A DNA stretch of 62,019 nt, counting the filler, from Sluysia triapertura (Eukaryota), in assembly GCA_046118255.1 (NCBI GenBank). It is 4 parts of 4 records of this genome, joined end to end, with 100 filler letters (N's around TTAATTAATTAA, not from the genome) between each part and the next. Parts side by side here need not be neighbours in the genome. Positions count along the whole stretch, not along the records: positions 27,935 to 47,010 come from JBJNIA010098660.1; positions 47,111 to 62,019 come from JBJNIA010244321.1; 2 more parts are not named here. One strand, written 5' to 3'. The first letter of the stretch is position 1. Each line of letters begins with the position of its first letter. Shown here piece by piece: positions 1 to 62,019 of the stretch. The notes below the pieces were generated by a model. The model did not search any database, was not told where the DNA came from, and worked only from the letters and a program-made list of their open reading frames with translations. The position numbers were made by a program, and so were the translations under genes.

Positions 1-1564
1 ACAATTAAGTGGGTGAAATAAAGAAATGAGAATATAGGAAAATAAATAAGGGAAAAAATATATAAATAAAAATAAAAGAATAGAATGAAAAATGAAAATG
101 AAAATGTGAAAGAGAATATCAGTTGTTGTATAATAGACTGATTATTTACAAAAACTAAAAGATTAAAGATTAAAAGACCACAAGATAGAGGATAAACAAA
201 GGCATTAAAGTACCACGATTAAGTCACATACGACAACAATATTATTTATCTGGGATATTGGAGGGAATAGCCTATGTAGATATTAAAGGAGGTTTCAATG
301 GAGAGTTTGGCACACTGGTGTGCTAAACCAGTAATATCTACCCTACGGAGGCCTAGTTTTTTCAGAATCCCAAGAACCAAGTACTCCAGCGACAAACGTG
401 TCAAGGGAAACCTGACATTTAAGTTATATTTGGAGCTTATCTCTCAGTTCGGAATTTTTAGATTACTATAGTCCAATATAGTCCGTGGCACTTTAGGCCT
501 GTATCCCAACATTAATATAGTTAGGTATGATCTATAAGTCGTATTGTTTGATGTAAAGTTGTTGTTAGAAGTGGTTTAAAGAATAGCGTTCCGAATTCAT
601 TGATTAATTTTAATTAAAGATGGTATGAAGTGATTGAAATTGTGAGTTTTCCTGAGATGTTTGTTTCACTGTTGAATCAAATAAACAGATTATTTGATAT
701 TTGTGTATCAGATAGTAATGTGTAGAGTTGTGATGTGTTAAATTGTAAAATTGTGAATTTTATTCTACGAAATGTGTGGATTTACTGAATTATGTTGTAA
801 TTTTGGTATTTTATCATTTAGTTTAGTCTTTACTATAATAATCTGAATATTATAAATGCTTGTTAATAAGATTAATTTGATTTCGTTTACAATTGTTATC
901 GAAAATTGAAGATTGCCATTAAAATTATGCTTTATTACTATTGTGGATTTTATTTTATTCTTTAGAAAATTATGATTAATGTTATTTCTTTTCTGATTAG
1001 ATTTATTATAAGAATTTTTATTTACATGTAAACAAAAGTTATTATAAAACTGATGCTTAAGGCACTCGAAATCTCTTTATGGAAAAGAACTTTAAAGTAG
1101 AAATAACATGAAAATTTTTTATTTAACATAAATGAAACGACTTTAACAATAATAGATGATACATCTATGATACTTCTCGAATGGTGTAAGCTCCGCAATA
1201 AAATTTAGAAGCAATAAAAATATTGTACACGAAACAAACAGAGATACAATTATAGAGAATTTTAACATCGTTGAGGATGTTAAGATCGGAATAGGCGATC
1301 GCATCAACAAGATAAAACATTAAAACAAAAGGACTATTGTGATGAGAATGAGCAATCGCGTGATTGCGATAAATCTTAGTGATATTTAGCCTCTTGTGGA
1401 GGTATTCACCTACAATATGAGTGCAGACATCATTCGTCTTCTTGATTATAAAATTATTTGAGATGCTAAGCTCGACAGTTAAATTGTGACGACATGATAT
1501 CCAAGTAAGATTAACATAATAATGATGCATTGTGTCGATAATGTGAACTGTATCAATAAAAGCA

Positions 1565-1838
1565 TAAAAAATTGAATCAGCATAAAGAATTGAACACCAA
1601 CTAACTCATCATCACTAATTTTAAAATTGTAAAATTTATTCGAGAGTCTGCCACAACGTGAAGGCTATGTTCCTTTTTACTTAGTGCCATGTTATTCGTG
1701 TACAAAAAGTACGAAACAAAAATATAAAAATTTGAATCAAAAATGACATTACACGCCTGAACACCAACTAACTCATCATCAGTAACATCAATCACTAATT
1801 TTAAAATTATAAAATTTATTCGGGAGTCTATCACAACA
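1565..1838 (+). repeat. Imperfect direct repeat, period ~167 bp
   Basis: tgaacaccaactaactcatcatca...ctaatttttaaaatt.taaaatttattcg.gagtct occurs at ~1591 and ~1758. Confidence 0.85.
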
Positions 1839-2369
1839 CGATAGTTATATTCTTTCTTAATTAGCTGACCAGAATGAGCTGGAACCAAAACACGTTCGGA
1901 CACAGTTTCTCGATGGAATTGTATATTCTTACCAACAAACGACGGTGTTGTGGCGATCCAAGCACTATTTGTATTCTCAACAAACCATCGGTAAAATTCA
2001 AATTTGCATAAGTATCGACTAATTACTTTGCTTCTGCAGCTTCAAGCATTGTGCAGTGTCTTAAACAAGCGCTTTGTAGTGTTCTTAAACCATTAGCGGT
2101 TTTCAATTTAGTTGGACTAAAATTTGACATTGTACGCAATCTACAATTAAATTGCGGTTTAGTAACAGAACCTGTTTTTCTGACTAACATTAAATCTATA
2201 ATGAACATTAAAGATTCTTTAAGAAGCTCACTTGGACGTATTTCTAATAGGACCATTTCTAATTCACCTAACTATTGGAGATTTATTCAAAATTTTGACA
2301 TTTAAAATATGTAAACTTTTGTTTACTTTTTTTAGAATTATATATTATTAAAACAAATTCGCATAAACT

Positions 2370-2825
2370 TTACATGATCGCAATTTCCCTTTCTAATTTA
2401 GCTGTTCGTCCACTTTGATTCATTTTGTCTAATTCCTCATTTTCTTGAAGTAACACTCGCATTCTGGTCATCATACGTTTACCAGTTTGACTCTCAGGTG
2501 TAAATTTCCAAGTTTGTAAATCATTTTGAACCTGTTCAAACTTTTCATTTACAGCTTTCATTTCCTTTTTAATCCGTAAAAATACTACATTAACAGCTGG
2601 ATCTAATTCCATACACTTAAAGTGTTGATTACGTGGATTTAACGAAGATTTCATATCATCAATTTGAGCCGAAAGATCAGCAATTTCTTGTTCTTTATGA
2701 GCTAAATTAGCTAAGAAAACATGTTCTAATTTATCTAATTAGCGATTTTTGATTTCAATCTTTTCTTTTAATTTTGTATTCTCTTTCATAAGAGCAATAT
2801 TTTGCTCTTCCAATGATAAATTCAT
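2370..2825 (-). pseudogene. WTAP: WTAP/Fl(2)d (m6A writer complex subunit) intronless truncated copy
   Basis: The translation LAHKEQEI..DPAVNVVFLRIKKEM..QNDLQTWKFTPESQTGKRMM..LLQENEEL..GRTAKLEREIA matches the WTAP core. There is an in-frame TAA at 2739-2741 and a premature TAA at 2370-2372. Confidence 0.85.
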
Positions 2826-3292
2826 TTGTAGCCTTACTCGCAATTCTTATTAGAAATAACAGCAATTTTAGGTTTTTCTTCAGTATTTATTGCATTAGTT
2901 TTTTGGCAGAAGAAAAATTAAAAATTATAAAATATGTGAAAATATAAAATAAATATAAATAAAAATATAAAAAAGATATTGTTTCATAGAGATGGCGAAG
3001 TGACAGTGCGTTGTGTTTTATTTTGATAAAAAATAACGTTAGAAAAAAGAATTTTATTAGGCATCTGTGATTTTATAAGGATGAGTGTTGTAATGTTGTG
3101 AACGATATAGATGAGGCTTGTTGTCGTGTAATTTTTGTAATGAGGTTTGTGTCGATGGTTGCTATGATTGATGTTATAGGCTGGACCACCACATTTATAA
3201 ACAAAAATGAAATTTGTTTCGTGATGCTTAAGTGCAATTAAAATATTTATTAAACTAATGCTCATGATGATACCAACTGAAATGAGTTATTG

Positions 3293-3323
3293 AAACCGAC
3301 ATGCGACGCACGGTTTATACTAA
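3293..3323 (+). mobile_element. Helitron-type 3' terminus (GC-rich hairpin + CTRR)
   Basis: AAACCG-aca-TGCG-a-CGCA-CGGTTT followed by ata-CTAA and then T. Confidence 0.55.
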
Positions 3324-4334
3324 TTTATCATATAAAAGATTTATATAAAAAATAAATTTAGTATTTAATTAATTTTATCTTTATCTTAAGTTGATCAATT
3401 GCGTCAATAACGGAATCTTAAGGTAATAACAATATGAAATTTTGATTTAAATTATTTGAAAAGATAGGAGGATTGTTTATCGCAAACAGTATTATCTTTG
3501 GGCAATTATGGAAGACAATGAAATTGGAAACCGATGAATATTTAATTATTAAAATTAAGAAGAATAAATAGTTTTATAAGTAATTACTTGTCTTTCCCAA
3601 TTTTCAATATAATAAACGTTTAACCAACTGCTACATAAACAATCAGATTTTATTAGTAAAATGAGAAAGAAAAGATAGTTAAAATAAAGACTTTACAAAA
3701 TTTCATCTACATTAGGGACGATACCTCGACACATTTTTTATAAACACTGCAATTGATTAAAATTCAGAAATAGTGGTTTTGTTTTTGTTAAGGTTGGTCA
3801 CTTACGCTCTTGTTATTTTATTATTGTTAATGCGGAGTCAACATTTTTTGTATTGTGTCACCCCTCGTTTTTATAGATTTAGTATTTTATAAACAATGAT
3901 TTATATATTTAAATTTATGTATTGAAGATATATATATATAAACCAAGTTACAAATTAAACCTACTAAACACATAAATAGAACATAAAGTTGCTAAATGCC
4001 CACTGTACTTTAACGACAACTGAAAAGTATATTGAATCAATTTCGAAACAATCGAATCTCCAATAATGATTTTTATTGATATTAGCACATTCTATGCAGG
4101 CTATTTTACCCCAACCCAAGTTGCAAAGCGGGCTAGTTTTGGACATTTGCTCAAAAAGCAAATCTTTCAGTTTTTATCTTATAATAATTTATTTATCATA
4201 ATTACATTTCTTTAGATTTTCAATTATAAAATTATCATTATTTTGAAAAATTTACTATTATATAATATTGAAAATTTCTTATTTATTAATAAACTGTATT
4301 ATTATAATTTCTAAAATACATAAACAATAATTTT

Positions 4335-4800
4335 TCAAAGTAAAACATTTTCCTTTATGTAATGGTCTATCACAAAATTTGCACATATACCGCGTTGCGC
4401 TACGCACTTTGTGTAACGTGCACACACACAATATCGTCTAAGAATATCTTTATTTTTACCGGTGCCTACAATCTTTTCCAAAGTATGTTTCCTCATAACA
4501 GAGAATAGGCGCAAGAACTCACTCATATTCTGTTTTTAAATAAACAATATTTCGCCGCTACCGAACGACCGATAATGTTAATCCACGTCAAAACTAGTAC
4601 TTTACAAAACACATTTATTCAACAAAAATACCGACTGGTTGATACATGATGTATGACGTGACAGCATTCAACATTTCACACTGTTCGCACTGCAAATAGC
4701 AGTTTTAACAGAAATTGCTACTTAAATAAAGCTGAAATAATTCATTCTGCTACAGAATGTCTCAAGATAGTACATTTTACAAACCTTTCTTGCCATTACT
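4335..4800 (-). mobile_element. piggyBac (PGBD4-like) transposase C-terminal remnant
   Basis: RLFSVMRKHTLEKIVGTGKNKDILRRYCVCAR resembles the piggyBac Cys-rich tail. It is disrupted and the boundaries are approximate. Confidence 0.7.
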
Positions 4801-5078
4801 TCTTTGATTATTGTATTTGTATTTTTGAAATTACAAGTAAGATAACATTAAAAATAGCAAATTACAAATAAACTTGGTCTCCAATGATGGAACAATAAAA
4901 TAAAGTGAGATTGTTAATTAATATTAAACGTGCAAACTTTAATAAGAGATTATCGAGGTATCTAGACACAGACACATCTTCTCATCTTCTGCACCGCCTC
5001 TCATTTTGAAATTTAATTTATATCTATACATATAAATATAAAAAATAAACACAATATAGAATTAACAGAATTATCCAA

Positions 5079-5093
5079 AATAATAATAATAAT

Positions 5094-5150
<57 letters not shown>
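5079..5150. repeat. (AAT)n microsatellite; others at ~14850, 16296, 19271, 23081, 30977 and 58599
   Basis: Read directly from the sequence. Confidence 0.95.
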
Positions 5151-5151
<1 letters not shown>

Positions 5152-6132
5152 TTACTGGATCTCTAAAGTCAACACATTATGCGTACCGTCAATAAGTTAT
5201 CAAACATCCATTTGAATATCTCCGTAATTTTGAGCTGCAGTATTCTGAATATTAAATTTTCAAATTAAATACGTTTTTAAAATTTTGTTCAACTTAATAG
5301 ATAGCCAAGCTGTATCTTTATATACTGTTTTAACCACTACACTATTAAGTTGCCTTTAAGATCACTTTAAAAATGTTTATTTTCCAAATATGAAATTTAA
5401 ATTTCTAAATTTAAGCTTCTAAAAATAGAAAGGTAACTTCTAGAATGTTCTAATGCATCCCACCGATTCTTATTGACTGATGACAAGTATATAATCTAGC
5501 ACACGTTTAATGAGAACCGCATTTTAATTTGAAATAAAATATCGTTGCAAATTTCCATATATAACAAAAGTTATTTTTCTTAAGGTAATACTACTTTTAT
5601 TTAAGAAAATTAGAATTATAAAATTTTCAAAAGAAAAATTTAGTCCCCCGATACATTGAAGGATTAAATCTAGGTAATATAATTTATTAATACAATTAAA
5701 GGCTGTTATATCTTTAATTAGAACATTTAAATTTTTATTTTATAAATTAATAAATGTGTAATTGTTATTAGATTTGTGTAATAAAGATTTTTGAATTTAT
5801 AGTTTTAACATCATTAGTTACAATAACATTAGTTTCGAGATTGATAAAGTATTTACTGATAATCATTAACTTATAAGTCACAGTAACGCCCACTATACTG
5901 GACCCTGATCGAAAAATATTTTGCCTTAGAGTTAGAAAAACCACAGCAGTACAAATAACGTTATTCGCAAGATAATAAAATTCGAATCAACATTCGAAAG
6001 TAAACCAATGTAAGATAATTATTTAGATAATTCGTGTCAATAACTTAGAGCACCAATAACATTCAACATTGATACCAAGAATTAAGACAAATTAAATTTT
6101 ATAAAGATCTATAATTAATTATTAACAAGAAC

Positions 6133-6285
6133 TAGTAGCGTGCCGAAGTCGTGTCGAGAGACCACCACTTGGCGCCCCAAACACCACCACCAGTGGTGGA
6201 AAAAACACTATACATTGACAATATATATGCAATTCTATTATGCAACGCTGCGCCCGGAGCACATGCTCCCTTTGTTCCGCCACTG
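6133..6285. mobile_element. hAT-type MITE, 153 bp
   Basis: Perfect 8-bp TSD ACAAGAAC on both sides. Termini are TAGTAGCG / CGCCACTG. Confidence 0.85.
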
Positions 6286-6330
6286 ACAAGAACAAAAATC
6301 AGAATTATAAAAATTGAAATATGTTACATT

Positions 6331-6506
6331 TGTTAAACTTCAATAAATTGACTGACCGGGAATCAAATCCAAGACCTCTCGCTTCACAGCTCTGCAGTTC
6401 GATGCTCTGAGCACTGATCTGACAGCCCCGTCGTCTAACAATTTTATTTTATTTGTCAATTATACTAGCATTATTCTGGATGCCACTTTCGGCCTTTATC
6501 TCAACA
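6331..6506 (-). mobile_element. Solo tRNA-containing LTR, subfamily with an anticodon-loop insert
   Basis: TGTTAAAC...CTCAACA with the tRNA-like core. Flanks are catt/tatt (3/4 match). Confidence 0.85.
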
Positions 6507-7477
6507 TATTGTAATTTTAAAAAAACTGAAATATGCTTTATGATATCAAATAATAAACCAAACAATTATTGTATAAATTGATAGATAAATTAATAAATAA
6601 ATTGATAGATAAATTATAAATAAGAATCTAAGTGAACAAGAATATAAATAAGACAAAAGTTCTAAGTTTTATTATTGGAAGAGGTTCGGTGAAAAAGAAG
6701 TTATATTGTCTGGAATATTTTGGAAATATTACGATTTGGTATCTTCTGTGATTTAATTGATTCAGTGATTCCTGACACTTCGCCTACGACAAAATATTTT
6801 TGAGCAGGGTCCCGTTACGGCAAACGACTTACATCGTATAGTGGACGTTCCTGTGACTTTAGAAGTTAATAATCATCAATAAATTACTTAATTCATTTAT
6901 TAAAATCTAAACCAAAAACTAATAAATTCACAATTTATATTAAAGCACAATTTTAATAATAATAAATTAACAATAGGGTATTATTAAATATTTTATAAGG
7001 ACAGAGTGGGTTAGAGACAAAGAATAATCATATATTCAAGTATTAAAATTAAAACTAAGGGTCTTTAATTTTGTTTATAATAATTTTGAGTGGATTTTAT
7101 TACACTAATATTTTACTATTAGTACCTGCCTTAATAAAAATAACTTGCAGATGACATGGAATATAAACAGCTTTTGAACTAGTTTATCAGTGCGTTCCCA
7201 AAAACATTCGAGCTACGTGATTTGATCGAAATTCTGAAGTGATACTACTATTGGCTATATAATCACAATGGTTTGAATTCATAATCTTTCCGAAATAAAT
7301 TATTCCTCGTCCCATTTTGTCATTTTAAAAAGCACAAATGTATAAAATCTATCTAATATCTTATATTTTTGTACATCACTTGTATTACTTTGCAATGTAT
7401 CTGTTTTGTTTAACCATTTAAACAGACGTAAATAAAATTTTTGGTTTTACATTCGATTTATATATTTAATGTTTTTA

Positions 7478-10400
7478 TCATTTGTAACACTCCGTCGTAG
7501 TATAAACACTAACGGCAACAGCAGCAACAGCAGCAGTAGTGTTGTGATAAATTTCCGACCGAATACAAGCATTGTAAACTAGAGTAGCCTTAATGCGTTT
7601 TTCATATGAGTTACACAAATAGACGGCTCGACGAAGCACTTGGTCTTGTTGACTGATTGCTGAAGCTACGAGCAGACCCGCTCGACTGTCGATCTTGGCA
7701 CGCAGTTGGCCACTGGCAATAAGTGGACGTAGTTCAAGAATCAGTTCAGGGACGGTTGTATTGAAACAGTGAGCTATTCGGGACAAATGAGCACGATTAT
7801 AAGGACTGAAGTACTGTTTTTAACAAGAAAAGTAATTACATTATATATAACAATAAATATAAAATTCATTATTCTTAAAAAAGCATAAAATGGACTGACC
7901 GGGAATCGAACCCGACAAGTTCTCACTTCACAGTTGTGCAATTCAATGCTATGACCACTGAGCTATAAGCAATTTTGTTTTATCATTGTTCTAAACGACA
8001 CTTTAGGCTTGTAACTCAACATATCTCACCCACTTCAATTATGTTTCACCTCAAACATCTTGAGGATCATTTAATTCAACATCAGAAGAGTATTCGATAT
8101 GCGGGTTCACCAAATGTTAAACATCATGAAATGGACTGACCGGGAATTGAATCCGAAACCTCGCTTCACAGCTATGCAGTTCGATGCTCTGACCACTGAG
8201 CTATCAGTCCTGTCTAACAATTTTGTTTTATTATAGTCAATTATAACCTAACGTATAACACTATATAAATTAAAAAAGCCATTATTTCTAGCATATTAAA
8301 TATAAAAATCTGACATAAACACTGAAAAGTTGTAGTCGAAAACATAAACAAACCTGACAGAGAGCGCGATTTCGAATTTCGCGGAACAAAAACTCAACGT
8401 GATCAGCTAGGTAAATATCCAACAACAATTGATTTTTTAATGAAGCCATACTACGAAGACAATCTGCGTATTGAAAATTGTGGAAACTGTACAGAATATC
8501 ACGAAGACCGGGTTCATTCTCGAGAAACATCTTGAAGTGACTGTTATGAATCACGTTAGCACGCAGTGCGGCTCGATCAAACGACGCTAAAGCACAAATT
8601 GTACCATACAGAGCAACATCGTTGCCCGTGATAACATTTGAGTCTCCCATATGATCATGATCAGCCTAAATTAAATTTAAAAAATTCGATCAAACGCAAT
8701 TTTAATATATTAAGTTATTCATGAACTTTCGAAAAATATTTGTAATAGCAGTATAATTTTATTGTAATTTTTAAATATTCGAAACTATTGTAAACCATGT
8801 TGGTAATTATTCGACCACAATTAAAAACTCGTCTTTGTTGTTATAAACAAAGGTGCAAAGTGGAAGTTTTTCTGAACAAAAATAACTTTAATCAACTAAA
8901 ACTGTTACAAAAGAAAATGAATATTATTGCTAATAACTTTACTAACTTTCACTATATCCATTACATTATAAATTAACTACTTAATTACGATATTTTCCGT
9001 AACCATTTCTTTCTAATTATTCTTTCGAATAATTTCTTTCTTAGTTTTGGACCTTTTAAAGCTTTTTATTCGAAGATATTGAGAACACTAAAATATGTAA
9101 CTTTTTAATAATTTTATTCTTATATAATTGTTAAAATATTTACTTTAAAAAAAAGATTTCAATTACAATTGAAACAGGATCACTGTCACGAGGCTCATGG
9201 AAACATGTTAAACAAACTTATGGTGGCTCAACTTAAGACAAACATGCTGTAATTCACAAAACACATAAGAAAACTCTAACTTGAACCGAAATTCGATTAT
9301 GATCGAATCATCAAATAACACCATAAATAACAAAATAAAAGCCACATGTTTCATTATTTAATGCATTCACTAAATTCGTAAACAGATACAAATATAATGT
9401 GAAAATCTAATTGCTAAGTACAAGAGCACTCATTAATCAGAAAGCATTCAGCAAAATCCTTTATCCTTTTACACATCCTGTGTTTTAAACCGTTAACATT
9501 CAAGCAAGCCGTGTCAGCTTCGATTATAGCATTGTAGTAAACATTTCTGTACTACAATCATCCACAACATTTACATTTCAGACAGATTTTACTTTACACT
9601 TCAACACCAGACCCAAATTTTATTTTTATTTATGCTAAAGATCAAGTATGGATGAGAAAGGATTAGTTTAATATACGAATTAGAGATAACATTAATAATA
9701 AAATAATGATGATAATGATAATAATAATGTAAGGTTTCAATTTTGCAAGTAATTAAGTTTTACAAAATTTAAATAAATGAAATAAGGATTAATAGAATTT
9801 AATAATTGCAACAAAATTGAAAAAAGGACGGAATCCGTGTAGTTAAATTTTGTAAACTCTTATTTCAATTTTGTTATAATTATTAAATTTTATTATTCTT
9901 TATTTCATTTATTGTTAATTTAAAACATATATTTAAATTTTGTAAAACTTAATTATTCTTCTTGCATGGAAATATTGCAAAATTGAAATAAGGTAGAAAA
10001 CCCTATATGATGCCACAGTGGTGTAATAATTAATACATCTTTACGTAACGATTAATAATTATTTCACCTTAATGTTACCACTAAAAATTGTAGTACACTA
10101 GAACTCCCAAAACTGGTACTTTCTCAAACTGGACATCCTCAAAAGGGAACAACTCCCCAAAATGGAACATATTTGTAGCTTATATATTATGATGAAATAA
10201 TTGAAAAAACAGAAACTATGGATCAGGGAAGTAATGATTCCGAAAATAAATCTGAGGATTCTTGTTCAAATGTTCAAAATGAAAATTGTGAACAGATATC
10301 TCATTGGAGGATGCAGAGAAGTCAATGGAGACTGTGCTCAAATTCATAGAGAATAATCCTTGTTTTATAGAAGACTGCCTTATGCAAGCATGTGCATTGC

Positions 10401-12381
10401 AAAGAGAAATAGCTAAGAAGTTTCAAATCCGACAAAATTCCGACCTTCGTAATCTTGTTAAAGGCATTCTAGAAGCAGCCGAGTATCCAACAAATGAGTC
10501 AGTCATTGATAAACTGGAAGAAGGCAGCACAACAGATGAATAAAGATTTTATTTAGTTATCTCATCAACCACACCTGCAAAATTGAATATTAATAAAATT
10601 TGGTTAAGCAGTCAATACTTAAAAGTGTATAAAATGTATGAAATGCATTTATTATCTAATTTTCAATAAGTATTTGTGTGATCATGTATATAGACTTAAA
10701 AAATACACTTGCAAATCTTTTTTTTTAATTAAAACTAACTTCTTTCTGAACTGGAACACTACCAATAACATTCCACTCTAATTTCATCGACGAAAAAGGT
10801 GTTTTATGTATTAATAATATCTTTTAGTATTTTTTTGATGCTTATATATGCTATTTTACTTTTGTTCAGAAAAAATTATTGATGATTATTTTGGCATGGC
10901 AGATTATTCCCATTCTTACATCAATTTATTTATGGATCTTTTATAAAGTTTCAACGGTTCCTTACAATGCTTAATTAAGTTTTAACAGATCTTTACGTAA
11001 AACTGAAAAATGCAACTACTTATACTAGGTATTCTCTTGAAAATCTTTAACCTCACAAAATTATTACTTAATTTTTGTAATATCAAATCATACTTTTAAT
11101 GAAAATTACTAATAAAAATCGAGAATATCAAATAAAACCTGTAAAAATGAACGTGCAGAAGCATTAAAATTGCGATCATGCATCTCCAATAATCCAATCA
11201 CACAATGAATAAACGTTTTCATTTTTAAACGACCCTCTTTTTGATCTGCAGTCAATGGTCTATCTCCTCCATATGAAATTAGAGTTGTCGGTGGTTTGCC
11301 AGGTTCTCCAGTGCTCCCTGAATTGTCAACTGCCGCTGATATCATATTTTGAACACCAGCACCACTACCAACAGTTGTAGTAGCCGTCAAATTATCCAAT
11401 AAAGCTTCAGCTCGATCTACGTAAGAAGCGACATGCCTCCATTGTCCTATAAAGTAATTTAGAAAACTAATAAAGTCATACCTAAATAAATAGAAACTCG
11501 TATCACATTGATCGCCATCATTAATTCATGAGTATCAGTTTTACAATAATCTCTCGATCGTGTATAATTTTTATTAGCACTTAATAAATCTCCAGTATCC
11601 ATATTCACACTTGCTAAATCGTCACATCCACGTCGAATACTTTCGGCCATATTATTGGCTTTGTAATTTTTTAAGTCAGTATCTAATTTGTCAAGAGTTT
11701 GATTAGACAATCGTCTGGTGCGATCTACCCAATCTGAATCAAATTCTAAAATTTGCCCATCTGGTAATCGAATAGGATCATATGATACGCGAGTTTGAAA
11801 TCGTTGGAAATTGAAATCTTCTCGACAACACACACCGGGATTAAGCATTGCTAAAGCTGCATCAGCACTTTCGCGATCTTCACGTACAGTAACACTCTAA
11901 TCATGTGTAATTTTAATACAAAATATATTAGAACAAGATAATCACTTAAGCGAAATAATTCTAATGATTTAAAATGTATAATGAAAACTGATTTAGTAGT
12001 TCGAAAAATGATATAATTATTTTAAATGAAAAATACATAAGAACTAACGATAATGTTGAATACTTTGCAATATTCGACAAAATTCCATGTTGTTTTAAGC
12101 CAATTTAATGCCATTAACAATGCATCTAATCTCAAAGGGCGACAACGGCGTGCAATAAAAATTAATCTTAAATATTTACCAAAATCTTTATAATTATTAA
12201 TATAATTCTCTAAATCCTGAAATCAAAAATTAAAATTCAATAAACGCATAAAATAAAGTAATAAATAAATTAAAAATACTAATGTAGTTTCGGGAACTTC
12301 TTGAGCTGTTGCAGAATGAATAACAGCAACATTCTCATCTTCGTCAATCATATCTAATTGCATGTGTTCAAGAACAGACAT
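7478..12381 (-). CDS. GPS1: COP9 signalosome subunit 1 (CSN1/GPS1), complete 6-exon gene: 12381-12280, 12216-12049, 11896-11482, 11446-11139, 8665-8354, 7813-7478
   Basis: Manual GT-AG splicing gives one phase-consistent ORF from MSVLEHMQLD to TGA. It contains CSN1 motifs DLENYINNY..RLIFIARRC, LDTDLKNYKANNMAESIRRG, YTRSRDYC, DVALYGTICALASFDR, FKMFLENEP, LLLDIYLADHV, IRNRALCQ|YFSPY and GQLRAKIDS (PCI domain). Confidence 0.95.
7873..8253 (-). mobile_element. Miniature non-autonomous LTR retrotransposon (TRIM-like) with tRNA-containing LTRs: 5'LTR 8253-8115, PBS 8112-8101, PPT 8036-8024, 3'LTR 8021-~7873
   Basis: Two direct copies of the tRNA-bearing repeat lie 93 bp apart. On the minus strand, ...TTTAACA is followed by ttTGGTGAACCCGC, and GAAGTGGGTGAGA-ta precedes TGTTGAG. 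The outer ends are decayed. Confidence 0.8.
9735..9989. repeat. Foldback/MITE-like long inverted repeat in CSN1 intron 4
   Basis: Arm ~9735-9826 is the reverse complement, with insertions, of ~9859-9989. The loop contains the small palindrome acggaatccgt. Confidence 0.8.
10095..10780 (+). mobile_element. Tigger/pogo-like transposon remnant
   Basis: An acidic stretch followed by ISLEDAEKSMETVLKFIENN..ALQREIAKK resembles Tigger C-termini. Subrepeats aactgg(a)aca occur at both ends. Confidence 0.5.
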
Positions 12382-13797
12382 TCAATAATATCAAATTTAC
12401 TTTGAAGACAAATATATATATTTATAAATATTAAAATATATAGATTTAAACTGAAATTTACTTTAGAACTTTATCAAAACACTTATTACAATAAAATATA
12501 TAAAACGAACAATGCTTAACTAAATTTAATTTTATAATTTAATCTTTGGATTCGTAATTTTTTATAAATAATTTAATACGATATAATTTGAAATCATATA
12601 TATATTTATTAAAACGACTTTTTACGAAATCGTTAATTTATTATATACAATGTTACATATATTTAAAATACATATATTTAATTTTACATAGATTTATTTA
12701 TGATTTTAAAAGTTTTTTTATGTATGTTAAGGAAAAGTTTTGGTATTATATTGATACATAAACAAATTAGGGTGAATTTTTAAAAACATGTTCCACCTTT
12801 AAAAACATAAATATGTTTTTGTTGGCATTTGCTAGTAAATTTTTGGACTGATCACAAAACTAACCTAGAAACTATTTAACAATTTAATTTTGTTAAGATA
12901 TGGCAAAAGTAAATGAATGAAATAGTAATTTATAAAGATAATAAATGTCAAGTCATAAACTAATAATAATAAACATCACATGTGGATGTAATTAATATTT
13001 ATTTACGAAAAAACGAGTATAATACATTTTTATATTAAAGATAACTGTATGTACGAAATTAATTATAAATGAATTTATTTTTAGTGGTATAAAACAAATG
13101 TAAGATCGCTCAGGAAGTAGTCATTAACATTAAACCTTTACAAAAGAAGATATTCGCTGAAGAGACGATTCGCCATATATTTTAATTCTTGGATTTATTT
13201 TGTGAGGAAGATTTAAAATGAGATTAAAAATCTATCAAATTTTTACAACTGCTTTAAGACTAATTTTAAAATACTACTGAAATCATTTGTTACATTAGAT
13301 TAATTGAGATTAAAGCCTAATATTAACTATCAAGGGTTGTTTTTGAGCGATCACATATTGTAAATTGTTAACAATTCATATGGTGTGATTTTGGAAATAC
13401 ATATTGGTCTATTTATTTATTGATTTTGATTTATAAGGCAATAAACAGTTATGAAAAGATAAATAGATAAATTCAAGGATAAAAAAGTCTTACTCTAAGA
13501 CAAATATAATTGTTTATAATAACAAAAATTGCAAAAGGAATTTTAACCGTCAGAGTTTAATTAGTAGCACATATAAGAAGAGAGTAAGTCGTTACTGATA
13601 ATAAATTATTATTTAAGCTAGCTGTTAAGTAATTTCAAAGTTTATTTATTTTCCTTTTAAAGAAACATTTAAGATAAATCCCACAGGTATGTGGCTTGTA
13701 GGAATATAAACCGTGCTAGAGGAGAATCCGTGTGTATCATAAATATTGTAGGTAAAGATAATAAAGTAAATAGTATAAATAATGCATAAGATAATAA

Positions 13798-13952
13798 TGT
13801 TAGACTTCATGAAATCATGAGAGGTGATCGAACCCGGGACCTCTCGTGCGCAGTTCGAATGCTTTACCACTGAGCTATCAGTCCCGTCTAACGATTTTAT
13901 TTTATTATAGTCAATTTTACCAAATGGCATTTTAGGCATTTTTAACCTAACA
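13798..13952 (-). mobile_element. Solo tRNA-containing LTR
   Basis: TGTTAGAC...CCTAACA with the tRNA-like core. Flanks are ataa/gtaa (3/4 match). Confidence 0.85.
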
Positions 13953-14749
13953 GTAATTTATAAGGATAACAAATAATAGAATTCAAAATTTTTAAGGTAA
14001 TTTTAATGAAAAAATAATAAAATGTAACAAAAGCACAAAACATACATTAATAATCTGGTACGGTTGTTAAGGTGCCATAAAGCATGACATAGTACATAAA
14101 AGACGAATGAACGAGTTAAATAAAAGAGTAAAAAAGAACAAATTTTAAGAGATACAAAATATTTAAATTGAGATTCATTCGATTAATTCGAATAAATAAA
14201 TGTAAAGATTTTAAAAATAATAATAGCAATAATACTAATACTAACATTAGCAGTGTGAGAAAAGTGTGTAGAATAAAAGTTAAATTAAAATTGTGAGTTC
14301 ACCAAAGTACTGAACTTACCAGCTAGGGCCAGCCGTTGGATATGTGAAGTGAAAGTATTGGAGGTTAACAAAATTTAGAAAATCTTAAGGTTATGCCAAA
14401 TATTTAAAGAATCGGTCTATAAAATTGACTCAATAGTATCAGTTTATAAAATTTTACTCAATAGTTTTAAGTATGATTTTTCGATGATCCTTTGAAATAG
14501 GATCGGAATAATTAGTTTATGCCGTTAGAATTATACTCTAACAAATCTATTTAAATGGTGATTTTATAGTTTAGACTATAGAAGTTATTATAATTCGAAA
14601 AACAATGAATTTAACTCGAAGGTTTATTATTTAAAATAAAATTTTACGTATATAAAAAGAAATTATATAATAATAAAATATACAGTGTTACGACAGAATT
14701 AATCAATTCTTCACTTTCAAAATAATTTTAAATATGATTTTTCGATGAA

Positions 14750-14849
14750 NNNNNNNNNNNNNNNNNNNNNNNNNNNNNNNNNNNNNNNNNNNNTTAATTA
14801 ATTAANNNNNNNNNNNNNNNNNNNNNNNNNNNNNNNNNNNNNNNNNNNN
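14750..14849. other. Artificial contig linker (N44-TTAATTAATTAA-N44)
   Basis: Identical 100-nt structure occurs three times; the core has stops in all six frames. Confidence 0.95.
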
Positions 14850-14924
<75 letters not shown>

Positions 14925-15183
14925 CCTGACATTTTTTAACTCGTACACTTATTATTTAATGTTTCAACTATTACTACAGTAATAATAATAAAAATTATTA
15001 AAATTATTATTGTTTTAAAAAAATCAGTTAACAATAAAATATTAATTAAATTAAAAGATTAGTAATGAAATCTTTTTATAGTTTCTATTGCATATAGAAA
15101 TTGATATCTTGATTTAATCTTGAACATTTTTTATCACATTCTGAAAATAAAGTTCTCAAAAAATAATATTTTTGTAATTTTAG

Positions 15184-16293
15184 AATAATTTTCAATGATA
15201 TAAATGTTGTTCAGGAACTAGAAAATTCAGATGCTATGCCAGCCTTAACTCTTGATTATTACACTTCAATCACGCTAGAAAATGGTGCTACTGGTACTGC
15301 ATCGAGTGCTCGACTCGTTTATGACGATATCGATCATCAAACAGTTCCAACTTCGAACAAATCTCCAAATTTAACTGCACATTCGCCACAATCTAATGAT
15401 ATTGAAGTTAGCAATTTGGTTCCTCGTTTTTAAAAGCATATTATAAAAACATGTTTTGAGTATCTAATTATTTTTATATTGAAATTTAATCTTTGCGAAA
15501 TTTAAACTCTAAGTTATTTCTTATTTTCCGAAAGTTAATAATTTCTATCACAAATTCTTAAATATAGACAAACCTACTTCAAAATAAAAATTTTTCGATT
15601 ACGAAATATTATGTTTCTGTGTAAAATATTGGAATCTTTGTAAAGGAATTCTATCTTTGCACGTTAGTAACAATATTCTTGTAGACGAATTCAATGTCTA
15701 TCAAAAACAAATATTGTATAAATAAAAGACTTATTTAGAATTTTGTCATTAAATTCAAATTAATGAATTTCATAATTGTTACAATGAATAATATCAGCAC
15801 ATTTGTCATAATTTTTAATACTGCCTTTATAAAAAAATGTTGTATTGCATAAAATAAAATTTTAATTAGGAACCATCAGATAATAACCAAAGTTGTTCCA
15901 CATATTCGAATTATTGTTCTTTGGCAGATAACTCAGATTCGGAACCTCAACAATTTGACAGTCTATCTCATTCCCCATCTATTAATTCTTCTCAGCAGCA
16001 GCAACAACAACCTTTTCTTAGTTCCTTGAAATCTGGCACTCTTTGGGGTACTGTGATAAAAGAATTTAATAAACTCGGAAGTGATGCTTATTCGGTAACA
16101 CTGGGTCAGAAAGTGTTTATTTTGGACACTAAATCAAAACCTGGTTGGATAAAAGCAGAATTAACGACAGTAAATATTCAATATAATTTTTTAAAATTTA
16201 ATTATCTAGTCATCTCAAGGTTCTTCGAAAGTTGTATGGATTCCCAGCGATTGCATTAGTATTACAAATGAATTGAATGGTTTGATTAACAAT

Positions 16294-16359
<66 letters not shown>

Positions 16360-19269
16360 GTAAATGCTTAATATTGCTTAATAAATATTCCTTATATTTG
16401 TACATATTGTTGAAATATAGTCCTAAAATACTAATTAATTGGTCGAAGTCTCGGAATGTTCAACGAAAGGTCTTGTGTTCGAATTCCGGTAAGTCTATGT
16501 TATGAATCCTAACAAGACCCGTGTTTTTCCAATTTCTATAATTTTAAGCTGAAGTATTCTTTTATGAACAGTTAAAAACTTGTTTTTTTATTGATTTTTA
16601 AAAAAGCGAGAGCATGAATACTTAAGTGATTGGTTGATTTCTTGTTTGAAAAAAGGATTATCTCTGGAACATATACAAATAAAGTATGACGTATCTTCTA
16701 AAGATATAGTTTCATAAAAACTAAGATATATTTTTATGAAGTATAATGTACAATTTTTAAATTCAGAAGATCGGTACTTTGATTATATTCAAGTTAAAAT
16801 AATCATTCATACTTCAAAAAATACATAAACAAACATAAATCAACGAATAATATTCGAAATTTTTCTGTTTAAATTAATTAGTTTTATTTTTAGCAATGTT
16901 TTAAAAGTTTTATAATCTATGAACTTTAATCAAATTTGAAAATTGTATTTTAAGAATTTATTAACAAAATATTTGATCAGTGTAATTTAGCATAAAATGT
17001 TAATATTTTGAAATTGTGATTATAATTATTAATACATAATAACTGTACGCAAAATGTTATAATGCTTGTTTCAATAAATTATTATTATTATTATTATATT
17101 TATGTATTTAGAGACAAAGAATTAACAGAATAATTTTAAAATACATTATTTAAAAATCGATAATAACAATTTTGTGCATGAATTCGTTTCATATTAATTT
17201 TACTATTTATAGTACGCATAATATTATTAATAAACAGCTATTTAATAAATATTCGAATTAATAAATATTCGAAGTTTATAATATAATATAATATAATATA
17301 AACTTCCTTGGATTGTCTTTTTAATGTTATTCATATTTACAAATAATATTCATAATGTGGTTAAATAAAAGTTTTATATTTATGCTTATGTTTTGCTTAA
17401 ATATTTTCACATCATTAATGTGACTTTAACGATTTTAAACGGATTTTGTGTATTTTAATATATATATTATGTGTGACTATAGGCGAAAATTATGCCACAT
17501 TATCTGAGAAATTACTCGTCTAAAAATCGTATTCATATAACATTAATTTTTTAAAATAATGTTAACAAGTAAATAATTGTTTACTAAAGTTTTTGTAATT
17601 TTTTAAACTTAGGGTTTTTGTCGTGTGTATAATCATATAAATTTTCTTTTAATTAACTACACAAATCCATAAAAACACATGGTAGTTACTACTAGTTCTA
17701 ATGAATAATGAAGACCTATACCAAATAAGTAATTGGTTCGCTGAATTATGTTCATGATAATCTAATTAATTATTAGAAAAAATATAAAAATTTAGTTTTC
17801 ATTCAGGTCTATGTATCGTACTGAGTTATAAGTTGTACGTATTAAATTTTAATATTTTTAATTTGTTCAGTTTTTAATATTCCGTGTATGATTGGCTTCT
17901 GAAAAATAACAGCTTGTGCAACGAATTTAACGACAATTATATACCACTTTTAAATTATTTATATACAAAACATAACTTCAGTGTACTGTATTTGATTAAT
18001 ATTCGGTGATGGTCTACATTCTTTACGTTAAAAAGTCGACAGTATACTTCAATTTGTCATTTTTTTTCTTTGAAAATTGGAAAGAATTTATGTTTTAGCC
18101 TAATATTTTTTCTTAAATGTAAAAACATGATAAAATATGTTTGAGAAAAGTTTAATTTGTTAGATTTTGTAAATTACATATTTCTTAATTTTTTGAAATT
18201 AACAATTTATAGTTAATCGATACATTCTCTTTAATGTTGCAGCTTTAATATGTCATTTATTTTTAAAATGTTTCAGAAAATGTGCGAACACTGTTTAAGT
18301 AAATTTTTATAATTTTAAATATTTTCATCATTTATTATTAATAATTAAGAACATCTGTCATTGATTTTAGTTTTCATTTTGAAATATATTTTTGCTAATT
18401 CTTAATTTTATGATTGAGTCATTGTTACTTGCCAATTATCATTTTAAAATCATGTGTATAATTGTTCCATTAGTGTTTCATTAATTACATGTGATTAATT
18501 TACATGCGATAATATTTCTATTTTTATTTCGATTGCTTGAAATATGTTACATAAAGTATTTCTGCATTTCAGACATAGAGGATACTGATCAAATGACAGC
18601 AAGTGGATATGACCAATGCAGTTATGATCCAGTTGCTACAGCGACAAATAATCAACGTTCATCATTAGCTACTGCTAACAGTTGTTCATCTGGTGTTGCT
18701 TTTCGACGCCATGATTCTTCCGGCTTGGCTTCCAAAACCACGGAATCAAGTGATGACAGTATTAAACTAGGTGCCTTCCTAGTTGCTCTGTACCCATACG
18801 ATGCACAAAACCCGGATGAATTATCGTTCAGTAAAGGCCAGTTGATTCGACTCTTAAGTAAAGATGAACCGGATTGGTGGAAGGGATGCAACCAATCAAT
18901 TGGTGGTAGCTGTGGATTGTTTCCAGTTAATTATGTACGCAGATTAGATTGTCGTGGAAATTCTACCGATGCTAATTTACTAGAATCGATAACTGGGAGT
19001 CGAAATGAGGATGAATGTATTGATTTCGTATCAACCAAGGCCAATCAATATCCATCCGAATATTCAACTGTTACAGGGCGGCCTATTTCATGTAAAATAT
19101 TTTTTGAGTTTTTATTGTTTATACATAAGCAAAGTATTTTTTAAAATTATGTATAATTTTTTTTATTTCTAACTTTATTTCTTACTTTATTTCTAATTTG
19201 GTTATTGTTAATCAAACATCAGAAATGTTAATTTAATTATTTCATTTAATTTGTACTTGAAAATTGTTT

Positions 19270-19314
<45 letters not shown>

Positions 19315-22300
19315 GTTTTATAAACTTTACAAAATTATAATAATTATTTCATAGCATTAAGTCAAGTTACAATGATATCGAATAATTTAAAACTATATTA
19401 TTATATCTCGAATTCTTTTAACTTTTTTATGTTCGTTAGAGAAATTGTAAGTGAATATTTGCTCAAAAAAGTTTTGTAAGATCATATTTATTCAAAACTT
19501 ATAGTGTTTTTGTAACTACAATTATAATAAGTGACATACTTCAAAAGAATTTATAATGGTTCTTAAAAGATTTTAAATTAATTTTAACTTCTTAGTAATT
19601 GCCAAAATTTTCAATAATAAAATTCCAAGTACTAATTAATTACAATTCCAAATTAATATTATCCAATATCCAATTTGATTATTATTCATAATGAAGTATG
19701 ATCGATGATTATTCAAATTCTGTGATATAGCATCTTTATAATAAAATTTCCCACCGTATCATAGCTATTCAGCTAATTTATACTTCACTTATTTAGTCTT
19801 ATGCTGTGGTTGTATAGTCATTTAATCGCAATTCATGATATATTTTTGGCAATATATTTTTATTTCATATCCGTCTTATTAGCTAGTATTTATCTGAAAT
19901 TGTTAGTGTTCATTTATAGGATGATGTCTTTGTACTCTAATTAAATATGATTCATTCTTAGCTACTTTATCTACGTTTGATTTTCATTTCTTTTATCTTG
20001 TTGAGATGTGTCTATGTTTATGGACGTTTTTTTCGTTCACATACTTTTAGTAAATTTTTAAGTAAATACATTTTTTGATTTATTTTACAAATATTTAAGT
20101 TAAATAGAGATTTTTAAATTTATTGTATTCTAAAATGAAAGATGATATGTAGCGTAATAAAATGTTTAATAAAATATAATATTTAAACATATTCATTTTT
20201 AATAAAATATTGGTTAAAAATTATTAAGATTATAATGCTTTAGTATCAATTAAAAATGAGATTACATGTAGTTAATATAAATTCAAAATTTAATAACAAA
20301 TAACAATTAAATTTAAACTGAAAATGTATAAATAGTCATTTTAAAGTAAGATTCTACAAAGACAATATGAAATTAAAATATATATATAAACATCAAATCA
20401 TCTTAAACTAAGAATCAATAACAGTAATATGAAATCAAATTTTAAGAACATAAAATCCGATCAAAATTATCTTAAAAACACGACTTAGAAGGTAAACTAT
20501 ATGTAATCAATATTTAAAAGCACTATAATCGAATAAAATCATACTAAATTGAGATTGAATAAGAAACATTATAGTATTAGTACAATTAATAATGTTTGTA
20601 ATAGAGCTCGTACGATTAAATTAAATCAATTAAATAAGTAAAGATAATTGTAGAAGACAGATAGAAATTTAAATTGAGAATTTTCAGACTATCGAAACGA
20701 GTATTCGAATTCACGTTTTTATATAATGTAAACATAATAAAACGTAATAGTAATATTTAAAGATCAAACTTATAGAAAAGACTTATATTGACAAATAATT
20801 ATGTCTCCAGTCAAATCTAATACAAAGGGATAATGTTAATAGAGAAGATTAGAATATTATTAAAGAGTAAGAACCCATAAAGAAAGAACGGGAGTTCATT
20901 ATAAGTACGTACAAAATTTATCAAATATAAAGCAGCATTCAGATTCATTTAGAATTTACGAAAGTTTAATAAATTAATTAAAGAGACAAAAGCATAACAC
21001 AATTTTTGAAGAATTAAAAAGTTTCACTAGTTTTTACCAGAAGCATTTTAATAAACAAAGATAATTTTTACAGTATTATGAGAAGTTATTGTATGTATGA
21101 CGAGTCTCCACATATATTAAGCAAATTCTAAATCAACTAATTCATTATTTACATCAATTAATACAATATTCCGCTAGTTAAATAAATAATAATAGTTATA
21201 TTATTGGACTAGTACTTTCTTGTTTATTGTCTCTGAATTTCATTAAGTTTTTATAATTGATACTATTAATTTTATAATTTTATTAATTCCAAAGTTATTT
21301 TTTCTCTAAAATTTAACTTATTAAATTTGATTGTACGAATTATTGCGTTATGGCTAATTTCGTTGTGGTTTCTATTACTTCTTAAATAAATTAATAAATT
21401 AAACAAATTAATTTACACGAGGTTTCATTTTTAGTAATGTACGTTATATATTTTAATAAGACACTCAATTTCGAGCAGTATTTTTGGGTTTTTCTAATTT
21501 TATGGTGAAAGGATTCCATAAATATATAAAATATAGTTCAGTGATGTTTAGCATAAATGGAAAAACGCATATAAATAACGATTAAAGACCATACGTACTT
21601 ACAATATATTTGAGCGTTAAAATGTTGATATCTGAAGAAAAGTGTTGACAATAATGATATTCACTGAATATCTTAAATATTCTCCATTTTAATATTTATT
21701 TCTTCAAATAAATCTAACCAAATATATTAATATGACTTTTTGATTCTGACTGATAGTTTGAAAAAGGTCAGAAGGCCAGTAACATCATTCTTTTGATATT
21801 TCACGCATGTCTAAACATTTAAATCAAATTACAAACGTTGAGAAACTTCATAAATGGATTCCTGAATAATTAAGTGAAAATCAGAAAAGGAATTGTATAA
21901 AAATCTTATGTTTTTTGATTCTACGAAAACAATCATCTTTACATTGTTCGGTAACATATTACAAAATTTGACAATGTGGACAATTATTGATGATGGAAAG
22001 ATATTTATAGTTTGACCGCTTATGAAAGTGTTATTTGAGATAATTTGGAAATGGAAATACAGATACTTATGAAGTATAGATAGAAATAATGCACTATTAA
22101 TGGAGGCAATTATAAGCCACATTTCAAAAATATTAAAATAAAAATTTACATTAATCGGTATAATCTAGAATAATTCATCTTATTTCAGTCCAATAGATTA
22201 TCATTTATTTGAATGTTAGGTAATAGTTAGCAAGCTGTCCACGAATTATCAATCTATTGAAATGAAATTTGGATTTATTAATTCAAACGCGAATCTTGTT

Positions 22301-23078
22301 TTCCAAAACGAAATGAAAAAAATTACAACATTATGGAAATCCGTAAAAGTAAATGAACGTTATTTTGATTAGCATTACATATTAAAAATTTTTATAGCAT
22401 TTTAATTTGTTTTAATGACAATTGAACATTTCATTATTTATGTATGTATACTTCAAAATAATAGATTTCTTCAAATAAAGTGACGAAAATGTCATGTTTA
22501 TTGACTTATATTTAATTTATTATTTTTAATAGTTATATGACAATTTTGACTTAATATGTTCATTATATGTGCTACGTTCATTAAGTATTAATTCTACTAA
22601 TGAAATATAAAGCAAAGAAATTATTGATATTTTGTGAAACGTTATGCAATTCCATAGGTTTTTGCATATATATATCACATAAAAGATCATGTGCAACTAA
22701 ACGTCTTACTTTAATTTAACCGGCTCTGTTGTGTCTTTATCAACCTAATAGAACTCTGACATGATGGTTGGGCCTTGATTGACTTGTACATTAATTTATT
22801 TGAACAGCATCAATGAATTGGTTGTATTCATCAGTACCCATATTTACTTAGTTTCTTTCTTTTTAATTTTAATTATTGAAACAATCACATTTTTTGCATT
22901 TTTAACTATTTTCGTGGTTTACTGCAATTTATGGTGGGTTATACATACTTAAAATTTTAATTACGAAAATGCTACGTTGCGTAATTTAAAATTTCCTATA
23001 TTTTTATGTAAATACATTTTATATGAGTTAACTTACTGAAGTTAGTCAATAACTTATTTATTATTTATTATTATTACG

Positions 23079-23134
<56 letters not shown>

Positions 23135-25774
23135 GATTCAGAAGCAGTTTTGATCGCTATTTGTCTTAAATTTGATTCGTGATTACTTATATTAATTAAA
23201 CATTCAGTTGGTTTTTGTTTTGGAGAAAACTACAAGACTCCAAACTATTACCAACTAGTACTTTTTTCAATTGATTAGATTGATGATCGAAATCTGAATT
23301 AGTATTTATTTCAGTATATTTTATAGGTGCACATATTTGATTAGAACTTGATATAACTAAATTATCTATGTTCGGTTCCATCATTCGAAGACGCTTAGTG
23401 CATTCTGATGTTAGTGAATCACTATAAGAAACATTTGTTCTTGATGAACCATGTTGACATTTTCATTAACATTTCTTTCTTCGTTAGTTTTATCTTGATT
23501 TTTATTTCACATATAAATAAATCGTGATCATCACTAACACTAATTATATTGTCATTAATTGACATAATTACATCATTGATGACTTTATTTGAATCGGTTT
23601 TGGTAGTTTCGTTTTCTAATTTCTTACTTTGTGATATCAACAGTTTATTATTTGTTTCATTTGAAGAATTATTATTTACACCTTGAAGTGGTTCAATATT
23701 TTCAAAACTTCATTCATCAATAAACTATAAACTCCATTCTTCATTTGCATAGGATGTTATTACATTTTCATCTATTTAATCATTTGATTCATTAAGATTA
23801 GTTTCATGTAAATTTGATGAATCTGGCTTACCGGAATCGTGATGTTTAATATTTACACTATCATTATCTGCATTATTATTATTATTATTATTTGCAGAAT
23901 AACTTTTTGTTAATTCAACAAATTTCTTAAATTCTGATTCAGAAATGTTGCATTTTCAGAAGCATTTTAATAAAATATTATGAACATTGGTTCTGAGGAC
24001 TTGATGGACGTAAACCTATAGATTTTAATTCAACTAACTCTATGAAAATGTAGCAAAAACATAATTTAAAACAAACAAAAAACCTCAAATGTAAAGTAGT
24101 TGAATATATAAGGATATCAAAAATTTCAACAACTCAATTCATAAACAACTTTAATAATAATTGGAGTGATGAGGTATTTCAAATTCATGAAATTTGTCCA
24201 AGATAAGATTGTTTAATATACGTATTAGAAGATGACTATGATGAGACTGTAGAAGTTTTACCTAAAAATACCCTATAATTTATCGCGTTGAATCAATTTT
24301 AGAAACTAAAGGTAAAGGAATAAACAAAAAGATACTTGTTAAATAGGTTAGATATAAGAAACCCGAATGGATACTTGAATTTCAATCAGCGGTATAAATG
24401 TCAATGTATTTTATTTATTATCATCGAATGAGTACAGAAAGTTTTCCCAGTCGTTCAACCAAACAATAACGGTAGCGTGTTCGTGGTGGATTATAAAATC
24501 CAATAGATATGACAACATGGAAACTGTACTGGTCGAATTTAATAATAAATTTTACAAAATTTCAATTAGGCAGAAAACGGATTACTATGGAGCATAAAAT
24601 TTAATGTGGCCAAAATTTACCTTTACCGTTAACATTAATTTATTATTAGATGAAAGACAAACTTATTAATAAATCATGTATTGTAGAAAAAATAGAAAAA
24701 TTCAATACTTCAATATTTAATCGAAAATTCAAATAATAACATATTATCAGGTAAATAATATTTAATAATGTGGTTTTTAACACGTTTGTTACCAGCGATG
24801 TTTAGTTCTTGCTTTCGATAAGGTGTTGCACTGTTTTTTCGCAGTTAAAACATCCAATGCCATTTAAAGTCATTTCATAAGAAAAAATGTCCATGGGGTG
24901 TGGTACAAGGTTTTCTTCTCCAGTTCCGGTAGCGATCATGTTAAAGTTTTTACAAAATGTTTTCTCCATTGGATCAACTAAACCAATTCCTATTCAAGTG
25001 AGTTGACGATCATTTGTCTAGTTGTCTACAACATGAGCTGAATTCTTTTTCTTTGTTACTTATTTGACAATAAATACTAATTATATTTTATAAATCATAT
25101 GTGTATTATTATATTCAGGGTACATCGATGGTCAAGTAACCTTTAACGCACTTTTAACAGAAGATGAGAAACGACGCCAATTTTATATAATAGAACTTAT
25201 CGAAACAGAAAAAGCTTACTACGACGATTTGCAAGAGGTACACAGGGTATTTTATGAACCAATTAAAAAGTCGAATTTATTAAATTCGGAAGATCTCCGT
25301 CACATTTTTCTCAATTGGACCGATCTTATTGCCAAATCTTACAATTTTTACATGTATAGTTATTAGTTTAATATGTACTATTGATTAATAATAATAATAA
25401 TAATAAATCTGTTGATATTTAATTTTATTTTTAGGGCTCTTAAAATACGTCAAGATAAGGCGGGTTTTAAACAACCAATACAATGCATTGGAGATATATT
25501 GTTAAGTAATGTTAGTGTTGCATTGCTATTTTTTGTTTTTGATTATTAAGAATATATATATTTATAGTTTCCTAACTTTATCGTCTACGTAAGATTCTGT
25601 AGCATGCAAAATCATGCAATATTACGACTAGAAAAGCGAAAGCAACAAAATGTAGCCTTTAAAGAATTATGTGACCAATGCGAAATAAATTTACGGTGCC
25701 AGAAAATGCCAATGTCTTCATATTTTTTGAAACCTATGCAAAGGATTACTAAATACAAGTTGTTGGTTGAAAAT
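15184..25774 (+). CDS. ITSN: Intersectin long form, partial (SH3D, SH3E, DH/RhoGEF). Exons ~15184-15406, 15870-16169, 16210-16279, 18573-19091, 25119-25353, 25435-25510, 25568-25774
   Basis: A divergent SH3 (WGTVIKEF...GWIKAEL|...WIPSDCI) is followed by a canonical SH3 ([34 protein letters not shown]). The DH domain follows: [27 protein letters not shown]..|ALKIRQ..IGDIL|..[25 protein letters not shown]. Phases are consistent. The first exon is less certain, and the 5' and 3' ends are not found in this contig. Confidence 0.9.
16408..16514 (+). mobile_element. Decayed, internally deleted tRNA-containing LTR
   Basis: It starts TGTTGAAATATAGTCCTAAAA, has a B-box-like gttcgaattccggtaagtc and ends CCTAACA. 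Confidence 0.6.
20680..20900 (+). mobile_element. Penelope-like reverse transcriptase remnant
   Basis: Degenerate TIET..F.YNVNII..KIKTYRK..YIDK pattern of the PLE RT C-terminus, with frameshifts. Confidence 0.45.
21805..22371 (+). mobile_element. mariner transposase remnant
   Basis: [24 protein letters not shown] (WVPHEL motif) and a terminal ..[13 protein letters not shown]. Confidence 0.8.
23960..24560 (+). mobile_element. Maverick/Polinton remnant: integrase C-terminus with chromodomain, then a minor-capsid-like start
   Basis: [10 protein letters not shown]...[12 protein letters not shown]...YVLED...[30 protein letters not shown], then a frameshifted L.SSNE...KNPIDM...ETVLVEF. Confidence 0.75.
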
Positions 25775-27834
25775 GTAAGTTGTGTTTTAAAATTTTTAAT
25801 AATATGAAACGTGAAAAGTATTGTCGATATTAATTTCTAGTTTGAGTTAAAATCACAATATTTATGGTATTTTTGCTATTTTCTTTTTTTCTACTTCTTG
25901 TTTTTGAAGAAAATTTTCATTTATTATGGCCAATTTTTTTCTTTTTTCATGATTATATTTGTTCAAATGATTATTAAGTAATTTTTTGCTTATCTTTATT
26001 GGTAAATTTATTCTTTAACACATTGAAAACGGAATTCGAATTTCAAGCAACATCATTGAAACACTGCAAATACGAGTAAATCAAACATTACAAATAAGAA
26101 TTGTTTTCAAAATTATCACTTTTAATTATATAATTTCAATAAAATGTGCTATATGCTTTTTATGACATACCATCTTCAATTTGTTAAAATGTCAAACGAT
26201 AAACTTTTTAATTACGTAGAAGACAATTTATTTTCAGTTCTATTCTAAGATTTGGTGTTTGCCAATTCTGAACAAGAATTGATAAATTTATCGACTTTTA
26301 GTTGATATTTGTGGATTCTTAACAGTGTAAATTTTTATTTTTTGATATTTAAGAAGTCTTTGGTAAAAAGCTAAAAGTACATAGCAAGAAAAGTATGTGA
26401 TATTTTAACTTTAAAAATCGATTTACCGTTTATAATATTAGTATAATCTATTGAAGTAATTATGAAGAATGTTATCAATTGTAAATTGAAATATAAAGAC
26501 ACTAAAATAATCAAGATGCATCAAAATTCATGTAGCAACAAGATTATGGTTAAATAACTGTTGTAAGTCTAAATGTATTATCTTCAAATAAAAATAAAAT
26601 TACTGTTTATTAATTAATAATATTAAAATAATGATATTTGCATTTTTAATATAATAATACTAGGGTGAGAAATAATAAACTAAAATTATGTTTTATATTA
26701 ATTTTTATTTATTTTATTTAATTTATCAAGAAATTTCGTGTTAACTATTTCGAACAGATTGCAAAATTTTGAAAAGACTTTCTTTTTCTAAATTTTTATA
26801 TGTGAATAACTAAAAGAAAAATTTAGTAAATGAAATATAAAACACCATCTGCATACTTCACACTTGTACTTTATAAATAAATCAATAAAAATAAAACAAA
26901 CACTTGAAATAGAAATTATTAAAAATAAGTAAAATAGTACTATAAAGTCAACAAGGTAAATTGTTCTAGTAAAATAACGAATCCTCACAACTCTGAAATT
27001 GAGATTAAGGGGTGATTAAATAATAATTTAACTTCAACTTGAAATTGCGAATAGTCTTAATGTTTTCAAAAACAATTTAGTCAAAAAAGAATTAACAAAA
27101 GAAATTAACTAATCTAAAATATTTAAGTAAGGAAATACTAGAAACGAATTATTCTTACTTAATATTTGCGATGAAACAAGATTCTCCATGGATTGATCAC
27201 ATCACTTTCAATCATGGTAGTTGCATTCAATTAAAAACTAAATCTGAAGTTATATATTTTTATTGACAACATTGAGTAAAGATTAACAGAATCTAAATGC
27301 ATAATAAATACAAGAATTATTAATTGTACGAATTATTTGTACGATTTAAGTATTTCATTTTTCAACAAGGTATCACACACAATTATACTTGTATAACTTG
27401 TTTAAATCTTAAAATTTAAATCTCTTAAATTGACCCAGTTTAGACTGTGCAAATAGATTATACAAATAAAAAGAGTCAATAATTCAAGATTGGGTTCGTC
27501 ACATTCAAAATCAAAGAAAGGATTTATATGAAGATATATGTAATATTGGCGTATGGATCAAATAATGGATGTATAAGAGAAAGAAATTGCAATAATATTT
27601 AATGATATTTTGTTTTTGGTAATTTTAGTTTAATTTATTTTTCCTAAAATATGAAATTATGTTTTTAGTATTCATAATTTAAAATGTTATTTTGAGAGTA
27701 ATTATTTTATTTTTTGACATATAAAATAAATAATTACATATGAACGTAAGAAGGAAATATGTTTGAATATGTTTCTTGAAATATCTATTGCATATTTATC
27801 AATTATATAATTGTCAATTTTATATATATATATA

Positions 27835-27934
27835 NNNNNNNNNNNNNNNNNNNNNNNNNNNNNNNNNNNNNNNNNNNNTTAATTAATTAANNNNNNNNNN
27901 NNNNNNNNNNNNNNNNNNNNNNNNNNNNNNNNNN
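27835..27934. other. Artificial contig linker
   Basis: Same N-TTAATTAATTAA-N structure as 14750-14849. Confidence 0.95.
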
Positions 27935-29270
27935 ATAAGATTTGATTTGTATAATTGTTATAGAAGAATATAAAGAGATTCGATTTTATTTGATTTGAAT
28001 TATTTTAAAAAGGGTTATTTAAAAACAAAAAACACAACATAATGTAACCGTTCATTATAAAGTATTTTCTCTATTTCAAGTACCAAAATTGTCACTTCAT
28101 ATGAACAATTGCTAAATTGTTACGTGACATCACGTTGGAATTTGGAGGAAGATTGTGAAATTGAATCATCATACCCAACATCATACAAACTATGGAAAAA
28201 TTTATTAAATAATATTATTTTAATGAAATTCCTCTATTCATTATTGCATTTTATAAAAAGCAGTACTCAAATTTACTTCTAGGAATCTAAGTAATCCGAT
28301 TACATCTGAATCTAGAATTCGAGTTTCGGTAACTCCTTTGCCAAGATCAGCACGAAAACAAACTACAACGATACAATAAACACGTTGCAAAAACTTCAGT
28401 AATCGATAAATTTAATCAGAAACGTTTAGATGTCTATATTTACATGATATTAAGTATGATTTTATATTTGTTTTAATGAAAACATATATATGTTATAATA
28501 ATATTAAATTGAATTTTAAATTAAAACTTGCGAATTTTATTTAATAATAATTGGATTAAGGAATATCAATGTTAGGTCCACAAATTGAATATCTCGTTCG
28601 CCAAAGAAATGACCGGAATTATTTCTTACGGATACGGGTGTGGGGGGCGTTATGTAATTTGATTCTAATAAATTATTATTAATTGTATTTAATTTTAATA
28701 AATTACATTTAATTTTATTTATTTTCAAATATGTATTAAAGAAATTCAAGAATTTAATTAACAAAGAATCATCGAACTTTAATTTAAAAAGTAAAGAGTT
28801 TAATACAATGACAAAATTCATTATTTTATTTATGCAACAAAATATAACAAAAAAATATATAACAATTTGAATAACTATCGCGAAAACAACGAAAAATGAA
28901 AAAAACATACTATTTTTACAATTATCTATAATGAGCATAATTGCTAAACAAATCATGGGTAATAACTATGTTATTAATTCGTTAAATAAATAAGTTAACT
29001 TGCCAACACGATACTATACATAGCCAAATTCGTAATTTTCGTTTCATATTTGGAAAAGATATTTTCGTAAAATAATCATTTATTAATTTAGAAGATTCCA
29101 AATGTTTATCATTATTAATAGGTATCATTATCGATCTTTTTAGCATAAAACTTTTAATTAATAATAATTTTTATATATTTTACAGAAAATTACTGGATAA
29201 TAAAGGAGAGCAGACAAAGTACTGATACAACAGTTTGTACATGTTTGATTTATAGTAAATTGTTATCATT

Positions 29271-29626
29271 CTACATGAATAAAATTTCTTGAACGAACTT
29301 CACAGATCGCTCGAGAACTAATGTTTTAAAACTGTTAATATTTATAATGAGTTTTTCACCGGCTGATAAATTCCGATTAAAAAAAGTCCGATTCTTGTAA
29401 ATCCACCAATTGTTAAGATATATGGTTCTACATTAAATAATACATCACTATGTGTCAAAAACCGAGAAATGCCACAATATGGGTGACAAACTACTACTGT
29501 TTCACCATCATCAGATATAACGAATTCGGGTATATTGAAACTGTTAGTACCGTTCGTAGTAGTTGAAGAATTTTTCGAATAAGTTGTATCACGAATTTCC
29601 CCAACAAATTCCATAATGAAAGTGTC
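29271..29626 (-). CDS. Degenerate SET-domain exon with an apparent 1-nt frameshift (gene fragment or pseudogene)
   Basis: After an AG acceptor it reads DTFIMEFVGEI...GISRFLTHSD..NVE....GGFTRIGLF. Adding one T to the T7 run (A7 at 29379-29385) continues as xNRNLSAGEKLIINI, which matches the SET pattern FIxEYxGE...RFxNHS..N...RIGLFAxRxIxAGEEL. Confidence 0.7.
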
Positions 29627-30276
29627 CTAAAAAATGTAAAACCAATTTTAAATATCATTTATATGATAAATTTATTGCATTAATAATACGAAATTACTGG
29701 CTTAAATTTTATTCAATTTACTAAATTTAAAAGTTGAAAATATTTCTTCAAAATGACTTAGCTTTTTCAACGTGAATTCTTTAGAGTTTAAGGCAAAAAT
29801 GAGTTCTAGTAATTGCTTAGAAACCTGTTTTTCTTAAATGAAATTCGGACCAAAACCAATTTATTTTATTAATATAAAAATTAAGTAAAAACCAAATGTA
29901 CAAAATCTAACTCCAAAAGTGATACAAAAACGGTTTAAATAAATTTTAAGCACAGCCTTCACATTTCAAATAAAATACAGTGATATTTTATAAATGACTT
30001 AGTAGTATCCTTTTAGTAAATCTAGAACCAGAATTTTATTAACATTAAATGTTTAATATTTAAAATAAATAATGGAATTAATAAAAAAAATTCGGAAACC
30101 AAAATATGTCATTAAGATATAATTAATACAGATAATAAGGACAAGTACAACTACCAGAGAATGTTAAATTTAATGGAAAATTATAAAATATTTAAGAAAA
30201 AGGCAAAGCTCTTTCTGTTTCAGAAATATTACAGTGACTTATTTATTTTAAGCGCTTCTGGGTACTTATTTTGTAG

Positions 30277-30454
30277 NNNNNNNNNNNNNNNNNNNNNNNN
30301 NNNNNNNNNNNNNNNNNNNNNNNNNNNNNNNNNNNNNNNNNNNNNNNNNNNNNNNNNNNNNNNNNNNNNNNNNNNNNNNNNNNNNNNNNNNNNNNNNNNN
30401 NNNNNNNNNNNNNNNNNNNNNNNNNNNNNNNNNNNNNNNNNNNNNNNNNNNNNN
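30277..30454. other. Scaffold gap
   Basis: N run. Confidence 0.99.
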
Positions 30455-30975
30455 GAATAAATAAATTACATTATGGTGAAACTAATATTATAAAAAAATT
30501 CACTATAAAATCTTTTATTTGATTTTAACAATAGAAAATTAGCCATAAAATTGAAATTCACTGTAGAAAAATTATTGCAAAATGTAATCCAAGAAATTAT
30601 CAATCACAGAATGTCTTCTGAGGAAAATATTACATAACACGAATTTTTCTACAATAAGAGGATTAATAAATAATGAAATAAAGGGATAAATAGAAATCAC
30701 AACGAATAGTAGTAATTCACAATTATTCGTAAATAGATAAGTTATGGGAAAATTATTGTAGGAAGTTTATTATTCTACAAGTATTACTTGACATTCAAAC
30801 GATTGATATTGATTTAATTAATTTTCTAGCAGCTCATCATTGATATTATTTGGTTTTCAAACGGCTAATAATTAATACTATAACTGTCGATAATATTTGA
30901 TATTCAAAGAGTTGATATAACTGTCAATAACGTATAAGTACTAAAACTAAATAACTTTCAAGTAAATAGTAGGTG

Positions 30976-31037
<62 letters not shown>

Positions 31038-33384
31038 TTTACATATATGAATAATTTTTATTGTTAATACTTCAAAATAAGATTGGGTTCATAAAATTTT
31101 AAAAATTTTAAAGTTACTTTATGCTTATTAACATTCTCTTGTCGCCGATAATGCTGCATTACTAATATATCAGTTACTGAGCTGAAGTGCAAAGGATTAA
31201 CAATTAATGGCTTTTATTCACTTTAGAAAATATTCGTAAATTTTATGAAATTCTCAACTTATATCTAAGTTACTTTTAGTTCTTTACATAACTTATAATT
31301 AACTTTAAGATATGTTAACAAGACTTTAAAAAATATCAAATGGCTTTTAATCATTAATGCATTGGTTATCAATAAAAGCAAGAATATAATTCCAAATCAT
31401 GACAAATGCGTATATTATGCAATTCCTGAATAATAAAAAATTCAGAAAAGAAAATGAAAATCTTTAGATGTAACCACATATACAGAACCCACAAAGATAT
31501 AAAAAGTGGTTTATGATAATAAATTGTTTCAAAAATACCTACTTACTAGAGGATATTTAAGAAAAATATAAAGTTCTTTTTATTTTAGAAATATTATGAT
31601 GATTGATTTATTTTGACTGTTTTTGAGTATTTATTTTATAAATTAATTTGAATTTAACTCTTCTCTGCTGTTAGAAGTGGAAGTGCGAATAAAATTTTAA
31701 AATTATCTTTCGAAATCTCAGAAAACCAAAACTTAATCAGCTAAAATCTTTTCCAAAAATTGTGGCACAATTCTAAAATATAGGCTCAATTCGATTATGT
31801 TTAATATTAATTAATGCTACTTTAAAATTTACAAAATTTTATTTTAGGTTAACAATATTTGAATTCTGCAATCTTATATTTACTCAGAGTATGGATATTG
31901 ATGTTTCAGATAACTTAATTAATACATCTTCACAATGGTTATTGATTTACTAAAAAAAGTAACTGGATTTGGATTTTCTAAACACCTAGTATTACCGTGT
32001 TTTATAGTGAAAAATACCTTACCTAATATAATATTTTTCATCGATATTATATTATGGCCAAAAATTTTTTAATTTGATTTCATAATCGATTTATTATTAT
32101 TATTTTCATTATATGACCAACGTTAATAATCAAATATATACTTATAATCTTACACTATATATCAAAATTCCTTTAATTTCTTTTATATATTATTACTGTA
32201 TATTATAATTCCGGCCATATTTACATTCGCTTTATTAATTTGCATTATTTGTATTTATTAAACGCTATTTCTTCATTTTATAACTCTGACAGCTTAATTC
32301 ATTTATATGCTTCTTCTTAATTTGCATTAATGCATTTTCATTATTTCTATTTTACGAATATCACGCATTTTGTATTCTACGAGGTTCCGTTCAATCTGTA
32401 GATCCTCGCCTAGCTAATTAAGTATGATAAACTCCATTATTCATTCGTATTGTTCTATTTTCCTTTATTTTCTTCTAAATTTTGCGTAACATTTTCCCAT
32501 TTTACATTAAGTTGTTCTTGTGAATTTTAGAGTTCTTGGAACACTATATTCTATTTAGCATTACTTGTTTTCTTTAAGTTAATTTATTTAATTTAAATTA
32601 TTTATATATGTAGTGGATTCGGTTATTTTTATGTTCCCGTCATTTGAATTATGGCCAAATTATTATTATTATTAATTACTATTATTATTCTTATTATCAT
32701 TAATTACTTTATTATAATTATTATTTTACATTTGTACTATTATTTATTATTACTAATCCTATACATAATTTTAATTATGATGTAATAATTAAATGTACAA
32801 TTTAGTATCAACACAGCATTATTCACAACCCAATCAGAGTACACACTATCTACCTTCTTTCAAATACTCTGATTGGGTATACTAAAATTAGTGTAAAATC
32901 AATTTTGCCAACCAATAATATCACATTGTAGTGATGTATGAAACATTGCGTGTATGCAGTGTATTTTGACAATTTTGGACGGTTTGCGTGTACTGCCATT
33001 TGCTATAAAGCATTGTTGATTGGATAGCAGTATTGAGAAATGTGTCATTTAAAATTTAATGAATCAACCAGAAAACAAAACACTGTGTTGTACTTTTAAA
33101 TCAACCACTCAAATTCGTCCGTTTTTACCATTATATACATCGCGTATCCTTATTACTCAAAAATATATAGTTTTTAATGCAACATTAATTTAGCAGCCAT
33201 TATCGAAATCAAAAATTATAATTAAGGCAGACAACCATTTTGAAATTAATAGAGGTTAAAAATTAATAAACCTCAAAATAAAATTGCTTTTGTATATTTA
33301 TTATCATAGAACCTGTTAAAAATAATTTTACAGTTCCAACAAAAAGTTTTAGAAATCTTCTACGATTTAATTACAAATATAGTT

Positions 33385-34779
33385 ATGGCAAAACGAGTCA
33401 ATCTAGAAACAAAAGCTCAAAGTATTGATGAATCGCATTATGGTATTTCTGATCTGAATTATGTTATTAAATTAATGAAGAAAAATCCTAAATTAGACGA
33501 ATTAGTACAAAATACAATCAAATCCACAGTAGCACGGGAAAATTCAAAATCCAATACGTGTCACTATTTGACTAAACGTGAATCTATTACTAAGTATGCA
33601 AATGATGTAAATAGTTCGAAGCACGACGTGAACCACGTATTTAACGTTGACAAGTATACAAATGATGTAAATAGTTTCAAGTACGACGTGAACCACGTAT
33701 TTAGTGTTAACAAGTATACAAATGATGTAAATAGTCTGAAGCACGACGTGAACCATGTATTTAGTGTCGACAAGTATGTAAATGATGTAAATAGTCTGAA
33801 GTACGACGTGAACCATGTATTTAGTGTTAACAAGCATGTAAATGATGTAGACGCAATCCAAGCAATTTACGATGATACAATTAGCGTGGCCTATGTATAC
33901 AGTTCAAAGCGACGAGCAAACGAGCCAATCAATAGCACGTCGAACGAAAACGATATCAAAGTCAAGCTGGTGACTCCATCGAACACTACAAACGACAGGC
34001 TGGTTAAAAATGTCGGACAACACCAACACATACCAAGTAACAAACTTATATTTAGTAATATTAATATTAATTCTCATTGTATTACATATTATATCCTTTT
34101 TTGTTTTACTCATAGATCAATGCCTAACAGGACCGGAGCTATGTGGAGAGAAGCACAGCTGAGCAAGCACGCGAATGGTCATCTCTGTTACATACTAAAA
34201 TACAAAATTTTAATAAATGTATCATTTTATCCATTTTGTTATTATAATTTGTCTCTAAATTGTAAATTATATAATATAATAATAGACTTAGCTCATACCA
34301 ACAATAAAATAAATAAGAAATGTTTTAAATTAAACAAAGATCAAAGGTTTAACAAAACCTTTCATAAAGAATACTATAATAACGTTATAACTAAGTCGCA
34401 TGACGATAAAGTTAAAGTTGAGTTACCTAATGACAAACTGATCATTGCAAGCAATATTAAAACTGAGTTAAACACGATGAAGCTTTCTAACACGTCAAAA
34501 TATGTTAAATGTTCGTCTCATAACACAGAGATAAACAAACATTTTTTAAGTCTAAACTTACTACATCCCTCCATAGAATGGTATACAAACATTGACACTA
34601 TAAAGAAAACCAAGAGAACCGAAACAACCAACATTCAAGTTTTAAAGACTACATTATTGATGAAGCCACAATCTCCATCACACATCAATTACTCGGCAGT
34701 ACTGATCCAGAATTCCCACCACAATGAATGGAGACTTCAGCAAAATCAATCACAGAATCCCACATGCCGTTTTTCTTAG
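33385..34779 (+). CDS. 464-aa intronless ORF of unknown function with 20-aa tandem repeats, probably transposon-associated
   Basis: Listed in the ORF track. It is a long open frame in very AT-rich DNA, has no recognisable domain and abuts a gag remnant. Confidence 0.35.
   Translation: MAKRVNLETKAQSIDESHYGISDLNYVIKLMKKNPKLDELVQNTIKSTVARENSKSNTCHYLTKRESITKYANDVNSSKHDVNHVFNVDKYTNDVNSFKYDVNHVFSVNKYTNDVNSLKHDVNHVFSVDKYVNDVNSLKYDVNHVFSVNKHVNDVDAIQAIYDDTISVAYVYSSKRRANEPINSTSNENDIKVKLVTPSNTTNDRLVKNVGQHQHIPSNKLIFSNININSHCITYYILFCFTHRSMPNRTGAMWREAQLSKHANGHLCYILKYKILINVSFYPFCYYNLSLNCKLYNIIIDLAHTNNKINKKCFKLNKDQRFNKTFHKEYYNNVITKSHDDKVKVELPNDKLIIASNIKTELNTMKLSNTSKYVKCSSHNTEINKHFLSLNLLHPSIEWYTNIDTIKKTKRTETTNIQVLKTTLLMKPQSPSHINYSAVLIQNSHHNEWRLQQNQSQNPTCRFS
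33592..33849 (+). repeat. 60-bp tandem repeat, ~4.3 copies, alternating as a 120-bp higher-order unit
   Basis: The unit aagtat.caaatgatgtaaatagt...aag(c/t)acgacgtgaacca.gtattta..gt..ac is visible in register on consecutive 60-nt lines. Confidence 0.95.
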
Positions 34780-35140
34780 ATGAGCCTAGATCGCCATGTG
34801 GGTCGTCGATGCCACCTTCAAAGCATCCAATCCAAAACGGAATACGATAATATCAAACAAATCATTGCACAACAATATCGTTTAGAAGTGTTCAAGGACT
34901 TTTCAAAAGACAAACATTAGGCATCTTATCACTTTCAGAACTGGGAAACTTTTGGAAGTGACATCGACGAGAACCATGACGTTCTTAAAAGATTATTCTT
35001 TGACACCATACCACTTTTGTCAAAGCAGTTCTCGTCGGAACGTCGTGCAAATAATCAACTTTTTCATTGACCACTGCATCTCCAGAAATATTGATGCACT
35101 TACCAAGCAAATGGCCGAACTGACTATGATAATCACATCA
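34720..35140 (+). mobile_element. Gypsy-type gag remnant
   Basis: Frameshifted blocks PFFLDEP, YDNIKQIIAQQY, QGLFKRQTLG, DVLKRLFFDTIP and VKAVL follow the order of the Gypsy gag pattern. Confidence 0.55.
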
Positions 35141-35256
35141 AATGTAAGAACTCCATCACCAACACCTTCCACAACATCCTCTAGTTAAGATAGAATATAG
35201 AATACAGTGTTTATTAAAAAATAGGAATTTTTAGATTAACATTTATAAAAACTTAC

Positions 35257-38200
35257 GACAAAAAATTCTTCTATATACCGCAACACATAAATTCCACAAT
35301 CATGGCTGTTATTTTGCTTGGGTATTTTTGGACCCCATCCACGTACAGTGTTTCTATTGAATATTAATTTACCATGCTTCTCAGCTCGTCGAGAGGTCCA
35401 TTCGGATTCCAGATATTCACGAATAATATTGACTTTTTTGGCACGACCAGTAGTACCAACACTGTCTAATATTAGAATACACGGATTCGGATTGTAATTA
35501 CTAATGCCTTCTTTGGATTCCAGATATTCTTTTCGAATTTGTTTCACACGTTCCAGTCTTTCCACTCTGGCCCATTGCGTGTCATTTGGAGGTGCCGGTT
35601 TGTCACTTGGTTTATTCAATATCTGAAAGCAAATATATATTAATTTAAAACCCTTTGATAAGTATAGATTTCTCAGAACTCGATGAAAGAAGTTATAACC
35701 ATTTTAGGAAATTGGTATTATTTTGAATTGTATTAAATTGAAAAGTACATTGAATATTAATGTTCGAAAAGAAATTAAATTTAAATGACCCGAATAGTTA
35801 CAAGGTTTAATATGTATTTATGAAGGGCAAAGAGTGATGTGATAAGGAAGCTATTGCTGATGAAATTAAATACATTAATTTAAAATATGCTCTTAAATTT
35901 AGTGATGTTTTTTTATTTCTTAAAGTTTATTATTATTATTTTAAAATGTTAAATATGTAAATTAAAATATCACATTATTGTAGGAAAGTATGCTCTACAT
36001 TTGATAAGTGTGAGTATACAAAATTATGAATATTAAAATGGAAAATTGAGAGACACAAGAAAAAGACGTTGATGATAGGATGACAACGAGCGTTTTAATC
36101 TAAAATGTTAATAGAAGGAATTTTATTAGGCATCTGTAATTTTGTAACAATGAATGATTTGACGTTGTGGATGTAATGTAATTTTTGTGGTGAGGTTTTA
36201 GTAATTGATTGGTGTGATTTATGTGATGTGTAAATAGGTGTGGGCTTTATCGGGAATACTTATTTAAATACTTAAATTCCGATTTAAATACTTATTTTAC
36301 AGTAAATTTTCGCGCAATATGAATTAATGTTTTATAATTATAATAATTATTATTATTGATGTTTGGAAATAACAACAAAAAATGACTTAATTGCCTCGGA
36401 TATTGCTATGGATATGTCCCAATTGTCTTATTTGTTGTTTTTTTCAAATTTGTATACATAATCACAAGTAATCATAAAGAAGCACAGTTTCATTAGTCAA
36501 TTTACAATTCATAATAGTCATCATATCAATTGCTTTCTTGGGCCATTTTTAAAAAAAGAATTTACAGTCAATTTAATCAAGTTTTTCATCTCGTTCCAGT
36601 TTCAATAATCAGAATTATAAAACAGACGTAAAATCTCAAGCTTATTATTTTATTGTAAGAACATAGGAAGATGATAAACTTTAAGTTAAGGAACGTCAAA
36701 TATGCATATTACGAAATGTTTGATGATAATACAGATTCAGACATCAATAAAAAAGACGAAGTGAATGACAAATTCCACAAACCATTTAAATGAGTGTAAC
36801 TGAATTGTACATGTTACGAGATGCTCGATGGCAATAGAGTTTCAGAAATGAATAAATTAGATATGCAAATCAGAACAAAATTATTAAATGTAAGTTGATT
36901 TAAGTAATCGTGAGCTTTACCGCAAAACTAGGAGAATTAAGACGTTGAGTTAAAGAAATAAATAATGTATCAGAACAAAAGCATCAATTGTATAGTAACG
37001 ACAGAAATAACACCAAAAATAACTTGACCTTTGATATGATGGTTAGTTCTTGTTACTTTTCCTAAATATTATAAACTTTATTTTTATTTTTAGTCTCTAT
37101 TTTATTGTGTGAAGTTCACCCCGAACAAACCATTTTATTTTATAACGCGTTTGTGTGTTAAATATGTATAAAATTTAAAAGGTTTTATGTTTCATAAATG
37201 TTATTGTACTAAATCATAAAAAGAATAAAATTAAGTCGGGTAAGGTTTTCTAAAAACGTTATTTTAAAGGTGTAAAATTTAAAAGTGAAGGATAACTATA
37301 GATTCTTCCACACTCTATAAGGCTGACCATACTGATAACTTCAAGGTTGACTTAAATATTATTCATTACATGACACATACGAAATACATAGCATATCCTA
37401 ATCGTGATTATACTCGTAATACTCTTACCATACTCATCACAAACTCTTATTCATTCATGTTTACATTGAATCTGTTTATATTAAAATTTACAATTAAAAA
37501 TAATCGTACAGTTAACAATATACAGATATGAACTTTCGATTCTCAAAACGAAATATAAACTCAAACATCGGTATGAAAACCATCCTATATCATCAATTTA
37601 ATACTAATATCACACATATAAATATGATACGAACATCTAGTACCGTATACCTTAATATGGCCAACATAATTCTTTAACCACGTAATTAAAGATAATATTA
37701 ATAGTTATGTTTTTAAAAATTTTTAAAGCTTGTTAAAATTAACACTTATACATTACTAACAAACCCTTACCACGCAGAATCACTTGATATTGATTTTCCA
37801 CCGTACTTATCGAAATTTTTTAGAATTTACATAATTCAACTAAAGTTTTAGAAACGTTACCATTCCAAAAGAAATGGTAAAACAGAATCAAATGATATTC
37901 GAATTTTAGATCGTCTACAAAATGGAGAAAGAGTAACAGATGTTGCTAAATTTATTCCACGAATTAGAATAAGAAAACATGTAGACTCCATTAGAAAAAG
38001 TGTAGCAGCTAAATTTCGTACGAATAAGAGTAAAGTTTCATATAAGATGTTCCTATGAAAAAAATGGAATTAGAACGAAAACTGGGTTATCATTTTCAAA
38101 CCTATCATTTAAAACTTCATCCAAAACACTGCAATTAAGACTTAAAATATTAATCATTATAATCGCATATAGACTTAGCACACATACATAAAGATCTTTA

Positions 38201-41200
38201 AGAGTAGTAAATGATTTAAAGAATACTGGTTATATGAAAATGGTTCCTTATCTGTGTGGAAATGTTAAAATTATAATTACAAAAGTTCAAGCCACAACTA
38301 AAGTCGATGCAATGTACCAAAGCTAATTAATATAACATAAAACAAGTGCAATTAAACTGGATATCGTATCAAACCTACTACTAGAAGATGCCAAACCGAA
38401 CTACAAATTCAAGTCTGCAGCTTTAGTCACATCTCACCTAATCAGATTGCAAAAAGATCAAATAAGAGTTCCTATTAATTCTACTGTTTTTTGTGATTCA
38501 ATAATAATAATAGTAATAATAACCTTTATGAATTATTTATCGGATACGACCTCACATTCCGTAAACAATATCGCAGTAATATTAAAATATAACATATCAC
38601 TAAATAAATGCTTTATATGTATCATGTATTATTCAATAACATATTATGTCCAAAAAAACTGTTCAATTTTACGTTTTTAGTGGTTTTACGTTCGTATGCT
38701 AAATCTATAAGCGATTGTATTTGTTTAATATTTTGAGTGTTAATTGTGGTGTTTTATTTGTTTTCCCATAGCAGCGAGATATTATTAAATGCTTAGCTCT
38801 ATGAGAGGGGTAATAAAGATTTGACAAAAATCAAAGGCAACTGTAAAATGCATGCATTTACTATTTACTTTTATTTTACGTTGAAATAAATGAACATTTT
38901 AGTTTAATTTCGATCTATATGGTTTTCAAAAGAACTCGTTTTTCGTATAAATCAAAGGATAGGTGTATTTAGTTTTTAGTTTATTATAATATAATGCGCA
39001 TAATAATTTTACTGACTTTTAAGCATTACATATATACACACGTAACACAAGAGCTTGAAGCATAATGAAAAGCTTATTTATACCCTGCTTCATAAAAAAT
39101 ATCTTAGTTAACGGTAAAATTATAAAAACATTTTATATCAAAGAAATTATTTAATCTAAAGTTGACCACGAATCATTCAAAACAACAACACAAATAGTGG
39201 AACAATTAAATAAGTTTGCATATTGTTATAACCATTTTAAATAGGCTAATAAACTATTTTTAATTTATAAAGTATTGTTTTATTTTTCTTTATACCATTT
39301 GTTAAATGGTATTCATTTTTATTACTAAAAGAGAGCGTGTCACATAATCATAAAATCTAAACATTAATATTTAAAATATTAAAGTAAAGATGGATAAAAA
39401 CTGAGGCAGAACTAAACGATTATTAGTAAGCATAAATAACTGTTTCTGCAAGCCTTGGATCACAAACTCATTAATTAATCTTCCATCTTGTATGAAATTT
39501 AATATGTTCTTATCAATATTTTAATACATTTGTTGTGAAATTTCTGATACCAGTTTAAAACATTTTGTATAAGTGTACTTATATAAATTATTTTACACAT
39601 AATATTGTTTATGTAACGATAATTATGATAATCAATAACTATTGAAAATAAGTATGATCGATTAAGCTTTTACATACTGGGATCCTCCCATAACGTGGTT
39701 TTACTCTTGAACGATTAGAAAATTGAAACCACAGAAAATCTTAATTCATCTATAAATCTAAATCTATAAAGTCATTGGACATATGATCCTCTAATGCTTT
39801 TTTCAGTTTCTTGAAGTAAGAAGAACAGTCACTCTTTAATGTAAAATAAAAAGATCTTAGACATTGATCTTTCAGAAACATTGTTTATTATCCTTTCTCG
39901 ATTTGCATCTTGAACTTGTATTGCTAGTATCGACTTCTTCACCATGGAGTCATCATAAAGAAGCAAAAAATATTTAATTTTTAAACTAATTCCATATTTT
40001 CAAATATTTATATTACTTAATTGATTGCAAAGTTTGTGGCATTCTTGCAAAAATTGCGTAATAGATCGAATAAAGCTTATATGTTATGAAATTAATGACC
40101 AATTTTTATAACATAGTTATTACATAACTTATTTTTTTACCGGAAACTTATGCAGACAATAAGAAAAAAATACAAGATTAGAATAAATATCGAAAAATAA
40201 CACTGTTGCATTTATCAAGATGCAGTTAAGTTATAATTTCACTAGAAAACAATATTAAAATAGCAGATACAAAGCCATCTATTAATTATTTTGTTATCCT
40301 GAAATAATTTTATATTTTCAGAATAACTTTATATAATGCAAACATAATGTGATTGTATGAACATATATTAAGTTGCTGTACCACGTTGAAGGTGACAATT
40401 AAATGTTTTAACACTCTGGCGCACCTTCATTCTAAGAATATTCTTCACCAAACGAAAGATATAATTATATTGAAATAACTGCACAACTCGTAGAATTATC
40501 TACACAAGGAGCGTCTACCGAAATCAACTGAGAAATTTCAATAAAATATTAAAAGATAACGTTATTTATGTATTCAGGAGAAAGACTTAAAGAAAACATA
40601 TTATTAAATTATAAAATCTTTTTGCTCAAAAACAGAATTTTCTAATAAACATTTTCTTTAAACTGTAATATATGTTAAAATGCTTATCATTTAGTTCGTC
40701 TTACTTAGAAAGAATTATGGTTGCTTCATTCAATTACTACACTTAATCAATAAGATTATAATTACATGAAATGTTGTAATAAGATCCATATTGTTTATTA
40801 TAAAACAGTAAAATTTTTATAATAGTAATTTATCAATCAAAATAATTTTATTATTATTATACAAAAATAAAATGATACCTTACTATAATCAACGAGACCT
40901 GCCATCCATGGAAAACATACTATCACAAGGAACCAATGTTTATCTTCACAAACTGGAATGATAATATAATTTTTAGAAAATATATCGACATTTTTTGTCC
41001 ATTTCGCAACTCTAGCATGTCTAATACTAGCAGTATCTTCTGACTGTTGAGCTTTGGTACCAATTAATTTGGTATTAAAAAAACAATTAAATACATAAGT
41101 TTCGTCACGCTGTTTATCAGTTAATACTTCATAATAAATATACATTGCATAAAAATTTATGATATTATCATTTAAATATTTCTAAATTTAATTAAAAATA

Positions 41201-42010
41201 ATTAAATGCATGTACTTACTCCAGGCTCTAAACACTTCAAATCGAATTCTGGAATTTCAAAACTATACGAATCGTTAGCTTTATAAAGAAATATTTTTTC
41301 AACTCGTTTGGTTTTAATACTTGCGATATCAGCCAGGATATTTCTATCTTCCAATTTTCGTTTACGGGGCTGCATATGAACTTCTCTAATATCTGTTTTA
41401 GAATTTTCTGTTTCATTTTCGTTAATAAAAACATTACTCCAATTTTTAATATGACCAGCTGGTTTAAAAGTTTTTGGAAGTATGTAATCTTTAAATTTAC
41501 TAAATAAATATAAAAATTAAATATATTTTTTAAATAAATTATAAACCTAAAAATATCATTAGTCATTTCTTGGCATATCGTATTTTTTTCCAATTTTTTA
41601 ATGGTATTATGGTAATCAAATAAACCAGGCATATCAGCACAAAAAAATAATTTATTCTTAATATGTTCATGTTTACTCTTACTACCAGAATGTTTTTTAA
41701 GACTGAGACAAATAAGATGATGGTTACGATGAAAATACAATTTTTCCACGTTTGAAGCGGACACACTATGCACTTTACTCACACCATTTATATTTTCATA
41801 TATTTCATATATAAAATGATTATCTTTGTAATACAAATCTTTCGCTTTTTTAAATTCATTATTTTCTATAAATGCATATTTCACTGGTATTCGGATATCA
41901 CCTACTAAATCCATAGCGGATAAAAATCGAGACTAATAGAAAATTATATCTACATAAAATTATCAAACTTTTTCTTTGCCAGTAACAACTCTTATATCGG
42001 GTCCCTTCAT
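35257..42010 (-). CDS. SUMO-specific protease, SENP6/7 (Ulp2-like, peptidase C48), partial. Supported exons 42010-41969, 41932-41547, 41499-41220, 41181-40879, 35622-35257
   Basis: Spliced translation gives DLKCLEPG|KYLNDNIINFY, YVFNCFFNTKL, RHARVAKWTKNVDIFSKNYIIIPVCEDKHWFLVIVCFP, PCILILDS, IIREYLESEW and PKQNNSHDCGIYVLRYIEEFF. The H-D-Q-C catalytic residues are intact. Extra exons near 39600-40530 and 43000-43250, and the terminal exon, could not be resolved. Confidence 0.9.
37870..38430 (+). mobile_element. Tigger transposase remnant
   Basis: IRILDRLQNGERVTDVAKF..IRKHVDSIRKSV (CENP-B-type HTH) and, further on, YY*KMPNRT. Confidence 0.75.
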
Positions 42011-44373
42011 CTAATGCAATTTATAAATTTAAGTATTCCAAATAAAACAACTTAAATTACTCTATCTTCAAATATAAAATATAATTAGTACTTAGCAGAG
42101 TTTATAATACACTAATAATTTATTATTTAAACAAACAAGATAGCAATATTAACCAAAACTTTTCAATTATAATAAATGAAGATAAAAAAAGGAATATTTT
42201 TAAAAGTATTTAGTAATTAATAGGTAATCTTAAATTTTTTAGAATTTTACTACATTTATAGAAGAGAAATAAACTTCATCAAATTCAATTTTGAAATTAT
42301 GATTTTACAAAGAGATAATTTTATACTTTTCTTAACTTATCTTATTGAACTTTTATGTTACCATTTAAAACTAATTAATAGTTCTACTCACATTTATTCT
42401 AGAATGTATTTAATGTATTAAAGTTTTTAAAACTTGCACATTTTATATGTGCTTTAAAATTGTTGAATTATGTAAAGCCTAAATGAAAAATAAAATATGG
42501 TTGTTCTAAAATGGCTGCTTCTGATGAGTATCTAAGCCTTTAATAAAAATTCCTAATAAAAACTGTTGTGGTTACTTCGTTAAATATCAACAATTATACA
42601 AAGAATATATGTCAAGGGTAATTTATGATTTATATCTTACAAAAGACACAAATTATGGGATTTAGTCAATTATCTACGAAAAGTTTTCCTTAATACTTAT
42701 AATATATCAAACAATTTGCTACAGATGCGTTTTGTCGATCTTTAAGTTATTAATTCTTTTACATTAGGAGTAGATTATTTTTTTCTACGATTTTATTATA
42801 ATCTTAATCGTTAAATTTTTTAACACAGAAAGTATTCTCTTAATGTCAATTTTTCTAGGCTATTATCTTTATACAAGACAAGAAATTAATGATAAAAATT
42901 TATTCAATATTAATAAAACCAAATAATACAAAATTAGATAAATGCATTATATTGAATTATAATGATTAAAATTCAATTTGATATTTTAAAATTAAGGTTG
43001 ATCCAGGTGAATACTTGGATTTCGAAAATTGTAATGATTTTACAATTATAGCGTAAACTTAATACAAATGAACTTACGAATTCATGGAGCACATCAGGAT
43101 TAAAAGAATTGATTAGATTGAGATATCCTTGCCTGTCGGTTAAATTCTACTGATTCTTTTTAAAATAGCAATTGTAAAATCTGGAACAAATGTGTGCGAA
43201 TAGTCGTAATATTCCAAATAATCAACGATGAAAATTGTCGTATACCTTGTAAATTCGTACGTTAAAAAATTATAAAAAAATTTCGTTCTGGTACACTTTT
43301 GCTTAGAATTTTGTTACTTTTATAGTCTAGTTTTTTATAATGTAATAATCAAATGAATTCACCTTTATTTTATTTTAAATCGTTGTTTTATTATTTTTAA
43401 GTAATTAAACAATAATTTCATCCATAAATATGCTCATAAAAATTATCAGAATAACATTAAAAAGTTTAAACTTATTAATTATTCAACATTTGCAAATCAA
43501 TATTTGAATATTCCAAAATAATTTACAATTTAAAAATTTACAAAAACTAAATTAAAATATTAATATTAAAATATTTTTATATTAAACGATAAAATATAAA
43601 ATAAATTTAGAGTTTTACAAATATAAAATAAATTGATTTACATTTTTAAAAAAACTCTAGATAAAATCACTTGACAAATTATTATAAATTAGTATTGAGA
43701 CTTTTCTGAAACTCTGCTAAGAAATAAAATAAAAACGAATATGAATATGTTTGATTATATCAGAATAAATATTGCATAATCACGGTTATCATAATTTACA
43801 AATTAAGGATCGCAAAATAATAAAAAGAATTAATATCATGTTGCGATCCCCAATTATTTATACGAAAATTCTTCATATAAATACATGTATACACAACAGT
43901 ACTACGGGATTTCCCGTTTAAATAGTAGGTTTTTCAAACCTATAACATTCATATATAAATCTAATGACACTTCTGTTAAGCACATCTTACAGCTACATTA
44001 ACTAAAAATAATAACGTTGTGGTTGTTTTAAATTACACAAATTATATTTTTAATTTCGATCAACTTCATAAAAATTACAATAGCACATCAGAAAGGTTTT
44101 ATACATCAAGAAAAATGGTAAGAAGACGTGATATGAATCAGTGATTATTGCTATTTCTGGTTAACAATGATTATGCCCCTCATAATATTTACAAAATTGA
44201 AGGTAGAACTGATATCGTTATTGTTATTATTCACTCCTAGCGTATGTTGGTCAGAAAAGGCATTTTTCTACCTTTTAAAATTATTAACAATAATTTAATA
44301 ATTAAATTAGACTGAAATGTCTTATAATTATTATAATTAATTTTTTATTATTAGTCATTCTTTATTCACAATG

Positions 44374-44537
44374 AATGCCTAATGTGCCATTTAGAATAAT
44401 GATAGTATAATTGACTATAATAAAATAAAATTGTTAGATGGGGCTGTTAGTTTAGTGGTCAGAGCATCGAACTGCATAGCTTTGAGGTAAGATGATCGGG
44501 TTCGAATACTGGTTAGTCCATTTAATGAATTTTAACA
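44374..44537 (+). mobile_element. 5'-truncated tRNA-containing LTR (insert subfamily)
   Basis: tgttagatggggctgttagtttagtggtcagagcatcgaactgcatagct...gggttcgaatactggttagtcca...taaca. Confidence 0.8.
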
Positions 44538-45260
44538 CAATATATTCTTAATATTCACAGAATAAATACATATTGTCAGTTGCTCATCTGAATGTTTGAT
44601 GAGCAAACAAATTATGTTAATTCAATTGAAATGATAGAACTAGAAATAGAGTTCACAGAAATGAAATGAAGTTAAACATTTAGCAACTATCAAACCAGAA
44701 ACATGACATGTAACAAATGGAGCTGTACTGAAGATATTAATTATACAGCAAGAGTAACAATCTTTGGTTAGATTATTATGAAACCCGAACAATTAAAACA
44801 ATGGAAAAGGCTTTCTGAGATGTAAACATTACTGAACAAAATAATAAAGTAATTTACTCTTTATGTATCCAGAATTTAACTAATTGTGATATTTTTTTAT
44901 TTCAGGATCATGACAACCAGTGATTTTGCCATTATGTATACAAAATGGGCTACGCCTTTTATCAAATGTATTTGTAACTTAAACCTTAGCATTTTAGTAA
45001 ACAAATGTTTTCACATGTTTTTAAATTCTCTTGAAGTTTTCAAAATTACGAATATTTTATAAAATAAAATTGGAATTATCAAATAAAAAGATTAAAATGA
45101 TATTTGTGATAAACATAAATTTAAATAATAATAGTCCTATGATCAACTTCAATAATCAATACCGACAAGAGTGTCTTTCTCAAAGCTAACTTAAGAATGG
45201 ATAAAAATCAATATATTTTAAAAATAAATTGAGTAAGGTGTCTCCCACAAAAATAACTTA

Positions 45261-45419
45261 TGTTAGACTTCGTAAAATGGACTGACCGGTGATCGAACCC
45301 GGGACCTTCGATGCGCAGTGCGAATACTCTACCACTGAGCTATCAGCCCCGTCTAACAAATTCATTTTCAATGTATTCAATTATACTACTTGGCACTTTT
45401 TAGGCCTTTTACCCCAACA
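45261..45419 (-). mobile_element. Solo tRNA-containing LTR, 4-bp TSD CTTA
   Basis: ctta-TGTTAGAC...CCCCAACA-ctta, 159 bp. It is a close reverse complement of 54593-54750. Confidence 0.9.
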
Positions 45420-47010
45420 CTTAAAATTGTCCTTTCTGTACAATAAAATTAATAAAAATTACGTTGAACATGAATCGTGGCTCTATTGTTTGTGTTGTGC
45501 ATTAAAATTTTTAAGTTTTTCATTTTATACTTTCTCATCATCCATTCAATCCTAAGTTTCACAATCAAACACTTTCTCATACAAATCATCAAAACCTCTT
45601 TGAGAATAAGACTGACAATGAATTTGTAAAATAAAATCTATGTTCTAACAAACTTCATTAGGTACAAAACACAAAAATTTGATTTATTGTTAATTGAAAA
45701 TAACAATCAACAATACTGTTAACATACATAAAAATAATGAATTTAATTTCACTTTTTAGAATTTAATTGATTTTCGATTTTTCATACCCAATTTCCTTAT
45801 GGAAAATGTTAAAGGTTCTTATTTTCAAACAAACCATTCTACAAACATTTCAAACTCATTTCTAGATTCTCCTCTTTCATAGCAATTATCTCATATTCAA
45901 TTCATTATATTTGTATCATTCTAAGTATAAAAAAACTCAACATTTCATAATTAAGAATTAATTAAAATTTGTCTTTCCTCAATATTAAAGCTTTCCTTAA
46001 ATGAACTCGGGCAAAGCATATCTTTTCAAAACAAATACACACAAAGTTTTACATTTAACATAGCATTCCGCATTCAAAAGTTATTCACAAAAACGTACTT
46101 TTTAAGTAAAATTTTAATTAATTAATCTAATTTTAGACAAAATCTTATTATATATGCAAGTATTTTCTTTGAAAGAACTTAATCTACTTACAAAATATCC
46201 GATGAGTCGGTTTATACTGTAATTGGACATGTGCTATGAGGATTTTTATAACCTGTACTTAACTTAAAAATTTACTTACACCTTACTGTGTATGACAAAA
46301 TTATTTAATTCGCTTATAAGTCTTTGATTAATTTATATTACAACCCTTTACAAATTAATTTAATTTACGCAACCCGTATTAAGGTGTTGCTTTAGAAAAT
46401 AATATTTTAGCAAATTTTAATACTAATATAATTCTTATCAAGTAATAAATTAATAAAACTTAAAGTCTATTAAACACACGACAAAAACATGAATTACAAA
46501 AATTGGACTATAATATAAATAATTAAGTTAGTAAAAATTCAACCTTAGTTGGTTTTGTGTGATTTTACAGTTGGTTACGCAAGCCGTATTAAGGTCTTGC
46601 ACGAAAAAATAAAATGATTTTTAGTGTATTTTAAGTTTCCTATATTATAGTGAAACTGAAAACTTATAAAATAATTAATTACTTGTTCAACATGGAATCT
46701 GATAAAAATTCTTCTTTAAAATTTTCAAATCTTTAAATCAAAAAACTTCAAATCTTTTTCCTAAAATCAAAAATTTGGTTGTCTGCTATCTAAATGTTCA
46801 TTCTGAAAATTTTATAAAAAGCTTACCTATTTATAGAAATATTTTTGCAATATGACTTCTAATAAAGATTTTTAAAATAAACAAAATATTTTCTAAAATT
46901 TAAACAAATGAATTTTTTACTACTTTAAAATTATTAATTATTAATTTTAATTTTGTTATTAAAATTATAAATTATTATTTAATATAACTATTTAATATAT
47001 TAAAATAACT

Positions 47011-47110
47011 NNNNNNNNNNNNNNNNNNNNNNNNNNNNNNNNNNNNNNNNNNNNTTAATTAATTAANNNNNNNNNNNNNNNNNNNNNNNNNNNNNNNNNN
47101 NNNNNNNNNN
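47011..47110. other. Artificial contig linker
   Basis: Same N-TTAATTAATTAA-N structure as 14750-14849. Confidence 0.95.
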
Positions 47111-49150
47111 TAATCAACCATTTAAGGAAATAGTTAAAAAATTAAAGGATATCGAAAGGTCTCGGAACAAAAGAAAAAGATAATGTAAGTTATGAAAGTA
47201 ATAGTAATTTTAAGGATAAAAACTTTGAATATAATTCAAAGAGCGAATCTCCTAATATAAGTTTAAGAATTCTTTTGAGAATAATAATTTTAATACGAAG
47301 AAAAATAAATTTCGAGGAAACAATATGAAAAACTCAAATAACTTCATTCCAAGAAGCAATTATCGAAATCCAGGAAGAAATACGACAGGATTTGAAAGAA
47401 GTTATTCAAATAATATTGGCTCAAGAGAATATGAACAACGTCCGTTACCTAGATTGCCGAATAATAAACAAAATGATAACCTTTTCGAAAGGATCAAGAT
47501 CAAGTTATAATAACATGAACTACAAGACAATGGCCAATAAAGGAGAATTAGTGACATAGTGGTAAACAAGGACACTGTGCTTGGAATAGTAAACAATTAA
47601 AACCCGAAACTAATCAAGAATTGAATAAAATCAACAAAATTCTCCAAAAAGGATGAAATTTGATAAAGGTAATAACAAGGGACAAATAAATTGCTATTAT
47701 GATGAAGAATACGTAGATTATAGATATGAAAAATATCCAAGAAGATTAACAGAAGAAGAGGAAGAAATGTTACAAGAATGCCATAGAACAAAATTAGAGA
47801 GTATCGATATTAATGAAGAAAGCGAACCAAGAAGAAACAGGAAGATGAAGATGAAACATTTATTAATTATCTACACGAATATTTTATGAAACTTTTAAAG
47901 AAAAAGAGGAATGAATTAATAGAGAAACAACAGAGAATAACCAAAAGTGCCCAAGAAATGGAAGAAGAAAAGAAAAATGTTGAAGCAATTATAAAAAGAT
48001 GGGATAAAGATAATATAGTAAATGAAGAAGAGGAAAAGGAATTGATACTATCCAAATGTTCAAGAAAAGTCAATTAATGATATATTTTCGGATTTAGAAC
48101 CAATAATCATTTCAGGTAACGAAAATTTAAAGCCGATAATTGTTTCAAGTAATGAAGATAATTTAAATAGAGAAGAATTAAATACTCCAGAGCCAAAACT
48201 AAATGAAGATATAAAAACGTTTCTTGCAGATTTAAAAGAAGATAAAATCATTGATAAAAATTTAAGTAAAATTCTCGTTTTGGATTTAGGCATGTTTAAT
48301 GTACAAAGCATTAAACCAAGTTTAGTTTTATTAAGTCAAGCAAGCAATCATCATCAGTACAAATCAATAAAATTATTACAAAAATTGCATCAATCGAAAG
48401 AGTAACAGATCCAAAAAGTTAATGAAGATTAATATATCATTAAATGGACTTATCAATATTTTTATGGAATTACTAGTGATTACATTATTCCAGATTTTGA
48501 AATCATTAAAATGAATATTTGATGTAGAATTATATTTTAATAATAGATATCTGATACCACAGACTTCTTTAATGATTTCGGTTATCATTTAGGAAATTAT
48601 GAAGAAATTGTAAAAGCTATTACTACATGTAAAACTTCCGAATGTGATAATAATTGGCTAGAAAATATGTCTGATGATAAAGTCAATGACTCCCCCATTC
48701 ATTTCTGAGGCAATTAATAGATGAAAATGGCATTGAAAGTACAAAAAATAATGATATGATAGAGAAACCTGATTATACGGTGGATATAAGAGCAATCCAC
48801 ATATTGAAACTAGTGACAAGGAAACAAATACTATCAAATGATGTCCTGGTCGCCCAAGAAGGTATTATATTAATACACCTACTCAGACTCAGGAATTCTA
48901 TAGATTTAACCAAAATTATAGATGAAAATGAAGAAGATCAAATTGAATTTGATACTAAAGGCGTAATTTATGCGTTACTATCCAATAAGTTTACTAATTT
49001 TGATAAGTATAAGAAATTACTACCTAGGTTAAAAGATTACAAGAACTCCGCAGTAAAATTAATGAATCAATTAGAAGAAAAGTATAAGGATAAGGATGTT
49101 GGTGATTTCATAGAGAATGGACAATATAAATTAATTGTAAACAAGTAGGT
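47111..49150 (+). pseudogene. Disrupted K/E/N-rich coding-like tract, probably a decayed retroelement ORF
   Basis: A chain of overlapping + strand ORF fragments with strong purine bias and no splice pattern. Family not recognised. Confidence 0.4.
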
Positions 49151-49264
49151 TATTAAAGGAATAAATAAGGCATATATACTATATGCCTTAAACATAAATG
49201 TAGCACATACTATATTTCAATATCATAAGAAGTTTTAATCACTAACCATAATGTTATAAAAATT

Positions 49265-49550
49265 ATGGATTCTTGTTATTACGGAGCTAAACAATTTGCA
49301 AGCGAGATTAGATTAGTTTTCGTGCCTGCTTTTTTAATTTATGAAATCAAAAAATTTCAATCAAGTCCGGATAATTATAAACCCCAAGTTAGCTATGTTA
49401 TTCCTTTCAAAACACGTCAAGACGATCGCTCAACTCTACAGTCTGATGATCTGACGTCCGATGATACAAAAGTAATTTTAGCTTATTATTTAACTGACGA
49501 ATTAATTTTATGTAATTATTTATTTAGAATATCGGCATAACAATCACAAG
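49265..49550 (+). CDS. Possible upstream exons (49265-49471, 49528-49550), phase-compatible with the EndoU exon at 53944
   Basis: A GT-AG 56-nt intron and a 23-nt exon ending AG|GT would join as ...ITR|INDSSGFEH. Similarity to the EndoU N-terminus is weak (PDNYKPQV only). Confidence 0.3.
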
Positions 49551-50755
49551 GTATATTCGAAAGATACTTAACATTAACCTTAAAAATTTTGATTTTTGCA
49601 TTTTTTGTAGAAATAGATCATTGTGTTGTTTACCTTTCTTTTATAATCAATCTAAATTATATTACTCAACTAGAGTTGTAATAAAGTTTAATTGTTATTT
49701 TAACTCTCACATAATAATTTTTAATAAAATAATTAAAATTTTAATTGTCACAATTGTAATTTTTAACCTTAATAACATTAAAATATTACAATCGAAACAA
49801 TGATGATCTTCAAATAGAAGAAATAATTAAAAAGAAAATATGTAAAGAATGCAACAAAAAACACTATACGAAACACTATTGTGATGTCTAATAAAGAAGA
49901 GTAGGGACCAATATTAATATCAAATGGATTAATAATACAATGTGGAAAATATATTATAGAAACAAATTATCAAGGTATTTACTTATCAGAAAAAATAATC
50001 TTACAAAGGTAGTCGATTCCAAAATTGAATGCTTATTTCAACAATGAAATAGATTGATTGATTAAAATCCCATAAAACAGGTTTGAGTGTAACAACAATA
50101 ATAGAATCAAATATTATATATTTTAGTATGATGACGCTTGTAGTATGGTAATAATTGAGATTATTATAAGAATATGAAATTATTAGAAGAATTATTATTA
50201 CAATGGAAATTATGATGACAACTGTATTTTATAACTGTACATTATGATTGTGTGTTTTATATGATCAGATAACTTGTTTAGTGTTTTGTTTGTGATGGCT
50301 TGCGTATGTGTTTGTGTGGCGTTCACTACAATGAAGTTACGTACATGTTCAAACAAGAATATTTAAGTAAATTGAAGTAGCAAGATTCTGCAATGAATAT
50401 CAGTTAAGCAAATCCGAACAAATATTTAAAGAGGAAGTATACAAACTTAAGTTAAAATAACTCGAGTGTATTGAACATAAATATAAATGTAAACTTTAGG
50501 TTTATCACTATTTCTTACATTTTATGATATCTTGTAAAAAATGAAAAAATAATTCAAATTTTTGGTATGTTTCCTTAAAGTGTTTAGATCACTTCGATTT
50601 ACTGCATCAAATTAAATTATAGCGCCTTAGGAAATTATATTAAAATTGTTTTTCGAATTAATCCAAAACAAGACATTCAGAGCCTTAGAAGTTGAAATAA
50701 AACCTAACCTTAAATTTAATGTTTCATTAAAATTGAAGTTTAAGATAGTATTGAT

Positions 50756-51571
50756 ACTAGTGAAGGTGAACAATTTCGTAAAATTGCGCAATGCACATTA
50801 GTCTTAATACAAAATCTTAATTACAAATATTCTGAATTAGAAGCATTAAGAGACCTTTGGGTAATCCAATAATAAGTTTCAGTTATTAAAACACATAATT
50901 CTTAATTTCAATGTGCTACAATATCTGACTAAAAGCATTTCTCAATTTCTGAATTTTTTCTCATTCGAGTATCTTTTCTTGTACATTAACTTTTAAAACA
51001 AATATAACAAGAAAAAGAGAAATTTTCTGAAATTTAATTTTAAAACAGTCGACGATTTTTAACTGTATTTAAAAGTTTGTTTTACAAGAAATCTCAAAAT
51101 AATTTGAAGGTGTACTTAAAATATTTTCTAATTTGAAGCAATCTAAAGAAATTCGATATTGTTTTTCGAGTCTTCGTCCATATCAGCATTTTTACATTAG
51201 TTTATATATTATATAAGTTGCGTCTATTTAGGTTAAGCTTAAAAAGAACTAAAAATAATATACATTTTTTTAGACAATTTAATATATTGCCCCTAAAATC
51301 ATTGAAATAAGATAAGTTAATTTTTAGTATTAAGTTTAATATTTAAGTAATCGTTTTGTCATTTTTTTATCGTTTTTATACACATTGTATTTTAATGGCT
51401 GGCTGAGTCGTTATTTTTGTTCTTTATATATATATATTTTATGCACTAATTCGTTTTTATAAAAAAATTAACTGTTAATTGTTTATATTTGTTGATATTC
51501 GAGTTTTTATTAATTAATGATTTGCAACATATTAACATTTGTTTTAAGTTTGCCGACTCACCTTCACTAGT
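50756..51571. mobile_element. Non-autonomous DNA transposon with a 14-bp perfect terminal inverted repeat
   Basis: ACTAGTGAAGGTGA (50756-50769) and TCACCTTCACTAGT (51558-51571). The TSD is unclear. Confidence 0.6.
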
Positions 51572-52341
51572 TGTAGCTTGTGGGCATTGATCAAATAATA
51601 TTCGTATTTATAATTGCAAAAACCTACAAGATTGCCTACCACTAAGATCATAAGTCATCAAGTGTGGGCGAATCTATTAAATTATTTTTGAAATAATAAG
51701 TAGTACTTTAGCATGAAGCATTCGCAAAATGAATTATAGTATAGCCAAAAGAAAGAAAATTAATTTATGTAAATAATAATGCATATATTAAAATAATTTA
51801 ACTGTAACAGAAATTGATATTAACCGTAAAATAGTTATAGAATAGAATCAAAAATTAATTGGATATAATATAATATTGATAAAAAATAATCTAAATTAAA
51901 AATTCAATGTCCCTTTAATTATGTTATTCGTTGATTATAGCATTGAATTTCCTTTTTTCGTGCATGAGTTGTTGTCCTGATCACAGGGACTTAAATATTA
52001 AAATCAATAATTAAAATGTACAATCCATACTCTTATCAGAGACAAGTTGAAAACTAACTCCAACGAATATAATTAATAAACTATCTTTAGTAAAAGGAAG
52101 TTTTTCTACAAAGTAAAACAAAATGATCTTCAAAACAATCACTACAAAATAAAATATATTTACAATAATCACTACACATCCATAAGAAATTAACATAACC
52201 TAGAGTTGTAAATTTAATAAACAAATATTTAATTACGATAAATTTAAAAGAAGATATTAATTAATGTTAATAGGTAATATTAAAAATAAGTTTTCATTTT
52301 TAAAAAAAATATATTTTAAATATAAATTTAATTAGCATTTA

Positions 52342-53888
52342 CAAGGTAACCAAGCGAGTACGCAATCGTTAATTTTAGAATATAAGAAAAATGAAAATAC
52401 CGAAGAAAAATTTTTGGAGTACCTTCATATAAATACTACGAAGTAAAATTATATCGCATAAGTTCAAATTTCGAATCAATCGATAGAACTTGATTAATAC
52501 ATGAAACTTTTTTTATAAAACTAATGGCGTAAAATGAATAGAAAACAAGTTAATCAACAAATTCATTGAAAATCAATAAAGTAGGTTCTCATTGTGTTTT
52601 CCTTCACTTCCAATAATTTGTCTGAGTCGATCTTCAAATGACTTGGTAGTACTTTCACGAATTTCCGGTTGAATTTCCTTGATATTCTGCTCAATTCGTT
52701 CATATAATTAATTGACGTTTTGTAGATCTTTCTGAAGAAGAAATCACAGGGATTGATGTCGGGAGAATATTGAGACCAAGTGATACCTTTTCCATTGAAT
52801 TTCTCACCACTCGATTGTCAAAGTATTCGTTCAGCAAACGAAAACCTCCTAGTACTCGATGAGGTTGGGCTCCATCATGCTTGAACCAAAAACTGCAAAT
52901 GAAGTGAGGGGTATGACTTGGTCATGTAGAATCTTCCAATAAATGTGGGGCCAGTAGGCATTTTTGCTGATAAGGCACACCAGACAGTTACTCTTTTAGG
53001 ATGCTCTATCCACAAATTCTCTATTTCTATTTATTTACAAATCTTTCTAGTTAGAAGTGCTCTTCGTCGTAAACAGAATCTTTTAAAATCAATTTCTCTT
53101 TCCTTCATCGTTATCATTCTGTTGGCTGATTCCAAACGCCTGTTCGATGATTGTTGACTGATTGGCTGGTTTACCTGTATCTTGTAAGGAGATAACAATA
53201 AATCCAAAGACAGTTCGTTGAAGCGATCATCTCGTAAGTCCTAGTTTCTGTGATGCCTTTCGTGTTGAAGTGAATGGATTGTGACGGACGAATTCACTGA
53301 CTTTCCTGATGTTTTATTAAGTCCTGTTAGTCATTTCCGCTGATTTCATTTACTTAATATCATCTAAGACACATCCGGTTTCACAAAACTTGTGGGTTCT
53401 AAATTAAATTAACAAGTTTACCTACCTTTTAACAGTAGAAGAACTCAATATATGCGTTTTTTCAAATGTTTTCATGTTGTTTCTTGTTATATTAAAACCA
53501 TGAAAACGCTACATATAACACTGTATTGTTTCATTGTAACACTTTTTAAAGGAAAACTGAGAGATATAGATGCGTTCAGATTTAATGACAAAAGTAAAAT
53601 ATAAACAAAATTTCGACGAAGGGCAAATACACAAATTAAAACTTTTTTCTAACATTTCAAAAAAATTTGTTTTCTATTCGACTTTAATCATTAGTTTTAT
53701 AAAATAGTTTTATGTAGTAATCAAGCTCTTTCGATTGACACATAATTTGACTCTAAATTTGAACTTCGGCAATAAAATTTTGTTGGGAAATTATTTTCGA
53801 AAAGTTTTTTCTTCGGTATTTTTGCCTTATATTCAGAACTTAAGCTTTTTGCAGAAATTAGCAATTGGTTACCCGCTGGGCCAACTTG
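52342..53888 (-). mobile_element. Tc1/mariner-superfamily element with ~200-bp TIRs, TA target sites and a decayed transposase
   Basis: 52342-~52530 is inverted relative to ~53690-53888, with TA on both flanks. The minus strand reads WFKHDGAQPHR..WSQYSPDINPCDFF..FEDRLRQII. Confidence 0.85.
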
Positions 53889-53943
53889 TATATTGTATTC
53901 AAGATTAACTACAATTTTATGATAAATGAATATATTAATTTAG

Positions 53944-56562
53944 AATTAATGATTCTTCCGGATTTGAACACGTTTTTGTAGGAGAAATTAAAAACAATCA
54001 GTTGATAGGTTTACATAACTGGATTCGCTTTTATATTGAGGAAAAAAAAGGTAATATCGATTACAAAGGATTTCATTATCGTGGCACGGTAATATGATTA
54101 ATGCATAATATTTGTAATTGTTGTTTCAATAAAATAAACAAATTTTTCAAAATAATAGTTAACTTTCAATATAAGAATGCAAGATACATGGAGAATAATT
54201 AGCGCATTTTGAATTTTAGTATACCTACAGAAATACAATAGAATTTTCACAGCAATGTTGTAAATTGTTTCACATTACTTCAACTTTTAATTGCTTCATT
54301 AGAGCGAGTAGGTTTTACAATACAATACCCTTTCAGTAATATCGTCTTCATAATGTTAATCAGCTTATGAATATGTGTCCTCAAAGCAGTGTTTAAAATA
54401 GACCTTCAACTTCTTTTGTAGCATTAATTAAATTGTTTTTTATAAATTGATTTACAGATATAGAATAATATTTTGTATTTACTACTATCAAAAATGAAGA
54501 CTAATGCACTAACTTAATGCTGCTTTAAAATGTATAATGCAATAAATAACAATATTACTTATCAAGGTATTAATACGAAATCCAGATAATTATGTTGGGG
54601 TAAAAGGCCTAAAAAGTGCCAAGTAGTATAATTGAATATATTAAAAATGAAATTGTTAGGCGGGGCTGTTAGCTCAGTGGTAGAGCATCGACTGCGCAGA
54701 CGATGGTCCCGGGTTCGATCCCCGGTCAGTCCATCTTACGAAGTCTAACAATTAAGATTAAAATCTCTACTGTCAGTAGGAAAAGAAAATAATATGCTCA
54801 AACAACTGGAAAAAGTATGAAGTAAATTGCATTCTCCTTATAATTTCTGTACAAATAAAAAATTTATTCCACATAAACTTATAAAATTCCTCAAGCTCAT
54901 TATAGTGGGTCTCCACATTTTTATGAGAAATACCATAACTAACCATTAATCTGATTTATTCAAAATGAATAACTTTTAATTATTATCTATCATTTTTTTC
55001 AGAAATAGTCAAAGTCTAATGCTAATTTTACTCTACTATAAAATTCTAATAAATAATATAGGAATCAACATCCAGCGTCAAGCCAGGGAAAATCGAAATA
55101 CATTAAGTTGGGATCTGCAAAACTCGAAAATGATGTTGAATGCACTTGACCAACAAAAAATTTCAATAGGATTAATTTAAACAAAATGTGATCAATACTT
55201 TGCGTAATAAACCCGTGTTTGCAGATTACGAGTTCACACATTTATATTATTATTAGTAGTATTAGATTTTTACTATCTTTTATCAAATTATAATAAATAA
55301 TGTTTTTTGGACTTTATGGTCCACCTAGAAAAGATAATAAATTTAAATAGCTATTAAATTATTTGTTATTAATTTAATTAATTGTATCAAAATAGTTATT
55401 TTTAAACAGATAATATATTGAAAATATAAAATTTTTGAATATTTACGCCAAAAACAAAATTAAAGTCAATCAATATTACACTTGGCCAACAAAAAATTTC
55501 AATAGGATTAATTAAAACAAAAATAATTGCAAATTCTGGTATTATCTGTATAAATAAAAATGTAAATGTTATTTTGTTCAAAATCTTAAATTTCCGAAAG
55601 TTAACCGATTGTTTTGAAATTTTGACACAACGTGTGTTTTCTCTTTTCCTTTCCATTTAACCACACTGAGCCTTAGCAACGAGTGGCCGGGTACAGCTAA
55701 TTTATCATACGTGTGAAGAAATATTATATACCAGAGGTGGCCAGACTTAACCCCAGACTTAATCATAAAAATCCAAAACTTCGGGAGCCGCAAAGAAAAA
55801 TTTTTGTTAAAATCAGCATAGTAATTAAAAAATTTTTTATCATTTTTAAATGTAGTTTGCACAAAATAAATAAAAATTTTTTAAATTTATTCAATAGATT
55901 TTTTGTATGATTCAAATTTTGAAAAATTTTTACATGTATATTTTTATTAATGATAAAATTTCGAATTTTTAAGTCTTGGCGAGAACCGCACTGGGAAGGT
56001 CAAAATCATATAAAAATTACTTGTACCACGGATATATTTATACGATTTCTAATATAATATTTTTTCGATAAAGCATATTGTTCAAATATATAAATTTTTT
56101 AAAAGTATATAACATATAACAGTGATTACAATGGTTGTTGTTTTGAAGTTAAGTCAATATGATTGATGTAAATTTATAAACTTTGCATAAAAATGAAGAA
56201 GCTTTACTAATTTCCTCAATACTGGAATAAAGATAAATATTTGAAATCCAACTTAGGATAGGATTTATTTTTAAAAAATTGATTGTCATTTAACAATATT
56301 GGTAATAATTTCATTTTAGCCATCTGAAAGTGACAACCCTAGAATAATAACAATAAAATTTGCTTGGCGTGGTATACCTAAACATAAAGGTAGTTCTTTC
56401 ATTGGCACATCACCGGAATTCGAAATGGCGTTTTACACAGCACTTCATTTTTGTGATGTTCCACTTGATACGGAAGTAACACTAGCCGGTTATCATCTGT
56501 CATTAAAACATTTCAAAAAAAATGATAAAATTGAATCATCTTACATGATATGCCATGATTAA
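53944..56562 (+). CDS. ENDOU: EndoU/XendoU/PP11 poly(U)-specific endoribonuclease, last two exons 53944-54088 and 56320-56562
   Basis: Neither exon is in the ORF track. They translate to [40 protein letters not shown] and [27 protein letters not shown]...TAA. The two catalytic His and the Lys motif are present, with AG/GT boundaries in phase. Confidence 0.92.
54593..54750 (+). mobile_element. Solo LTR containing a tRNA-like gene, 4-bp TSD ATTA
   Basis: atta-TGTTGGGG...GTCTAACA-atta, 158 bp. Confidence 0.9.
54663..54733 (+). tRNA. tRNA-like sequence inside the LTR (Cys-like, abnormal anticodon arm; probably a pseudo-tRNA acting as a Pol III promoter)
   Basis: GGGCTG/CAGTCC acceptor stem, A box TAGCTCAGTGG with a GCTC/GAGC D stem, and T arm CCGGG-TTCGATC-CCCGG. 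The anticodon region is ACTGCGCAGA versus ACTGCAGA in tRNA-Cys. Confidence 0.6.
55143..55525 (+). repeat. ~45-bp direct repeat pair
   Basis: cacttg.ccaacaaaaaatttcaataggattaatt.aaacaaaa occurs at ~55143 and ~55479. Confidence 0.85.
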
Positions 56563-56585
56563 ACAATAATTTATATTTTGATTAT

Positions 56586-56748
56586 AATAATTTTATATTT
56601 TACGAAGGTGCTTTATAATATAATTTATTTATTATTATTTTGAATTTATTGAATAATTTTATATTTATACGAAGGTGTTTTATAATATAATTTATTTATT
56701 ATTATTTTGAATTTATTGAATAAATTTATATTTATACTAAGTTGCTTT
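56586..56748 (+). repeat. ~68-bp tandem repeat (~2.4 copies) just after the EndoU stop
   Basis: tacgaaggtg.tttataatataatttatttattattattttgaatttattgaata is repeated. Confidence 0.85.
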
Positions 56749-58596
56749 ATTACTATTATATTGTTATTAATAATAGTATTGATTACTAAAATTCTGTACT
56801 GTTTAATCTTGTTAAATAAACAAAAACAAATAAATATAACATATTTTACTTAAAAAATTGGTATAATTAAAAATTATTGATTTTTAATATAACTAATTTG
56901 AGTAAATAAAAAAGAAATCGATATTTTCAGTTTACAAATTTTAATACTGTTTCTGTAAACTAAAATGTATAATAAATTAGATTTAATTTTTATTATGACT
57001 TCAAAATTAGCTATATAAATTAATTTTTAGGAAGTTTTGTTTGTAGTGTATTCTTTTAAAAGTTATTAAAGTTCAATGAGAATATTTGGATAATTGGCCA
57101 ATATCTGACACAAGTTAGGAATGTAAAAGTTTAACTAACCATAAAGTTAATTACAATATGTACAATAATATTAATTCAAATAAAACTGTATTAATTTAAG
57201 TGGTTATCATTGATTCTTGATATCGCATTATAAATGATAATTTGTACATACTATTGAACATCATCGTAAGAATTATTGCTTATTTTCATATTAGAAATGA
57301 TGTAAACACCCATAAAAATAATAAAGTATGTTATTTTTTCTCATTTACAAGTTTCGTAAATTTGTATGTCTAATTTCGTAACTGAGTTATCTTTTATTAT
57401 CAATTTTTCAGAATGAAGATGTTAATCAATTTAAGATTAATGTCAAAAAAGTTGTATTTTGTACTATTTAAGTTTTATAAAGTTAATAAAATCATTTTAA
57501 AATATTGAGATCTTTTAATTTGATCTAACATAACACTGTATATTAAAAGTCATCAGTCAAGATTACCGAGTTCACTCACTACTTTTAATAATTTTAGAAA
57601 ATTGTTTAGTGTAAGTTATATTTATTGAGATTAACTCGTATACATTTATAATTACAAAAGATTTAAAATTATTGGACTAAATTGAGTTCAATTTATATGT
57701 ACAATAAATCTTTTTTGAAAGCTGAACATTTTATTGAAGATTTTTAATTGCATTAATAGTAACTTTTGATACAATATGCAAAACATTAACGGTACGTTAC
57801 ACGTCAATAACATATTTAGAATGATCTCTTAATGGGAATTAATTTGATATATACTTCTATTACGTGCGGTCATTATAATGCATATAAATTTAACGTTATA
57901 GTAAAGAAAATTAATTAAAATTGATGATTTTGCATTATCTACGTTGACGGCTTTACACTGTCTTGATATTCATAACACTGATACATTTCATTATTGTGTT
58001 TTATTACGTGTTATATTCGCTCCTATTTTCAAACAATTCTAATTGAATTAATTAATATACCCAGATATTTTTTGTAAAACTTTATCAAATATTGATCACT
58101 TTACCTTCAAGCTGCAATATCTTTACAGTCACTTTATTTTCTGACAACCCCAACACTATGTTATGAAATAAATAATGTAATATTTTAATTTAGTAAAAGG
58201 AAAATAGTTAATATTTTAATTATTATTGTATTAAATTATTATTATTATTGTATTGTCATGAAATTGTCTTTAGTGGTAATAATGGTAGTATATTAATTCA
58301 TATTGCACTCATCTTCTGCAAAATAAGTATTCAAAAAACGCTCAAAATAAATCATTCACTATAATATTTCTGAAACAGAAGAACTTTGCCTTTTCCTATA
58401 TATTTCATAATCTTCCAGTAATTTGATACTCACTATGGATTCTAAATAATTTGCTAAATTATTAAAATTGTATTTTCAAAAGTCTATAATTCTATTCACA
58501 ATAACTATCAAGTATTATCTGTATGCTAACTAAAACAATGTGATTGAGAGTATAACACATTAGGTTGTTTGGAATTTTCAATATCAAGTTTTGTTG

Positions 58597-58642
<46 letters not shown>

Positions 58643-60512
58643 CAATTTTATTATTATTAAAGTATTATTATTATACCAAGTACTATTTTTTGTTATTATG
58701 CATAAAGATCAAATAACATACAATCAGCACAAGTTTTCACACAAGTTTTTGAATTCTTTTTAAAGTTTTACAATCGTCTTGAAAGAAGAATTTATTTTAA
58801 AAGTATTTTAAATCATTGTAATTATACCACAAGATGGATACTATCAATATATAAAATTGCTTTAACCTTAGTACATATTGAAATTATTATATAAATTGCT
58901 TTTAAATTATTTAATACCATTTACGTAAACGTTTTTTTACAAGTAAACGTTAGTTACATATTTAAAATTTTACAACAAAATTATTATTACCATCACGATA
59001 TAATGATCTTTAAAAGAATATTTTTCATTATAATCATAGAATCATTCTCAAACTTATAATTGTAAAATTTGTATTCTAAATCTTTGTATTATTTATTATT
59101 GTTTTGTGTCATTAATTTTATTGTAATTCACATATTTAATATAAATTAATACATTGACTTGTTCATCTTTTAAAGAACGAGAAATAAAAGAACCTAAAGA
59201 GAAATACTAATAAAAGTTTTTGCATTAAATCATACAATTAAATTTATTGTTAATAATCTTTGTCAACCCTTATATTCAAGAATTTAAAATCATATTTACG
59301 CAACTGATCAACTTTTATAATTGTAATAAATTAAAATACAATCAAAGATAATTTTTATAAACGTAAATTCGATTTAAAAGATTTTCTTAGATCATATTTA
59401 AACTAATTCAGAAAATAACTTCTCTAGATTTAGAGTAAAACCATAATTGAGAAGATATATTCTTTTAAACTTCAATTACTTGCATTTTCTTTAAAACGCT
59501 GACATATATGCATCAGCCCTTCAATGTGTAAGCCCAGTGTCATAGAGGACTCACGAATAGAAACACAAATAAAAATATTAAAACTTTATTTTTCAAATCA
59601 AATTCTCATATTAATAAGGCTTCAAGAAATCTCAAGGTTCACAAATGCAAAGGTGCTCTAATGTCTTTAAAGTCCATCTCTAGCCATCACAAGGTCTCTA
59701 CACCTTGAGTCTTAATAATTAAGAGCTAATCCAGAGGAAAGAAAGAAAAATCAAGTATGTAAGTGAAATGTGCGATTATACGTACATAGCTTTTTGCAGT
59801 AACTGCTAAAAGATGTTTATAACTCGTTAATGAATAGGTTTCTAGTAATTGTTCAAAATAATTTTCATTATTAATTAAATCTTTAAAACAGAGGTTACAT
59901 CTAAAAATTTAAATTTTGTGTTACAATAAAACTCTAAGTTGATAAATTTAGTCATCCTGAAAAATAGATTAGATTTTTATAACTATATTATGTAATAAAT
60001 GAAAATTTAAATCATTGGAAAGTAAAGGTTTTCTTTTTTGGTGACATTATGAATAACAAATTATTATCTTTTTGCAGAACTTTTATTGTTATATTTTCAT
60101 TGTTAAAATAATCAAAAAACCCGCTGCGAAAAGAAACCAAATTTTTTAAATGAATAACTTTATAATTTTTAAAAATGAAAATAAAGCAAGCACTTCACTT
60201 TAAAAATCGAAAAACACTATATTTTTAATTCAATTAATTAATAAATAATAATAAAGTAATAATAAAGTAATAATAAAGTATGTATTTAATACCTCATTAT
60301 CTTACTTCAAATTCTACATTTAATACAATAACATAATATATTGTATATAGATAAAAATAAAAACAGTTTTGTCTACTTAACGAATTTTACGATTGGATTG
60401 AATTCAAAAAGTTTCTCCAAACATTACAAAATTCTACATTTAGTGCTTTTTGGGTGTTTAAATATTTGTTTATTATATGAGAATGTGTTTCTTTTATTTA
60501 CAATGTTATTAA

Positions 60513-60583
60513 CCCCTTAACGTTCAATTTTTTTTCTGCAGGTTTACCTCGCTCGAGTTAATTCGAGTGTGCGAGTTAAGGGG
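60513..60583. mobile_element. 71-bp piggyBac-type miniature element
   Basis: TTAA-CCCCTTAAC...GTTAAGGGG-TTAA. Confidence 0.8.
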
Positions 60584-61242
60584 TTAATAAGAAATTAAGT
60601 TAGTATTATAATTTATATGAATGTTTATAAAGCTTCAATCTTAAGTCCGAACCAATAAATAGTAATTCATATATAACGTTAATAAAATGATAAAACTAAA
60701 AAATGTAAGATTGATTATAAAAATACATTGATATACTAGGTTGATACGTAGCTACAAGGTTCTGGATACGAGTTTTCTAAATTATACATATTCAACGGAT
60801 TATTTTTGATTGAAAATCTTAAACAGAAGATATCAGTCAAAATGTACAAACATGCGTCTTGTGTTCATGATGTATTTGATTTTATGTATTGATTTGTAGA
60901 AAATTAGTAAAAGCGGTCGTACTTGTCTGAACCTAATGTACAATATTTTTGATGCTTGCATAGTTTCACTTTATGAATTAAAACATTTATGATAATTACG
61001 AAATTTAAAAGAAAATCACCATATCACAATACTATTATTCGGAAATATTTAATGAAAAAAGTGAAGTTTCTTTAGTAGACATTTTTCTGGCTGGAATAAA
61101 TAAGTAATCAGCAGTTCTTTCGAAACTCACTTGCTAAATTAAATAAAACAATTTTATAGTAATTGCTAATCATATAAATTAATTTGAACAAATCAATATT
61201 TTAATTACCATTCATTAAAAATAACGTATTATGCAATACACA

Positions 61243-61500
61243 TTAGGTTGCTCTTAAGTGATGTACCCTTTCTAATATAATTTTTAAATTGACGTAACAT
61301 GAGAAAAATTTGTCCTCTTATAAAAAATGCTTTAAATATAACGCTCTGTCATTTTGTTTTAGTGTTTCAGTTTTTTAAAATTTCAAAAAATGGAGATTGA
61401 CAAAATTCGAATATATTTTCTATTATGGAATTGAGGAAAAAAGAAATCATAATTTCAGAAAAACAAAAATATGCGAAATAAAAGTTTGTAACGTTACCAA
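61243..61500 (+). mobile_element. mariner 5' remnant
   Basis: A TTAGGTTG-type end followed by a decayed MEIDKIR N-terminus. Confidence 0.4.
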
Positions 61501-62019
61501 TGTAAAAATAGTACCATAATATAAGGTAAATTCATTTTTTGATGAAATTCATTTAAAAGTAATTTAAATTTATATAACTGAAACTTGGATTAATTTATAA
61601 TTATGTATTGTAATTAATAAACATGTTATGATAGATGTATGGATATAATTTATTAAATCATTGAGTAAAATATTTGAATTAAATTATTGAAAAATTATTT
61701 AATATGAAATGAAAATTGTACAAAAATCACATCAAAATATCAATGCTTCGTCACATAAAAACATCTCATACATACATAGAAGATTAAACAAACTAGTTGA
61801 CTCATTCAAAAAACAAACATAATTATCGTACATAATTATTATGAACTATAGTTATTGTCATTATAAATCCAATCTTATTAAAATATTATTATATAATATG
61901 ATTGTCATACAATAACTTTTATAATAACACCACAACATCAACAATACAAATATTTTAAAATATATAATAATTATGTTATCGCTATCATTATTATTCCTTT
62001 TACCTTTACCATCAACCTT

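What the first reader, a model, noticed from the sequence alone, without database searches (positions are those of the whole stretch)
7873..8253. Complete ~380-bp LTR retrotransposon whose LTRs are built around a tRNA gene
Seen: two direct copies of a tRNA-bearing repeat separated by 93 bp. On the minus strand the first ends ...TAACA and is followed after 2 nt by TGGTGAACCCGC. The second starts TGTTGAG right after GAAGTGGGTGAGAta. Known: TGG just after the 5' LTR is the primer-binding-site signature; this one differs by one base in 11 from the tRNA-Trp PBS TGGTGACCCCG. A purine tract before the 3' LTR is the PPT. Plant Cassandra TRIMs carry 5S rRNA promoters in their LTRs, and I recall tRNA-bearing analogues ('Ajax') from a dipteran, which should be verified. 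Inference: this is a non-coding TRIM using an internal Pol III promoter, which would normally be mis-annotated as a SINE or tRNA pseudogene and may be undescribed in this lineage. Caveat: the two LTRs are diverged, each has a deletion, and no TSD is clear.
Basis: partly seen in the sequence, partly recalled or inferred. Interest (0 to 1): 0.9.

Follow-up and report, generated by a model that had tools for sequence, protein, structure and literature searches.

The report
Miniature LTR retrotransposon with tRNA-like LTRs
A decayed 388-bp copy of a very abundant miniature LTR retrotransposon, whose two terminal repeats each carry a tRNA-like unit, sits in an intron of a housekeeping gene. Elements of this kind ('Helenus') were first described in 2024, so this is a new family of a known kind, not a new kind.

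Summary
On the minus strand, window 8260-7873 reads LTR (146 bp), TT, primer-binding site, 93-bp non-coding core ending in a purine tract, LTR (149 bp). Each LTR holds a tRNA-like unit; the 5' one scores 44.8 bits on Rfam tRNA.

The same LTR-93 bp-LTR unit recurs across the genome:
- 1,155 LTR/PBS junctions, 818 PPT/LTR junctions and about 12,500 LTR cores.
- Copies end TG...CA, and 16 of 29 have perfect 4-bp target duplications.
- LTR mates share private variants: 16 of 66 LTRs best match their own mate, against about 1 by chance. This rejects a dimeric SINE and two chance insertions.

The family PBS is the exact complement of the 3' end plus CCA of a host tRNA-Trp isodecoder. Some copies carry 16-18 nt of that tRNA, and one carries 32 nt.

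This is therefore a TRIM of the 'Helenus' type (Kojima 2024). The family is absent from the published set, and the host is not a wasp, bivalve or fish.

Pol III transcription from the A/B boxes is inferred, not shown. One unique locus joins this LTR+PBS to a broken Ty3/Gypsy pol.

Verdict: new member of a known kind, moderate interest.

The parts
7873..8260 (-). Whole element: one decayed copy (388 bp) of a Helenus-type TRIM, belonging to an older subfamily that has about 9 extra bases in the anticodon region
   Evidence: Alignment with 20 other genomic copies plus flanks. It is 76% identical to the majority line of that alignment. The longest stop-free stretch is 56 aa.
8115..8260 (-). 5' LTR (146 bp), TGTTATA...TTTAACA, with an internal deletion in its first third
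8132..8210 (-). tRNA-like unit of the 5' LTR. It has a 7-bp acceptor stem, D arm and T arm, and a disrupted, over-long anticodon region
   Evidence: Rfam RF00005, 44.8 bits, E 6.4e-07. ARAGORN does not call it.
8193..8203 (-). Box A-like motif TAGCTCAGTGG
   Evidence: Read. It is conserved across subfamilies.
8142..8154 (-). Box B region, mutated in this copy (GGATTCAATTCCC). The family form is GGTTCGATCCC
8101..8112 (-). Primer-binding site TGGTGAACCCGC, 2 nt after the LTR end. It matches 10 of 11 positions of the complement of the host tRNA-Trp (L080 type) 3' end plus CCA
   Evidence: The same A variant occurs in L003, so it is a subfamily trait.
8022..8114 (-). Internal region, 93 bp, non-coding, the same length as in the family
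   Evidence: BLAST against the L008 internal region: 88% over positions 1-93
8022..8036 (-). Purine-rich tract GAAGTGGGTGAGATA abutting the 3' LTR (family form GAATTGGGTGAGATA)
7873..8021 (-). 3' LTR (149 bp), TGTTGAG...TTTTAAGA. It has lost about 10 nt that include the 5' acceptor strand of its tRNA-like unit
7891..7968 (-). tRNA-like remnant of the 3' LTR, with intact box A and box B (GGTTCGATTCC, 7912-7902). It is followed by TTTT at 7890-7887
8261..8264 (-). Upstream half of the presumed 4-bp target-site duplication (ATAG)
7869..7872 (-). Downstream half of the presumed target-site duplication (ATAA, matching 3 of 4)
7814..8353 (-). Host intron (540 nt, GT...AG) of a COP9 signalosome subunit 1-like gene. 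The element lies in it in the sense orientation and fills 72% of it
   Evidence: Flanking reading frames, splice sites read, and PCI/RPN7-domain homologues of the flanking exon

Best explanation
Window 8260-7873 (minus strand) is an old, dead insertion of a non-autonomous LTR retrotransposon, a TRIM of the 'Helenus'/TRIMp3 kind.

Shown:
- It has two LTRs of about 150 bp ending TG...CA. Each carries a tRNA-like unit with box A and box B, followed by a T run.
- Between the LTRs lies a 93-bp non-coding core. It begins with a PBS for a host tRNA-Trp isodecoder and ends in a purine tract.
- Insertions make 4-bp target duplications.
- Both LTRs of a copy descend from one template.
- Solo LTRs with target duplications exist.

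Inferred life cycle:
- RNA polymerase III starts at the tRNA-like unit of the 5' LTR and reads through the weak T4 stop there. It ends at the same T run in the 3' LTR, so the tRNA-like unit serves as the repeated R region.
- The RNA is packaged by the proteins of a Ty3/Gypsy element.
- tRNA-Trp primes minus-strand synthesis and the purine tract primes plus-strand synthesis.
- The Gypsy integrase inserts the copy.

I hold the TRIM identity at above 0.95. The confidence given here is for the whole statement, including Pol III transcription and Gypsy mobilisation.
For: Structure is repeated genome-wide.
- Searches show LTR, a 93-bp internal region and LTR in nearly every fetched locus.
- The LTR/PBS junction occurs 1,155 times (control 9).
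- The PPT/LTR junction occurs 818 times (control 0).
- The LTR core 26-mer occurs 12,565 times (control 0).

Target duplications.
- 16 of 29 copies have perfect 4-bp duplications and 6 more match 3 of 4. The next four bases outward never match perfectly.
- One solo LTR has a clear 4-bp duplication (L043, TATG) and a second a probable one (L095, ATAA).

LTR mates.
- 16 of 66 LTRs have their own mate as best match, against about 1 by chance.
- Mean identity is 0.886 between mates and 0.860 between non-mates.
- 5'-5', 3'-3' and 5'-3' non-mate identities are equal (0.857, 0.865, 0.860). There are no fixed 'left monomer' and 'right monomer' forms.

Primer.
- The host tRNA-Trp(CCA) gene at L080:1475-1547 ends ...CGGGCTCA. 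With CCA added, this is the exact complement of the family PBS.
- The 16-mer TGGTGAGCCCGACGTG occurs 9 times exactly, against 1 for the control. All 9 exact hits were fetched, together with six 1-mismatch hits. All 15 sit 2 nt behind this tRNA-bearing LTR, except L096, where the last bases of the LTR are missing.
- L093 carries a 32-nt copy of that tRNA's 3' part. In the whole assembly its 21-mer occurs only in the tRNA gene and in L093.

tRNA-like unit.
- Rfam scores it at 34-50 bits in several copies.
- Box A, box B, the 3' acceptor strand and the T run are the best conserved LTR parts across subfamilies.
- 55 of 61 T4 runs in 33 copies lie at that one LTR site, against 208 A4 runs.

Gypsy link.
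- 4-bp duplications and Gypsy-type tRNA PBSs are what Kojima 2024 reports for animal Helenus.
- In L094 the LTR+PBS is joined directly to RVT_1, RT_RNaseH_2 and Integrase_H2C2 reading frames.
Against: - No RNA evidence exists. The two runs holding this DNA are not recorded as RNA, so Pol III use is untested.
- A T4 run follows the tRNA-like unit in the 5' LTR as well. A Pol III genomic RNA would need to read through it.
- With one master sequence behind all copies, the lack of other T4 runs is only weakly significant.
- No intact autonomous partner sharing PBS and LTR ends was found.
- The LTR-PBS-pol junction of L094 is unique in the genome and its pol is frameshifted and rearranged. It may be a local accident.
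- The modal PBS matches the tRNA over only 10-11 nt.
- All sampled copies are old, with mate LTRs 81-95% identical. The family may be extinct.
Confidence: 0.65

Rival explanations
1. It is the same TRIM, but the tRNA-like unit is a passenger, for example an old SINE or tRNA retrocopy caught in an ancestral LTR. The genomic RNA would then be made by RNA polymerase II from a conventional LTR promoter, or by read-through from host genes. The Pol III boxes would yield at most short tRNA-sized RNAs.
For: - A T4 terminator follows the tRNA-like unit directly in both LTRs, in 56 of 66 LTRs. It would stop much of any Pol III transcription after about 75 nt.
- In one locus the same LTR is joined to several kilobases of Gypsy pol (L094). 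That length is thought too long for Pol III (Kojima 2024).
- The window copy itself lies in the sense orientation in a Pol II intron.
Against: - The tRNA-like core, including boxes A and B, is the most conserved LTR segment between subfamiles that otherwise differ strongly in the upstream third of the LTR.
- The sense strand has almost no other T4 runs despite 28% T.
- The element is short (about 405 bp), as in other TRIMp3 families.
- In the related plant group Cassandra, Pol III transcripts are reported (Kojima 2024).
Confidence: 0.28
2. It is a dimeric tRNA-derived SINE, or a short tandem array: a head-to-tail duplicate of a SINE that formed once and then spread by LINE machinery.
For: There are two tRNA-like heads in tandem. 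tRNA-derived SINEs are common, and ARAGORN and Rfam partly see a tRNA.
Against: - The unit starts 66 nt upstream of the tRNA-like part with TG and ends CA.
- Target duplications have a fixed 4-bp length and there is no A-rich or LINE-like tail.
- The left and right repeats of a copy resemble each other more than they resemble other left or right repeats, and no fixed left/right differences exist.
- The PBS matches a host tRNA plus CCA, with 16-32-nt copies of that tRNA.
- One solo LTR has a clear target duplication and a second a probable one.
Confidence: 0.02
3. Two independent neighbouring insertions of a tRNA-like repeat, with a chance TGG and a chance purine run between them.
For: The two window repeats are only 78% alike and each has a deletion.
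Against: - The 93-bp spacer is itself a high-copy sequence. It was flanked by the repeat in nearly every fetched locus, the exceptions being truncated copies.
- The junction 19-mers occur 1,155 and 818 times.
Confidence: 0.01
4. A pair of real tRNA genes or tRNA pseudogenes of the host.
For: Rfam tRNA hit above the gathering score.
Against: - ARAGORN finds no tRNA in the window.
- In 66 family LTRs ARAGORN, of which 19 have no assignable anticodon.
- The anticodon arm is disrupted or over-long.
- About 12,500 copies sit in an LTR context.
Confidence: 0.01

Closest known systems
Helenus (TRIMs with a tRNA-derived sequence in the LTRs; part of 'TRIMp3'; Kojima 2024, Biology 13:119, PMC10886601)
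   Same: - Two short LTRs, each with a tRNA-like unit keeping box A and box B.
- The unit is not a usable tRNA.
- A short non-coding core with a PBS for the 3' end of a tRNA, and a purine tract.
- 4-bp target duplications, as in all animal Helenus.
- Total length (about 405 bp) inside the published 311-1,263 bp range.
- Excess of LTRs over internal parts.
- tRNA-Trp is one of the primers reported for hymenopteran Helenus.
   Different: - There is no sequence match to the published families. The PBS, junction and LTR-end motifs are absent from the paper's DataS1.
- The wasp families are GC-rich, end TGTAACG...CCGTTACA and have internal parts of several hundred bp.
- The PBS fits a lineage-specific tRNA-Trp isodecoder with G3:C70.
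- The host is an unidentified AT-rich animal (28% GC) on a long branch, not a wasp, bivalve or fish.
- LTR core count is very high, at about 12,500.
- One locus links the LTR+PBS to Gypsy pol, which the paper considered unlikely.
Cassandra (plant TRIM with 5S rRNA-derived LTR sequence) and Ajax (nemertean TRIM with 5S promoter)
   Same: The design is the same: a small Pol III-type gene fragment inside both LTRs of a TRIM.
   Different: They carry 5S rRNA-derived sequence, not tRNA-derived sequence, and make 5-bp target duplications.
PbTRIM of ants (Zhou and Cahan 2012, PMC3532108)
   Same: It is an animal TRIM with 4-bp target duplications, often ATAT, inserted in AT-rich DNA, with many solo LTRs and copies in or near genes.
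   Different: PbTRIM is 480-781 bp, uses a tRNA-Leu PBS, and no tRNA-like unit is reported in its LTRs.
tRNA-derived SINEs (SINE2)
   Same: A tRNA-like head with boxes A and B, very high copy number, and easily mis-annotated as tRNA pseudogenes.
   Different: SINEs start at the tRNA-like head, end in a LINE-like or A-rich tail, are copied by LINE machinery, and have target duplications of variable length. None of this holds here.

Membership tests
Helenus / TRIMp3 | Two direct terminal repeats (LTRs) flanking a short non-coding internal part | tested here: met
   In the window, 146-bp and 149-bp LTRs flank 93 bp. The same layout is seen in the other fetched full copies. There is no long reading frame.
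Helenus / TRIMp3 | tRNA-derived sequence with conserved box A and box B inside the LTR | tested here: met
   Rfam tRNA scores of 34-50 bits in the window and in L008, L048, L095 and L100. TAGCTCAGTGG and GGTTCGATCCC are conserved across subfamilies.
Helenus / TRIMp3 | PBS just downstream of the 5' LTR, complementary to a tRNA | tested here: met
   The family PBS is the complement of the host tRNA-Trp (L080) 3' end plus CCA over 10-11 nt. The match runs 16-18 nt in a subfamily and 32 nt in L093.
Helenus / TRIMp3 | Polypurine tract just upstream of the 3' LTR | tested here: met
   GAATTGGGTGAGATA (11 of 15 purines) abuts the LTR start. The junction 19-mer occurs 818 times against a control of 0. 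It is purine-rich rather than pure.
Helenus / TRIMp3 | 4-bp target-site duplications (animal Helenus) | tested here: met
   16 of 29 perfect and 6 more at 3 of 4, against 0 perfect in the control. In the window copy 3 of 4 match.
Helenus / TRIMp3 | Transcription from the internal Pol III promoter | not testable with these tools
   No RNA run holds the locus. The only evidence is indirect: conservation of the boxes and scarcity of T4 runs.
Helenus / TRIMp3 | Mobilised by an autonomous LTR retrotransposon (Gypsy in animals) | tested here: inconclusive
   The 4-bp duplications fit. One unique junction joins the LTR+PBS to a broken Gypsy pol (L094). No intact partner with the same PBS and ends could be fetched.
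LTR retrotransposon (any) | Both LTRs of one insertion derive from one template, so mates share variants | tested here: met
   16 of 66 LTRs best match their own mate (chance about 1). Mates are 0.886 identical against 0.860 for non-mates.
tRNA-derived SINE (SINE2) | Element begins at the tRNA-like head and ends in an A-rich or LINE-derived tail, with variable-length target duplications | tested here: not met
   The unit starts 66 nt upstream of the tRNA-like part, ends ...CTAACA, and has fixed 4-bp duplications.
Ajax / Cassandra | 5S rRNA-derived sequence in the LTR | tested here: not met
   The only Rfam match in the window above its family's gathering score is tRNA. There is no 5S match.
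Functional tRNA gene | Canonical cloverleaf with a 7-nt anticodon loop and assignable anticodon | tested here: not met
   ARAGORN finds none in the window. Of 25 calls in 66 LTRs, 19 have no anticodon. Rfam alignments show 10-18 nt in place of the anticodon loop.

The most novel reading that the evidence does not exclude
The tRNA-bearing LTR is not confined to the miniature element. It is, or was, also the LTR of a coding Ty3/Gypsy retrotransposon primed by the same tRNA-Trp isodecoder. The TRIM would then have arisen by internal deletion of an autonomous element that already carried a Pol III-type tRNA-like unit in its LTRs.

This would contradict the published expectation that TRIMp3 elements and their autonomous partners cannot share LTRs. 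It would also extend Helenus to a poorly sampled, fast-evolving animal lineage.

A related reading covers the ten of the fifteen LTR+PBS copies examined that run into unrelated DNA 15-22 nt after the PBS start. They may be fossils of plus-strand strong-stop DNA that failed its second transfer.
Probability: 0.12. Interest if true: 0.7.

Novelty: new member of a known kind. Interest (0 to 1): 0.35.

Why it matters
- About 12,500 tRNA-like LTR cores in a 619-Mb genome will be mis-annotated as tRNA genes, tRNA pseudogenes or SINEs unless the LTR context is recognised. The same problem was shown for rust fungi, where Helenus inflates tRNA gene counts.
- The family is a clean natural record of LTR reverse transcription. 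Its PBS matches one particular host tRNA-Trp isodecoder, and one copy kept 32 nt of the primer.
- It adds a Helenus-type family outside the wasps, bivalves and fishes where such elements were described. That supports the view that Pol III-type TRIMs arise repeatedly.
- If the single link to a Gypsy pol reflects the real partner, this genome would be a good place to ask how such elements are transcribed and packaged.

Tried and rejected
1. **Host tRNA with the modal PBS ending.** A search for a host tRNA ending TGGGCTCA, taken from the modal PBS with A at position 11, gave nothing. The true tRNA ends CGGGCTCA. It was found through its anticodon arm.

2. **False tRNA-Trp lead.** A first 'tRNA-Trp 3' end' hit (L065) proved to be the PBS of another retroelement, not a tRNA gene.

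3. **Naming the host.** All attempts failed.
   - Sequencing-run names are coded.
   - An exon search found nothing.
   - The Atlas search was uninformative.
   - The exact look-up was blank.
   - The nearest CSN1 relative (74% over one exon) is unnamed, and its best named relatives are only 35-40% identical across all animal phyla.
   - The Gypsy RT search returned almost only unnamed proteins; the one named hit was a fungus.

4. **Autonomous partner.** Contigs with long Gypsy reading frames, for example one of 1,661 aa, could not be fetched. I did not try to read them by another route.

5. **L094 junction as an amplified family.** Rejected, because the junction occurs once.

6. **LTR+PBS as a mobile unit of its own.** Rejected, because no target duplications flank such units.

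7. **A free SINE with the same head.** None was seen in 232 kb of sampled loci. This sample is small and biased.

8. **Orthologous insertion in a second organism.** The second run's coverage was too thin to tell.

10. **Majority line.** In one search I computed a majority line of the 21-copy alignment of this non-coding element, only to measure divergence. In view of the tools' notice on consensus building I deleted it. I worked from natural copies, with L008 as reference, and do not reproduce the line here.
Full report
**What is in the window**

Read on the minus strand, 8260-7873 has five parts.
- A 146-bp repeat (8260-8115) running from TGTTATA to TTTAACA.
- The dinucleotide TT.
- TGGTGAACCCGC (8112-8101).
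- The rest of a 93-bp spacer (8114-8022), which ends in GAAGTGGGTGAGATA.
- A 149-bp repeat (8021-7873) running from TGTTGAG to TTTTAAGA.

The two repeats are 77.9% identical over 136 aligned columns, and each has its own deletions.

The 5' repeat holds a complete tRNA-like unit (8210-8132; Rfam tRNA 44.8 bits against a gathering score of 29). The 3' repeat has lost the 5' acceptor strand of its unit. ARAGORN calls no tRNA in the window.

Two small corrections apply: the 5' end is at 8260 rather than 8253, and the 3' repeat starts at 8021.

The element lies in the sense orientation inside a 540-nt GT...AG intron (8353-7814). The intron belongs to a COP9 signalosome subunit 1-like gene, and the element fills 72% of it.

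**It is one copy of a large family with a fixed architecture**

A search of the window's own genome (619 Mb, 263,945 contigs) with the element gave 5,243 first-look candidates. Most scored matches covered the whole repeat-spacer-repeat unit. A second search with a better preserved copy gave 6,319 candidates.

An alignment of 21 copies with flanks shows the common plan.
- LTRs of about 155 bp begin TGTTGGGG and end GTCTAACA.
- TT follows, then TGGTGAGCCCACATATCG.
- The core is 93 bp and ends GGGTGAGATA, directly before the next TGTTGGGG.

BLAST of one natural LTR and one natural core (from L008) against all loci gives the order LTR, core (positions 1-93), LTR in nearly every locus.

Whole-genome pattern counts:

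| Pattern | Mismatches allowed | Matches | Reversed control |
|---|---|---|---|
| LTR-end/PBS 19-mer | up to 2 | 1,155 | 9 |
| Purine-tract/LTR-start 19-mer | up to 2 | 818 | 0 |
| LTR core 26-mer (box B to T run) | up to 3 | 12,565 | 0 |

LTR cores outnumber internal parts about tenfold. This fits three observations.
- Sampled flanks contain solo LTRs and LTR fragments.
- One solo LTR carries a clear 4-bp duplication (TATG in L043) and a second a probable one (ATAA in L095).
- Contigs of the source run pile up far more on the LTR parts than on the core. That table is not a copy number.

**LTR retrotransposon, not SINE dimer and not chance**

Three independent tests agree.

1. Target sites. 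Of 29 copies with clean ends, 16 have a perfect 4-bp duplication and 6 more match 3 of 4. The next four bases outward never match perfectly.

2. LTR mates. In 33 full copies, 16 of 66 LTRs have their own mate as nearest relative, where about 1 is expected. Mates average 0.886 identity against 0.860 for non-mates. Left-left, right-right and left-right non-mate identities are equal at 0.857, 0.865 and 0.860. A dimer that formed once and then spread would show fixed left and right forms. Regeneration of both LTRs from one template at each cycle gives the pattern seen.

3. The primer site (next section).

**The primer is a particular host tRNA-Trp**

The genome holds three tRNA-Trp(CCA) isodecoders with different acceptor stems (L078, L079, L080).

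The one at L080:1475-1547 ends ...CACGTCGGGCTCA. With CCA added, its complement begins TGGTGAGCCCG, which is the family's PBS.

The window copy and L003 share a further G-to-A change at that position. It is therefore a trait of their older subfamily.

A search for the 16-mer TGGTGAGCCCGACGTG found 9 exact matches, against 1 for the control, and about 20 more matches with one mismatch, roughly half of them the canonical-Trp form. All 9 exact hits and six 1-mismatch hits were fetched. All 15 lie 2 nt behind this same tRNA-bearing LTR, except L096, where the last bases of the LTR are missing. Five of them continue into the normal core with a full 15-18-nt PBS.

L093 carries 32 nt complementary to the tRNA, reaching into its T arm. 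The corresponding 21-mer occurs in the whole assembly only in the tRNA gene and in L093. The simplest reading is that reverse transcriptase copied further than usual into the primer. That would be direct evidence that this tRNA primed the element.

**The tRNA-like unit**

Rfam scores it at 34-50 bits in several copies. The acceptor stem, D arm and T arm are intact. The anticodon region is disrupted or 10-18 nt long.

ARAGORN of 66 LTRs, 19 of them without an anticodon. It is therefore not a usable tRNA. The PBS is not complementary to it.

Across subfamilies that differ strongly in the first third of the LTR, four parts are the best conserved: box A (TAGCTCAGTGG), box B (GGTTCGATCCC), the 3' acceptor strand and the following T run.

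In 33 copies, 55 of 61 runs of four or more T lie at that single LTR site. There are 208 A4 runs. Since all copies descend from few masters this is weak statistics, but it is what a Pol III template would look like.

**Comparison with what is known**

Kojima (2024, PMC10886601) described exactly this design as 'Helenus': TRIMs with a tRNA-derived sequence in the LTRs.
- They are found in fungi, one plant and six animal phyla.
- Animal families make 4-bp duplications and have Gypsy-type PBSs, tRNA-Trp among them.
- With Cassandra, these groups are termed TRIMp3.

The present family meets every structural criterion of Helenus. Pol III transcription is unproven here, as it is for Helenus in general.

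Its PBS, junction and LTR-end motifs are absent from the paper's sequence file. The wasp families look quite different: GC-rich, with TGTAACG...CCGTTACA ends and long internal parts. PbTRIM of ants differs in size and primer.

**The host**

I could not name the host. Its DNA is 28% G+C in this window.

The CSN1-like exon next to the element is 74% identical to one unnamed protein and at most 57% identical to named ones. That unnamed relative is only 35-40% identical to CSN1 of molluscs, annelids, arthropods, echinoderms and vertebrates alike.

The host is thus an animal on a long, poorly sampled branch. It is not one of the wasps, bivalves or fishes with published Helenus families.

A second, coded organism also holds the family.

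**Age**

Mate LTRs of the main subfamily are 81-95% identical, with a mean of 88.6% and a Jukes-Cantor distance of 0.12. Those of the window copy are 78% identical.

With no rate known for this host, these figures only say that all sampled insertions are old and that the window copy is among the oldest. No near-identical pair was seen among the copies sampled.

**The partner, and an unexpected junction**

In L094 (contig C158735, minus strand) the end of this LTR and a 16-nt perfect PBS are followed at once by a reading frame that matches Pfam RVT_1 from its third position. After it come frameshifted RT, RT_RNaseH_2, Integrase_H2C2 and an integrase C-terminus. Then, out of the usual order, comes an aspartyl protease.

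Gag and a 3' LTR are absent from the 5.5-kb contig. I only describe these breaks.

RT relatives are abundant, with 2,966 first-look candidates, and some have long open frames. The junction itself, however, occurs once in the genome.

It is therefore either a recombinant made during reverse transcription in a particle shared with that Gypsy family, or a local deletion. It is not an amplified element. It is the only physical link to a partner, and I rate it as a lead.

**Mechanism and odds**

Shown:
- the architecture;
- 4-bp duplications;
- common descent of mate LTRs;
- a solo LTR with a target duplication;
- the PBS matching a specific host tRNA, including primer-derived extensions.

Inferred:
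- Pol III starts at the tRNA-like unit of the 5' LTR, partly reads through its T4 run, and stops at the T run of the 3' LTR. This makes the tRNA-like unit the R region, with about 66 nt of U3 and about 13 nt of U5.
- Gypsy proteins package, copy and integrate the RNA.

I put the TRIM/Helenus identity above 0.95 and the full mechanism at about 0.65. The variant with Pol II transcription and a passenger tRNA-like unit stands at about 0.28.

**Verdict**

The kind of element has been known since 2024.

This is a new, very abundant family of that kind in an unsampled host. Two details deserve follow-up: the primer read-through copy and the LTR-PBS-pol junction.

Noticed in passing
L093 (G000:C178197, minus strand; PBS starts at contig position 4764): One family copy has 32 nt complementary to the 3' part of the host tRNA-Trp (through the T loop) in place of the usual PBS, and then continues into the normal core. 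It looks like read-through of the primer during plus-strand strong-stop synthesis.
   Followed up: partly
L094 = G000:C158735:1-5554, minus strand; LTR 5553-5490, PBS 5487-5472, pol 5471-3295, protease frame 3291-2686: The tRNA-bearing LTR and a perfect 16-nt PBS are joined directly to a broken Ty3/Gypsy pol (RT, RNase H, integrase), followed by a protease frame out of order. The junction is unique in the genome.
   Followed up: partly
L091, L095, L096, L097, L098, L099, L100, L101, L103: In nine more of the fifteen LTR copies with a perfect long PBS, the sequence turns into unrelated DNA 15-22 nt after the PBS start. The unrelated DNA includes another repeat, a TA microsatellite and a host-like exon. 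No target duplication flanks the LTR+PBS unit. The breakpoints cluster at the end of the tRNA-complementary stretch. This is unexplained.
   Followed up: partly
L095:357-959 and L101:354-906; also L098, L091, L009, L021, L028, L035: A separate interspersed repeat of about 600 bp lies right behind the PBS in two LTR copies, in opposite orientations. It also occurs within about 1 kb of several other family copies.
   Followed up: no
L008:364-410 and L058:277-325: Two loci share a different upstream sequence fused to only the 3' half of the LTR, from the anticodon region to the LTR end. This suggests another repeat family that captured part of this LTR.
   Followed up: no
L065:380-415 (G000:C118396): A different, GC-richer retroelement carries a 24-nt PBS for the canonical tRNA-Trp (TGGTGACCCCGACGTG...) with no tRNA-like unit upstream. 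Nine such PBS matches exist in the genome.
   Followed up: no
L078:609-682, L079:208-280, L080:1475-1547: The host has three tRNA-Trp(CCA) isodecoders that differ in the acceptor stem. The one used by this family (G3:C70) is single-copy in the assembly.
   Followed up: yes
L003:1531-1709: A 5'-truncated copy at another locus is 93% identical to the window copy. It shares the window copy's unusual LTR end (GATGTTTAACA) and its PBS variant (TGGTGAACCC). These are therefore subfamily traits, not private decay.
   Followed up: partly
window 2370-2654 (minus) and 11109-11848 (minus): Other host exons lie in the window. One is a WTAP/Fl(2)d-like coiled-coil frame. Others are further exons of the CSN1-like gene, which is unusually divergent from all named animal orthologues.
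   Followed up: partly
L060:325-481: tRNA-His and tRNA-Glu genes lie only 10 bp apart on a 1.2-kb contig. L087 holds an Arg-His-Glu-Arg tRNA cluster.
   Followed up: no

Follow-up and report, generated by a model that had tools for sequence, protein, structure and literature searches.

Abundant tRNA-bearing repeats of Sluysia triapertura as likely solo LTRs of a miniature retrotransposon of the Helenus type

Throughout the window, the whole stretch of Sluysia triapertura DNA analysed here (62,019 nt), short repeats carrying a tRNA-like unit occur at a density of roughly one copy per 8 kb. These repeats are likely to be solo LTRs of a miniature, non-coding retrotransposon of the Helenus type, and a decayed full-length form is probably present at 8293-7873. 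By nhmmer, 8 copies were found in the window, 7 of them strong and one, at 16408, weak (best E 1.5e-5). This agrees with the count in an earlier, sequence-only reading, but the TG...CA ends and target site duplications (TSDs) claimed there cannot be called for the copies at 44374 and 8115, because their left ends are decayed.

The clearest evidence comes from copy A (45261-45419, minus strand, 159 bp) and copy B (54593-54750, plus strand, 158 bp). Both are likely solo LTRs with TGTT...AACA ends, lack a tail and are flanked by exact 4-bp TSDs, CTTA at 45257-45260 and 45420-45423 for the former and ATTA at 54589-54592 and 54751-54754 for the latter, as had been read from the sequence. The 3/4 matches reported for two further likely solo LTRs were also recovered, namely CATT/TATT at copy D (6331-6506, minus strand, 176 bp) and ATAA/GTAA at copy C (13798-13952, minus strand, 155 bp). 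Copy H (16408-16514, plus strand, 107 bp) is very decayed, with TGTT...AACA ends, a 2/4 TSD match and no recognisable A or B box, and copy F (44360-44537, plus strand) has an approximate start at its decayed left end. Both ends are callable in 5 copies, whose TSD set of 4/4, 4/4, 3/4, 3/4 and 2/4 has a chance probability of about 2e-5, the background rates being 0.97% for a 4/4 match and 9.6% for a match of at least 3/4. Variable TSD lengths had been named as grounds for rejecting the LTR reading; in the 4 copies tested, all within the window, the match peaks at length 4 when lengths 3-6 are compared, and the flanks of copies A and B match poorly at 3, 5 and 6 bp (best 3/5). Solo LTRs produced through a retroviral-type integrase stand as the best reading. 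Copies A and B were also considered as the inverted ends of a single 9.5-kb transposon, which was rejected, since a separate TSD brackets each copy and the outer flanks differ, CTTA against ATTA.

The unit is asymmetric, 155-176 bp in size, with terminal inverted repeats (TIRs) of only 4-6 bp. Two subfamilies are separated in the copy tree with support of 95/97, a long one (D, E, F, G) and a short one (A, B, C), so that at least two waves of insertion are represented, the long subfamily being the older. The proposal of a very abundant family with a younger subfamily is therefore supported in outline by this tree and by the contig depth given below, yet copies A and B, which had been called near-identical, share only 92-94% identity. 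A ninth nhmmer match (452-511, minus strand) corresponds to the leftmost 50-60 LTR bases alone, beyond which the sequence has no tRNA-like unit; either the copy is truncated or it is a related LTR lacking the tRNA; an apparent inverted repeat within it is not significant (173/1000 shuffles).

In copies A and B the tRNA-like unit begins at element base 71 (Rfam tRNA 47.2 and 40.5 bits) and is followed by 17 bases to the AACA end without an A-rich tail, in keeping with the earlier placement of the tRNA about 70 nt inside a tailless element. The unit of copy A (45278-45349, minus strand) has its A box at element base 78 and its B box at 121, and then a 4-T run; that of copy B (54663-54733, plus strand) has no assignable anticodon (ARAGORN tRNA-???). 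Across the family, the A-box pattern is found in 6 of 8 copies and the B-box pattern in 7 of 8, the Rfam tRNA gathering score is exceeded in 3 of 8, and ARAGORN makes a single call. The tRNA-like fold has 80.9% of its cells paired, and sliding it lowers this to 31-45%. Covariation is no better than in shuffles (340/500) and fold z-scores range from -1.1 to -2.5, so the data give no sign of selection on the structure. None of three exact motifs of the element occurs in the Schmidtea tRNA supplement. An inner unit, TGTTAGAC...GTCTAACA, was rejected as a separate mobile piece, as no depth step occurs at its inner edge.

The solo-LTR reading is strengthened by a candidate two-LTR parent on the minus strand at 8293-7873. 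Here copy E, the probable 5' LTR (8115-8293), and copy G, the probable 3' LTR (7873-8021), lie on the same strand with 93 bp between them, about 420 bp overall. The right end of copy E is intact while its left approximately 45 bases are decayed, so that 8293 is approximate; copy G has an intact left end, TGTTG, two internal deletions and a decayed right end, which makes 7873 approximate as well. Between them lies a 93-bp non-coding internal region (8022-8114) without a 4-T run. Two bases past the LTR end, a primer binding site (PBS)-like sequence, TGGTGAACCCG (8102-8112), is complementary at 10 of 11 bases to the CCA-extended 3' end of Schmidtea tRNA-Trp, the only tRNA compared, from which the host's own may differ. 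This site was found only once in the window (1 in 123,154 positions), on the one copy with a same-strand neighbour; over 8 copies and 7 offsets, such a match would turn up by chance with a probability of about 1e-5, or 5e-4 to 3e-3 when 50 tRNA types are allowed for. Directly before the 3' LTR lies a polypurine tract (PPT)-like sequence, GAAGTGGGTGAGATA (8022-8036), with 12 purines in 15 bases, 7 of them G. Among the 6 left ends tested only that of copy G has a G-rich purine tract, the others having 6-10 purines and 0-3 G; similar 15-mers make up 142 of 122,940 in the window (0.12%), by a criterion chosen after the site was seen. When copies are placed at random, 11% of placements give a neighbour on the same strand within 270 bases. 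On whether E and G are sister LTRs, the informative sites divide 3:3:3, and by nhmmer E scores higher with D and F than with G. The outer ends are decayed and a TSD around the pair is not callable; further copies of the spacer were not found in the window. From its sequence features, the pair is probably a decayed LTR-PBS-PPT-LTR element of the older subfamily, and the copies at 7873 and 8115, which had been counted as solos, would be the two LTRs of one element. It is the one two-LTR candidate in the window, decayed and of the long subfamily, with none for A, B or C. The spacer is unlikely to be an exon of CSN1, since the PCI match reaches model position 35 before the gap and covers 32-83 after it.

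Abundance was examined in the contigs of run X1, which may be where the window itself comes from and would then not be independent. Copy A has sharp edges on both sides among 11,018 contigs: at 45261 the summed depth drops from 1.6 million to 40,500, and at 45419 from 772,000 to 4,200. Depth together with window density suggests a copy number of roughly 10^4 or more. At 45261, 174 loose ends agree at only 0.44, and the share of depth running on unlike is 0. All 15 joints listed there, of 24, have a depth of 16-37, and among these no abundant internal region was seen; this counts against the two-LTR reading, though weakly, as contigs collapse repeats. A clean empty site at copy A, proposed as a check, was not found: X1 contigs joining its flanks skip 160 or 180 bases instead of the expected 163. 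One contig (depth 17), which may be an allele or a paralogue, joins 45260 to 45421. Exact-pattern scans of the metagenome (two scans), genome and viral contigs gave 0 matches each.

These data bear on several other readings. Given that no interior was seen for A, B or C, that the listed joints have single-copy depth and that the contig at copy A resembles a footprint, it is conceivable, if unlikely, that the young 159-bp subfamily has left the two-LTR form and that an integrase-type enzyme moves the single LTR-sized unit directly, at tens of thousands of copies. Such movement, by cut-and-paste or a one-LTR intermediate, would have turned a retrotransposon end into a SINE-scale mini-transposon. 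It is very unlikely that the family represents MITEs, non-autonomous DNA transposons cut and pasted by an integrase-related transposase like that of Ginger2, with the tRNA-like part as passenger and E and G as chance neighbours. TGTNR ends and 4-bp TSDs in AT-rich DNA are shared with Ginger2 (Bao 2010, PMC2836005, as far as its text was available), nearly all copies are single units, and the 45260-45421 contig would correspond to the two TSD copies less one base, as in an excision footprint. However, Ginger2 has TIRs of about 50-180 bp and an RTATAY target (same source), from which TATA would be expected, whereas the TIRs here are short and TATA is found in 0 of the 4 best TSDs; the unit is asymmetric, the PBS and purine tract would be left unexplained, and no Pfam transposase or integrase match was present in the 13 frames scanned between A and B, of 62 listed.

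A long autonomous Gypsy element with a tRNA-like unit in its own LTR could also have left such solos, the 93-bp spacer being a one-off internal deletion. A deleted interior would equally be flanked by PBS and PPT, and the spacer is single-copy in the window. Nevertheless this origin is judged highly improbable: Kojima argues that Pol III processivity confines such elements to short forms, tRNA-bearing LTRs are reported as TRIMs, and a 93-bp spacer is typical of the Helenus lengths in the available data (PMC10886601), while no gag or pol was found next to the copies in the frames scanned. A LINE-inserted, tRNA-derived SINE with an extra 5' extension is largely refuted and scarcely credible. It would account for the tRNA-like unit with A and B boxes, the short length and the very high copy number, but not for the 70 conserved bases preceding the unit, which would lie outside a transcript from an internal Pol III promoter, nor for the missing tail, the two sharp ends and a TSD fixed at 4 bp. 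The TSDs of tRNA SINEs (SINE2) are variable and longer, and such elements begin with the tRNA head and finish in a tail that is A-rich or a simple repeat.

For the preferred Helenus-type reading, the LTR carries A and B boxes, and Pol III would start in the 5' LTR close to its tRNA-like unit, pass through the short T run and the spacer, continue through the left part of the 3' LTR, free of T runs, and stop after the second tRNA-like unit. Since such a transcript would run from the first unit to the second, the tRNA-like part would be the R region. The PBS- and PPT-like sequences suggest that a helper reverse transcriptase would be primed on host tRNA-Trp and the purine tract. Judging from the ends, TSD length and Kojima 2024, a Gypsy-type integrase would then insert the DNA with a 4-bp stagger. 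No helper Gypsy was seen in the window reading frames scanned. Recombination between LTRs, which is established to leave solo LTRs, would finally delete the spacer and leave one LTR between the duplications.

As to genomic setting, copy B appears to be intronic, lying between two XendoU-coding stretches, and the E-G element likewise between two PCI-coding stretches of a CSN1 gene. The CSN1 searches, with named matches at 35-53%, did not place the host. WTAP in the window is 83% to Dugesia, by which the host is probably a triclad planarian, and the frame 48690-49145 had no match in the ESM Atlas.

If the assignment is true, Helenus, with six animal phyla on its list (PMC10886601), would gain Platyhelminthes as a further one, and an LTR element would probably have acquired a tRNA promoter independently once more. 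At about one copy per 8 kb, often intronic, the family could rank among the most abundant of its type; repeat pipelines would mislabel it as a SINE and tRNA gene counts would be inflated. The kind is already published and the mechanism is not new (PMC10886601).

Among known systems, Ginger2, whose resemblance is given above, has long TIRs, an RTATAY target and a transposase, none of which was seen here (PMC2836005, in the part available). Cassandra and Ajax TRIMs also carry a Pol III small-RNA unit within each LTR, but it is derived from 5S rRNA, and Ajax TSDs are 5 bp (PMC10886601). In the accessible text on ta-TRIM of taeniid tapeworms (Koziol 2015, PMC4558846), a flatworm TRIM is described with TG...CA LTRs, many solo LTRs, a 9-base PBS, a 15-base PPT and 4-bp TSDs in 52 of 57; it differs in its Leu primer, LTR of about 198 bp and interior of about 590 bp, that text makes no mention of a tRNA-like unit in the LTR, and its authors did not find it in other flatworms. 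The closest likeness is to Helenus (TRIMp3), tRNA-bearing LTR TRIMs with 4-bp TSDs in animal members (Kojima 2024, PMC10886601), for which Pol III transcription is itself a proposal. Both have TG...CA LTRs that harbour a tRNA-like unit with A and B boxes and, behind it, a short T run; also shared are a PBS and a PPT flanking a short non-coding spacer, solo LTRs and 4-bp TSDs. Two direct LTRs around a short interior, totalling less than about 1.3 kb, are matched here by one decayed example of about 420 bp. In the data available from that paper and its supplement, a Trp PBS is present in Helenus-2_SyJa and Gypsy-32_NVi, the former matching the primer here, and sizes fall within the animal ranges (LTR 104-323, internal 43-621, TSD 4). 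Platyhelminthes is absent from the accessible Tables 1/S1, and a motif search with two motifs of the element, as distinct from a full alignment, gave 0 exact matches in the part of the supplement available, so that an origin separate from the listed Helenus is probable, as the paper expects. The rough copy number of 10^4 or more may exceed the Helenus maximum of 5,575 LTRs, counted more strictly, in zebrafish (PMC10886601).

Eight copies of the repeat are found in the window by nhmmer with each copy as query, the number given by the sequence-only reading, the weakest being copy H (16408-16514, plus strand). Copies A (45261-45419, minus strand) and B (54593-54750, plus strand) carry the flanks described earlier, CTTA/CTTA and ATTA/ATTA. 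Both start with TGTTGG and end with CTAACA, and their identity is 91.9% by blastn and 93.6% over aligned columns. In the tree, these two and copy C (13798-13952, minus strand) are split at 95/97 support from copies D (6331-6506, minus strand), E (8115 to about 8293, minus strand), F (44360-44537, plus strand) and G (about 7873-8021, minus strand), a group with additional bases in the left part and the anticodon arm. Two callable ends exist in 5 of the 8 copies (F, E and G, with one decayed end each, were left out), whose 4-base flanks match at 4/4 positions in A and B, 3/4 in C and D, and 2/4 in H. Among 200,000 random draws from the window, 4/4 matches arose in 0.97% and matches of at least 3/4 in 9.6%; with the 2/4 miss counted, the five-copy set has P of about 2e-5. 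Lengths of 3, 5 and 6 match worse in A-D, in line with the fixed 4-base target-site duplication (TSD) that had been proposed.

The tRNA-like unit lies inside the element, also in agreement with the sequence-only reading, starting at element base 71 with only 17 bases after it; in A and B, the A box is at element base 78 and the B box at 120-121. Of the 8 copies, ARAGORN called a tRNA in just 1 and could assign it no anticodon, and the Rfam tRNA model scored above its gathering score in 3 of the 8. The stems still pair in 80.9% of cells. A working tRNA is unlikely, because no covariation above shuffles was found in the unit and the anticodon arm differs in length among copies. Visual comparison suggests a likeness to Schmidtea tRNAs, namely to tRNA-Cys in the D and anticodon arms and to tRNA-Ala(CGC) in the T arm. 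The tRNA-like unit and the end of the LTR are enclosed by an 8-base inverted repeat (45351-45358 / 45261-45268), which had no covariation support; in all 4 copies that were folded, it is predicted to lengthen the acceptor stem.

The parent form of the solo LTRs is likely present in the window as the pair E-G, which lie on the same strand with 93 bases between them. Two bases beyond the intact end of E is a sequence resembling a primer-binding site (PBS), TGGTGAACCCG, complementary at 10 of 11 positions to Schmidtea tRNA-Trp plus CCA (3' end CGGGCTCA in the supplement rows of PMC7962491), a reference tRNA from Schmidtea and not from the host. The Trp PBS of Gypsy-32_NVi and Helenus-2_SyJa differ at the same single position within the 11. 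Of 123,154 positions in the window, no other has a site of this kind, and the chance of one falling within 7 offsets of any of the 8 copies is about 1e-5, or 5e-4 to 3e-3 allowing 50 tRNA types. Directly before the intact TGTTG start of G is a tract resembling a polypurine tract (PPT), with 12 purines in 15 bases and 7 G; the 15 bases preceding the other 5 left ends tested contain 6-10 purines and 0-3 G. Comparable 15-mers number 142 of 122,940, by a threshold set after the fact. Same-strand adjacency of this sort is not rare (11% of simulations), and no TSD is callable around the pair. The best match of G is E (85.5%), yet D and F score above G for E. Informative sites among D, E, F and G are 3:3:3 and do not separate a branching order; an old subfamily of star-like shape would allow E and G to be sisters, without demonstrating it.

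Abundance was assessed in X1, the only sequencing run matching the window (share 0.82), which is possibly its source and is not independent of it. With a likeness of at least 80%, 11,018 X1 contigs aligned to positions 45101-45580 (1,695 at 99+, 3,405 at 95-99, 3,808 at 90-95 and 2,110 lower), part of which belongs to flanking repeats. Summed depth inside copy A is 0.77-2.45 million, with a steep fall at both ends, and is no copy number, being inflated by overlapping contigs; long X1 pieces have a depth of 16-22 among the 8 listed, and the raw depth ratio is 27,000-100,000. Scaling the window density to the 735 Mb of X1 contigs yields a range from 36,000 (A-like copies) to 96,000 (all copies). 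As a rough estimate, the abundance is about the order of 10^4 or more. The flanks of copy A, 45197-45260 and 45485-45580, are themselves repeats in X1, where their summed depths reach 9,300 and 200,000, a sign of nested insertions.

At 45261, 174 loose ends agree only 0.44, as expected from many unrelated flanks; the loose-end rows listed were 6 of 325. No abundant interior for the young subfamily (A, B and C) was seen in the X1 loose ends and the 15 joints listed of 24, because the depth share running on unlike at copy A is 0 and all listed joints have a depth of 16-37. Several X1 contigs run from the left flank of A to the right one with the element missing, as would be expected had it inserted into an older repeat. 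These contigs, alleles or paralogues, skip 160 bases or, with 34 other letters in their place, 180, where a clean empty site would skip 163; they do not confirm the TSD at A and would also be compatible with an excision footprint. The joint from 45422 to 45261 is one contig at single-copy depth (20), with two same-strand young-subfamily copies about 34 bases apart, and by eye this spacer has no Trp PBS.

Outside N runs, the window has a GC content of 26% and contains spliced genes for WTAP, CSN1, an SH3/RhoGEF protein, a Ulp1 protease and XendoU. Dugesia japonica WTAP matches the WTAP frame at 83% identity, and none of the other 14 matches exceeds 56%; WTAP by itself suggests a triclad planarian affinity of the host, CSN1 giving no placement. 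A WTAP-like sequence at 1601-2738 (minus strand), whose reading frame meets a stop codon after 122 residues, is possibly a decayed or processed copy, and a 180-base duplication lies near it (1611-1684, 1791-1864). A 60-base tandem repeat of about 4-5 copies (33587-33886) lies within a 489-codon open frame. Broken reading frames at 52563-53240 (minus strand) have no Pfam match and carry HDGAQPH and SPDINPCDF, which we take to be Tc1/mariner transposase motifs. For a series of broken frames rich in charged residues at 47146-49540 (plus strand), neither Pfam (above cut-off) nor the Atlas gave a match; the series may be a mobile element or gene that has decayed. A ninth nhmmer match, at 452-511 (minus strand), is the LTR left end alone: 50-60 left bases running toward position 1, 77% identical to B over 52 bases (E 2e-4). 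Beyond it are about 330 bases of GC-richer sequence lacking a tRNA-like unit, and no right end, TSD or PBS was found for it. It may represent the LTR of a relative or helper that has no tRNA-like unit, or else a copy broken by another insertion.

The ends, 4-bp TSDs, A and B boxes, and PBS-like and PPT-like sequences flanking the 93-bp spacer are all read directly from the DNA. Transcription by Pol III would start in the 5' LTR and extend into the 3' LTR, the tRNA-like unit serving as the repeated region. Reverse transcription would be primed on tRNA-Trp, a Gypsy-type integrase would insert the element in trans, and recombination would reduce it to solo LTRs. No run of 4 T occurs on the sense strand upstream of the tRNA-like unit in 7 of 8 copies, nor in the 93-bp spacer; runs of at least 4 A occur upstream in all 8. 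The scarcity of T runs weakly favours Pol III read-through, counting about once since the copies are related.

A SINE origin of these repeats is very unlikely, as SINE features fail. A Ginger2 DNA transposon would have its ends and TSD length in common with the element, but PMC2836005 gives long TIRs and an RTATAY target as its requirements, and both fail here. The earlier interpretation as solo LTRs is judged quite probably right. Among flatworms, PMC4558846 describes a TRIM of tapeworms that makes 4-bp TSDs and leaves solo LTRs. Paper listings, abstract openings and the papers named here contained no mention of an LTR element bearing a tRNA-like unit in planarians. The passages of the Dugesia genome preprint that were consulted mention SINE/5S and SINE/7SL expansions alone, and its supplements may bear on this; a search of PMC13034038 for 4 terms gave 0 matches. 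Helenus elements are defined as TRIMs with a tRNA-like unit per LTR, a PBS, a PPT and 4-bp TSDs in animals (Kojima 2024, PMC10886601). The animal hosts listed in that paper span six phyla, flatworms being absent, with LTRs of 104-323 bp, interiors of 43-621 bp, LTR:interior counts from 65:90 to 190:9 and a largest set of 5,575 LTRs; the window ratio of 8 LTRs to 1 interior falls inside this range. The present element would extend a kind published in 2024 to another host phylum, at unusual abundance.
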